Source: Felis catus (lineage: Eukaryota). Taken from it: a DNA stretch of 64,000 nt. Shown piece after piece: positions 1 to 64,000 of the stretch. How positions within the stretch are numbered: the first letter of the stretch is position 1; each line of letters opens with the position of its first letter. Under the pieces are notes generated by a model. The model did not search any database and was not told the DNA's origin. It saw only the letters and a list, made by a program, of their open reading frames with translations. The stretch is from positions 6,944,001 through 7,008,000 of the forward strand of contig NC_058382.1 in the NCBI RefSeq assembly GCF_018350175.1, written 5' to 3'. The position numbers and the translations under genes are program-made.

Positions 1-492
1 GTCTCTCTCTGTCTCTCAAAACTAAATAAATGTAAAAAAAAAAATTTAAGACTAAGTCCCCTTGGAGATGACTTGTTAAGTCAGTAAACAGGTATCAAGT
101 GGAAATCCGAAGAAAGGACAGAGTTTGCTGGGTCGGTGTGGGTCCTGATGGAAGGATGCGGCATTTAGGGCAGGAATGACCACGTGCACGGGTGTCCTGA
201 AGGCCCAGGACCCTCTGTCTGTGCTTCCTGGGGCCTGAATCCGGCCAGACAGAGTCCATCAGGGCAGAGATAAAGCTATGTCAGAGGTAAAGTGCAGAGA
301 AAGAAGGGGCCTGAGCAGCCTCTGGGCTTATGCTCAGTGCCTCTCCCTGGATCCCTCTCCCAAAGGGAGACGCCCAGAGTCTCGATCTCAGTCCATGTCT
401 GTGTGTCTGAGTCTGCCCCTCTCTGCTGGTGTCCACCTGTATCAATTTCTTTGTCTCTCTGACCCTCAGTCTCTTTTTCTCCGCCACCACAG

Positions 493-1395
493 CCCTTGGA
501 GAATGGCTCATCTCTTTCAGTCCTGGAGGACCAGTCCCTGCCCCTGGTCTGTGTCAACAGCAACCCCCCCAGTCAGGCTGAGCTGGGCCCCGGGGAGCTG
601 ACCCTGTGCTCCTCAAAGCCCTGGAACCCTGGGGTGCTGGAGCTGCCTCGGGCACAGGAGAGAGATGAAGGGGAATACACCTGCTGAGCTCGGAGTGCGG
701 TGGGCTCCCAGCACGCCTCCCTGAGCCTCTCTCTTCAGGGTGAGTGTCCAGGGGCTGCACAGTGGACCCTAATCCCTCAATGCCATTTGGCTCACTGGTC
801 CCCGAGCAGGCAGCCCCAGAGCCCGTTGTCCAGCTGCCGGAAGGCCAGGGCATGGGGTAGCGTGCGGCTCAGGAACATGGGGTGCCACAGCGGTGACGCA
901 GGGGGGCCTGGGGGACCGATGTCCAGAGACCAGCCGGGAGCAGAGGACACGGTGTAGCAGTCAAGCACATGAATCCACGAATCCATCGTCCTTCGCCTCA
1001 TCGTCCTCGTGTGAGCACTGCCGCAGGGGGAGGGGAGGCCCGAGGAGGGTGGGGATTGTGGCCGAGTCCCAGAACCAGCGCAGGAGGGACTGAACAGGTC
1101 AGAGGGCAGGGCAGGGGGGAGGCTGACCAGGTGTGAGGATTCCACAGTGTCCAGGACAGGACAGGCTGCGCCTGCTGTGCTCACAGCTGTCTATGGGGCC
1201 AGACCTGCACTCTGCCACCTCGTCTGCCCTCCAGCCCCTTAACTGGGAACCGGAGTGAATCAGTTGGCCCTGCATTCCCAGGACCAGACCGAAAGGCCCC
1301 GGTGTCTTCTCTCAGACTGAGATTCCTCAGGAAGGAGAAGCCAGGCCTGCAGGGGGCGTGGAGGAGGCCAACACCACCCCCAGTTAATCCCTCAG
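493..1395 (+). pseudogene. 3' remnant of a decayed inhibitory-type CD33-related Siglec (SIGLEC7/8/9-like): C2-set exon 493-739, degenerate TM exon ~873-1010, cytoplasmic exon 1316-1395
   Basis: Exon 493-739 (ag|...|gtgag) reads LENGSSLSVLEDQSL..VC..LTLCSSKPWNPGVLELP..DEGEYTC*ARSAVGSQHASLSLSLQ, with an in-frame TGA at 685-687 where CGA (Arg) is expected. The RLSWAPGS motif sits in a shifted frame. The TM exon starts GATAVTQGGLG and then frameshifts out of the hydrophobic frame. The cytoplasmic exon resembles RKK-ARPA-GV-E-AN but has a frameshift and a TAA. The 5' exons lie upstream of the window. Confidence 0.85.
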
Positions 1396-2072
1396 GTGAG
1401 TGACGTGGGCAGCTCACCACCCAACATCCCACCATCACCTCCTCCAGGATGGCCCCAGGATTGCTTCACTCAGCACGGCCGAGGTTGAGCTGCCACGTTC
1501 CTCTTGAACCTTCTTCTTTGCTGGGATTCCCTCACATGGCTGGCATGGTCTCATCTCTAAGGCCAGAACCGGGGGTGTGGTTCTCCACCATGACCTCCCT
1601 CTGTTCTGCCTGGTTCACTACATCACCTGGTCTTGTCCATCCTTCCTCTAAGCTCATCCTAGCTCCCGTCTCCTCCTCATCCTGACCCTGCTTGTTCCTG
1701 CGGCCTCCTCTTTTCCCCGGGCCTCTAACGCACCTGTCTCTTGCCTCCCCCTCCGTCCTCAACACTGAGTCTCGGGACACCATTATCATCCACTTTCTCC
1801 ACAGTATGAAGACCTAGGATTCCTCTCCACAGTCCAAACTGAGGGGCAAACAGGCTAGATTTGAAGACCTGATGTGGTCTCTTTCCCACTGAACTCTCCG
1901 CCCAGGTCCCTACCTCTCCCTGCATCTTACAACGTCTCCACACCCAGCCGGGTTAGGGTTTTCCTGACTCTGAGATTTTGCCTATGCTGTTCCTTCTCCT
2001 GAAATGCCATTCCCTCCCCATTCCTGCCTCTCCAAGTCCTAATTACGTTCAGGATCAGTCTTAAATGCCACT

Positions 2073-2104
<32 letters not shown>

Positions 2105-2984
2105 CACATACGTGCGCACCTGTGTGCATATGTGTGGTTGTATGGTTTTGATTGGAAGAGTGATAGCCAGTCATTTACTCATAGACTTATTTTTTAAAAA
2201 TATTTGTTTCTTTTTTTTTTTAAGTTTATTTACTTATTTATTTTGAGAGACAGAGGGAGAGAGCACAAGCAGGGGAGGGCAGAGAGAAGGAAAGACAGAA
2301 TCCCAAGCAGGCTCCACGCCATCAGCGCAGAACCCGATGCAGGGCTCGAACTCACCAATGTGAGATCACAACCCGAGCCAAGATCAAGAGTTGGAGGCTT
2401 AATCAAGGAGCCCCACTCATAGACTCGTCCGGAAGTATCGTTGAACACCTGCTACGTGCCAGCATTTTCATGGGTGCCAGGGTACAACCATGAACACAAC
2501 TTCAAAATCTCTGTCATCCAAAGGACTTGAGTCGGGGCGCCTGGGGGGCTCAGTCGGTTGAGCATCCGACTCCAGCTCAGGTCATGCTCTTGCTCGTCCC
2601 CAGTTCAAGCCCCACCTCGGGCTCTGTGCTGACAGCTCAGAGCCTGGAGCCTGTTTCTGACTTTGTGTCTCCCCCTCTTTCTCTGCCCCTCATCCACTCA
2701 CACTCTGTCTCTGTCTCTCAAAAATAAATACACATTGGGGCGCCTGGGTGGCTTGGTCAGTTAAGCGTCCGACTTCGGCTCAGGTCATGATCTCACGGTC
2801 CGTGAGTTCAAGCCCCGCGTCGGGCTCTGTGCTGACAGCTCAGAGCCTGGAGCCTGTTTCAGATTCTGTGTCTCCCTCTCTCTCTGCCCCTCCCCTGTTC
2901 ATGCTCTGTCTCTCTCTCTCTCTCAAAAATAAATAAAACGTTAAAAAAAAATTTTAAAAAAATAAATACACATTAAAAAAATTT

Positions 2985-3900
2985 TCAAAGGACTTGAATA
3001 GACACTTCGGCAAAGAAGATACACAAACCCCCAAGGAGCACATGAAAAAAATAATCCACATCATTAGTCACTAGCGAGATGCAAGTCTAAACCACATCTG
3101 TTAGGACAGATGTTCTACTTAAAAGAAGAAGAAAGAAGGAAACCAGTGTTGGCAAAGATGTGGACACATTGGAACCCATGCACATGGCTTGCAGGAATGA
3201 AAACTGGTGCAGCCTTGTGGAAAACTCTTTGGACTTTCCTTCAAGAGTTAAACACGGGGGCACCGGGGTGGGCTCATTCAGTCAATCGAGTGTCTGACTC
3301 TTGATTTTGGTTCAGGTCATGATCTCGCCCTTGTGGGATCGAGCTCTGCATCAGACTCCACACTGACAATGCAGAGCCTGCCTGGGATTCTCTCTCTCTC
3401 TCTCTCTCTCTCCTTCTCTATCTGCCCCTCCCCCTCCCCTGTGTGTGTTGTGTGTGTGTGCGTGTGTGTGTGTGTAATTAGTATTAGAATTACCATACGG
3501 TCCAGTGGCCCCACCTCTGGGTGCATATGCAGGATCGAGAGCAGGGGCCAAGGGATATTTACACACCCATGTTCGTAGCAGTATTATTCACGATAGCCAG
3601 GTAAAAAGCAGCCCAAGTGTCCCTCAACAGCTGAACAGATAAACGAAATGTGTTCTAACCCATCATGGAGTATTATTCAGCCTTAAAAAGGGCAGAAATT
3701 CTGACACATGCCGCCACACGGATGAACCCTGAGGACGTTATGGCCGATTGAAAGGATTCCACTTATATGAGGTCTCTAAAGTAGTCAAATTCCTGGAGAC
3801 AGGAAGTACAACAGTGGTTTCCGGGGCTGGGGGGAGGGGGAAATGGGGGGTGTTTCCTTAACGGGAACCGCTTTAAGTTCTGCAACTTGAAAAGAGTTGT
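2985..3900 (+). mobile_element. Old L1M(B-like) 3' end, interrupted by a SINE
   Basis: Typical L1 3' motifs: cccaagtgtccctcaacagctgaacagataaac, tattattcagccttaaaaag, ggattccacttatatgagg. Confidence 0.75.
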
Positions 3901-4547
3901 TCCTGTTTACCGCAAGCCCAAAATAATCCTGCACTTGGATGTTTACAAAATAACCAGTAGGCCACCAGGACACATAGCGAAGTCACAGATGCCTGCAGCT
4001 CTGCACCCCACGGGGACAGCACCGTCGTCTAGGGAGGAAGTGGTACCATGGGTGGGGGCCCTGTCACCGGATTGACCTGGTCAGGCTCATCTGTCGTGTT
4101 TCCAGCTCCCCCAACACAGATGTTCACTAAGCATTTGGGGAATGGATGAATGAATGAATGGTTCCTGCCTTCACTTCACCCAACATCCCTTCTTTCCTTC
4201 TACCCCGGATGTTCGCAGACCTCAAGAGTCCTCCACCTTGCAGGACCGACCACTCGAGGGTCTGGGTGAGGCTCTGACCCTCCAGGTGTAGACAGCAGTT
4301 GACTAGCTCCCTGGTGTAGACAGCACTGCTCAGACAAGCACCTCAGCTGGGAAGATCTTAGGAGACTCACCGTGTCCCATGCCTCACATGCTCTCAGAGG
4401 TCCTGGTCCAGGCCCCGTTGGTGGAGGGAAGAGTGGAGATGGGGGGCAGGACACAGCGTTCCGCTCCTGGTCTCTCCTCCCTGGGTCTCCAGGAGAGAGT
4501 GCGGGGGGTCACCAGCACCTTGCAGATGGGAGGTGAGCTCCGCAGCG

Positions 4548-4568
4548 GCAGTTCCCCTTTTGTGAAAT
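4548..4568. promoter_or_regulatory. PU.1 (GGGGAACT, reverse) plus adjacent C/EBP-like (TTGTGAAAT) motif upstream of the activating Siglec
   Basis: gcagttccccttttgtgaaat lies about 110 bp before the ATG. A homologous gttccccttcctc lies at 23522-23534, upstream of the SIGLEC10 ATG. Motif match only. Confidence 0.45.
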
Positions 4569-4669
4569 CGTGAGGTCTCGTGCTCCTCCCCAGCTTCCCG
4601 TGGGCCCCGCTCAGCCTCCCTCTGCCTTCCCTTCTTCACCCACAGGAAGCCCAGACATCTGTCTCTAAG

Positions 4670-7646
4670 ATGTTGTTGCCTCTGCTGCTGCCCCTGTTGT
4701 GGGCAGGTGAGTGGGCGGAGGGGAGAGGGCCAGGCGGGCGGGGGCCGCTACTGACCCTCCATTCCCTGCAGGGTCCCGGGCTCAGGAGAGGAGATACTGG
4801 CTGCAGGTTCTGGAGTCGCTGGTGGTGCAGGAGGGTCTGTGCGTCTCCGTGCCCTGCAATTTCCTCTATCCCCTGAATAGTTGGAATGACTCTTACCCTG
4901 TGCATGGCTACTGGTTCCGGGAAGGGGCCAATGTAGCACAGGATGCTCCGGTGGCCACAAACAACCCAGGTCGAAAAGTGCAGAAGAAGACCCAGGGTCG
5001 ATTCCGCCTCCTTGGAAACCCCCGGGACTACGACTGCTCCCTGGACATCAGAGACGCACAGAGAAGGGACTCGGGGACGTACTTCTTTAGGGTGGAGAGA
5101 GGGCCTTCTGTGAGATATAATTTCCTACAGAACCGGCTCTCTGTGCGTGTGACAGGTAAGGAGTGGGGTCAAAGAGAGGACATGCATGGGTCCTGAGGGC
5201 CCCAGGGCAGGCCCGGGAGGGGACCCCCTGATTTCAATCCTGGCTGGCCTGGTGTAGAAGCTGCTTCTGGGGGCACACGCAGGGCCTGGGTCTCTGTCTC
5301 TCTTTCTCCCTCAGCTCTCACACGGACACCTGACATCCACATCCAGGGGCCCCTAGAATCTGGCCAGCCCAAGAAGATTACCTGTAGCGTGCCCTGGGCC
5401 TGTAAGAGGGGGACGCCGCCGACCTTCTCCTGGATCGGGGATGCCCTCACCTCCCTGGGCCACAGGACACACTTCTCCTCGGTGCTCACCCTCACCCCGT
5501 GGCCCCAGGACCACGGCACCGACCTCACCTGTCGAGTGAGATTCCCCGGAGCTAACGTGAGCACAGAGAGGACCATCCAGCTCAACGTGTCCTGTGAGTG
5601 CCAGGCCAGGACGCCAGGGTCCCTGAGGACAGTGGGTGCTGGGGGTGGGGGAGGCAGGGCTTGGGTGGGATACTTGGGGAGTATTCTTGGAAGCACAGGT
5701 TCAAATGGAGAGAATACCCGCCCCCCCCCCCCCCCCCCCGCCGCTCGTGACCACCTCACAATACTGCAGGTGACCAATTATTTGTTCCTGTTCCAGATGC
5801 TCCGCAGAACCTGATCATCCGCCTCTTCAGGGGAAATAGCACAGGTGGGAGAGACCTGGGGCACAACTGATGTCTCAGAGGTCAGATAAGGGAATGTTGT
5901 AAGGGTCTGATGGAATGAAACCCCATGGCTCCTTATCCCCTCCCTGGTCCCGCCCCCTGGCCGGACTCTCTAGAATCACTGTGAGTCCTATTCCACCGTG
6001 TGCTGTCACCACGGCTGCCTCCCTCTCCCCTGACCTCTCTCCCCTCCTTGCCATCATTCCCTTTTCCTGATTCTCCGCTTCTCCTGTGACCATGACATTG
6101 CACTGTCCCACAAGGCATCTTAAATACAGCTTCCTGTTGCCAGGCTCCGGGCCTCTGGCTGCTTCCTGCGTGACCCCGTGGGTAAGCCCGTCCCCTGGTG
6201 CTTCCAGTCGTACGTCTGCCCTGAAGACCCTCACAGATCTCTGTCCCGTCCCGATCGTCCTGAGTGCACTCCCCTGCCACTGGTGGGAGGGCCTTCCTCC
6301 GGAACAACCTGAGTCAATATCCTGGAAGTCACTTTAGACATTTCTGTGCCTCGCCCAACACTCCCCATGACTCAGTGAGTTTTGCAAACTGGACTTCCTG
6401 AAAATGTCACAGTGGCTCTCTTCCTCCACCCGCACAGCAGCAGCCCCGCCTCGGGCCTCTGTCTCTCTTACCTGGACACAGTGAGACCACCTGCACCCTG
6501 GTCCAGCCTTCTCTGTTCAGTCTCTGTCCCCTCCCCGTCCTGCCCGCTGCAGTTGGGCCCAAATGCATCCCTACATGCCCCAGATCGGACCCTGTTCCTC
6601 CCCTGCTCAAAACCCTCCCATGGCTCCCCGTGGCCCTCAGAGGAAAGGCTGAGAGCATCACCTGTGTGTGAGCCTCCGAATCTTCCCTGCAAGTGGTCAG
6701 ACCTACCTGTGTCCACACCTCTCCTCGGCATCACGCACCAAAGTCCACGTCCTGGGATGTTCTCTGCCAGGTCTAGACATGGCCAACTCTTGCTCAGAGG
6801 TCCATCTGCCTGTCCTGGGATCACCGGGTACCTGTCCTCACTTCCCCTGATGGGTCTTCACTCTTACTTGCCTTAGCTTGGAACACTTGTCTGCGAGACA
6901 CTATATTCCACCCCCCGTGTCTGTGGAAGGACAGAGGGAGAGAAGGGGCTCCCAGTCCTGCCCTTCTGACTCTCTCTGTCCCCTAGTCCCAGAGGCCCTG
7001 GGCAATGCCACCTCTCTGCGAGTTGAGGAGGGCCAGTCCCTACGCCTGGTCTGTGACACTGACAGCCACTTCCCCGCCAGGCTGAGCTGGTCCCGGGGAA
7101 GCCTGACCCTGAGCCCCTCCCAGCCTTCAGATCCCGGGGTCCTAGTGCTGCCCCGGCTGGTCTTGGGGGATGGAGGAGAATTCACCTGCCGAGCTCAGCA
7201 GCCGTGGGGCTTCAACCACGTCTCCCTGAACCTAATTGTGCAGGGTGAGTGCACGCAGGACACCTGCATTCCGAGGTGGGGCTGTGGACAGGACCAAGGT
7301 GTGGACTTAAGGAAACTCACTCCCATCCTCTTGCCCCAGGAATCTCCTGTTCCTGCCCCCTGATATCTGGGGAGCCGTGGAACACCTGGCCTCTTGTCCT
7401 CACCCTGCTCAGAGGGGCCCTCATGGGGGCTGGCTTCCTTCTCACCTATGGCCTCACCTGGATCTATTACACCAGGTGAGAAGCCCTTTCTCAAGACGTC
7501 CCAGATTTGGGTGACCCCTTGGGTGACGTCACATTCCTTGTCCTTTCCAGAGCAAACCCTCCACGGAACTGGTCTCTCATTTCAGAACTGTGTTTTCCAC
7601 CAGGTTCAGAGGCTCCAAAGAGGATAAGGCTGCAGGTTGTAAGTGA
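4670..7646 (+). CDS. Activating-type CD33-related Siglec, Siglec-14-like (V-set + 2 C2-set Ig, TM Arg, short tail), 394 aa
   Basis: Seven coding exons, all GT-AG: 4670-4706 ([12 protein letters not shown]), 4772-5155 (V-set, YFFRVERG), 5315-5593 (C2), 5797-5844 (linker YAPQNL), 6987-7244 (C2), 7340-7475 ([30 protein letters not shown]), 7604-7646 ([13 protein letters not shown]). Total 1185 nt, open. The TM matches recalled human Siglec-14 almost exactly; one-to-one orthology is not established. Confidence 0.9.
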
Positions 7647-8023
7647 GCCCCCTTCCTCGCCGTGATGCCGATGCCTGACAGCTGAAGATCCATCCAACTG
7701 TCACATCCCGAGACTCACCCTGGCACAGCTCTTGTGGAGCACGGCGGTGCTGGATGGCGTGGCCCTGCCTCTTCTCCAGAACTAAAGTCTCTTCACCTCC
7801 GCTGCTCGAGAAGCTCCCTGGTGGTTCGGCACCAATGGCGGGAGAGGGCAAGTGAGGGGATGGATAAATCTTTGTTATTATTAATTTGAATTATGTAGCC
7901 CCTTTGTAACATTTTGCTTCTACCTTAATGTGGTTGGGATAAGCCCATAATTCAACCCCATACTATATTGTTATAAATCTCATAATATTATTATTTTTAA
8001 AACAGCGAATGTTAAAGAGATCT

Positions 8024-8800
8024 TTTTTCTCTCTTTTTTGATGTTTCCTTTCTTTTTTTCTTCCTTCTTTTAGAATCCAAATTAGTTAACATATAGCATA
8101 ATAATAATTTCAGGAATAGAATTTAGCGATTCATCGCCTACATAGTACACTCAGTGCTCATCCCAACAGGTGCCCTCCTTAATGTCCCTTGCCCATTTAA
8201 CCCCCACCCCCACCCAATACCTCACCAGCAACCCTCAGATTGTTCTCTGTATTTAAGAGTCTCCTAAGATTTGTCTCCCTTTCTGCTTTTGTCTCATTTT
8301 TGCTTCCCTTCCCTTATGTTCATCTGTTTTGTCTCTTAAAGTCCTCCTATGAGTGAAGTCATAGGATATTTGTCTTTCTATGACTGACTAATTTTGCTTA
8401 GCATAATACCCTCCAGTTCCATCCACGTAGTTACAAATGGCAAGATTCCATTCCTTTTGATTGCCGAGTAATACTCCATTGTATATATAGACCACATCTT
8501 CTTTATCCATTCATCCATCGATGGACATTTGGGCTCTTTCCATACTTTGGCTATTGTTGAGAGTGCTGCTATTAACATTGGGGTGTACGTGCCCCTTCAA
8601 AACAGCACACCTGTATCCTTTGGATAAATACCTAGTAGTGCAATTGCTGGGTCATAGGGTAGTTCTATATTTTTAATTTTTTGAGAAACCTCCATACTCT
8701 TTTCCAGAGCAGCTGCACCAGTTTGCATTCTCCACAGCAGTGCAAGAGGGTTCTTCTTTCTCCACATCCTCGCCAACATCTGTTGTTTCCTCAGTTGTTA
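8024..8800 (-). mobile_element. 5'-truncated carnivore L1 with TSD
   Basis: ORF2 C-terminal peptides on the minus strand ([29 protein letters not shown]). TSD taaagagatct at 8013-8023 and 8801-8811. Confidence 0.92.
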
Positions 8801-8811
8801 TAAAGAGATCT

Positions 8812-9222
8812 CTTTTATTAGAAAAAGAAACCATTTCATGTTTATCCACATATTAACCACTCGATTGCTCTTAATTTCTTTGTATACATTAAGATTTCTC
8901 TACAGCATCGCTTTCCTTGTGCCTGAAATATTTTCTTATATTTCTTGTGGCATAGGTATGCTGGTGATGAATTCTCTAAGCTCTTTTTTGTCTAAAAGCT
9001 TCTGTTTACATTAGCTTGGAAAGATATTTTTTATTGGGTAAAGAATTTTAGGATAACATTGTCTTCCCTTTCCGTTCTTCAAATTCTTTTGTTTTTCATA
9101 GTGTCTTGTGAGAATTCTGTAATTCTTATCTTTCTTTGTTTGTAGTTTGTCTTTTTCTCTGGCTGGTTTTAATATTTTCTCTTTTTCCCTGGGTTTAAAT
9201 CATTTGGTTAATATATGCCTTC

Positions 9223-9263
<41 letters not shown>

Positions 9264-9656
9264 GGAAGAGACAGGAAGATGGGGGGAGTGGTAAGGGGGA
9301 AAACAAAGAGAGAGAAAATATTATCCTGTTTGGAATTTGTTGAGTACCTTGGATCCGCGGATTTATAACACTGATCAAACTTGTAAAAATTGAAGCCAAT
9401 ATTTATTTCAATTCTTTTTTTCTATTCTTATTCTCTCATATCCTCTGGGTCTGTCCTTTTACATATGGTTATGTGGCCTGATAATATCTCTTAGGGCCCT
9501 GAACATCTGTTTGCCATTTTCCAGATTTTTTCCTCTATATTCTGCTGTTTGAACAGGATCTACTGATACATCTCCAAGTTCACCGGTCATTCTACAATGT
9601 TGAATCTGCTGTTGATCTTATTCAGTGGAACTCTCATCTCAGATAATATATTTTCT

Positions 9657-9724
<68 letters not shown>

Positions 9725-10990
9725 TCCTTCTTTAAAAGTTGCATTTCCTTTGGGGCGCCTGGGTGACTCAGTCGGTTAGGCGTCTGCCTCTTGATCTCAG
9801 CTCAGGTCTTGATCTCACGGTTCGTGAATTCAAGCCCTGCATTGGGCTCTGCACTCACGGTGCAGACCCTGCTTGGGATTCTGTCTCTCCTTCAGTCTGC
9901 CCCTCCCCATTTGTTCTCTCTCACTCTCTCAAAATAAGTAAATGAACTTAAAAAATTTTTTTAAGTTACATTTCCTTTCTTTTTAATCTTACACTCCTTC
10001 TCCATATAATGGTGACGTTTTCCTTTACATCCTTGAGTATATATGGCACATACTTATAATAAGCTTTTTAATGTCTTTGTCTCCTAGATCTGCCTCCTGT
10101 GTCATGTCTGACCCTGATCCCATTGGATGAATTTTTCTGTTGAGTGTCACGTGTTTATAATTCTTTGTATGTCTGGTAAGTTTTCGCTGAGTGTTGGACA
10201 CTGTCAGTTTTATGTGGCTGACTGCATGCTTTTGTTGTATTTCTTTAAAAACATTGGTCTTTTTTTTTTTTTAAAGGCAGTTAGGTTACTAGCATGTTGG
10301 GCCAATATTTTTAAGACTTTTTAATTTTAGCCCCTCCTAAGATAGGTCTAGTGTTGGGCTAATTTTCTTTCACTTGAATGCCATCACCCTTTTGGAGCTT
10401 TCACTGAATACTCCATAGATTCAAGAAGGTATCTTTACTCTGGCTGGAGGGAATATACACATGTCCAAGCCCTTTGTGAGCTCTGGGAATCTTCCAACTA
10501 ATAACTCTCTGGTAATTGCTCTCTCCTTAGAAATTGTTCTCATTTGGGTTCATGGGGTTTCACCCTATGCTTGTGCAGATCCAACGACTCCAGGACCTTT
10601 CATGGAGACTCTGAACCCTTTCTCCACAATACTCCTGTCTGAAACTCTGACCTACATATTTTAGCCACATCAGCTTCCTAACCTTCAAAGTCTGGCCGCT
10701 CAACTCAGTGAAATTTCAGTCCCTTTTATGGTGCCCTTACCCTTTTTCTTACTCTGCTATCTACAAACAAACTCCTCACGGAAAACCTCAGTGATTATAT
10801 GGTTCACCTCATTTTTGTCCTTCTCTCAAGGATCACCATTCTTCCATGTATGAAAAGAGAAGTTTCTTGTATTTTGTTTGATATTCTAGTTGTTTACAGG
10901 AGGATAATTCTGGACCCTATGACTCTCTCATGCTCAGAAGCAGAAGTCTCCAGCAGACTGTTTGTTTGTTTATTTATTTATTTAATTTTA
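8812..10990 (-). mobile_element. Ancient fragmented L1M body, host to later insertions (also 7870-8010)
   Basis: Antisense-L1-type T-rich sequence (gtatgctggtgatgaattctctaagc), no intact ORF. Confidence 0.6.
9655..9727. repeat. (TTTC)n microsatellite. Other simple repeats: (GT)n 2077-2104, 9224-9260, 51791-51814; (CT)n 30991-31031.
   Basis: Directly visible. Confidence 0.95.
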
Positions 10991-11014
10991 AAAATATCTT
11001 TATTTCTTTTTTAA

Positions 11015-12830
11015 ATTAATTAATCAATCAATTTTTAAATTTACATCCAAGTTAGTTAGCATATAGTGCAACAATGATTTCAGGAGTAGATTCCAGTGAT
11101 TCATCCCCTATGTATAACATCCAGTGCTCATCCCAACAAGTGTCTTCCTTAATGCCCCTTATACATTTAGCCATCCTCCCTCCCACAACCTCTCCAGTAA
11201 ACCTCTCTTTGTTCTTCATAATTAAGAGTCTCTTATGTTTTGTCCCCCTCCCTGTTTTTATATTATTTTTGCTTCCTTTCCCTGTGATCATCTGTTCTGT
11301 GTCTTAAATTCCTCATATGAGTGAAGTCATATGATATTTGTCTTTTTCTGACTAATTTTGCTTAACATAATAGTNNNNNNNNNNNNNNNNNNNNNNNNNN
11401 NNNNNNNNNNNNNNNNNNNNNNNNNNNNNNNNNNNNNNNNNNNNNNNNNNNNNNNNNNNNNNNNNNNNNNNNNNNNNNNNNNNNNNNNNNNNNNNNNNNN
11501 NNNNNNGCTATTGTTGATAGTGCTGCTATTAACATTGGGGTGCGTGTGTCTCTTTCAAACACTACACCTGTATCCTTTGGATAGATAACTACTAGTTCAA
11601 TTGCTGGGTCGTAGGGTAGTTCTATATTTTTAATTTTTTGAGTAACCTCCATACTGTTTTCCAGAGTGGCTGCACCAGTTTGCATTCTCACCAGCAGTGC
11701 AAAAGGGTTCCTCTTTCTCCACATCTTCGCCAACATCTGTTGTTGACTGAGTTGTTAATGTTAGCCATTCTGNNNNNNNNNNNNNNNNNNNNNNNNNNNN
11801 NNNNNNNNNNNNNNNNNNNNNNNNNNNNNNNNNNNNNNNNNNNNNNNNNNNNNNNNNNNNNNNNNNNNNNNNNNNNNNNNNNNNNNNNNNNNNNNNNNNN
11901 NNNNNNNNNNNNNNNCTGGATTATTTGTCTTTTGGATGTCGAGTTTGATAAGTTCTTTATAGATTTTGGATACTAACCCTTTATCTGATATGTCACTTGC
12001 AAATATCTTCTCCCATTCCGTTGGTTGCCTTTTAGTTTTACTGACTGTTTCCTTCTCTGTGCGGAACCTTTTTGTTTTGATGAGGTCCCAATAGTTCATT
12101 TTTGCTTTTGTTTCCCTTGCCTCCGGAGATGTGTTGAGTAAGAAGTTGCTGCGGCCATGATCAAACAGGTTTTTGCCAGCTTTCTCCTCTAGGATTTTGA
12201 AGGCTTCCTGTCTTCTGTTTAGGTCTTTCATCCATGTTGAGTTTCTTTTTGTGTATGGTGTAAGAAAGTGGTCCAGGTTCATTCTTCTGCATGCCGCTGT
12301 CCAGTTTTCCCAGCACCACTTGCTGAAGAGACTGTCTTTATTCCATNNNNNNNNNNNNNNNNNNNNNNNNNNNNNNNNNNNNNNNNNNNNNNNNNNNNNN
12401 NNNNNNNNNNNNNNNNNNNNNNNNNNNNNNNNNNNNNNNNNNNNNNNNNNNNNNNNNNNNNNNNNNNNNNNNNNNNNNNNCTTTGTAATACAGCTTGACA
12501 TCCAGGATTGTGTTGCCTCCAGCTTTGGTTTTCTTTTTCGGGATTGCTTTGGCTATTTGGGGTCTTTTCTGGTTCCATACAAATTTTAGGAGTGTTTGTT
12601 CTAGCTCTGTGAAGAATGCTGGTGTTATTTTGATAGGGATTGCATTGAATATGTAGATTGCTTTGGGTAGTATTGACAGTTTAACAATATTTGTTCTTCC
12701 AATCCAAGAGCTTGGAATATTTTTCCATTTTTTGGTGTGTCTTCTTCAATTTCTCTCATAAGCTTTCTATAGTTTTCAGTGTATAGACTTTTCACCCCTT
12801 TGGTTAGGTTTATTCCTAGGTCTTTTATGT
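11015..12830 (-). mobile_element. 5'-truncated carnivore L1, partly N-masked
   Basis: ORF2 fragments [37 protein letters not shown]. Confidence 0.92.
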
Positions 12831-13818
12831 TTTTTATTTATTTATTTTAAAGATTTTAATTTTTGTAAGTAATCTCTACACCCAACTCTCAACCCCAAGA
12901 TTAAGAGTTACAGAATCTACTGACTGAGCCAGCCAGGTGCTCCCCCACCCCCTTGAAGTTTTAATAACTGTTTTATTAAGATACAACTTATATAACACAA
13001 AATTAATTCATTGTAAGTGTACAGTTCAATGGCTTTTTTAGTAAATTTATAGAGTTGTGTAGTCATTGTCACACATTTTTATTAGCCTAAAGAGGACCCT
13101 TGTGCCCATTTGTAATCAATACCAGTCCTTTCACAGCTCCAGGAACTCATTGATCTGCTTTCAGTCTCTAATGAACTATTTTATGAATATTTCATATACA
13201 TCGAATCACATAATATAAAGTCTGTTGTGCCTGATATCTTTCACCAGACATTAGGTTTTTGAGGTCCAAACATGTTAGAGCACATGCCATTAGTTAGTGG
13301 CATTTTATTCTCAATGTTATTACATTCTATGAATATACACCACATTTCATTTATGCATTCACCAGCCGAGGGACATTTCAATCATTCCCAGTTTTGGCTT
13401 TTAAGAATAATGTTGCTGATTCCACTCCCATTCCTATTCTGGTTCAGGATGATAGAAACTCCATTCCAGTGGGATGAAGCAAGAATACAGGCGCCCTCTC
13501 CTCCAAGTCTGAAGTTGAGGGCCACGGCACCCTCCTATGAAAGGGCAGGTGGCTACCCCACTTCTCATCCCCTGCCAGCTACGTGTTGAAGACCCTAAAT
13601 TCCAGGTGAACACAGCTGAGAAGTTAGAGGCTCTCTTCTTCAAGCCGCCCCCTATCCACAGGGCAGAGGCTCTACCTCTGAATACTGGTACTGGTAGGGA
13701 AGGCATGATGGATAGTATTTTCTAGAATGACAGAAATGTTTAATAGCTTGACAAGGGTTTTAGTTACATGAATAAATGCCAGCTCACCAAGTGATGTCTC
13801 TGAGCTCCCAGGGGTATC

Positions 13819-14182
13819 TGTTTTAGTCAGTTCAGGCCGCTATAACAAAGCACCACACACTGGGTAGCTTATGGACAACAGAAATTTATTTCTCACAGTT
13901 CTGAAGGCTGAGAAATTCAAGACCAAGACACCGACATATCCGGTGTCTTGTGAGAACACACGTCCTGGTTCACGGAGGGCTTTTCACTTGTCCTCATGTG
14001 GCAGGAGGGGTAAGGGTGCCGTCTAGGGTCTCTTTTATAAGGGCACACAAATCTCATTCAGGAAACTCTACCCTCCTAACCTAATCACCTCCCAAAGGCC
14101 GCACCTCCAAATACCATGGCACCGGGATTCGGGCCTCAGCACTTGAATGTTGGGGGGAAGATACAGCATTCAGTCCATAGCA
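13819..14182 (-). mobile_element. MaLR solo LTR (MLT1A-like)
   Basis: tgttttagtcagttcaggccgctataacaaagcaccac...cattcagtccatagca matches the recalled MLT1A reverse consensus. Confidence 0.75.
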
Positions 14183-14637
14183 AAGGCTAAAGCCACATTT
14201 GGTAAATATTCGTGCAGTCATTCATGTTACTCTGGATTAGGGGCGGGGTGGGGGGGGGGCTGCTGTGTGGTCATTTTGTAGCTTAGACAGTGTTCTTGTT
14301 TATGTCTGTGTTAAGAGAGGACTATGGAGAATTCTCATTCTTAGCTTGTTCCATCTCAGTCACAGAGTGGACTCGTCTGGTGTGATATCCTGTGAGATTA
14401 AAATAAAATTTTTTTTTAGGTTTTTTATTTTTGAGAGAGAGAGAAAGAGATAGAGCACGAGTGGGGAGGGGCAAAGAGAGAGGGAGACATAGAATCTGAA
14501 GCAGGCTCCAGGCTCTGAACTGTCAGCACAGAGCCCGATGCGTGGCTTGAACTTGTGAACCTCGAGATCATGACCTGAGCCAAGGTCGGATGCTTAACCG
14601 ACTGAGCCACCCAAGTGTCCCATGATCATTTATATTT

Positions 14638-15624
14638 ATTTTATTTTATTATTTTATTTTATTATGTTTTTAAATTTATATCCAAATTAGTTAGCATACA
14701 GTGCAACAATGATTTCAGGAGTAGATTCCTTAATGCCCCTTACCTATTTAGCCCATCCCCTTCTCCCACAACCCCCCCAGTAACCCTCTGTTTGTTCTCC
14801 ATAATTGTCTCTTATGTTTTGTCCCCCTCCCTGTTTTTATATTATTTTTGCTTCCTTTCCCTTGTGTTCATCTGTTCTGTGTCTTAAATTCCTCATATGA
14901 GTGAAGTAATATGGTATGTCTTTCACTAATTTTGCTTAGCATAATACCCTCCAGTTCCATCCGCGTAGTTGCAAATGGCAAGATTTCATTCTTTTTGATT
15001 GCTGAGTAATACTTCATTGTATGTATATACCACATCCTCTTTATCCATTCATCCATTGATGGGCTTTTGGGCTCTTTCCATACTTTGGCTATTGTTGATA
15101 GTGCTGCTATAAACATGGGGGTGCATGTGTCCCTTCGAAACAGCATACCAGTATCCTTTGGATAAACACCTAGTAGTGCAATTGCTGGGTCGTAGGGTAG
15201 TTCTATTTTTAGTCTTTTGAGTAACCTCCATACTGTTTTCCAGAGTGGCTGCACCAGTTTGCATTCTCACCAGCAGTGCAAAAGAGATCCTCTTTCTCCG
15301 CATCCTCGCCAACATCTGTTGTTGCCTGAGTTGTTAATGTTAGCCATTCTGACTGATGTGAGGTGGTATCTCATTGTGGTTTTAACTTGTATTTCCCTGA
15401 TGATGAGTGATGTTGAGCATTCTTTCATGTGTCGGTTGGCCATCAGGATGTCTTCCTTGGAGAAGTGTCTATTCACGTCTTTTGCCCATTGCTTCACTGG
15501 ATTATTTGTTTTTTGGGTGTCGAGTTTGATACGTTCTTTATAGATTTTGAATACTGACCCTTTATCTGATACGTCATTTGCAAATATCTTCTCCTATTCT
15601 GTCGGTTGCTTTTTAGTTTTACTG
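14638..15624 (-). mobile_element. 5'-truncated carnivore L1 with 16-bp TSD
   Basis: ORF2 C-terminal fragments. TSD atgatcatttatattt at 14622-14637 and 15625-15640. Confidence 0.93.
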
Positions 15625-16076
15625 ATGATCATTTATATTTGATAGGAGAACACCGGGGCCTGGCTGTGAATGCCAGCAGGGTCTGCTTTACTCTTTATTA
15701 AAGGGGGAAAAAATGAAAATAATAGAGTAAAAAGATAGGAAGTTGAGAAGTAAATGGGGATCACATCACCGATAGACTTGGTTCTTCACGTAAAGAGCTG
15801 GCGTTTCACTTTGGAAAACGGATACTTCACACTGAGTGTCAAAACACACACCAGTGAGTAGCAACCACGTCTGATAATAAAATACTGAACCTGCAGCATT
15901 TTCCCTTTACTAGAAATTAGCGAATCCAAATGTATCCTAGATCAGTATTTCTCTCAGCATCTTGCTTTTTAATATGCCATCTTGACTTGAAGAGAAAAGG
16001 GAAGGCCCAGCTGAGGCTGCCTGTGTGTGATATTACACGACCCCAACCTAGACAGTGGGACCTGAGTAAGACCACA

Positions 16077-16438
16077 TGCTATAGACTGGGTCCCCCCAAA
16101 ACCTGTATGTTCAAACCTACCCACCAATGTGATGATGGTAAGAGGTGGTACCTTTAGGATGTGATTAGGTCATGAGGGTGGCGCCCTCATGAATGGGATT
16201 AGCGCCCTTGTGTAAAAGAGGCCCCAGAGACTCCCTTGCCCTTTCCACCACATGAGGGCATGGCGTTTTAGAAAATGGTCATCTGTGAACTAGAAAGTGG
16301 GCTCTCACCAGACATGGAATCTGCCAGCGCCTAGATCTTGGATTTCCAGCCTCCAGGACTGAGACAAGTGAGTGTTCCTTCCTTAAACCACCCAGTCTGT
16401 GGTAATTCTGTTATAGGGCTGGATGGATGCAGATAACA
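16077..16438 (+). mobile_element. MaLR solo LTR (MLT1A-like)
   Basis: tgctatagactg...gtcatgagggtggcgccctcatgaatgggattagcgccctt...gataaca. Confidence 0.75.
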
Positions 16439-16970
16439 CAGGAATGTGTTTTCTTATGCGGCCATCACATGGTGAGTGTGCCTGGGTGGGACTCCATTTG
16501 AGAATACTGTGTGAGCAGGGGCAGTACTGAAGTGTTTTAAATTTGGGGGAGGGTAGGGGCCCCTGGGCCGCTCAGTTGGTTGGGCCTCTGACTCCTGACT
16601 TTGGCTCAGGTGAGTTCGGTTCGTGAGTTCGAGCCCTGAGTTGGGCTCTGCATTGACAATGTAGAGCCTGGTTGGGATTCTCTCTCCCTGCCTCTGTCTC
16701 TGCCCCTCCTCCACTTGCTCTCTATCTCTCCCTCTCAAAATAAATAAAAATAAACTTTTAAAAAAAAATTGGGGGGGGGGGTTAGGGGCACCTGTGTGGC
16801 TCAGTCAGCTGAGTGTCTGGCTTCAGCTCAAGTCGTGATCTCATGGTTCACGGGTTTGAGCCCCATGTTGGCCTTTGGGCTGACAGGTAGGAAGCTTGCT
16901 TCCTCTCTCTCTTTCTCTCTCTCTCTTTCCGCCCCTCCCCCGCTCTCCCTTTCTCTCTCAAAAATAAATG

Positions 16971-17180
16971 GGGCGCCTGGGTGGCGCAGTCGGTTAAGCG
17001 TCCGACTTCAGCCAGGTCACGATCTCGCGGTCCGGGAGTTCGAGCCCCGCGTCAGGCTCTGGGCTGATGGCTCGGAGCTTGGAGCCTGTTTCCGATTCTG
17101 TGTCTCCCTCTCTCTCTGCCCCTCCCCCGTTCATGCTCTGTCTCTCTCTGTCCCAAAAATAAATAAACGTTGAAAAAAAA
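16971..17180 (+). mobile_element. Young feline SINEC_Fc copy. Same subfamily at 18620-18837(-), 31464-31690(+), 52916-53135(-). Dozens of older Can-SINEs occur across the window.
   Basis: tRNA-derived head ggggcgcctgggtggcgcagtcggttaagcgtccgacttcagccaggtcacgatctcgcgg, (CT)n, AATAAA/A tail. The 52916 copy has a 19-bp TSD catgaccttgatcttctca (52897-52915 and 53136-53154). Confidence 0.95.
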
Positions 17181-19699
17181 AAAAGAATTTGTACAAAAAT
17201 AAATAAACGTTAAATTAAAAAAATAAAATAAAATTATTTTGTGGCAGGGGAAGGAAGAAGAGTGGTTCCCGTGACTGCTTTAGTAGGCTCTCCCTGGCAG
17301 AGACTGTGTTTATTGAGGTGCAGTGAAAGGAGAAGTCATAATTTCGAGGTGCAGTGAGAACGAATGCAGCCTTTTGGGAAGAGCCCCGTTTGCAAGTGTG
17401 TGAGGCAGCGGAGAAATATTCCCCGAATTCTCCAGGACCAAGACCGCACAGACCCTGGTGCCTGGGGCTCCAGAGGGGTCGGTCGGAGCTGCGGGGACGG
17501 AGCGCCTCCTGGGGGCTACGTGCGGAGCTGCAATAGAGGCAACTGAAGCCCCCGGGACAGGTCGCGTGTGGGACAAGCGGCAGGAAGAGGCTGGTGTGTG
17601 TGCGTGTTGGGGGGCTGGTTTGTCTAAGATGCCCCCTTCCCCAGATAAAGGCTCCTCACCACCCTCAGGGCCTCCACTACAGCCAGACCTGGACTCTTCA
17701 TCCTGCACTGGGACCCCCCCGCCCCCGCATGGCTCTGGTCCTCAGGTCCACATCCCTGCACCCTCCTGGGGCAGAATCCTGAACTAATTACCTCTCTCTC
17801 TCTCCCCTCCCCAACCTCTCCTGCCCCTTTACCTACCCCCCCACCCCCACCCATCCACCTATCTACCTTTGACCCCATTGTGAGTTCAGGGGCGGAGGGA
17901 GCCTGAGCCCATGCTCAACATCTATTAATGAAAAGAGAGGGGAGGCTTGCAGGGATGGGTGTTTGTTCTAAAGGAATCTGTTCAGGGATGCCTTGGGGGC
18001 TCAGTCAGTTGATTTCTGCTGTGGTCAAGATGAGTTCAAGACCTAGGTGAGGCTCTGTGCTGACAGCCCGGAGCCTGCTTGGGATTCTCTCTCTCCCTCC
18101 CTCTCTGCCCCTCACCGGCTGGCTCTCCTTCTCCCAAAAATAAACATTTTCTTTTTTTAACGTTTATTTATTTTTGAGAGCGAGAGAGAGACAGAGTACA
18201 AGAAGGGATGGGGCAGAGAGAGAAGGAGGGAGACCCAGAATCTGACGCAGGGTCCAAGCTCCAAGCTGTCAGCACAGAGCTTGGTGCCAGGCTCAAACTC
18301 ACAAACTGGGAGATCGTGACCTCAGCCGAAGTCAGACGCTCAACAGAAGGAGCCACCCAGGTGCTCCTAAAATAAACATTTTTTTAAATTTATTTTTCTT
18401 AATTTTTTTAATGTTTATTTATTTCTGAGAGAGAGACAGAGCATGAATGGGGGAGGGTCAGAGAGAGAGGGATACACAGAATCTGAAGCAGGCTCCAGGC
18501 TCTGAGCTGTCAGCACAGAGCCCGATGGGGGGCTCGAACTCACAGACTGTGAGATCAGGACCTGAGTCGAAGTCAGAAGCTCAACCGACTGAGCCACCCA
18601 GGCGCCCCTGAACATTTTTTTTTATTTTTTTTTCAATGTTTATTTATTTTTGGGACAGAGAGAGACAGAGCATGAACGGGGGAGGGGCAGAGAGAGAGGG
18701 AGACACAGAATCGGAAACAGGCTCCAGGCTCCGAGCCATCAGCCCAGAGCCTGACGCGGGGCTCGAACTCACGGACTGCGAGATCATGACCTGGCTAAAG
18801 TCAGACGCTCAACCGACTGCGCCACCCAGACGCCCCTAAACATTTTTTTTAAATAAAGGAATACTTTCAGAAAAAATATGAACATTCTTTGGCCCAAAAA
18901 AGATTCTCGTGGCCTCAGCAAGCTGCTTGGCCCTTGTCTGGCCAAGGCTGGGGGATGGGCAGAGGTGATCTGGTCACACTGAGGAAGGGTGGAGAATTCT
19001 GAGGGGGCCCCAAGAAGCCACAGGAAATTCAGAAGGGTGTGGGGGTGGGGAAATGTTGGGGACAACTCTGAACTGAGAACAGTGGGAGGGGCAGCCATGG
19101 GAAGAGCATTCCTGGAAGTGACAACCCCAAGTGTCACACATCACTGTCCCCCAAGTGGGAACAAACTTAGTAAATGTGAGAAACAGAGCTGGGATCACTG
19201 GTGGAATGCAAAAGCAAAGCAAAAGAGGGTTCAAAGTGAGTTTGGGGAGGTCATCGGGAGACAGGGTGAGCAGTTTGGATTTTCTCCTAAATATAACAGG
19301 ACACCACTGCAACTTTTAAGTAAGAGAGGGACTCGGTCTGATTTATATTTGAAAACATTTTTTAATGTTTATTTATTTCTGAGAGAGAGAAAGAGAGAGC
19401 ACGGCAGCAGGGGAGGGGCAGAGAGAGAGAGAGGGAGACACAGAATTGGAAGCAGGCTCCAGGCTTCGAGCTGTCAGCACAGAGCTTAATTCGGGGCTCG
19501 AACTCACGAACCACGAGATCATGACCTGAGTTGAAGTCAGATGGGTAACTGACTGAGTCACCCAGGTGTCCCTAATTGAAAAGTAACTCTGGCTGCTGTG
19601 TTGACAAGGCACCATGGAGAGAGCAAACTAGAAGCAGGAATAATCAATCAGTCACTGCTGTCCTACAGATGAGCGAGGGTGATGGGTTGGACCCAGGAA

Positions 19700-20059
19700 G
19701 TGACTCTCCATTGAGGGTGATTCTGCCATCCAGGGGACAGGTGGCAATGTCTGGAGTGTTTTTAGTTGTCACAGCTAGGGTGGACGGGGTGCTACTGGCA
19801 TCTGAAGGCTGGAGGCCAGGGCTACTGATGAACATCCTGCCAGGGACCCCACCCCTCAGGAACTATTTGACTCAAAATGTCAGTAGTGCTGGTCAGCCTG
19901 GGTGGCTCAGTCTGTTGAGCATCCAACTCTTGATTTCGGCTCAGGTCATGATCTCATAGTCATGAGATTGAGCTCCAAGTGGGGGCTGCTTGAGATTCTC
20001 TCTCCGTTTCCCTTTGCCTTTCCCCTGTGCTCGCTCTCTAAATTTTTTTTTTTTTAATT

Positions 20060-20094
<35 letters not shown>

Positions 20095-20312
20095 CAAGGG
20101 AGGGGCAGAGACAGAGGGAGAGAGAGGATCCTAAGCAGGCTCCCGTGCTGTCAGTGTGGAGTCCAACACAGGGCTCTTCCCACAAATTGCGAAATCATGA
20201 CCTGAGCCCAAATGAAGTGTCAGATGCTTAGCCAACTGAGCCACCCAGGCAACTGCCCCAAATTGAAAAAAAAAAAAAAAAAGTGTCAGTGATGCTAAGA
20301 TTGAGACATCTT
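19700..20312 (+). mobile_element. MER20 (hAT) split by SINEs
   Basis: ggtgattctgccatccaggggacaggtggcaatgtctggag...ggtgctactggcatct...aaaatgtcagtagtg, with the terminal remnant at ~20281-20312. Confidence 0.7.
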
Positions 20313-21629
20313 GGATGAGAGTAATGAATGGTAGTGGGGTGGGGATAAGTGGACGGAATTTTTTTAATACCTAAGAAGTTGAGCTGATGGGTCTTGTGGG
20401 TAATTGTACATGGGAGTAAAGAAAGTAAAGAAAGTAAAGGAAGCCGTCAGGCCAATGCTCAGGTGTGGGCAGGGCTTGGTGCCGCATAATATTTAGAGAG
20501 ATGAAAAGCAGGCTTGTGGTGAGAAATAGTGCTGCATGATGCATGTTAAGCTTGAAATGCACACTGCAGATTCCTGAGTAGGTGTCTAATAGACAGGAAA
20601 GGGTCAGGGCTGAGATACAATTTACACTTATCAGCTCGTTTATTGTTGTGTTTTGTGGTTATCTATTTTGGCTTGCTTTTTATTTTTATTTTTGAAAGAG
20701 AGAGATAAAGAGAGTGAGCTGGGGAGAGGAACAGAGGGAAGGAGAGAGAGAGAATCCCAGGCAGTTTCCATGCTCAGCATGGAGCCCAACACAGAGCTCA
20801 ATCCCATGATCGTGAGATCATGACCTGAGCTGAAATCAAGAGTCAGACCTGGGTGCCTGGGTGGCTCAGTCATTTAAGTGTCTGACTTTAGCTCAGGTCA
20901 TGATCTCATGGTTCGTGGGTTTGAGCCCAGCATCAGGCTCTGTGCTGACAGCTCGGAGTCTGGAGTCTGCTTCCGATTTTGTGTCTCCCTCTCTCTCTGC
21001 TCATGCTCTCTGTGTCTCTTTCTCTCAAAAATAATTTAAAAAAGGGGCACCTGGGTGGCTCAGTCGGCTAAGCATCTGACTTCGGCCCAGGTCATGATCT
21101 CACCACTCGTGAGTTTGAGCCCGCATCAGGCTCTCTACGGTCAGCATGGAGCCCGCTTTGGTTCCTGTCTCCCTCTCTCTCTGCACCCGTCCCCCCAGCT
21201 TATGCTTTCTCACTGTCTCAAAAATAAACAAAAACATTAAAATAATAATAATTTTTAAAAAAAGAGTCAGACACTGAACTGGCTGAGCCACCCAGGCGTT
21301 TAACTTCATTTTGAAGAAATTTTAGACTCACAGGAGTTGCAAAGAAACGTACAGGGACATCCTGTGGACTCAAATCTCCCCCCTCCTCCGTGTTATCATC
21401 TTCCACAACTAAGTACAATCTGAAAATCAAGGAATTGTCTGCACACAATCAGGGCAAGCCCATGTCAAGACCCAGGCCTCCCTCCTCTGTGGGAGGCCCC
21501 TCCTCTGTGAGCTCCATGCTGTGATATCTCTAGACAAGAGCCTCCCCTGGGAAAAGGGACCCTGGCTCTCCCCTGATAGAGCCCAGGTTGGGCAGTGGGG
21601 ACCCGGATCAGAGTGCAGAAGGAGGTGGG

Positions 21630-22246
21630 TATTAGGGGCTGGATTGTGCCCCCTTTGCCCCGTTCATATGTTGAAGCCTTAACTCCAGTACCTGCGAATG
21701 TGACTGTATGTGGAGATAGGGCCTTTAAATGGGTAATTCAGTTAAAGCAAGGCCATAGAGCAAGCTCAAATCCAGTAGGCTGGTGTCCTTCTTCTTTTTT
21801 TTTTTTTTTTTATGTTTATCTATTTTGAGAGAGAGTGCAAGCAGGGAGGAGGCAGAGAGAGAGGGAGAGAGAAAGCATCCCAAGCAGGCTCCGTGCTGCC
21901 AGCCCAGAGCCTGACTTGGGGCTCGATCTCACAAACTGTGAAATCATGACCTGAGCTGAGATCAAGAGTTGGCCGACTGAACCACCCAGGCGCCCCAGGA
22001 CTGGTGTCCTTCTACGAAGAGATCAGGACACAGGCACACAAAGAGAGATGGCCATGTGAGAGCTCAGTGGGAAGATGATGTCTACACCCCAGGGAGAGAG
22101 ACCTGGGAAGCAACCAACCTGTTCTTCCAGCCCTACTGACAACCTTCATCTTGGACTCCAGCCTCCGAACTGCGGGCAAGATGTTTTCTGTCATTTGAGC
22201 TGTTCTGTCTGTGGTGCTTTGTTACGGCAGCCCAAGCACGTGACAC
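21630..22246 (+). mobile_element. MaLR LTR (MLT1B-like) interrupted by a SINE
   Basis: MLT1-type motifs. The SINE is flanked by TSD ctggtgtccttct at ~21780 and ~22001. Confidence 0.75.
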
Positions 22247-22713
22247 GAGAGCAAGGACAGAGGTGGCCACAGGCCACCTCCTCCAGGAGGCCTCTTCTGG
22301 TTCCCCAGGAAGAAGTGACCACGCCTTTGTCGTGAACATCTGTCCCAGCATCGGCTGGGGGGTGGCAGTGAGGGGAAGCAGTTACGAGCACTTCAGTGCT
22401 TTTCCATTTCTCAGAAGCTTCATTTACCAAACTGGGTCCCCTTGAGGGCAGACACCGTGACTGATTTGCCTGTGTCCTCAGGAGGCCGCGTGGCACCTGC
22501 ACACATCAGGTCCCAGGCACGGAGGTTGACTGTGGGGGCAGGTGCTCCCATCACAACAGGTATTACCAGCAGGTGCATCCAACCTTAGGACAGAAGAAGA
22601 AGGGGAGCTTGAGAGGTGGACTGAGGTCTTGGCATGGGTGCTTCCGGTGGACCTGGGGGCGGAAATCAGCGAGCCCTCCCAGTGAGGAGGAAGGGGTGGG
22701 ACTGACACCAGCC

Positions 22714-23090
22714 TAGGGGTACCAGATTTGGCAAATAAAAACACAAAGGCGCCCAGTTAAATTTGCATTTCGGATATGAACGCCGAATAATTTTAGTATA
22801 ACAATGTCCCGTTGTGATATGCGGGACATACTTCTAAAAAAAAAAAAAAATCATTCATCGTTTAACTGAAAGTCAACTTTAACTGGGGCACCTGGGTGGC
22901 CCAGTCGGTTAAGTGTCTGGCTTCAACTAGGGTCATGATGGCACGGTTCGTGAGTTGGAGCCCCTGATGGGGCTTTCTGCCGTCAGCACAGAGCCCGCTC
23001 CAGATCCTTTGTCCCCCTCTCTCTCTGGTCCTCCCCTGCTCTCTAAAGTCAACTTTAACTGGAGATTCTGAATTTTAACTGGCAAGACCC
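22714..23090. mobile_element. MER53-like palindromic MITE interrupted by a tail-less SINE
   Basis: gggtaccagatttggcaaataaaaacac..cccagttaaattt..gtccc..gggacatac..tttaactgg..ggcaagaccc. 18-bp TSD aaagtcaactttaactgg at 22869-22886 and 23045-23062. Confidence 0.75.
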
Positions 23091-23596
23091 GTCAGCCCCC
23101 CACCCCCCACAACCCCCTTCCTGCATCCACTCTTGCTGTTCCCCACTGCCCTCCTTCCCCAGGGGCCCCCGTCTGAAGAAAGGCTCATTGTACACTTTCA
23201 CTTCTGCTTCCTCAGCCACCTAAGGCCCAGCGGGAGAGCTCCGACCCTCCACCCACCCAGCCCCCATGGCCTCACCCACCTTCCACTCCCTCCCCCCCCC
23301 AGGGGACCCCCAGAAGGACCAGCTCTGCCATCCGGAGCACCCGGCAGCCTCCCCCCGCCCCGCCCCACCCCCCAGGAAAGATTCAGAGTCCTAGTGGGTG
23401 AGGTGGGGCTGGAGAGTGACAAGATGGGGCGGGGGGTGGGGGGGGGGAGGGGGGCGGGAGCGAGTGGGGGTGGGGCTCAGGACCGGTCACCTGGCCCCGG
23501 GTACAGCTTTCGCAACTGGCGGTTCCCCTTCCTCAGTGGAGGCGTCTGGGGGACGAGCCTGTGTGAGGGCAGGTCCAAGTGCACCCTCGTGCAGAG

Positions 23597-26500
23597 ATGG
23601 CCCTGTCACTGCTGTTGGCCCTGCTGTGGGGTGGTGAGTGGGCCACGGGGCCAGAAGGGGCCTGGGTGGGGGCGCAGGCTGGGCTTGCAGCTTGAGCCCT
23701 CTGTCTCCTTCAGGGTCTCAGGCTCAGGCCCCAGGATTCTCCCTGCAAGTGCAGAGCGTGGTGATGGTGCAGGAGGGCCTGTGTGTGCACGTGCCCTGCA
23801 CCCTCTCCTACCCCCGGATAGGCTGGACGGAGGACACCCCCGCCCTCGGCTCCTGGTTCGTGGTCGGGACAGACACGAACAAGGGAAGACCGGTGGCCAC
23901 AAACAAGCAGGATCAAGAGCACGGTGGCTCCGGGGGCCGGTTCCAGCTCACTGGGGATCCCCGGAACCGCAGCTGCTCCTTGCTGATCAGAGACGCCCAG
24001 GCGGAGGACTCGGCACAGTACTTCTTTCGGGTGGAGAGAGGCAGTTACGTGCGGTACAATTTCGTGGAAAGCCCTCTCTATCTGGAAGTGACAGGTATGG
24101 ACCGGGCTCCAGCAGGACTGGGCGGGAAACTCTCCTCCTCCCTGCCGTTCCCCAACCCCCCCCCCACACACACACACTGTGGGGAGCAGATCAGGGGTCA
24201 CCCCTGCAGCACCCCCTCCCAGGGCTAGGATTGTGCCCTCTCTTTGCCCCAGCCCTGACACAGAAGCCCGATGTCTACGTCCCAGAGACCCTGGAAGCAG
24301 GGCGCCAGGCGACACTCATCTGTGTGTTTAACTGGGCCTTTGAGGAATGTCCAGCCCCTACTTTCTCCTGGATGGGGGCCGCCGTCACCACCCCAGGGCC
24401 CGGACGCAAATCCTCCTACTTCTCAGTGCTTTCTCTCACACCGAGACCCCAGGACCACGGCACCCACCTCACGTGCCGGGTAGACTTCTCCAGAAAGGGC
24501 GTGAGCACAGAGACAACCGTTCGACTTAACATCACCCGTGAGTCTGGTGGCCAGGGCATCAGGGTGTGCAGACGGGCACGGCGGGATGTGGCCGGCGGGG
24601 CATCCAGACAGGTCGGTGGGGAGTCGCATCACGCTGCCTCGGCCCTGGGAGGGGCTTGGGGACGCCATCCGCTCCCCAGCCACAAGCATCTTTGACACCA
24701 GTTTGTCACTTGCCTCCCGGAGGATATCACGCTTTCTTTTCCCCCGAGGGGGTTCCCTCTTACTGCCAGGAGCCCCACGGTCCTCCCCCAAGCCAGGTCT
24801 CAATCTTGTTGCAGATGTCCCCAAAGACCTAGTTATCAGCGTTTCCAGAGCCAAGGCATCAGGTACGTATTGAGGGCCTGGGAGGGTGGGGCTGGTCCTC
24901 TGCGGAGGGTGGAGGCGAGGGAGACTCTGTTCCTCCTTCAGCTTCTCTCTCTCTCTCCCGGCTTCTGTCTCTGCAGCCCCGGAGCCCCAGGGAGACAGCC
25001 CACATCTGGAAGTCCAGAAAGGCCAGTTCCTGCAGCTGGTCTGTGCTTCCGAGAGCCAGTCCCCTGCCACCCTGAGCTGGGCCCTGGAGGACAGAATCCT
25101 TTCTTGGTCTCACCCCTGGACCCCCGGCCCCCTGGCTCTGGTGCTGACCCGGGTGATGCCTGGGGATTCAGGCTGCTACACCTGCCGAGCGGAGAACGGG
25201 CGTGGCTCCCAGAGCCTCACCCTGAACCTCTCCGTGCAGTGTGAGTGCGACCATCAGGAGCCTGGTTTCCAGAAAGGGAGAAGGAAGAGGGGGGCTGGGG
25301 CTGGGGGGCAGGGCCCCGGAGCTCGAAAGGGACCTGGAACCCCAGGCCGAGGGGGCTAACAATTCTGATTCCAACTCCAACATGGGTTTTCCACCACACC
25401 ACCAAACAATTCTCTGATGCCCGCTGGGTGTTCTGCAACTCAACTCGGTTGAACACTGTCTACCTTGTGGTGGTGGCAGATCTCACAGGTGAAGGGCTCG
25501 GTCCCGCAAGGTCCCCCCCGCTCCTTGGGCCCCCACCTCAGAGGCCAGTCACAAGCCAAGTTGACCAACTGGCTCTAGGTCGGAGTTTCCCATGACCCCC
25601 CCACCCCCACCTTGAATTCAATTGATTTGATAAAATGGGGCACAGAACTCAGAGGAACATTGCACTTACTGGATGGGGGGTTATTATAAAATGATACAAC
25701 AGCAGACAGAAGAGATGAGTGGGGGGCAAGGCCGTTGCCCGCGTACCAGTATGGAGGCTCTTCAAACCCCATTCTCTTGGGTTTTTATGGAGGCTTCAAC
25801 ACGGAGGCAGGATTGACCAAAGTTTTGGCCACTGCCGTCCGATCCCACCTGCAATCGCTCTCCCTTCCCCGGAAGTCAGGGCAGGGATGGAAAGTCCCAA
25901 AGCTTCCGTCACCGTCACCGAGGTTGGTTCTCTGGCCACCAGCCACCCCCCCCCCCCAGGTGCTTTCCAACGGTCACCTCATTTACATCAACCCAGTTGT
26001 GGTTTGAAAGGGGTTTGTTATGAATATCAAGACACCTTTATCGCTCTTGTCTTTTAGGAAATTCCAAGGGTTTTAGGAACTCTGTGCCAGGAAGGGGAGA
26101 GATATGTATATTTATTTAATTTTTTTAAGTTTATTTATTTTGAGAGAGTGTGTGCGTGCGTGTGTGTGTGTGTGTGTGAGCAGGGGAAGGGCAGAGACAG
26201 AAGGAGACAGAGAATCCCAAGCAGGCTCCATGCTGTCGGCGGAGAGCCCGATGTGGGGCTTGAACTCACAAACCGTGAGCTCACGACCTGACCCAAAACC
26301 AAGAGGCAGACACTTAACTGACCGAGCCGCTCAGGTGCCCTTAAATATTTTATTATAAATCACAAGCATAGAGACCAGCCCTTCTTACCAGTCTGTTCCC
26401 TTGGGCCACTCAGTGGAGAATCAGTCACTAGGTGATTCCATGCTCGGCCGGCAGCCCTGCCCTCTTTGTCTCCAAGGACCGTTCTCTGCCCTGAGGGAAC

Positions 26501-28936
26501 CCCCCCCTCCCCACCCTTCTAGAGCCGGCACCCTGTCTCTGTTTCAGATGCCCCAGAGAACCTAAGAGTGATGGCGCTACAAGCAAACAGGACAGGTATG
26601 AAGGGGGACAGAGAACCTGGGCCTCTCGGTGCCACACTGGGGGCCTCGGCGTCTGGAATGCTGCCATGCAAAAGGGTCCCTGTGCCCTCAGCTGAGCCTC
26701 TGAGCTTGCCTCTTCCTTCCCGCAGTCCTGGAAAACCTTGGGAATGGCACGTCCCTCCCAGCCCTGGAGGGCCAAAGCTTGCGTCTGCTCTGTGTCGCCC
26801 ACAGCAACCCCCCAGCCCAGCTGAGCTGGGCCCTGCGGGGACAGACTCTGGGCCCCTCCCAGCCCGCAGACCCCGGGATCCTGGAGCTGCCTCAGATACA
26901 AACGGAGCATGAAGGAGTCCTCACCTGCCGAGCTCAGAACTCGCTGGGCTCCCAGCACGTCTCCCTGCTTCTGTCTGTGGTCTGTGAGTGTGGGGACCCC
27001 CGGGGGCGAGACGCCCGGGACCTGGGGAGCAGAGGCGCCGCTGACCCTGCCCCTCCCCCCCTGCAGGCCCCCCGCGGCTGCTCGGCCCCTCCTGCTCCTG
27101 GGAGGGCGAGGCGCTGGGCTGCACCTGCTCCTCCCGAGCCCGGCCGGCCCCCACCCTGCGCTGGCGGCTGGGGGAGGGGCTGCTGGAGGGGAACCACAGC
27201 GACGCTTCCTTGACCGTCACCTCCAGCTCCGAGGGGCCCTGGGCCAACAGCTCCCTGAGCCTCAGGGGACCGCTGGGCTCTGGCCTCAGACTCAGCTGCG
27301 AGGCCCGGAATGCACATGGGGAACAGAGCGCCGCGGTCCTGCTGTTGCCAGGTCTGCGGGCCAGCTGGAGGCCCCACCCCCACCCCCGACGAGTGGAGGC
27401 TGAGTGGGGGCAGGGGCAAGGTCCTGTGGTTGGAGCAGGACCTGGGAAGGTGCACGTGGCACCTGCGGCTGGGAACGCAGAGGGCAATCCAAATTGGAAG
27501 GCCTGTCGCCTGGGTCCGGGGCGCAGAGGGGTTTCCAAAACTTGGACAGAAGGGGTTGCAGATAAAACTCCTGGAATGGGAGCTGGAACCTGAGCGCCCG
27601 GTGGCAGGTGGGCGTGAGGCCCCACGTTAACGGGGGAGGCTCAGAGCTGGCTGACCGTCTCCTTGCACAGATAAGAAGGGACTCCTCTCAAAGGCGTTGG
27701 GTGGCGGAATATTTCTGGGAATGGGCATCACGACGCTCCTTTTCCTCTGCCTCATCCTGGTCACGTGAGTTGGGAGCCGGCGCGATGGGGTGTGGGATCC
27801 GGGGCTGGGGACCGGGGAGGTGCCAGGGCGCACAATCAAGGGGCTTGTTCCCCGGGCAGGAAGACTCTGAGGAAGAAACAGGCCCAGGCAGGGACTCCGG
27901 CCCACGCAGGGACTCCGGACCAGGCAGGGGCTCCGCCCCAGGCAGGGGCTCCGCTGAAGCCCAAGGCCACGCGGAGAAGCACGATCCTGGACTACATCAA
28001 CGTGGTCCCCAATCCTGGTCCCCTGGTGAGTGGCTCCGTGTGCTGCCTCTACTTTCCCTGCTCAGACTCCCGGCCCTCGCCCTCGCCCCTCCCCTGCCCT
28101 GTCCCAATCCTTTTCCCCCAAGGGACATCAAGGTGGAAAAGGTATGGGTGTTGGATTTGAGTCCTGTGAGATCTTGACCAAATCACTCGCTCTCTCTGAG
28201 CCTCCATTTCTTCCTCTGCTTCCTTCGAGAGCTGGTTTGAGGATGAGAACACATCATGCACTTGCTCAAAATGTAGCGGCTTGCCCGTTCTTATCACCCC
28301 GATGAGGTTACTAATTCTAATTAATGATGTGATCATTCTTAATATCATGGAGAGTCCGTGTATTTAGTGATTAAGAGCACGGCTCTGAAGTCAGCTCGTC
28401 CGGGTACAATCTTGGTTTTATCGCGGTGTGTTCTTGGACAAGTCTCTTAACTTCTCTGTGCCTTAGTTTAAAATGGGGGAAATGGGGCGCCTGGGTGGCT
28501 CAGTCCTTAAGAGTCTGACCTCAGCTCAGGTCATGATCTCATGGTCTGTGAGTTTGGGCCCTGCATCGGGCTCTGTGCTGACAGCTCAGAGCCTGGAGCC
28601 TACTTCGGATTCTGTGCCTCCCTCTCTCTCTGCCCCTCCCCTGCTTGCACTCACTCTCTCTCTCTCTCTCTCTCTCAAAAATAAACATTAAAAAAAATTT
28701 TTTTAAAGAAAATGGGAGAAATAGTAGTATCTATTACCTAGGATCATTCTAAGTACTCACTATGCTCATGGTACCTGTAAACATTTAGAATAGCAGCCGG
28801 CACCTAGTAAGTGTTCTACAAATGCCGGATAGTTTTAGGAGAGAACATTTATTTGTTTATTTACTTATTTATTTTTATTTTTACTTTTTTTAAGTTTATT
28901 TAGAGGGGAGGTGCGCATGCGCACAAGCAGGGGAGG

Positions 28937-28970
<34 letters not shown>

Positions 28971-30160
28971 CCCAAGCAGGCTCCCTGCTGTCAGCACAAA
29001 GCCTGATGCGGGGCTCGAACCCACATCAGATCATGACCTGAGCCGAAACCAACCGGCCCCCCCCCCCCAGGCGCCCCCAGGAGAGAACATTTGTATGCTG
29101 ATGACTCCAAAACTTGCATCTCTCAAACTCACCCTTGACCTTTAGACTCCTATCCAACGGTCCGGGCGGCATGTCTGTTCGAGTGTCTAACAGGCGTCTC
29201 AGATTTAGCCCATCCGAGTCGAATTTAGGACTAACTCCACTGCTTATGCTCTCCACGCGGCCCGGCTCGGCAAACAGCACCACGTCCGCCCGGCTGCCTA
29301 AGCCCGTCTTTCGCTCCTCTGTCCTCCACCACCCCAGGATCAACCCATTAGCAAGACCCCTTCCAAATACACCCAAACCGCCCCTGCCGGTTCTGCCACT
29401 TCCTGTGTGTGTCCCCCTGCTTCCGCTCTCCCCGCCCCGGCTCTCTTTCCGTGTGCATGGTATCCTTTAAAAACCCAAATAGGGAGGCCCCTGGGTGGCT
29501 CAGTCGGTTAAGCGTCTGAGTCCTGATTTCAGCTCATCATGATCTCACCTTTGGTGAGTTTGAGCCCAGCATCAGGCCCTGTGCTGACGGTGCAGAGCCT
29601 GCTTGGGCTTCTCTCTCTCTCCCTCTCTCTGCCCCTCCCCTTCTCTCTCTCTTTAAATAAACTTAAAAAAAAAGAAACCCCAAATAGGGACAACTAACCC
29701 CCGTGGAATACTACTCAGCCATCAAAAGGAACAAATGATTGAAAGAAGCTACTGGTTGAAAAAACCTTAGAGACAAAAAAAAAAAAAAAAGAAAGAAAGA
29801 AAAGAAAAATGCCGATCTCCAATGGTCACGTATGCAGGATTCCATGTTTATAACACCCTGCAAACGATCAGATTGTAGAGACAGAGGACAGATTAGTAGT
29901 GGCCAGGGTTAGGGACGGGAGGGCAGTGAGGACTAGACAGGAGCAGCAGGTGGGGAGAGCTTTGTGGGGAGGAACAGTTCTGTGTCTTGACTGTGCTGTG
30001 GGCTGCACGGATCCGCCTGTGTGTGTTCGCTCTGGCTGCCATAGCAAAGGACTGCAGCCCGGGTGACTTAAGCCACAGACATTGTTTATTGTTTGTTCCT
30101 GCCCCAAGATGTAATCCTAGTTCTTTTTTTTTTTTTTTAATTTTTTAATGTTTATTTATT

Positions 30161-30196
<36 letters not shown>

Positions 30197-30921
30197 AGCA
30201 GGGGAGGGTCAGAGAGAGAGAGGGAGACCCAGAATCCGAAGCAGGCTCCAGGCTCTGAGCTGTCAGCACAGGGCCCGAGGCGGGGCTTGAACTCACAAAC
30301 CGTGAGATCATGACCTGAGCCCATGTCGGTCGCTTAACTGACTAAGCCACCCAGGCGCCCCAATCCCAGTTCTTAATTAGTGTCTGGTGCATGGTGANNN
30401 NNNNNNNNNNNNNNNNNNNNNNNNNNNNNNNNNNNNNNNNNNNNNNNNNNNNNNNNNNNNNNNNNNNNNNNNNNNNNNNNNNNNNNNNNNNNNNNNNNNN
30501 NNNNNNNNNNNNNNNNNNNNNNNNNNNNNNNNNNNNNNNNNNNNNNNNNNNNNNNNNNNNNNNNNNNNNNNNNNNNNNNNNNNNNNNNNNNGGAAGAATA
30601 GAAGGAGGGAAGGAAGCCTGGTTGTTCCTCTCCCAGGCTCGCAATCGCAATGGGAGCCAGAACCGGAAGGCCATGCCGAGCAGCCCTTCCCAGGCCTCTC
30701 CTCCAGGCGCTCCCTCCCAGGAATGTAAGAAAAACCAGAAGGAGCTACATGCTGCTCCCCACACTTGTCCAGGACCCAGATCATCCACGCAAGCCTCAGA
30801 ATCAGAGAGTAACCAAGAGAATCTCCATTATGCCGCCCTCACCTTCTCGGGCCTCAGACCCTGGGACACCCGGGAGTCCAAGGACACAGGCCCGGAGTAC
30901 GAGGACATCAAGTTTCACTGA
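23597..30921 (+). CDS. SIGLEC10: Sialic acid-binding Ig-like lectin 10, 716 aa (V-set + 4 C2-type domains, TM, YxN, ITIM, ITIM-like)
   Basis: Eleven exons: 23597-23633, 23714-24094, 24253-24537, 24815-24862, 24977-25240, 26548-26595, 26726-26983, 27067-27351, 27671-27764, 27860-28025, 30637-30921. Total 2151 nt, open. Diagnostic peptides: [33 protein letters not shown] (ITIM), EYEDIKFH*. Position next to C19orf84/LIM2 matches human. Confidence 0.95.
25383..26098 (-). mobile_element. MER21-family ERV LTR in SIGLEC10 intron 5
   Basis: cacaccaaacaattct, agatctcacaggtgaagggctc, cacagaactcagag, gggtttttatggaggcttca, ggaaattccaaggg. Confidence 0.7.
27885..27956 (+). repeat. In-frame coding minisatellite, 4 x 18 bp, in SIGLEC10 exon 10
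   Basis: caggcagggactccggcc / cacgcagggactccggac / caggcaggggctccgccc / caggcaggggctccgctg = [24 protein letters not shown]. Confidence 0.95.
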
Positions 30922-30985
30922 CGGTCTCCCGGGCTGCAGGGCTGGGATCCGGGGTAGGCGGAATGGAGAGGGTGAGGAAGACAAG

Positions 30986-31034
<49 letters not shown>

Positions 31035-31254
31035 CCTCACCCTCTTGGTCTCCAAGCATGGGTCCTCCCATTCCAGACCCGATCATTTGGAAAAGCTAGA
31101 CGCATCTCTCTGGATGCACTATTCTGAGAGGCAAGAGAAATCTTCTCTGCCACCGCCCCCCCCCCCCCCCCCCCCGCAGCTGATCACACAGGCTCACAGT
31201 TTCTCAAAGGTGGGAGGGACTTTAAAGGCAATTAACCTATCATCTTTGCGGGGT

Positions 31255-31890
31255 CAGCCAGCTAACCTCACAGGTCAAGTCTGACCCTCTGCCTAATTTC
31301 GAGCCAAGAGTGTTTTCCACATTTTAAATGGTTGTGGGGAGGGGCCAGCTCAGATGGGAGAGCTTACAACGCCTGATCTCTGGGGTGGTGAGTTCAAGCC
31401 CCAGGTCAGGTGTAGAGATTACTAAAATAATAATACTAATAAACTTAAAAAAATAAATGGTTGGGGGGCGCCTGGGTGGCGCAGTCGGTTAAGCGTCCGA
31501 CTTCAGCCAGGTCACGATCTCGCGGTCCGTGAGTTCGAGCCCCGCATCGGGCTCTGGGCTGATGGCTCAGAGCCTGGAGCCTGTTTCCGATTCTGTGTCT
31601 CCCTCTCTCTCTGCCCCTTCCCCGTTCATGCTCTGTCTCTCTCTGTCCCAAAAATAAATAAACGTTGAAAAAAAAAATAAATAAAATAAATGGTTGGGAG
31701 CGGGGAATCGAAAGCAGAAAAATGTTTCCCGATACGTGCTAAGGATATGAAATGCCAATTCCGGTGTCCATAAATAAAGCTTTATTGGATCACAGTCGCG
31801 CCCATTCTTTTATGCAGGACTCTGGCCCACGGCAGGCAGAGCTGAGTCCGAGATGTCTGCTGTCTGGGCGTCTGCAGGAAGAGTTTGCAG
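31255..31890 (+). mobile_element. MER58B-like hAT element with two nested SINEs
   Basis: gtgtccataaataaagctttattggatcacag..; target aaatggttg repeated at ~31326, ~31456 and ~31689. Confidence 0.65.
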
Positions 31891-32506
31891 AATCTTCACC
31901 TAAAGTAAACACAGCCACTTATTTTTACAGAAGAGGAACAGAAGCAGATGTTCAGAGTGAGTTCAAGAGCAGCCACCACAAAGATGTCCTGCTGGGAGAC
32001 AAGACAGGAAGTCCCTCAGGGCAAGGACACCACGTGGAGACTGGGCGCAATTGTGCCCTGCAACCCATGAACCTGAGGAAGAACGATCGCAGGAGGGCAT
32101 GGTACTGGGAACCCTCTCAAAATGTAATGGAAAGCAAAGCTCACCATGCACTCCGAATCGACCAGCCGGTGAAGAGAGAAGATGGGTCTATTTCTCCGAG
32201 GGGAGCAGGTCCTTCCTCCTTCCCCAGAGGTCAGAGTCCTAATTGCTTCACCGAAAGCTCTCATGGGGGATGGTTGCTACTTGCCAGGCAGAAAATTGAG
32301 AAGCCCAGAAGAGATGTTGGCCTTTGCATTAAAAAAAAAAAAAAAAAAAAGTTGGGGGCACCTGGGTGGCTCAGTCGGTTGAGCGGCCGACTCTTGGTTT
32401 TGGTTCAGGTCATGATCTCCCGGGTTGTGGGTTCAAGCCTGGCATGGGGCTCTGTGCTGACAGAGCGAAGCCTGCTTGGGATTCTCTCTGCCCTCTCCCC
32501 TGGCTC

Positions 32507-32560
<54 letters not shown>

Positions 32561-35500
32561 AGAAATAAACAAACATTTAATAAATAAAGAAATAACAGGG
32601 CGCCTGGGTGGCTCAGTTGGTTAAGCGTCCAACTTCAGCTCGGGTCACGATCTCACAGTTCGTGAGTTTGAGACCCACGTGGGGCTCCATGCTGACAGCT
32701 CAGAGCCTGGAGCCTGCTTCGGATTCTGGGTCTCCCTCTCTGTCTGCCCCTCCCCTGCTTGCACTCTGTCTCTCTCTCTGTCTCAAAAATAAATAAACAT
32801 TTTAAAATTTTGATAAATAAATAAATAACAATAATAATAAAAATAAAGCCACACTGGAGAAATCTGTGGAACTGAGAGCGTGTCCACACCCCAACAGCTG
32901 CCTGGCTCTAAAAATCTTTCCCCACTGCTTTGCCATCCTGCCTGAAGGGGGCGCTCTTGAGCGAAAAGGACTCGGAGCCTTGGGGGGCTTTTGGCTGGAC
33001 TGGGACATAAAAGGCCCATCTCTGAAGATGCTTGTGGTCCACAGGGTCAAGAGCTAAAGAGCAGGGAAAGGGTTAGAGGGGAGGGCATATCATTTCAAAG
33101 GGTGACAGCTCCCACGAAGAGGAAGGAGCTGGTGGTGGACAAGTTCATGTTTTCCCAGGTATTTGGCTAAGGTCCTGAGGCTTTGTGTCCTGAGAGAGAG
33201 AATAACCGGATGTTCGCAGATAAGCCCCGCTTCACCTAAACCCTCTCAAATTCCAGAGCTATTGATCTGTGGAGACATTTGTAACACGGACTAACACATA
33301 TTGAGCACTTACGCCAGGCGCTTCGGTGAATGCTTATTATATTATCCCACTCAACGCAGAAACTCTTAAGGGAATTTTTGACTGGGGAAGTCTCCCTTCA
33401 TCTTGCCAGATCCCAATTAACTGGTTCATATAAGGCAGCCCGAAAAGGTTCAGAACTTTAAGAAAGAACAGATGTTAATCCAGAAGAATTTAACAAAACC
33501 TCTTAATTTGTCTACCCAAGGTAATCGTCAGTACTAATGAGCTGAGGGGCGCCTCGGTGGCTCAAGACAGTTGAGCATCTGATGGGTTTTTTTTTAAGTT
33601 TATTTGTTTATTTATTTATTTAGAGAGAGTGTGTGGGAGGGGCAGAAAGAGAGGGAGGGAGAGAGAGAATCCACACTGTCAGCGCAGGGCCTGATGCCAG
33701 GCTCGAACTCGCGAACCGCCAGAACGTGACCTGAGCTGAAACCAAGAGTCGGATGTTCAACCCACTGAGCCACCCGGGCACCCCAAGCATCTGCCTCTTG
33801 ATTTTGGCTCAGGTCATGATCTCAGGGTTGTGGGATCGAGCTCTGTGCGGGGCTCCACATTGAGCATGGAGCTGGCTTAAAATTCTCTCTTTCTCTCCCT
33901 CTGCCTCCCTTCCCTATTCATGCTCTCTCTCTCTCTCTAAAATAAAGTAATAATGATATAATAATAATAAGCTGATTCTTGCACTGGTTTCTTAGCCACT
34001 ACTGGCAAGATTTATCTAATTCTGTTCATCCTTTTAGGGACTAAAGATCCCTTCTCTCCACCCACCCCCCCATAATCTTAGAAGAAAGACAAAAACAAAA
34101 AACAAAAAGCAAATCGTCCACAGTGGCCAGCTGCGTGGACACAGTCTGGCCGCTGCTTCCTTCAGAGATGAGGTGACAGACTCTCTCCCTCTCTCTTTTT
34201 TTATTGTTTATTTACTTTTTTTTTGAAAGAGAGAGAGAGAGACAGAGTGTGAGTGGGGGAGGGACAGAGTGAAAGGAGACACAATCTGAAGCAGGCTCCA
34301 GGCTCCCAGCTGTCAGCACAGAACCTGAAGCAGGGCTTGAACTCACAGACCTCGAGATCATGACCTGAGGCAAAGTCAGTCGCTTAACAGACTGAGCCAC
34401 CCAGGTGCCCCTGGGCTCTCCTCTCTTTATACCTGAAATGATTGACAGGACTCCTGTCCAATCACAACTTTTCTCCTCATTCGAGCCACTAAGGGGCAGG
34501 TTCTGACTTTTCTCTAATACAAGTGTTACAAAGAAGTTAGCATGTAAAAATGTTGATGACTTAGGGCCAGATGTGAAAACTGAAGACCAGCTCATAACTT
34601 TTTTCCTTTTATTAATCACAGCTTGCAAAACTTCCTTCTTGTGAATGAAATGGCCTGAGCTTTGTGGTACCAAGATCTCCTGGTGACAGTTTAACAAATC
34701 ACTCTGGTTCGCAGATGAAGATCACTGTGCAGCAAATAATGAAGAGGGAGAAAGAAAGGGGAGGGGGGAGACTTTGAGATGGAATTTTCCAAGGGTCTCG
34801 TGGTGCAGATATTATGACCTCTGCTTTATAGCTGAGCAGACTGAGGCACCGGAGGGTTGCAGACGTGCCCAACACCACACGATTAGTCAGATTCAATCCC
34901 AGGCAATCTGATTCCCGAGCCCAGGCTCTTAGTCATGATCCTATATGGGCCTCCTGGTGAATTGTTGACCGGAGGTGTGGCTGGGCACCTGGGTGGCTCG
35001 GTCAGTTAAAAGATTCTTGGTTTCAGCTCAGGTCATGATCTCACGGTTCATGAGTTGGAGTTTCTCTCTCTCCCTCTCTCTGCCCCTTCACTCTCTCTGG
35101 AGCGCTCTCTCTCTCAAAGCAAATACATAAGCTTAAAAAAAAAAAAAGAGGTGTGGCAGGTACAGCACATGGGAAGGACAAAGGATTTGTCCTTGTGTCC
35201 AGATTCTACCACTTACTAGCAGAGTAAGTGTAGGCCAAGTGATTTTCCCTCTCGGAGCCTCTATTTCCCCCTGCATTCAAATGACGGTAACACCCTTGCT
35301 CAAAAGCGGGTTGTAATGACTGAATAGAGACTGTAAATATAGTGTATAAACTGTAAAGCATCATTTAGACATTAACTATGCTTATCTGAGTACAACGAAG
35401 TAGGATTCTTTAAGTATGGTGGAGAGCCTTCGGAAGAACAGAGAATTTATCTATCGGGATCCAAATCTCACGTTTGTTGAATGGCAACTATAATATGTGA

Positions 35501-36151
35501 AATCTTCTCAGCTCGGAAGAGGCTGCCCATTTGCATTAGCCATGGCGCCCCAGTCTGCAGGGGGGTTGCAAACAGCTTTGGAGAATAAGATACTGAGTGA
35601 GGGCGAGCACTGTGGTCACTGTCTCCCATGCTCTTTCTGTTCTTCCTCCCATAGTCACCGTAGGAGCCCCGATTGGGCTGTTATTGGGTAGCTGGTGATA
35701 TACCAGGGAGACCCCCTCAGACCTGTTTTGCCTTCTTCAGTGAGCCAACGCTCCTGGGGACAGCATGAAGTACAGCAGTGAATTAGGTGCAAGGATTCAA
35801 GTTGGCCACTAGGAGCCAGTATACACAGAGTGAGGGAATTACAGACTCGGCTTAGGATCACCCAATGCAATCCCCTCATTTTAGAGACAGGGTTTAGAAG
35901 GAGGGACAGGGTCTTGCCTAAGGCCGTGCGGCAAAATGGAGGAAGTGAAACTCATACCCAGCCAGGTCCTAGAATGGATGAGCATTGATTGCACAGCATG
36001 AATCCCTTTTAACAAATTTGGAGCGGGGAGGATGCCGGAGGGGCTTCTGTTTCCATTCCTGTTCCCCCAAATCCTGCTATGAGAGCCACCTTTCAAAGTT
36101 TGTATGACCTAGGAAATTTCTTTTTTTTTTGTAAGTTATTTATTTATTTAT

Positions 36152-36188
<37 letters not shown>

Positions 36189-38399
36189 AAGCGGAGAAGA
36201 GGCAGAGAGAGAGGGAGAGACAGAGAATCCCAAGCTGCTTGGGCACTTTAAGCTCAGAGACCAACTCGGAGGGCTCAGTCTCGCAAACAATGTGATCATG
36301 ACCTGAGCTGAAATCAAGAGTTAGATGCTTCACCGACTGAACCACCCAGGCGCCCTGACTTGGGAAATTTCAAGAGTGCGTTGCTAGGGCAACAGGTTTG
36401 GCCAGGGGTCACTAACTTTGAAATATGTGAGCTAAGGTCCTGACTTACCAATAAAGACTTGGGACTCGGAGGGAGCGAGGACGGTGTTATCCGGGACTCT
36501 GGGAAAGGGCAACGTTGTGTAAATGAAAATATGGAGGCAGAAGACCCAGCCTGGACTTTCCCCCTTGTCTCTATAACCAATTCACTAGGAACTATCAGCC
36601 CCAGGAAGTATAAATACAAAACAGCTCTATGTTTCTGATCACTGATCCGATCATTCTCTCTCAAAACATTCTTTCCTCAGGTCATCTGACTGGCTCAGTC
36701 AGTGGAGCATGTGACTTTTGATCTCAGGGTCATGAGTTCAAGTCCCTATTGGGCATAGGGCCTGCTTTAAAAAAAAAAAAAAAAAAAAAAAAGAATATTT
36801 TTCTTCTCAGCTCCTAACTATGTCTCAGATACTCTGCTCAGCCTGGTCTTAAGCCTTCCCCTCAGATTCCTCTCCATCCAGTTCAAGCTGGGACTTGCCT
36901 CCTTGGAGAAGAGAGGGACACCAATCATCCTGGACACATCTTTTCTCCATCCCCATTTAAAGCCCCGATTTCCCAAAGTTTGGGGGCCTAGAGGAGGGAT
37001 GGGCATGGGGACAAGTGACTCTTGACCTGACTGGCCACAGCAGTAGCTTCTTGTTGGCTGAAGCCTTCTCCGGGCTAACCCTGGATGCGTCCAAAGACTG
37101 GCTCTCTTGCGGAGCAGGAATGTGAGAACCTGGGTGGGTCCAGTGAGGTTTTCTGAACTCCTCTGTTTTGTTTTGTTTTTTTTTAATTTTATTTTTTTTT
37201 AAGTAACCTCTACGTGTTGGGGCGCCTGGGTGGCTAAGTCAGTTAAATGTCTGGCTCTTGGTTTTGGTTCAGGTCGTGATCTCACGGTTCATGAGTTAAG
37301 CACTGTGTCGGACTCCGCACTGACAGTGAAAAGCCTGCTTGGGATTCTCTCTCTCTCCCCTCCCCCCACTCGTGCTTCTCTCAATTAAAAAAAAAAAAAA
37401 CACGAAACCCTTAAAAAAAAAGGAATCTCTAGGGGCGCCTGGGTGGCTCAGTCGGTTGAGCGTCGGACTTCAGCTCAGGTCATGATCTTGTGGTCCATGA
37501 GTTCAAGCCCCACATCCGGCTCTGTGCTGACAGCTCGGAGCCTGGAGCCTGCTTCAGATTCTGTGTCTCCCTCTTTCTCTGACCCTCCCCTGTTCATGCT
37601 CTGTCTCTCTCTGTCTCAAAAATAAACATTTAAAAAATTAAAAAAAATAAGTAATCTCTACATACAACCTGTGGCTCAAACTTACAACCCCAAGATCCAC
37701 AGTCACATGCTCTAATGACTGAGCTAGCCAGGAGCCCCTGGACTCCTCTGTTTCTTTTCTTTTCTTTTTAATATATACCCCTTTAAATTTTTTTAAATGT
37801 TTATTTTTGAGAGACAGAGAGGGAAAGAGATAGAGACAGAGCATGAGCAGGGGAAGGGCAGAGAGAGAGACAGAACCCAGAGCAGGCTCCAGGCTCTGAG
37901 CTATCAGCACAGATCCCCACACGGGGCTCAAATTCACAAACTGTGAGATCATAACCCGAGCACATCTGAAGTCGGATGCTTAACCGACTGAGCCACCCAC
38001 GCGCCCCTGCAGGGTTCTGATTAGAAAGAAGGTATAACTTCTGGGTCAAAGTCTAAAGGTGAGCAGTCCCCCACCGCTACCTTGAAGGGTATGGGGAGAA
38101 AGCAGTGAGGTCAGAGCCTCTAGAGGTGGGGAGTCTCCAAGGGAGGCAAGAAAGGCGGCGGGGGAGTGGGGGTGGGGGGGGGGAAGGGGGGTATTAAGGG
38201 TGGGACGGCAGGGAGAGAAGCCCTCAAGACCAGGAGGCCCTGGTGCCTAACGACACTTGTTAAGTCCCCCAAGTTGGAACGGTTCCCTGGAGGGGGACAG
38301 AAGTGGGGACTTAAGGGAACCCGTGAGCCCAGTAGGCTGGGAGGCCCTGAAAGTCCAGTCTTGGGACTACGCCCGAGGCCCTGGGGGGGGGGGGGGCAG

Positions 38400-39020
38400 T
38401 GGAAGGAAGGGGCTGAACCTAAGGCGGGGATGGGGCAACGGGGCTCCCTGGTGGGCCATGGAGACGCCTGCGCGGGATTCCCTCCCTCAGCCCGGGGCCC
38501 TGTCGCCCCTCCAAGCTTCGCTCGGCATCTCCAAGCCTGCGCTAGGTATCCCCGGACGCAGCAGACGCCACCCAGCGGAAGCAATAGCCATCGACTCCAT
38601 TGAATTCCATAGCAAAAAAGTCCGGAGTAAGCCCTGAGAGAGGACAACCAATCAGAGAGCGAGCCGAGTTCGCGCTCAGAAATATAGCCAATTAAAGAGC
38701 GAGGGTGCCGGCTCGCGGATCTGCGGGATGCGGGGAGGGGACTCGGCGCCAACGCGAGCTCACTCACCAATCAGAGCCGAGAATGACTGTCTCGCGCGGC
38801 TGTCTAACACGGAGTGGGCGGAGCTCAAACGCAACGCTGCTGGAGTTTCCCCACGAATCGGAAGTTTCGCTGCCCCCGACGCAGGAGTTGATTGGTCACT
38901 TGCAGAACTTGCCTCCCAATGTTGGAAAACGGATGCAGGACATTCCCTTAGAGACACTAGAGCCCGCCTCCGCTCCCTAGCGTGGGAGGAGGGCCTTAAA
39001 GGGCCAGGTCCTTGGTAAGT
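38400..39020. promoter_or_regulatory. CpG-island promoter with multiple CCAAT boxes, ETS, GC box and NF-kB-like site; probable non-coding first exon ending at donor 39014|GTAAGT
   Basis: Dense CpG. CCAAT at 38648, 38688, 38767, 38916 and ATTGG at 38891. CGGAAG at 38576 and 38859. GGGCGG at 38816. GGAGTTTCCC at 38842-38851. Consensus donor gtaagt at 39015-39020. Confidence 0.7.
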
Positions 39021-41327
39021 CGACGTCGGACCTCTTCACAGAAATAGAAACAGTAGCAGAACAAAATCGAAAGCCATTCCATATGTTGGAATTGACCAGG
39101 AGGGCTATCTCTCGAAGAAACAGGGGACCCCAAAAGTTTAAGCAGTTTGCTTTAGGTCACGGACTTGTAAGTAGCGGAGCGGGGATTCGAACCTTCATTT
39201 CCAAGCCCTGTCTCGACAAAATAGCCACGCCTCTTTGGGATACGACATAACCAAAGGATGAGACCCAAATCCTAATCACACTCGCTGAGAAAGTCTTGGC
39301 TTCAATGATAAAATCTTTTCGGTCCAGCCACCTGGTCTTTGCTCACACCATTTCTTCTCACTCTAGACCTAGCCCAAAGGCCACCTCCCCTAAACAAAAC
39401 AAAACACACAAAAAACCAAAACCGAAACCAAACAACCAACCAACCCTGCCCCTTGCTGGCAGGCAGCAAAGTTTTCCTGACCCCCTTCCCTCACGTCACC
39501 CCTTTGCCCCCAGGCGGCATTCCCTTCCCTCCCGGGCTTGGGGCTCTCACTGGCCTGTTCCAGTGTCCCGGCTCTGATCGCCCTGGAATGCTACCGTCGT
39601 CCATCTCTGTGCCTGTCCCCCACCCCTCAAGTCAGCCCTTCAAGGACCGGTGATACCTCCGAGCCATCAGCATCATCCAGCACAGGACCTGGATTGGAGA
39701 GAAAGGCAAAAAGTGAAAGCTCGTATCTGGGCTTTCCCTTCCTTAAGGTGGGATGTCGTGAACCTTCTAGTTAAAAAAAAAAAGAAAAGAAAAAGAAAGA
39801 AAAGAAAAGAAAAATCATATTCACTGGTCTGGCTGAAAACTTTGCATTATCCTCGATTCCTCATTAACTTATCACCCCCAGCAGCCCTGCTTGCTACAGG
39901 TTCTAACAAAATACCTTCTAAATCCCTTCACATCTTCCCATTCCCACTCCCCTCCCTACAAGTCACTGCCACCCCTTGCCTGGAGGATAGCGACAATTTC
40001 CCTGGGCTTCCTGCAACCACCCTTGGCGTTCACCACAGCCTATTCTCCAAACCGCTGACACTGTGCTTTGCTTAAAACATAAATCAAATTATGTCACACT
40101 TCTGCTTACAAATGTTCAAAGTCATCTCAATGTTCTAAGAAAAAAAAAAAAAAATCCAGTGTCTCCACTGCAGCCTACCAGGTCCTACGTAATCTGGCTC
40201 CTGCTCGTGTCTCCCACCAACAGCACAGATATGAGTCAGGCTGTGGAGTTCAGATCTCACTTGTGCCACTGACTAGCTCTGTGACCTCCAGTAACTTACT
40301 TAGACCCCTTGAGGCAAGGTCTGATCACCTGTGAAGTGAGGATTAAATGAGTTAGAATTACTAATTAAAATAGACCTCTACTGTATAAAATGACTAACTA
40401 GTATTCCTCAAAATGGTCAAGGTTGTGAAAAGCCAGCAGAGACGAGTCTGGTAAATGGTATCCTGCATCAGTTCTAGAACAGAAAATAGAGGACGTTAGT
40501 GTGGGAACTGGTAAAATCCAGTAAGTCTGGAGTATGGTTAAGTCATGTTAGTTTCTTAGTTGCAATGAGTGTTCCACGACAATGGAAGAAGATACACAGT
40601 AAGCAAAGCTGGGTGAGGACTATATGGGAGCTCTCCTTATTATCTTTATAATTTTTCTGTAAATACAAAAGTATTCCAGGGGCCCCTGGGTGGCTCAGTC
40701 GGTTAAGCAGATGACTTCGGCTCAGGTCATGATCTCGAAGTTCATGAGTTTGGGCCCCGTGTAAGGACAGCTTGGAGTCTGGAGCCTGCTCCGGATTCTG
40801 TGTCTCCTTCGCCCTCTGCTCCTCCCGGGATCATGCTCTGTGTCTCTCTCAAAAATAGATAAACATTAAACAAATTTTAAATAAAAGTATTCCAAAAGAA
40901 AAATTGTATTTAAAAGCAAAGAGACCTATCCCTCACCCCCTCCAAGCTCTGTCCTTCCCAGTGCCTCAAACACTGTGCTCCTCCCACCCTCAGACCTTTG
41001 CACTTCCTGTTCCCTCCACTAGGAATACTCAACACCAACATCTTCTGGCTCCTTCCACAGTAGCCTTCCCTGACCATCTTATTCAACTAAACTCACTGCC
41101 CCCTGTGCTTCTCTGTCCCCTTGCCCTGTCTTCACACTTTCACAGTCCTTATTCTTTTAAAAACATTTTTTTTAGGTGTGCCTGTATGGCTCAGTTTGTT
41201 AAGCATCTGACTTCGGCTCAGGTTATAATCTCCGGGTTGGTGAATTCAAGCCTCCTGCTCTGTCAGCACAGAACCTGCTTCAGATCCTCTGTCTCTCTCT
41301 CTCTCTCTCTGCCCCTCCCCCACTCAT

Positions 41328-41367
<40 letters not shown>

Positions 41368-42164
41368 AAATAAACTTAAAAAATTTTTTAATGTTTAATT
41401 TATTTCTGACATAGAGAGAGAGTGAGAAAGGGGCAGAGAGAGGAGAGAGAGAGAGAATCCTGAACAGGCTCTGAACTATCAGTGTGGAGCCCGACACGGG
41501 GTTTGAACCTGCAGTGAGATCATATCCTGAGCTGAAACCAAGAGCTGGATGCTTAACCGACTGTGCCATCCAGGCGCCCCCACAGAACTTATTCCAGGAA
41601 ATGTATACTTGTGTCTTGTCCCTCTTGTTCTCTCTTAAGAATATGGGCTGTGTCTATTTTGTCCCGGGGCTCCACCCCCAAAGCCCAGTATGGGGCCTAG
41701 CATACAGTAGGCACTGAATACATACTTATTTTTTGAATATATACTTCTTGAATGAAGAGATTAAGAATGACTATTGTTTCCCAATAAAATACTACCAACA
41801 CTCGCAGCAATAATGATAAGTAACTCTCATTTGTTGAAACAAATTAGTCTAGACTCTGTGTTGACTATTTTACACAAGTCATATCTTTAAACCTCACAAG
41901 AACCTGGAAGGTAATATTCACCCCATTTCTCAGATGGAGAAACAGAAGCACAGAGTCTAGAAGGACTGAAGGTCACAAAGTCAGTCAGAGACAGGGCCTG
42001 GGTGGAATCCAGCTCTCGACTCCAGCCCATTGACGATCCCCTCTGCCCTGAGGGATGTCCAGATGTCCAGAATTCCCTATCTAAATGCCCCTTTAGTCCT
42101 AAAGAACCATGGGCCCCCTGAGGAAACGGCCAGAAATGCGGGTGGAAAGAGAGAAGGGGGCTAA

Positions 42165-42316
42165 TGCCCTGATTCCTGGGTCTGAGAGGAGGGGGCTGGG
42201 GGGCTGGACTCCTGGGTCCGAGGGAGTTGGGGCTGGGGGCTTGGACTCCTGGGTCTGGGGGTAGAAGAAGCTCAGGGGCTGTACTCTTGGGACTCAGGAG
42301 GTAGAGAGCTGCGACC
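42165..42316 (+). repeat. MSR1-type ~37-bp minisatellite, about 4 units
   Basis: ggactcctgggtc(t/c)gagggag..gggctggggg units. Confidence 0.8.
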
Positions 42317-42508
42317 CCAGATACGTGGGGTTGAGAAATTAGGTCCTGAGACCCCAGCGCCCTTTGCCGCGGCTCCGCACGCCCCGAAGGCCACGCCCCA
42401 CTTTGAACAAAGTCCCTCCCACTTTCTTCCAGACCTCTCTCCGCCTCTCAGGGCCCTGAAGAAATTCAGGCGAAGGTGCTAGAAGAAACTCGGGAGATCT
42501 CTGCAAAG

Positions 42509-43927
<1,419 letters not shown>

Positions 43928-44869
43928 GACCCTGAGGGTCCAGCTCCCCAAACTCCTGAGAGGGCCCCTCAGGGTCACCAGGAGGGTTTTCCTGGAGCCC
44001 CAGGGTGACCTCAGCTATGGCGGAGATGCCCCAAGAAACATCGTGCTCCCATCTCTTTTCCCCCTAAACCATAGCCTCCTGCCAGTCACCCCATGAAACA
44101 TGGACCCGACCTAGGATCCCACACCAGAGAAAACCCTGAGCCTCACCCCCGTGCCCCAAGCCATCCCCAACTCCCCACCCCCCATTCCAACCCCATCTAC
44201 AGTGACAACCTCAGTCCCTCCCATCCCCACCTTCCCCTGCAAGCCCTTTCCGGTCCCCGCTCTCAATACCACCTTCCCAATCCCACTCATTGCCATTTCT
44301 GTCCCCATCTGCACCCTTGCTCCCAGCTTCTCTACCCACCTCAGGCCCAACCCAACCCTCAACTGTGTCCTACACTTGAGCCCTAGTCCAGTCCACCTTC
44401 GACCCCAGCCAGCCCCATCCCGTCCTGTTTCCCAGCCCCAACCCCGTGACATGCCCTGTGACCCACCGGCAGAGAACCCCATTGGCCCAACAGACCTGCA
44501 ACCTCCCACCCCTTTTCCTGCCCTTCGGTGCGGGGAGCCTGGTTGAAAAATAAATGGAAGACTTGCCCCATATCTTGTGTCTCTGTGTGTGTGCTTACGC
44601 AGCTCAGGCTAACCCAGCGGGTGCTGTGAGCAAGGCCTGTGAAAGGGGTTAGGTCGTGGGGAGGGTCACAGAGAGAGGCCAGGGTGGCCGGGGCCGCGGG
44701 GAGGGAGGGCCTGGATCCCTGTTTCAGCGAATTCTATTTGGGGCCTCTGCCACCGGCCTTTGCCACCACTGCACTTCTAGCTGCTGGAAGCTTCTGGGCC
44801 GCGGGGCCATTGTGTGGGGAGGCTTAAGGGATTTGGGGGACCCAGGCAGCAGAGAAGCCAGCAACCTGG

Positions 44870-44934
44870 CTCGGCTCAGTCTGCACAGAAGGGCCGAGGC
44901 AGACAGAAGGCTTGTCACAGGCTCTGCCACTCAG
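44870..44934 (+). other. LIM2: Probable LIM2 non-coding exon 1 (5' boundary approximate)
   Basis: Ends ccactcag|gtaggg. The next exon has acceptor atag|atcaccATG at 45255. Confidence 0.55.
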
Positions 44935-44959
44935 GTAGGGACCAGGCATCAGACCTGTA

Positions 44960-45225
44960 GACCCCTCCTCCCCCAAGATCTAGGGGTCCCTCCTTCAGCT
45001 CCTTCCTCTCCCAGGGGCCTCATGGGGTCCCAGTCCCTAGCCCCCTCCTCACCTGGGATCTGGGAGTCCAGGCCTCCAGCCCCTCCTCCCGGGACCCAAG
45101 GGCCCAGCCCCCAGCTCCTTCCTCTCCCAGGGAACTGTTGTCCCAGCCCCTAGCCCCCTGGTCACCTGGGATCTGGGAGTCCAGGCCCCCAGTCCCTTCC
45201 TCTGCCAGGACCCGGGAGTCCAGCT
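44960..45225 (-). repeat. MSR1-type minisatellite, about 7 degenerate units, LIM2 intron 1
   Basis: Repeated ggagtccaggcc(t/c)ccagcccctcctcc..gacc. Confidence 0.8.
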
Positions 45226-45260
45226 CCTGACCCCACCTCTCGCCTTCTCCATAGATCACC

Positions 45261-48200
45261 ATGTACAGCTTCATGGGTGGCGGCCTCTTCTGTGCCTGGG
45301 TGGGGACCATCCTCCTGGTGGTGGCCACAGCGACAGATCACTGGATGCAGTACCGGCTGTCCGGGTCCTTCGCCCACCAGGGCCTGTGGCGGTACTGTCT
45401 GGGCAACAAGTGCTACCTGCAGACAGAGAGCATCGGTAAGGCTCCGGGGCCGGGTCGAGGCCGTGCCTGGGGTCACAGGCCCTCTCGGGACAGGGGGCAG
45501 AGCCCCCCACAGGGCAGAACCTCTCCACCTGTTTTGCAGGTGGAGAACTGTGTGGTTCAGAGAGGGAAAGGGACCGGCCAAAGATCACTCAGCATGGAAG
45601 GGGCAGAACTGGGATTTCAGTATTTTCTTCTAGTACAGTTAGGAGATGTATGAGAAGTTAAGTAGAGAGGTGGCATCTCCTGGCACGAAATAGATGTCGG
45701 GTACAGCACTTGGGGCTGGGGTTGTCAGAACAGCATTTTCTAAGCATCTACTGTGTATCAAGAACCAGGTTAGGGAAGCGCCTGGGTGGCTCAGCCGGTT
45801 GAGCATCTGACACTTGATTTGGGCTCAGGTCATGAACTCACGGCTCGTCAGTTCGAGCCCCGAGTCAGGCTCTGCACTGACAGCACAGAGCCTGCTTGGG
45901 ATTCTCTTTCCCCCTCTTTCTCTGCCTCTGCCCTGCTCTCTCTCTCTCTCTCTTTCAAAAATAAATAAACGTTAAAAAAAATAAAGCGTTCATTGTTAAA
46001 AAAAAAAAAAAGAACTAGGTTAGGTGCTATGGGATACAGAAGTAATATGGACCCTAAATTTGCTAAGTACTGGATGGTAGTTTTTAATACCTACTGTGTG
46101 CCAGGCTATGTAATATATATGCCTCTAAGTACATGCATATGTATATATGTGCGTGTATATGTGCATATTATAATATATATTGCAAAAACGGGGATAAGAA
46201 AAGCTCTTCCAGCCTAGGGTTCTTGAAAGCTATATTATAATCATATATATTATATATATATAAAATAATGTTATATGATATACTATAGATCTCTATTATC
46301 TCTCTCCATATATATGTATACAAAATATATGTACATCCATGCACGTATACATATATATTTGGAGAGAGATGCTTGCGTGTATTGTATGCTACTTTACATA
46401 ATGTATATTGTATAACATGCATTATATATTAACAAATTAATAATATATAATGTTACATATTTTATAGGTACCAAATACTAGTGGTAGTAGTAATAATGAC
46501 CGGTATTTATTGAATGTTGTTGTGTCCTACACGCTGTTCTAAATGCTTGACATGGATTAATGCCCTTTGGTCTCCCAACAACACTGAGGGTGACACTTCT
46601 GCAAAGAAGACATGAGATGCGCCCTCAGAAAACCAACATTCTCTTTACGGGGCTTGGGAGGAGGAGACAACCCTCCTGAGCCCTTCCACCCGGATTTCAG
46701 CCACCCCGGCTCACTGAACCTGCCTAAGGGAGGCAGCCGGAGGCCCATTTTGCAGGTAGGGGTAAACTGAAGCAGGAAGCAGGGGAAAGATTTGCCCCGG
46801 CCTCAGGCTCCAGAGCCCGGTCTGCCTCCTGACTTCACGCGCCCCTTTCATTCCTGGCGGTCTCCTTCATCACATGTCTACCATTTCTCCTGCTTCAGCC
46901 TGGGAAAGCCCCGGGGACAGCCCCCCCCCCATCTTATCTGTGTTGGGGGTGGGGGAGAGGGAAGCACGACGGATCACATCGATAGATCGATAGATCGGTG
47001 CAGCTTCATCTGACCTCAACGCCGAAATCCTCAGGGACATCCTCACCCTGACTGATTGCCGGGGAGCTGTCCAAGCAGCTGGCTCGACTTGCCCATCAAC
47101 TGTAACTGGCTCGCCAAAATCGGACGCGAGCTTGCAAGGGGCCAAACCCAGCCACAGACCTGTGTGTCTGGCGGTTTGAAGGTTTCTGAAGCGTCTGCCA
47201 GGACTTTTTTTTTTAACTTAAAAAACATTGTTTTTGAGTATTTGTTTTTGACACACACACACACACACACGTAGAGAGCGAGCAGGGGAGGGGCAGAGAG
47301 AGAGGGAAACACAGAATCCGAAGCAGGTTCCAAGCTCTGAGCTGTCAGCACAGAGCTCGGGGAGGGGCTGAACTCATGACCTGAGCGGGTTTACCGACTG
47401 AGCCACCCAGGGGCCCCAGCGTCTGCCAGGATTTAAAAATTTGGAGATTTGGGCGCCCCCAGTCCTCCAGGCTTTTATCTTAATTAAAAAAAAAAAAGTT
47501 TACTTATTTTTGAAAGAATGAGAGATAGCACGTGAGCGGGGGCGGGGCGGAGAGCGAGACGGAGACAGAGAATCCCAAGCAGACTCTTCAAGCTCTCAGC
47601 ATAGAGCCCCATGCGGGGCTCGAACCCAGGAACCGTGAGATCATGACCTGACCCTTCACGGACCGAGCCACCCAGGTGCCCCCGGACTTTAAAATACCCA
47701 GCGGGCATCTGTAACTTCCTGGGGCTGCCATTACAAAGGACCACACACTAAGTGGCTTAAACAACAGAAATATACTGTCTCACGGCTCTAGAGGCTGGAA
47801 GTCTAATATCAAGGTTTCAGTAGAAGCGGGTCCTTCCGAGGCTGTGAGGGAGACTCTGTTGCCTGCCTCCCTCTCCCGGCTTCTGCTGGTCATCTGGCAG
47901 TCTTTGGCATTCCTTGGCGTGTCCGAGCATCATCCGGATCTCTGCCCTCACCTTCACACGGTGCGCCCTGCACGCCTGTCTTCCTCCAAACCTCCCCATT
48001 TTAAGAGGCTACAAGTCATTTTGCATTAGGAATCCACTCTACTCCGGTATGACCTCATCTTCACTAATTACAGCTGCAATGACCCTATTTCCAAATAAGG
48101 TCATATTCTGGGGGGGGGGGGGTTAGAGGTTCAACACATGAATTTGGGGGTTCGGGGAGAGACCCGAATGGACCCCACACAGCATCCATGGAGAAACAGC

Positions 48201-51200
48201 CAGCTGTTTTTCTTGGTGTTATTCGCACAAGACAAAAAGACTGCATTCTGCAAAGACCCGGACTTTGTACTTTTCGGTGGCAGGATCCAAGCTCTGCCCC
48301 CGGAGCACAGCTGTTCTCCGTGCTCCCAGAGACAGAAGAGGCAAGCAGTTAAGAGCAAGGGCTTTGGTGCCTGGGTTTCAAGGCCAGTCCTACTGCTAAT
48401 TATGGGACTCTGGGCATGTCGCTGTACCTCCGAGTCCTCCTTCACCTGAGAAATGGGGATAAAAACAGAACGTCCAGCTTAGGGAGGGAAACCAATAGAC
48501 TCATGCGTGGAATGCATGCCCGGCACACACTTGGCAGCTGCTAAGTGGAGAATGAGATCATAACTGTTATTGCCAGGGCATGTCCTAAAGGGCCAGCGCA
48601 GAGCCAAGCACCGAAGAAGAATAGTGCTCAGTGCCCCACATTCATTTGTTCAGTGGGTGCGAGGGGTGTTGCGGTGAATGAGAAAGCAAGACCTTTGTCC
48701 TCACGTAACTGAGAAACCAGCAGGGAGACACAGATATAAACAAGTTAAAGAATAAATAGACAGGGGCGCCTGGGTGGCTCAGTCGGTTGGGCGTCCGACT
48801 TGGCTCAGGCCATGGTCTCGTGGTTCGTGAGTTTGAGCCCCGCGTCGGGCTCTGTGCCGACAGCTTGGAGCCTGAAGCCTGCTTCAGATTCTGTGTCTCC
48901 CCCTCTTTCTGCTCGTGCTCTGTCTCTGTCTCTCAATTATAAATAAAAGTTAACAAAATAAAAATAAATAAATAGACCATTTTCTTTTTCTTTAAAGTTT
49001 ATTTATTTGAGAGAGAGAGAGAGAGAGGGAGGGAGGGAGGGAGGAGGGGGAGGGGCAGACAGAGATTCCCAAGCAGACTCCCCAAGGTCAGTACAGACAC
49101 TCATGCAGGACTTGAACCCATGAACCGTGAGGTCATGACCTGAGCTGAAACCAAGAGTGGGACGCTCAACTGACTGAGCCACCCGGGTGCCCCTAAACAG
49201 GCCACTCTCAGATATGGGCAAGTGGTGTTAAGGAAATGAAGGAGAGTGATGGGAAGGAGGACAGGAAGTGATCATCAGGAGGGGAGTGGCTTTCATTCGT
49301 TCTTGTACGTTCATTCGTCCACCCAGGGAACGTTGTGCTGGGGGGTATTTGTGATGTAGAATCCTATCCTCAGGGAACCATCATGCTGGAAGGGGAAACC
49401 ACCTGGGGGGGTGGGAAGGATGTTGCCTGAGGGCTGAAAGGGTGCTTCCTAGAGGGGATTTGGGAGCTGGGCTGTGGAGGACCAATGGGAGTTTGCCAGG
49501 TGAAGAGGACTGTGTTTGTTTGCAAAGAGGTACGGGGACAGCTAGGTCAGGCATGTGGAGAGAGGCAAGGCATTCAGGCCTCAGAGGCAGCCCCGTTCAC
49601 CGCGGAGGGCGGGGGTGGCAGGGGAGTGACCCTCTGGTGCTACCACAGCTTACTGGAACGCCACCCGGGCCTTCATGATCCTGTCGTCCCTGTGCGCCAC
49701 CTCGGGCATCATCATGGGTATCCTGGCCTTTGCTCAGCAGCCCGCCTTCACACGCCTCTCCCGGCCCTTCTCCGCGGGCATCCTGTTTTTCGCCTCCAGT
49801 GAGTGGCCCCCCCCTTCAACCCCCCCCCGTCCCCTTCCCCACTCCCACCCACTCCCATTCCCTGCCCGTTTCCGTCCCGAACTCCACTCTCATCCGGGGT
49901 TCCACACCCATCCTAGTCTCACCCCGGCCCCAACCCCAACTCCGAGACGGGTTCTAGTGCCTCCTGCCAGTCAGCCTCTTCTGACCCCAGCTGCGACCCT
50001 GCGGCTCAGTTCTGGCACTTAACCACCCAGAGCCGGCATCACACCCCACTGGTTTGAGGGTGCCATTTCCAACCAGGCTGCCCCTACGTGGGTTGTGGGT
50101 GGAGTCCCCGGGCCATCTGCCCTTTGGACCAACTGCTGCACATTCAGGGGTTCCTGGGACCCGGTCAGGTTCAAACATTCGCCAGAAGAACTCACGGCAC
50201 TCAGGAAAGCACTAAGCTCCGGATCATGGATTTATCATGAAGGATACACCTCAGCACCAGCTAAATCAAGAGATGCGTAGGGGTGGAGCCTGAGAGGGGC
50301 TTGAAGGCAGGACCCCCGCCCCCACCCCAATAGCCTCCCCGGGGGATCAGAGCACACCGTGGAGCACATTGAAGTGTTCCCCAGCCAGAAAGCTCCAGCA
50401 CTCCACGATGGAGTCGCTGGTCACATGACTGGGCTTAACCTCTAGCTTCCTTCCCCCGAGGTTCGTCTGATGCCCAGTGACTCAAAGCCCCACCAGTCTG
50501 TTCTGTTCCCGAGGCTGGTCTTTCTGGTGACCAGTTCCTACCTAGGGTCATCTCAGCTCATCAACATAAATTCGTGTTGACCGGAGAGGCTCAGCAAGAA
50601 CAAAGACACTCCTATTACCCAGAAAGTTCCAAGGATTTAGCGTCTCCCTTCCAGGAACCAGAGCCCCAGACCAGCCCAGGCAAATTCTTTATTGCACAGC
50701 ACAGCCCCGGCCCATCCTCGCCCCAACCCTACTCCCCTCACATACTTACCTTTTTCCTTTCCCACCCCCACCCGGCCCTCCCCCTTCCTCAATCTCATTC
50801 CCACCCTCACCTGCAAACCCTACCCCACCCCTTTTCCCTCCCCCCTCCCCCCACCTTCTCTCTCTAGCCTTTTTTGTCCTGTTGGCCTTGGCCATTTACA
50901 CTGGAGTCACTGTCAGCTTCCTCGGTCGCCGCTTCGGGGACTGGCGTTTTTCCTGGTCTTACATCCTGGGCTGGGTGGCCTTGCTCATGACCTTCTTCGC
51001 AGGTAAGGGGGCTTGGGGGTGGCAAGGTCAGTATCCGTGGCAGAGTGGGCGGCACTCTAGAGGGCGAGATGATGGGGTGTCCCACACGGGCCTCCCAGCA
51101 CAGCACGGAGCCAGAAGGCAGACTGCAGGTCTGCAGACACGCAGGGAGGAAGAGAGTGCTGTGTTGGGGTCTTGGGTTGGGAGCCCAGCCTAGAAGGACT

Positions 51201-51294
51201 TGGGGGGTCAACTGGGATCTCTTCTCACACAGGGATTTTCTACATGTGTGCCTACCGGATGCACGAATGTCGGCGCCTGTCTGCTCCCCGCTGA
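45261..51294 (+). CDS. LIM2: Lens intrinsic membrane protein 2 (MP19/MP20), 173 aa
   Basis: Exons 45261-45435, 49649-49798, 50868-51002, 51233-51294 (522 nt): MYSFMGGGLFCAWVG..GLWRYC..AYWNATRAFMIL..RFSWSYILGW..ECRRLSAPR*. Confidence 0.97.
46100..46460. repeat. TA/TATG-rich low-complexity tract in LIM2 intron 2
   Basis: Directly visible. Confidence 0.85.
47709..48180 (-). mobile_element. MaLR LTR (MLT1C/D-like) in LIM2 intron 2
   Basis: ggggctgccattacaaaggaccacac..gcttaaacaacagaaat..ccctatttccaaataaggtcatattctg. Confidence 0.75.
50370..50700 (-). mobile_element. MER21-related LTR fragment in LIM2 intron 3
   Basis: aacaaagacacctctattacccagaaagttccaaggatttag parallels the motif at 26030-26080. 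Confidence 0.5.
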
Positions 51295-51563
51295 GCCCAA
51301 TGTACCCCGACTTCATCTGGAAGTGAAAATAGGGCCGCTGAAAAAGAGGGGGAGGGTCTAGAGGCTACAATCCTGGTTCCTTGTGGGCAGGAGGGGGCCC
51401 AGTCCTGGACTCTGGGTGGGGGGGGCCTCTGATTTCTGCATCCCAAGGGGGAAGGAGGAAGAGTGGGGCCTAGTGGGAGGCAGTTGAGAAGATCCGAGGT
51501 CCAGCCCATGATGGGGGGTGTTAGAGAAATGGAATCTCCATTAGAGCGACTTTTTGAGAGTCT

Positions 51564-51569
51564 AATAAA
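51564..51569 (+). terminator. LIM2 polyadenylation signal AATAAA
   Basis: First AATAAA, 270 nt after the stop, with GT-rich sequence downstream. Confidence 0.7.
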
Positions 51570-51739
51570 ACTGATGTGAAACGACTGACGTGTGGTTCCT
51601 GAGGGGTTGGGGTGGTGACAGGTGTGAGCGGTGGATGGGGTGGGGGTAATTGTACTACTGAGGCCTAACCCGCTCAGTTTGTGTGGGGACAGGGACAGAC
51701 ATCAACCACACAGTCCCCACCCAGGTGTTAACTACCCTT

Positions 51740-52715
51740 CAACTTCTAGGAAACTGATGTGTCGGGGCCGATTCTGACAGCAATTCTGATGTGTGTGTGT
51801 GTGTGTGTGTGTGTTTAATGTTTATTTAGAGAGACAACGCGTGCGCACAAACTGGGAAGGGGCAGAGTGAGAGGGAGACAGAGCATCTGAAGCAGGCTCC
51901 ACACTGACAGCACAGAGCCCAGTGCGGGGCTTGAACCCACAAACCGCAAGATCATGACCTGAGCTGAAGTTGGACACTTAAACGACTGAGCCCTGGGCGC
52001 GTCTGAAGCTGTTTATCCCACATCACCAAGTAACTCACTTCTGACACTGTCTGGTGGAGGTAGCATCAGATCCCTCAGGTGAAGGGCTCAGTCCTACAGA
52101 CCAGCCCCCCGGCCCTGCCTCATGCTGTCACAAGTGCAGGGGGTCACCCGGGCTTCTGGTCGACCAGCAGTAGAGTGGAGTTTTCCCCCACTATCCTGGG
52201 GTTTGGTCAATTTGCCAGAGCGGCTCACAGAACTCAGAGAAACATTTTACTTACCAGATCACCAGTTTACTATCAGAGGGTATAACTCAGGGACAGCCAG
52301 ACAGAAGGGATGCACAGGGCAAGGTGTGGGGAAAGGGCATGCTCTCCAGGGGGCCACTCTCCCCATTTTCCACGTGATCACCGACCTAGATGCCCTCTGA
52401 ACCCAGTCCTCTTGGGTTTTTCTGGCGACTTCATTGCACAGGCGTCATCACTGACCACTGGTGATGCTCAGTCTCCAGCCCCTCCCTCCCCAGGTTGGGG
52501 GCAGGGGCTGAAACTTCCAACCGTCTAGTCACGTGGTTGGTTCCCCTGACAACCTCCCCCTACCCTCCGGTGCCGTGAGTCGCCTCATTAGCGTAACAAA
52601 TACACCTTCAAGGCTCTCCTCACCTATGAAATTCCAAGGCTTTTTAGCAGCTTTGTGCCAGGCACGGGACGAAGACCAACTATGTACACGTTTCTTATTA
52701 TGAATCAGCAAAGCG
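51740..52715 (-). mobile_element. MER21-family ERV LTR downstream of LIM2, interrupted by a SINE
   Basis: Same motifs as the 25.4-kb copy (agatccctcaggtgaagggctcagtcc, gcggctcacagaactcagagaaac, gaaattccaaggc). Confidence 0.7.
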
Positions 52716-54816
52716 GTGCGAAAACAGGATAAATGAAAAGATCTGTACAGAAAAACCACCTCGCTGTCCGCTCACACCGTGTCCACGGAGCTCTCCTAGC
52801 CGCCCCGCCCCTCCCCTCCCCGTGTGGGTCCCTCCAGTGGAAACACCCCATCTCCGATCGGCACCCCCTCCTGCACCTGCCTGTTCACACACCATTCATG
52901 ACCTTGATCTTCTCAACGTTTTTTTGTTTTTTTGTTTTTTGTTTTTTTTTGGGACAGAGAGAGACAGAGCATGAACGGGGGAGGGGCAGAGAGAGAGGGA
53001 GGCACAGAATCGGAAACAGGCTCCAGGCTCCGAGCCATCAACCCAGAGCCTGACGCGGGACTCGAACCCACGGACCGCGAGATCGTGACCTGGCTGAAGT
53101 CGGACGCTCAACCGACTGCGCCACCCAGGCGCCCCCATGACCTTGATCTTCTCATTCATTCACTCATTACCTCATTCAAGAAGCTGATGCCTATTGCCAT
53201 GAGATTTACGGATATCTATCATAAAATAATAAGACTCTTTAGCAAGGCCGGTACTAATGATAAGAATATTAATTAGAACCTATGCTCAAACTGTCATGTT
53301 AATAGAGGCTTACTCCCTGGAAATATTTATTGGGCCCTCCACAAATAACAATAGTACCGTATTTATAGAGGCTTGCTCTGATAATAATGGCAATTGAGGC
53401 CATCTCTAATAATAATTTATTGAGGCCTATTTAAGTGGACATATTTACTGAGGCTTATGCCAGTAGTCATATTTATAGGTGTTTTTTTTTTTTTTCCTGG
53501 CAATACTAATGATGTTGTAACTCCAGACTCCTCTCTAATATCCACTTGAAAGGAAGAGGCGTCGCAGATCTCGAATCTCACTTATCCTGGTCTCTCCCAC
53601 GTCCCTAACGGCCTCCCCATCTTGCTCCATTGTCACCCATCTCTTCCAGCCAAGAATGTTGGGATCATTCGCAGATGCTTTGTTTCGTCCCACACCCCAT
53701 GTCTGATTCATCAGCAGGTAGCCTTGGCTCTACCTTAAAAGTGTGTCCAGAATTTGACTCCTTGCTCATCCAGTCACCCTGCTGATCTGGCCTCACTTGG
53801 CTTAGGGTCACAGTCCCTCAACCAGCTCTATCAGTGCCCCTACCCATGGCCTGTCCACTGTGGNNNNNNNNNNNNNNNNNNNNNNNNNNNNNNNNNNNNN
53901 NNNNNNNNNNNNNNNNNNNNNNNNNNNNNNNNNNNNNNNNNNNNNNNNNNNNNNNNNNNNNNNNNNNNNNNNNNNNNNNNNNNNNNNNNNNNNNNNNNCT
54001 GCATTGACAGTATGAAGCCCGATGTGGGTCTCGAGCTCACAAACCTTGAGATCATGACCTGAGCTGAAATCAAGGGCCGGATGCCTAACTGACTGAGCCA
54101 CCCAGTGGCCCCTCTACACAGCATTTAGAGGGATTTTTGTGAAAGCATGATTCAAATCACGTTATCCTCCCAATCGCCTCCCCCCCTCCCCAGGTGGCTC
54201 CCAGTTCAGATGAACAGCTAGCCGATCAAGGTCATACAAGGTGCCACATGTTCCAGACCCTGCCACCTCTTTGACTTAATCCTCCTTCCCTGACTACACT
54301 GACAGCGTGGAACCTATTTGGGATTCTCTCTCTCTCTTTCTCCCCCTTTGCCCCTTCCCTGCTTGTGTGCATGTGAGCGCTCACTCTCTCTTTTCTCAAA
54401 ATGAATATTAAAAAAATAATAAAATAAAGGGAAAGAGCATATAACCCATTTGTAAATTATAGGCTACACAACTGGAAAGCATTACTTTTCCATGGATAAT
54501 ATACACAACACATGTATTGCCTGCTTTACATATGGTAGCAGGTATTTTCTTTTTAATTTTTAAAATTTATTTATTTTTGAGAATGAGAGAGACAGAGCAC
54601 GAGCAGGGGAGGGGCAGAGAGAGAGGGAGACACAGAATCCGAAGCAGGCTCCAGGCTCTGAGCTGTCAGCACAGAGCCCCATGTGGGGCTCAAACCCACG
54701 AACTGTAAGATCATGACCTGAGCTGAAGTCAGACGCTCAACTGACTGAGCGCCCCCCCCCCCCCAGGCGCCCCTGGTAGCAGATATTTTTATTACTTTTT
54801 TTTAAAGTTTACTTAT

Positions 54817-54857
<41 letters not shown>

Positions 54858-56379
54858 CCCAAGCTGGCTCCATGCCATCAATGCAGAGCCAGACATGGGG
54901 CTAGATCTCATGAACCCGTGAGATCATGACCTGAGTGAGATGAAGAGTCAGACGCTTAACCAACTGAGCCACCCAAGCGTGCCAAGATTTGTATTTTTTA
55001 TTTCTTTTTTATTTTTTAAAGTAATCTCTACCTACGGTGTGGGGCTTGAACTGTAACCCCAAGATCAAGAGTTGCATGCCCTTCGGACTGAGCCAGCCAG
55101 GAGCCCTTCAGCTCACTATTTTTAGCTCACGGTTTCCATCTAACATTCTTTATTTTTTACGTCAGAGTGGATACATTAAGCTAGATTCTACTCGGCAAGG
55201 AAACTAACAGACTTAGTACCTTTTTATCATCATAATAGACTGCATTAAATATTATTAATAGAGTAGGCCTCAGTAGAAATGAGGGCATCTTCCATAATAA
55301 CTGTTTATAAACAGCATTCACTTCTTTACTACAGTGTAGGTTCAGTGAGAGTGAGGGTCTCATGTGCCTTCTACACCAGTGTTTCCCCGGAGCCTGGCAT
55401 ACTGCCTGACCTATAAGAGGCACTGGTTGGATTATTTCCAGAAGGCTCCTATGGGCCAGGCCCTTTGCTGGGCCCTGGGGGCCCCCAAATTAATCAGGCC
55501 TCGTTCCTGCCTTGGAGTTCTAGACGTCTGAGCATGTGCAGAAAGTGGTGGAAGGAGAGACACTTTGGATCACGCCAAGTAAAGGTGGTCCTGGGAGATA
55601 ATAATTGGGCTAGGGGTGTGGGAATAGCGTCCCGGACTGTGGGTGGAGGCTTCGGATTGGAGGACCTCAGCTCTGAAGACAGAACCAATAGAATAGAAAG
55701 ACCAGGTGTCTAGGTGATCCAGGTGGGCCCGAGGACTGGGCAGAGTTTCTGCAGGATGGAACCTCAGAAGGAATTCCCCGGGGCTGGGAGAGGCTGGAGA
55801 AAGTTAGAAGGGACTGGGGTGACCTGGAAACACTGGTGGCACTTGGGCAAGACTGGTAGAGACCCAAGGAGACCAAAAACTGGGACAGTGTCGGGGAGCC
55901 AGGGACCTGAGGTCTTGGGAAAAGCTTCAACACACACATCTTGTCAAGAAAAAGGATGGAGGTTCTGGAGGACAATTCCATTTTCAATGTCACGTCAGCT
56001 GATTCAGGCTCTCCTGGAGGCTGTAGTCTGTCCTTATTGGCTTGAGGGGCATGTGCTGGAGGGCACCAAGAACCTGGGCCCACAGTCAGCCTTTGATGCC
56101 AACAACTGCGGAAGCCTGTTGGAGCCTGGTGCGGCCACGTGTGTGTGCACACACGCGTGCCTGTGCCTGTGTGTGCATGTGCCGTGGTGAGGGTGGGACT
56201 CAGGGAGATGAAGCAGGAGGGGTGTCTGGTTGGTTCAGTTGGGAGAGCATGTGACTCTTGATCTTGAGATCCTGAGTTTGAGCCCCATGTTGGGTTAGAC
56301 ATTAAATCAATAAACTTAAAGAAAAAAAAAAGAGATGAACCAGGGTTAAAGGCTTGAGACTGGAGGTGGAATGTAAATG

Positions 56380-56880
56380 AAAATGAGTGGGATTGAGGTA
56401 GGATTTATAGGACTTGGGGTGGAGTAGGAGGAAGAGGGGCGTGGGGCCAGAAATATGATCCGGCACGGGGATGGGAGTGAGGATAAGGTTGAGTCTCAGG
56501 ATGAGGATGGGTTTGAGTTGGGGATTGAGTTGGGGGTTTGGAGATGGGGTTGGGGTTGAGTTTGGGGCTGGGTTTGTGAGCAAGAGGATGGAGGTTAGGT
56601 CAGGTGGCAGGACAGGGTTAAGGAGTAGGTTGTGCTTGTGCTTGGGGATGGGACTGACCTTAGCATTGGTGTTGGTGATGAAAGTGGGGTCTGGTTTAGG
56701 AATTGAGGTGGAGTTGAGTTTGTTAGAGCTGGGTAGAGCTGGGTTATAAATGGGGCTGGGTTTGGGGTTAGGGATGAAGTTATGGATTGGGTTGAGTTGC
56801 GGTCAGGTTTGGGAATGAGAATAGGGTTGGGTTGGAGGATAGGGATGGAGTTAAGGATGGGGGTGGGTTTGAAATGGGGT
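56380..56880 (+). repeat. G/T-rich hexamer-like low-complexity tract
   Basis: Iterated gggttg / gagttg / gggatg. Confidence 0.8.
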
Positions 56881-57554
56881 AGAGACTGCAGATGGGCTCT
56901 GTGATCTGACACCTCCTTCGTCACACCTCCACGGCCCAGACTTCCTGAAGCCTGTCTGTTGCTCTCCGCTAGAGCTACATCCACCGCCATTTTTGTGTCG
57001 GCACCCTGCCGCTTATGATCTGAATCTCTCTCTGGGAGCCTGTCCTTCTGAGCATGTTCTCAGGAGTGGCCAGCTATCTCAGTGGTGAGGGTCTGGGTGA
57101 AGGATGGGGGTTTGCAAACTGGAGTCTCCGATAATGGAAGAGGACCTGGGCTCTTGAGTCACTGTGTTGTGGGGCTGCTGGCTCAAGGTCATCTTCATGA
57201 CAGAGGTCCTCTTCTAGGCCATTCCCCGGTTCATAGAGGTCAAGTGTGCCTGAGCCTTCTACCTGGGCTGCCACACCTTCACCTGACACTTGCTCATCTG
57301 TGAGGCATTACCTAGGACCTGGTATTGGTATGGGCGGAGGGGGCTTGCTCTTGGAGGGTGGGAGGGTCCTGTGCCCCTGCCCCTGCCACTCAGGCACCCT
57401 GATGAAGGCCACTGGACTGGAGGCCCAGCTCAAAGCAGAGCTGTGTGTGAACTCTTCTTACCAGATAAGGATGTGGGCATGTCTTTCTCCCCACAAACTT
57501 TCAGAATTGTGATTCTCCACCCTCTGCTTGCCTTGGGTATAAGCTCCAAGCCAT

Positions 57555-57700
57555 CGATCCAGGAATCTGAGCCCCTGCCTGCCTGCCTCTTCCTCGAGAC
57601 CTGAGTCCAGGCCTCCAGACCTTGCCCCCTCAGCCCCAAGTATCTTGGCCTCCGGCCCCCTCTTTCTGCACAGACGCCAAAGTCGGGGCCCCTCTCTTCC
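57555..57700 (-). repeat. Degenerate MSR1-type units upstream of NKG7
   Basis: gagacctgagtccaggcctccagac..cccctcagccccaag..ggcctccggccccctc. Confidence 0.5.
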
Positions 57701-58170
57701 AGGATGGAAGGTTGCAGAACCCACAGGAAAGCATGACACAACCCTCAACTGTCCCCTCTGGCCACATCCCCCATTTAACTCACACCCTGGCCTCACTTGC
57801 CACCTCCCACCTTGAGGCCCCCAAGCCTCTCACACCTCTTCCAGGAAGCATCCTCTGATGTTAAGGGCTCTAAGGGTGGGAGGTACAGAACCTAAAACAG
57901 ACAGGCAAGTTCTGAACCACCCCTCAAACCACTGATGAGATGACACTCTCCACCACACACTATGAGGGGACTTGAATCTCCTTGGGGGGAGGGCGTTGTC
58001 AGGGTAACCAGGAAGGGAGGGCTTACTGCAAGAGTCAGCTACCGGGAACTGCAGGAGACCACACCAGCCTGGCTTCAAAGGCTTAAAGGCTTCTCTTTCT
58101 GGAGCTCAGAGGACACGCGATCACCAGCTTCTTCATCTCCCAGGCCCCAGACACCCAACTGCTCATCTCC

Positions 58171-58923
58171 ATGGAGCTCTGTCGGTCCTTGGCCTTATTC
58201 ACTGGCTGCCTGGGCCTGGTGTCCATCCTGATCGCTCTGAGCACGGATTTCTGGTTTGTGGCCGTGGGGCCTAACTTTTCATTTCACTCGGGCCTCTGGC
58301 CAGAGGGGTTTCACAATATGGTGGCAGGTAAGGGATGGCAGTCTCTTTTGGTGGGGGGCAGAGGGGCTGCGTGAGGGGCGGGCACCCAAATCTTCTCTCT
58401 TGCACAGCCTACATCCACGTGACACAGAGCTTCAGCATTCTGGCCGCCCTGTGTGGCCTGGTGTCGGTGATCCTCATGGTCCTGTCCTACATCCCCTCAG
58501 TGTCCATTCCGGGCCGCGGGCCCCTTGCCTCCTCTGTCACAGCCTTTGTTGCAGGTAGACTCCAGGCTGTACCTGGGGACTGGGGACTGGTGAGTTCCCA
58601 CAGAGGTGCTGAGCAGTCTCTCCTGTCTTCATCCTCAGCCATCTTCGTGATGGTGGCCATGGTCGTCTACACCAGTGAGCGGTGGAACCAGTCCCAACAC
58701 CCCCAGATCCAGTCCTTCTTCTCCTGGTCTTTCTACCTGGGCTGGGTTTCGATGATTCTCTTCCTCTGTGCAGGTAACTGCTGCTCCAGGAACTGGAGAC
58801 GCCGGCTGGGGGGCCTCTGAGAGAGCAGGGTGGGGCAGGTGTTAACCTCTCTCTGTCACCCCAGGTAGCCTGAGTCTGGGTGCTCATTGCAGTGCCCCCC
58901 GGCCTGGCTATGACACCTTGTGA
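58171..58923 (+). CDS. NKG7: Natural killer cell granule protein 7, 165 aa
   Basis: Exons 58171-58327, 58408-58554, 58639-58773, 58865-58923 (498 nt): MELCRSLAL..STDFWFVAVGP..HSGLWP..YIHVTQSF..FFSWSFYLGW..PRPGYDTL*. Confidence 0.97.
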
Positions 58924-60959
58924 GCGAGAGAGGCGACAACAGCAAGATGAGGCGCTATTCTCTGAAGACACCATCAGGAGCCTCCGGCCCCCGCAGCCCC
59001 GCCTCCGGCCCTTACCCCCAGCCCTCCCCCAACCCCTTCATTTGCTTCTTTACCCATTCAACAAACATTTGCTGGGATCTGGTAATTCTGGGATTAATTC
59101 CGTCATGACATAAGCGGAGGGCAAGCCAGCTCCATGCTGGGTGACAGAAAGGACTCAGAGCCCTTACCTGTCACCCGTCTGCTACCAGCCGGTATAGGGG
59201 CCACTGTGGCCCCGTGTCAGCTCCCTTCCCCAGGCCTTGCCTTTCTCCCTGTTTCCACCTCAAGACCCTGTCCTTTGTCTTTCCCACATTAGTGCTCCTT
59301 CCTTCTTTCTCCCTGCTTTTGCCACCCCTGTCTTCACTCTGGTCCTCCTTGCTCATTTCATTCACTCATTCACTCATTCACTCATTCATTCATTCACTCC
59401 TTCAGCTGGCTTCTCCTGAGTTCATCCTTTCTGTTGGGTCTCCCTGGGGATGCTGATGGGAACCTGAGACCTGGGCCTTGCCCACGGGGGGCTGCAAGTC
59501 CGGTGGGGGAATTGAGACAGCAGTCAGGCGGTGGCAGCGGGGGGGGGGGGAGGTGAGCTTTCTGGGGAGAGGGTGTTTAGGGGTTTCTCGAGGGCCAAGG
59601 CAAAGTCATCCGGGCAGTGGGGCCCAAAGGTGTGGAGAGGCTGGAGGTTGTCAGGGGATGGAGAACAGTGCTCTGTGGCAGAATGTGGAATGCAGAGGTC
59701 ATTGGGGTGTGAGGGTGGAGAGGTGGGTGAGAGCCAGGCCCCTAAGGCCACAGTGACTCTCTCTTGAGAGCAATGGGGGGCTAGAAGAAGGTCGTGAGGT
59801 GGGGAGGGACAGCGCCAGCTGCAGGTGCCCTATAGATCCCTCTGGGACATGCAGGGAGGTCAGAAAGGACAAAGGAGCTTGGCAATGCAATGGGTATGAC
59901 TGGGACCGGAGCATGAGACGGAAAAGAGGGAAGGGGCCAGAAAGATTCAGGGGCCGGAAGGAATGGGACACAGGGATCCAAGGGCTTTGTGGAGTGATGG
60001 GCAGGAGGGGGCCAGGTTAGTGCCCAGGGTTCTGGTGCAACCAACTTGGGTGGGATGGTGGGGTCATCCCTGTTTTGGTGGGAGATGTTGAGCTCAGTTG
60101 GGATGTGGTTGGCAGGGGTCTGGGACAGAGAAGTGGGCTGGAGATGGTTTGGGTTGCTATCAGAGAATCGGTGGCCGAGGGAGCCGTGGCTGCGAGGGAA
60201 ACTCATTGGGTAAGAAGGTGCAGGATGGAGATTCCAGGAAAACCAGCCCTGGGAAGTGGAGGGAAGATCAAGAACAGGAGCCTGCATGGGGGTCTGAGAA
60301 GGCACAGCCAGAGAGTTGGGGGCCTGGAGAGCTTCTGGGGTCAAAGGAAGAATTTTCAGAAGGATATGGTCTATCGTGTCATGGCCATCTGACTCTGAGC
60401 TGTCACTTTGTTAGAAAAGCTGTGTGTGGGGGGGTTTATGTGTGTGTGGGGGGTGTGTGTGTGGGTGTGGGTGGGTGGTTATCTCTTTAAGTGGCTGATG
60501 GGAGAGGGGGTTCTGGAACTCCTCCTGCCTCACAGAGACCCAGTCTCCCTTCCCCCACACCTCTGGACTCTGTGTCTAAGAAGCCCCTTGAGCAGGGTGT
60601 CAGTCATTTAGGTGGGTGTGTGCATGGGGGTTGGGGGAGGGCACTGGACAGGTTAGAGGCACACTCCACTGGAGGATGGAGATCTTTGAAAGACAGAGAG
60701 GTCCTTAAGCTGTGACTCCCTGTGGGTAAGGTCTCAAGGCGTCCAATAGTAGCAGTAGGACATGGGAGAAGGAGGTCTTGGGTTTGGGAAGGGCCTGAGG
60801 GAGGGGTCCCCAGACAGGGGTGCTGGGGTGAAGTCTGGGATATGTAGGGACATGTATGTGTGGGTCTCAAGGGCTTGAAAGAGCTGAAAGAGGGGCCTGG
60901 GGGTGGGAGGGGTGTTGGCCAATCTTGCGTGTGTGACCCTCTGCAGCAGCCTCCCTGGC

Positions 60960-62243
60960 ATGGGGATGAAGCGGCGCCTTCAGAGCGGGGGCACCTTGCT
61001 GGGCTTCTTGGCCCAAATCCTCACGATTCTCTCCACTGCCACCAACTACTGGATTCACTACCCCGGGGGCCACAGTGGCCTGTGGAAGGAGTGTAATGGC
61101 GGCATCTGCTCCAACATCCCCTGCCAGAGTGAGGCCCCGCCCGCCCAGATGTCCCCCACTAGACAGACAGCAACCCCCCCCCCCTCCGGCACTGAGCACA
61201 GCTGGCCCCCTCGCCTCTCACAACAGCTGGGCACATCCTGCGGCGCCCCCACCCTCACCCCTTCCTCTCCAGTCTCAGATCCACCTGCTCCTCCGCGACA
61301 AAGACTACCACGAACCCCCACTTTGGGATCTGCTTCCCTGTTGGGACATTAACCGCCCCTCATGAAGCAACTTGCGAGTCCCTATCCAAACTAGACCGGC
61401 GGGTGGGGGGTGGTGGCCCGGGGCGGCACCAGCGCGCGGCTGAGGCGGCCGCTCTCTCCAGCCATGCTGGCGGTGGCGGGCGCGTGCATGGTGCTGGCGG
61501 CGTGCTCCGGCGTCGCGGGTTTGGTGATGGGGCTGCGGATTCTGTGCCACGAGGGTGACTCGCGGGGCCAGACTATGAGCGGCACCTTCTTCCTCTGCGG
61601 TGAGATGGTAGCGGGCCCCCAGGCATAGGGCGGGCTTGGGAGTTGCGGGGGGCAGGGACCCAGGGTCTTGCACTTGGAGGCTCTCGGAAGGGAATGAGGG
61701 GAGGGGCCGGAGACCCAGAGGAGGGCGTGGCTGGGAGGAGGGGGCGTGGCCTGGGCGACGGGCGAGCTCTAGGGCCGCCTCCGCGCTGCGCCCTGGCTAC
61801 GCTCACCCCGGGCGCGGGGCCCAGGGCTGCTGCTGCTGATCGCCCTGACAGGCTACACCGTCAAGAACGCGTGGAAAAACGACGTCTTCTTCTCATGGTC
61901 CTATTTTTCGGGGTGGCTGGCTTTACCCTTCTCTATTCTCGCGGGTAACCTGGACAGCGGGAAGAGGGTGGAGGAGACTGCCCTGAGCACCCCCCTCCCC
62001 ATAGACTCCCCGTCGCCCTCCCAGGGACTCCCCAGCACACTCCGCTCCCGACTCCCGCACACCCGGCAGGATCGCCCTTAGAGCTCCGAACCCCCGTCCC
62101 CGGGGCGCTCCCGGTCATCCGCCCCAGGACCCACCGTCCCCCACCCGCCCTCCGCTCCTCTCCCGCCAGGCTTCTGCTTTCTGCTGGCGGACATGATCGT
62201 GCAGAGCACGGACGCCATCAGCGGATTCCCCGTGTGCTTGTGA
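60960..62243 (+). CDS. CLDND2: Claudin domain-containing protein 2, 166 aa
   Basis: Exons 60960-61128, 61462-61599, 61825-61944, 62170-62243 (501 nt): MGMKRRLQSGG..STATNYW..HSGLWKEC..GYTVKNAWKNDVFFSWSYFSGW..DAISGFPVCL*. Confidence 0.96.
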
Positions 62244-62263
62244 CCGCAGCCTGCCTGGGGCAG

Positions 62264-62269
62264 AATAAA
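62264..62269 (+). terminator. CLDND2 polyadenylation signal AATAAA
   Basis: AATAAA 21 nt after the stop, followed by gtgtgtctttct. Confidence 0.75.
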
Positions 62270-62304
62270 GGAACGGCTTTCACCGCCGCGGCTCGTGTGT
62301 CTTT

Positions 62305-62700
62305 CTGGGGGACACGAACGCACGTGGGAACACGTGGGGGACACGAACGCACGAACGCACGTGGGAACATGGATATGAAGAGGACGGGGGACCGGGACAC
62401 GGGGATCCCTGGGGCCTCAGGGAGGACATAAGCACATGAACCTACAGGGAACGTGGAACATGGGGACACGAGCTTGGAGTGGACAAGGCACACGGACTGG
62501 GAGGGGGAACGGGAATCAGGGGTAGTGGGGTCAGGAGCGCACAAGGTCGTTTGGAGGGGATGTAGGGACTTGCAGGGTAAACGAGTATAGGGGAACATAA
62601 GGGGCATGATCATGGGACGAGGAACATGGCAAAAAGAAAATGGGGAGACACAAGAGGACGTAGGGGACACGAGCATGGCGACTTGTACAGTTGAGGAAAA
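62305..62700 (+). repeat. Degenerate tandem repeat (ggggacacga / gggaacat) between CLDND2 and ETFB
   Basis: Directly visible; contains CACGTG at 62321, 62331 and 62358. Confidence 0.65.
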
Positions 62701-62859
62701 GGCGGGGGACTGGGGAAGGGGATAAATCGAGGACACTGGGAAAAGTTTAGAATTCGTGGGAGGAACGATGCTCCACTCCGGGAGCATCTCCATACGCTCA
62801 CGGCCTTTCCCCTAGTTCCCGGCCACGCCCCCTCCTCTAGGTCCATTTCCTTTCCCCTC

Positions 62860-63100
62860 GGGTCCCGCCTCTTTGTCCAAGATTCCTTCCCTATTGGCCC
62901 CGATCCTCTTGCCACACCTGCCTCCCTTCCGGGCCTCCGGTTGGTCCTCTGTTGGGGCGGAGGCGGGCACCACAGCGGTTGACTGGCTGGCTGCGTGGGG
63001 CGCAGGCGCAGAGAGGGGCGGGGTGCGGGGGCGGGACGAGAAGTCTCGATCTGGGCGCCCAGCGAGCTCACTGACCCCGGCAGGTGGCAGAGGCAGGAAG
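62860..63100 (+). promoter_or_regulatory. ETFB CpG-island promoter
   Basis: CpG-rich, GC boxes (ggggcgg near 62953 and 63013), ATTGG near 62894, YY1-type AAGATGGCGG overlapping the ATG. Confidence 0.75.
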
Positions 63101-63157
63101 ATGGCGGAGCTGCGTGCGCTCGTGGCTGTCAAGAGGGTCATCGACTTCGCTGTGAAG
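63101..63157 (+). CDS. ETFB: Electron transfer flavoprotein beta subunit, coding exon 1 (gene continues beyond the window)
   Basis: MAELRALVAVKRVIDFAVK|gtgacc, in the expected syntenic position after CLDND2. Confidence 0.95.
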
Positions 63158-64000
63158 GTGACCGCCCCCCCCCAACCTCCCCGAATCCTGCGGCCGTGTG
63201 CTTCCGGGGTCACTGTATGGGAGGTCTTCTCGTACCTCTGATCTCTCCCGCTCTTCCCCCAAACGTCAAAGTACACCAGAGGGCAAAGATCAAGGACTGT
63301 GCGGTTCAGACTTCAGATCTCTCTTCATTCAGACCAGGCCCCTCTGGGGTCATGACCCCGTTCCCTTTTCTCGAGTCTGGACTCGCTGTCTTCATAGGGT
63401 GCAGTGCGAGTTACCTTCTCTATTTCTTACCTGCTGGAGGTGTCATGGCCCCTATTTATTAACACATGGAGAAACTGAGGCACCGAGAGGTCACTCAGCT
63501 AGGATGGGATAGAGCTGAGATTTCCGCTCCAGGTCTGTCTGACTCCTCAACCCAACTAAATGCTTTGCACACAAGCCACACTTTAACCTTTAGGCTGCTT
63601 TGCACACTCCGTTGATTATTCCAATACCGGGCGCTGTGGGAACCCAGAAACTGTCTTTTACCCTACGTAGCCACAGGGTGAGTGAAGAGGTCCTGCTGGG
63701 AAGGGAGGGTGAAGTGTTTGCTGGAGACGGAATCCCGTCGGACTGAGCTGGTGGAATGAGCCCCATTCTCCATGAGGGGGCTGGGGGCAGCGTCTCTGAG
63801 GGCCTGGCTTGCCCCCAGAGAGAAGCTGGTCTGGACAGAGGTGAATCAGACGCAGTCTCGCAGGCCCGTGTCTCCTATTACTTGGCTTAAAGCAGACTGA
63901 AGGTGGTGACTGCCCATCCACGTGTGTCCCCACCATCAGACTGGGGTTCCACCTCTGCGTCTCCAGCATTGCCCAGCATAGGACCTAGCTTGCCAGAGGC

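What the first reader, a model, noticed from the sequence alone, without database searches (positions are those of the whole stretch)
4670..7646. Intact activating-type Siglec with a Siglec-14 transmembrane module on a different ectodomain, directly upstream of SIGLEC10
Seen: an open 394-aa gene keeping the sialic-acid-binding Arg (YFFRVERG), a [26 protein letters not shown] with a buried Arg, and a 14-residue tail with no Tyr motif. Established: human Siglec-14 has this TM and signals through DAP12/TYROBP; it lies at the far end of the cluster, paired by gene conversion with SIGLEC5. Inference: the activating TM/tail cassette predates the primate-carnivore split, and in felids it is carried by a separate gene next to SIGLEC10, giving an activating sialic-acid receptor whose inhibitory partner is unidentified. 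This is relevant because cat A/B blood types reflect Neu5Gc versus Neu5Ac (CMAH), so ligand availability varies between individuals.
Basis: partly seen in the sequence, partly recalled or inferred. Interest (0 to 1): 0.8.

Follow-up and report, generated by a model that had tools for sequence, protein, structure and literature searches.

The report
Cat activating Siglec beside SIGLEC10
This is a real, intact cat gene for a sialic-acid receptor of the activating (DAP12-type) kind. It is already in RefSeq under the misleading name SIGLEC14 and belongs to an old placental gene lineage, not to a cat novelty.

Summary
Seven GT-AG exons at window 4670-7646 (+) give a 394-aa protein with a V-set domain (sialic-acid Arg119), two C2 domains, a transmembrane helix with Arg360 and a 14-residue tail without tyrosine. 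It is identical to RefSeq [quoted passage not shown]. SIGLEC10, C19orf84 and three claudin-family genes (LIM2/NKG7/CLDND2 by inference) follow downstream.

The gene is not the SIGLEC14 orthologue. Cats have that gene separately (gene A, 115 kb upstream), paired with a SIGLEC5-like gene at 96% identity in the first two Ig domains. A tree of C2b plus the membrane segment splits Arg-TM Siglecs into two starred clades:
- one with all primate SIGLEC14 hits and felid gene A;
- one with this gene and its counterparts in carnivores, rhino, horse, whales, camels, bats, pangolin, sloth, tenrec and golden mole.

So the gene is not felid-specific, and no primate or rodent member was found.

A candidate inhibitory partner exists. 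It is an intact four-Ig ITIM gene 155 kb away on the opposite strand, the orthologue of dog "SIGLEC13". It shares a 93-100% identical DNA tract of about 490 bp over the C2a exon, although the V-sets are only 61% identical.

Expression and DAP12 binding could not be tested.

The parts
4670..4706 (+). Exon 1: start codon and signal peptide
   Evidence: ATG at 4670, GT donor at 4707.
4772..5155 (+). Exon 2: V-set domain with the sialic-acid Arg119 (codon 5089-5091) and Cys36/41/101
   Evidence: Best solved-structure matches are CD33 (157 bits), Siglec-8, Siglec-10, Siglec-5 and Siglec-7.
5315..5593 (+). Exon 3: first C2-set domain (C2a)
5171..5659 (+). Gene-conversion tract shared with gene E (G000:C39 about 7.1069-7.1074 Mb, minus strand)
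   Evidence: Identity is 93-100% over intron 2 end, exon 3 and intron 3 start (two indel-rich 60-column intron-2 bins, window 5132-5170 just before the tract and 5231-5276 inside it, drop to 57-75%), against 65-87% in the V-set exon. No alignment extends beyond 5659.
5797..5844 (+). Exon 4: 48-nt linker exon
6987..7244 (+). Exon 5: second C2-set domain (C2b)
   Evidence: It groups with the C2b of other species' genes of the same type.
7340..7475 (+). Exon 6: stalk and transmembrane helix with Arg360 (codon 7411-7413)
7604..7646 (+). Exon 7: short tail ([13 protein letters not shown]) and TGA stop
   Evidence: Tails of the form [FC]R[GN]S...C[KND] mark this gene lineage.
496..741 (+). Decayed C2b pseudo-exon of the upstream neighbour, gene D (called SIGLEC8 in other felids)
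   Evidence: in-frame stop and a lost LSW motif. Gene D's V-set, just outside the window, carries a TGA.
23716..24093 (+). V-set exon of SIGLEC10, the downstream neighbour
43361..43927 (+). C19orf84, a synteny marker
   Evidence: Pfam PF17703, E = 1e-67.

Best explanation
The gene (called X here) encodes a three-Ig CD33-related Siglec of the activating class. Most likely the V-set domain binds sialylated glycans through Arg119. Arg360 in the membrane helix pairs with the acidic residue of the adaptor DAP12 (TYROBP), whose ITAM then signals through Syk. The 14-residue tail carries no signal of its own.

In evolutionary terms X is not SIGLEC14. It is the cat member of a separate, old placental lineage of Arg-TM Siglecs, defined by its C2b, TM and tail module. 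In cat, and by a fused camel gene model also in camel, the gene lies immediately upstream of SIGLEC10. Databases name its members variously SIGLEC14, SIGLEC13, SIGLEC8 or CD33.

Its 5' half (V and C2a) is repeatedly overwritten by gene conversion from other cluster members. The main donor or recipient is the ITIM-bearing gene E on the opposite, inverted arm of the cluster. X and E therefore behave as a loose activating/inhibitory pair. The pair is tight in dog and pangolin. In cat only the C2a exon is shared and the ligand-binding V-set has diverged.

Shown here: gene structure, identity with the RefSeq model, paralogy with SIGLEC14, taxonomic breadth, and the conversion tract. Inferred: sialic-acid binding, DAP12 coupling, expression and the pairing function.
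For: Structure: identical to RefSeq protein P0152.

Cluster map from whole-genome searches. Plus strand: A 6.833 Mb (Arg-TM), B 6.850, C 6.931, D 6.941, X 6.949, SIGLEC10 6.968. Minus strand: E 7.10-7.11, F 7.126, G 7.139, H 7.172, and an Arg-TM relic at 7.179. Downstream in the window lie C19orf84 and three PMP22/claudin-family ORFs, as beside human SIGLEC10 by my recollection of the human map.

Signature table:
- 35 proteins share X's pre-TM, TLLRG and [FC]RGS-type tail. They come from Laurasiatheria, sloth and tenrec.
- 47 have the SCxCVTEEQ / TLIRG / CGG-tail type. These include 13 of the 16 primate SIGLEC14 hits and felid gene A. The other 3 primate hits are splice variants with the same pre-TM but no CGG tail.

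Tree of C2b+pre-TM+TM: two clades, each 98/94*. Forcing felid X into the SIGLEC14 clade costs 176.8 lnL, p-AU 2e-42.

Gene A against B: V 96%, C2a 97%, C2b 54%, the SIGLEC14/5 pattern.

Gene E: four Ig domains, an uncharged TM, LHYASL and TEYAEI motifs, and no stops.

X against E:
- DNA is 93-100% identical over window 5171-5659.
- Within-species identities are dog V 82 / C2a 84, pangolin 85/90, rhino 75/85, mink 68/95.
- V and C2a trees pair X with E by lineage.

Constraint: the sialic-acid Arg is kept in every X-type protein in which the V-set motif could be read (31 of 35; the other 4 gave no motif match), and the TM Arg is kept in all 35.
Against: No expression evidence was obtained.

DAP12 association rests only on homology of the TM with SIGLEC14.

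In cat the V-sets of X and E are only 61% identical, well below the A/B pair of this same cluster (96%), so shared ligand recognition is doubtful.

Synteny next to SIGLEC10 outside cat rests on fused gene models from camel and a felid. The rhino locus flank was too short to reach the neighbour.

The absence of primate and rodent members rests on one ranked word search limited to 120 listed hits.
Confidence: 0.72

Rival explanations
1. It is simply the cat orthologue of human SIGLEC14, as RefSeq names it.
For: The TM helix is nearly identical to chimp SIGLEC14. The TM plus tail segment is 62% identical. It has the same three-Ig, Arg-TM, short-tail architecture. NCBI gives it that name.
Against: Cats have a different gene (A, 6.833 Mb) that groups with primate SIGLEC14 and is paired with a SIGLEC5-like neighbour at 96-97% identity in the first two domains. 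X falls in the sister clade at 98/94*, and the AU test rejects moving it, p = 2e-42. X is 48% identical to chimp SIGLEC14 overall. It lies beside SIGLEC10, not at the distal end of the cluster.
Confidence: 0.03
2. It is the carnivore orthologue of primate SIGLEC13 (deleted in humans), with a different TM exon.
For: NCBI names several X-type proteins SIGLEC13. Tarsier 'SIGLEC13' (P0009) is 59% identical to X over V, C2a and C2b. Papers group Siglec-13 with Siglec-17 among the two CD33rSiglecs lost in humans; its DAP12 coupling is from my recollection of Wang et al. 2012, which could not be opened.
Against: Tarsier SIGLEC13 and many 'SIGLEC13/CD33-like' proteins carry a Lys-type TM (EAAVK), not the Arg type. 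In the C2b tree tarsier SIGLEC13 groups with cat gene H at 99/93*, outside both the X clade and the E clade. No chimpanzee SIGLEC13 sequence or map position could be obtained.
Confidence: 0.1
3. It is a felid-specific chimera made by exon shuffling of the SIGLEC14 TM/tail onto another ectodomain.
For: Trees of the V-set and of the TM do disagree. The V-set groups with feliform paralogues D, H, F and G, and C2a groups with E.
Against: The same C2b-TM-tail module with the same tail type occurs in at least ten other orders. The cat TM exon is not derived from cat gene A: it is 78% identical to A's against 86-88% to the meerkat and hyena X genes. The discordance sits in the 5' half and matches conversion tracts rather than a 3' cassette swap.
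Confidence: 0.04
4. The open frame is intact but the gene is silent or non-functional in cats, a pseudogene in waiting, as human SIGLEC14 and SIGLEC16 null alleles are common.
For: No RNA evidence was obtained here. The immediate neighbour D is a pseudogene in this assembly. Activating Siglecs are often lost, according to a review.
Against: The ORF, all splice sites, Arg119, the cysteines and Arg360 are intact. Cat and cheetah proteins are 97% identical and both are open. The TM/tail is conserved across orders.
Confidence: 0.1

Closest known systems
Human/primate Siglec-14 (DAP12-coupled, paired with Siglec-5)
   Same: Three Ig domains, a nearly identical Arg-containing TM helix, a short tyrosine-free tail, a homologous tail exon, and membership of the CD33-related cluster.
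   Different: It belongs to a separate paralogous lineage (sister clade in the C2b-TM tree). It lies beside SIGLEC10, not beside SIGLEC5. Its ectodomain is 39-60% identical by domain. Its conversion partner is gene E, not SIGLEC5. The cat keeps its own SIGLEC14-type gene A.
Dog/pangolin/bat 'SIGLEC13' (NCBI name), here the orthologues of cat gene E
   Same: The V and C2a domains fall in one clade and are homogenised within species. In cat the C2a exon DNA is 93-100% identical.
   Different: Gene E has four Ig domains, an uncharged TM and ITIM/ITIM-like motifs, so it is inhibitory. It lies on the other, inverted arm of the cluster.
Siglec-16/Siglec-11 and other paired immune receptors (PILR, KIR)
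   Same: An activating DAP12-type member and an inhibitory ITIM member kept similar by gene conversion.
   Different: In cat the similarity is confined to C2a. The ligand-binding V-set is only 61% identical, so pairing is partial at best.
Primate Siglec-13 (tarsier protein used as proxy)
   Same: A three-Ig ectodomain of the same broad clade, with a charged TM residue.
   Different: It has a Lys-type TM of a different sequence family, and its C2b groups with cat gene H.

Membership tests
CD33-related Siglec | N-terminal V-set domain with the conserved sialic-acid-binding Arg and the Siglec cysteine pattern | tested here: met
   YFFRVERG with Arg119; Cys36, Cys41 and Cys101. Solved-structure matches to CD33 and Siglec-8/10/5/7 at E = 1e-39 to 1e-45.
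CD33-related Siglec | Location in the CD33rSiglec cluster flanking LIM2/NKG7/ETFB | tested here: met
   Eleven V-set exons lie within 0.35 Mb. SIGLEC10, C19orf84 and claudin-family ORFs lie downstream.
DAP12-coupled activating Siglec | Positively charged residue in the TM helix and a short tail without ITIM | tested here: met
   Arg360; a 14-residue tail with no Tyr.
DAP12-coupled activating Siglec | Physical, charge-dependent association with DAP12 | not testable with these tools
   Needs co-immunoprecipitation or a surface-expression assay with Arg360Ala. No complex prediction was run, because cat DAP12 is a spliced gene and cannot be given by reference.
SIGLEC14 orthologue | Groups with primate SIGLEC14 in the non-converted 3' half | tested here: not met
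   It falls in the sister clade at 98/94*. AU test p = 2e-42.
SIGLEC14 orthologue | Adjacent to SIGLEC5, with which it shares near-identical first two Ig domains | tested here: not met
   Genes A and B fill this role: V 96%, C2a 97%. X against A or B is about 50% in the V-set.
Primate SIGLEC13 orthologue | Same TM type and same C2b lineage | tested here: not met
   Tarsier SIGLEC13 has a Lys-type TM and groups with cat gene H. Caveat: the tarsier name is automatic, and chimpanzee SIGLEC13 was not available.
Primate SIGLEC13 orthologue | Same chromosomal position | not testable with these tools
   No primate genome was available, and the key papers are not held.
Paired activating/inhibitory receptor (X with E) | Near-identical ligand-binding domain maintained by gene conversion | tested here: inconclusive
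   In cat the V-sets are 61% identical, but the C2a tract is 93-100% identical at DNA level. V-sets are 82% identical in dog and 85% in pangolin.

The most novel reading that the evidence does not exclude
X represents an unnamed, ancient placental lineage of DAP12-type Siglecs that sits between the SIGLEC8-like gene and SIGLEC10. The lineage is retained in Laurasiatheria, Xenarthra and Afrotheria but lost in primates and rodents, so it has escaped study. It forms an activating/inhibitory pair with gene E through gene conversion between the two inverted arms of the cluster.
Probability: 0.4. Interest if true: 0.55.

Novelty: new member of a known kind. Interest (0 to 1): 0.35.

Why it matters
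Activating Siglecs are thought to act as counter-traps against pathogens that exploit inhibitory Siglecs. All functional work concerns the primate genes (Siglec-14, Siglec-16) and mouse Siglec-H or CD33.

This work shows three things:
- Cats, dogs, horses, whales and other mammals carry a second Arg-TM Siglec lineage that automatic annotation merges with SIGLEC14.
- Cats also keep a true SIGLEC14/5-like pair.
- The second lineage exchanges sequence with an ITIM Siglec on the other arm of the cluster.

This corrects orthology assignments used in comparative counts of Siglec genes. It also names concrete receptor pairs to test in veterinary immunology. The link to cat A/B blood groups (Neu5Gc versus Neu5Ac) is a reasonable experiment but has no support yet.

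Tried and rejected
RNA evidence:
- The look-up of sequencing runs listed runs that hold 0.7-0.9 of the sampled words, introns included, so they are DNA-like and uninformative.
Residues 203-216 were masked in the local domain queries and in the C2a tree. Only local pairwise alignments of stored proteins on the closed script machine included them.

Synteny in other species through the look-up of encoding contigs:
- the dog and camel proteins were not on record;
- the tenrec record had no DNA;
- the rhino locus was obtained, but its 10-kb flank did not reach the next gene.

Search for Lys-type TM relatives, meant to recover chimpanzee SIGLEC13: only 3 hits.

Papers that map SIGLEC13 or non-primate clusters (Angata 2004, Wang 2012, Cao and Crocker 2011) are not held.

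No Lys-type TM exon was found in the cat loci fetched.

The V-set tree is poorly resolved (28 of 45 forks open) and was used only for the supported within-lineage pairs.

Complex prediction and structure prediction were not used. Cat DAP12 cannot be referenced, and a fold would add nothing to the argument.
Full report
OBSERVATION

The region was read and spliced by script. Seven exons with AG acceptors and GT donors (4670-4706, 4772-5155, 5315-5593, 5797-5844, 6987-7244, 7340-7475, 7604-7646) give an open 1185-nt reading frame of 394 residues.

- the sialic-acid Arg in YFFRVERG (Arg119, codon 5089-5091);
- a TM helix with Arg360 (codon 7411-7413);
- a 14-residue tail without tyrosine.

The V-set exon matches solved CD33, Siglec-8, Siglec-10, Siglec-5 and Siglec-7 domains at E = 1e-39 to 1e-45.

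The translation is identical to database protein P0152, 'sialic acid-binding Ig-like lectin 14 isoform X3 [Felis catus]'. That protein is recorded on a contig of the same length as the window's contig. The gene is therefore real at the sequence level and is already annotated.

SURROUNDINGS

The next V-set exon downstream (window 23716-24093, +) is SIGLEC10: human Siglec-10 scores 153 bits against 113 for Siglec-8. Further downstream lie C19orf84 (43361-43927, Pfam E = 1e-67) and three PMP22/claudin-family ORFs at about 49.7, 58.3 and 60.9 kb. These fit LIM2, NKG7 and CLDND2, the gene order beside human SIGLEC10 by my own knowledge of the human map.

Whole-genome searches with the TM exon and the V-set exon, followed by tblastn on fetched loci, give the cat cluster on contig C39.

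Plus strand:
- A (6.833-6.838 Mb; V, C2, C2, Arg-TM)
- B (6.850)
- C (6.931)
- D (6.941)
- X (this gene, 6.949)
- SIGLEC10 (6.968)

Minus strand, beyond the non-Siglec genes:
- E (7.100-7.108)
- F (7.119-7.127, CD33-like)
- G (7.139)
- a V-set pseudogene (7.144)
- H (7.171-7.173)
- an Arg-TM relic (7.179)

The relic has stops in its C2b and pre-TM and a CGG-type tail exon. Gene D, which other felids annotate as SIGLEC8, has a TGA in its V-set in this assembly. It also has a decayed C2b pseudo-exon at window 496-741.

WHAT THE GENE IS

A search restricted to the TM and tail returned 231 proteins from placentals and marsupials. Nearly all are auto-named SIGLEC14. The Arg-TM module therefore long predates the primate-carnivore split.

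Aligning the pre-TM, TM and tail shows two sharply different signatures.
- X type: pre-TM SCPQxSGEQ, TLLRG, and a tail of the form [FC]R[GN]S...C[KND]. It occurs in 35 proteins from felids, meerkat, hyena, dog, seals, mustelids, rhino, horse, whales, bats, sloth and tenrec. Camel, pangolin and golden mole proteins lack the typed tail (splice variants) but join the same clade in the tree below.
- 14 type: pre-TM SCxCVTEEQ, TLIRG, and a tail beginning CGG. It occurs in 47 proteins, including 13 of the 16 primate hits, chinchilla, and felid gene A (lion P0296 and fishing cat P0311, mapped to 6.833-6.838 Mb). The other 3 primate hits are splice variants with the same pre-TM but no CGG tail.

A maximum-likelihood tree of C2b+pre-TM+TM (131 columns, 53 rows) splits the rows into these two groups. 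Each side has support 98/94*. Forcing the felid X sequences into the 14-type group costs 176.8 log-likelihood units, p-AU 2e-42. One caveat applies: the group was defined after the tree had been seen.

Gene A and its neighbour B are 96% (V) and 97% (C2a) identical but only 54% in C2b. That is the SIGLEC14/SIGLEC5 pattern. Gene A is therefore the cat SIGLEC14 orthologue, and X belongs to a different, sister lineage.

Because sloth, tenrec and golden mole have X-type genes, the lineage dates at least to the placental ancestor. No primate or rodent X-type protein appeared among the 120 best TM/tail matches. This suggests, but does not prove, loss in Euarchontoglires.

Two fused gene models show the same adjacency outside this assembly:
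- a dromedary 'SIGLEC10' model with an X-type C2b and TM followed by SIGLEC10-like domains;
- a felid model joining a D-like V-set, X and SIGLEC10.

THE 5' HALF AND THE PARTNER

The best full-length ectodomain match to X is dog 'SIGLEC13' (P0024, 570 aa). Its cat orthologue is gene E. Gene E has four Ig domains, an uncharged TM, LHYASL and TEYAEI motifs, and no stops. It is an intact inhibitory Siglec.

X and E share a DNA tract of about 490 bp (window 5171-5659: the end of intron 2, the C2a exon and the start of intron 3). Identity there is 93-100%, apart from two indel-rich 60-column intron-2 bins (window 5132-5170 just before the tract and 5231-5276 inside it) at 57-75%. It is 65-87% in the V-set exon, and nothing aligns beyond 5659. 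This is the signature of recent gene conversion between genes 155 kb apart on opposite strands.

Within-species identities between X and E are as high as, or higher than, cross-species X identities:

| Species | V | C2a |
|---|---|---|
| dog | 82% | 84% |
| pangolin | 85% | 90% |
| rhino | 75% | 85% |
| mink | 68% | 95% |

The V and C2a trees pair X with E lineage by lineage. Pangolin is supported at 100/98* and 99/89*. Cat E is sister to cat and cheetah X in C2a at 99/82*.

In cat, however, the V-sets of X and E are only 61% identical. The closest V-set to X is that of CD33-like gene F, at 72%. X and E thus look like a paired receptor set that is tight in some orders and has come apart in the ligand-binding domain in felids. 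It reflects conversion of the 5' half, not shuffling of a 3' cassette.

IS IT SIGLEC13?

Some proteins named SIGLEC13 or CD33-like carry a different, Lys-type TM (EAAVK). One of them is tarsier 'SIGLEC13' (P0009). In the C2b tree the tarsier protein groups with cat gene H at 99/93*, outside both the X clade and the E clade.

On these two tests X is not the SIGLEC13 orthologue. The tarsier name is automatic, however, and neither chimpanzee SIGLEC13 nor its map position could be obtained.

MECHANISM

By homology with Siglec-14, which reviews list among the Siglecs that carry a positively charged TM residue and signal through DAP12, the most likely working is as follows:
1. The V-set domain recognises sialoglycans through Arg119.
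2. Arg360 mediates assembly with DAP12.
3. ITAM and Syk signalling follows.

Two observations support a constrained function. Arg119 is kept in every X-type protein in which the V-set motif could be read (31 of 35), and the TM Arg in all 35. The membrane helix itself is almost invariant across orders; the TM-plus-tail exons are 62-93% identical between species, similar to C2b. None of the mechanism was tested directly.

LIMITS

No RNA evidence was obtained. Synteny outside cat is indirect. The absence of the lineage from primates and rodents is provisional. The literature on non-primate clusters could not be read, so this lineage may already have been described under another label.

VERDICT

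X is an already annotated but misnamed member of a known kind of receptor. The useful additions are the orthology correction, the taxonomic breadth of the lineage, and a candidate inhibitory partner.

Noticed in passing
L029 (G000:C39:6941461-6941850) and window 496-741: Gene D, annotated as SIGLEC8 in cheetah, tiger and lynx, has an in-frame TGA in its V-set in this assembly (GLCV*VPC, where gene H has Arg). Its C2b exon has decayed and carries a stop. It is probably a pseudogene in the domestic cat.
   Followed up: partly
G000:C39 6.941 Mb (+) and 7.172 Mb (-); L029 and L035: Genes D and H, 231 kb apart on opposite strands, have 97.6% identical V-sets and 98.9% identical C2a domains. This is a second case of sequence exchange between the two inverted arms of the cluster.
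   Followed up: partly
G000:C39 6.833 and 6.850 Mb; L025 and L026: Genes A (Arg-TM, CGG tail) and B are 96-97% identical in V and C2a but 54% in C2b. They form the cat counterpart of the SIGLEC14/SIGLEC5 pair.
   Followed up: partly
L036, G000:C39:7178600-7179700 (-): A relic of a SIGLEC14-type gene lies at the far end of the minus-strand arm. It has a C2b with two stops, a TM exon with a stop in the pre-TM, and a CGG-type tail exon. No V-set was found within 15 kb upstream.
   Followed up: partly
window 49675-50022, 58335-58820, 60903-61352 (+): Three ORFs match the PMP22/claudin family. They are consistent with LIM2, NKG7 and CLDND2 following C19orf84, as in the human map.
   Followed up: partly
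window 5726-5750: A poly-C run of about 23 bases lies in intron 3 of the gene, just downstream of the conversion tract.
   Followed up: no
window 6127-6300: A lion gene model (P0153) translates this stretch of intron 4 as coding sequence with 97% identity. This is probably intron retention or a mis-prediction.
   Followed up: no
window 8000-16000 (N runs at 11375-11506, 11773-11915, 12347-12480): The intergenic stretch between this gene and SIGLEC10 is AT-rich (GC 0.32-0.42) and contains masked or gap runs. The N runs were left untouched.
   Followed up: no
database proteins: Counterparts of this one gene are auto-named SIGLEC14, SIGLEC13, SIGLEC8 (ferret, seal) or CD33 (an older dog record). 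Several records fuse it with SIGLEC10 or with neighbouring genes. Names in this cluster are not a guide to orthology.
   Followed up: yes
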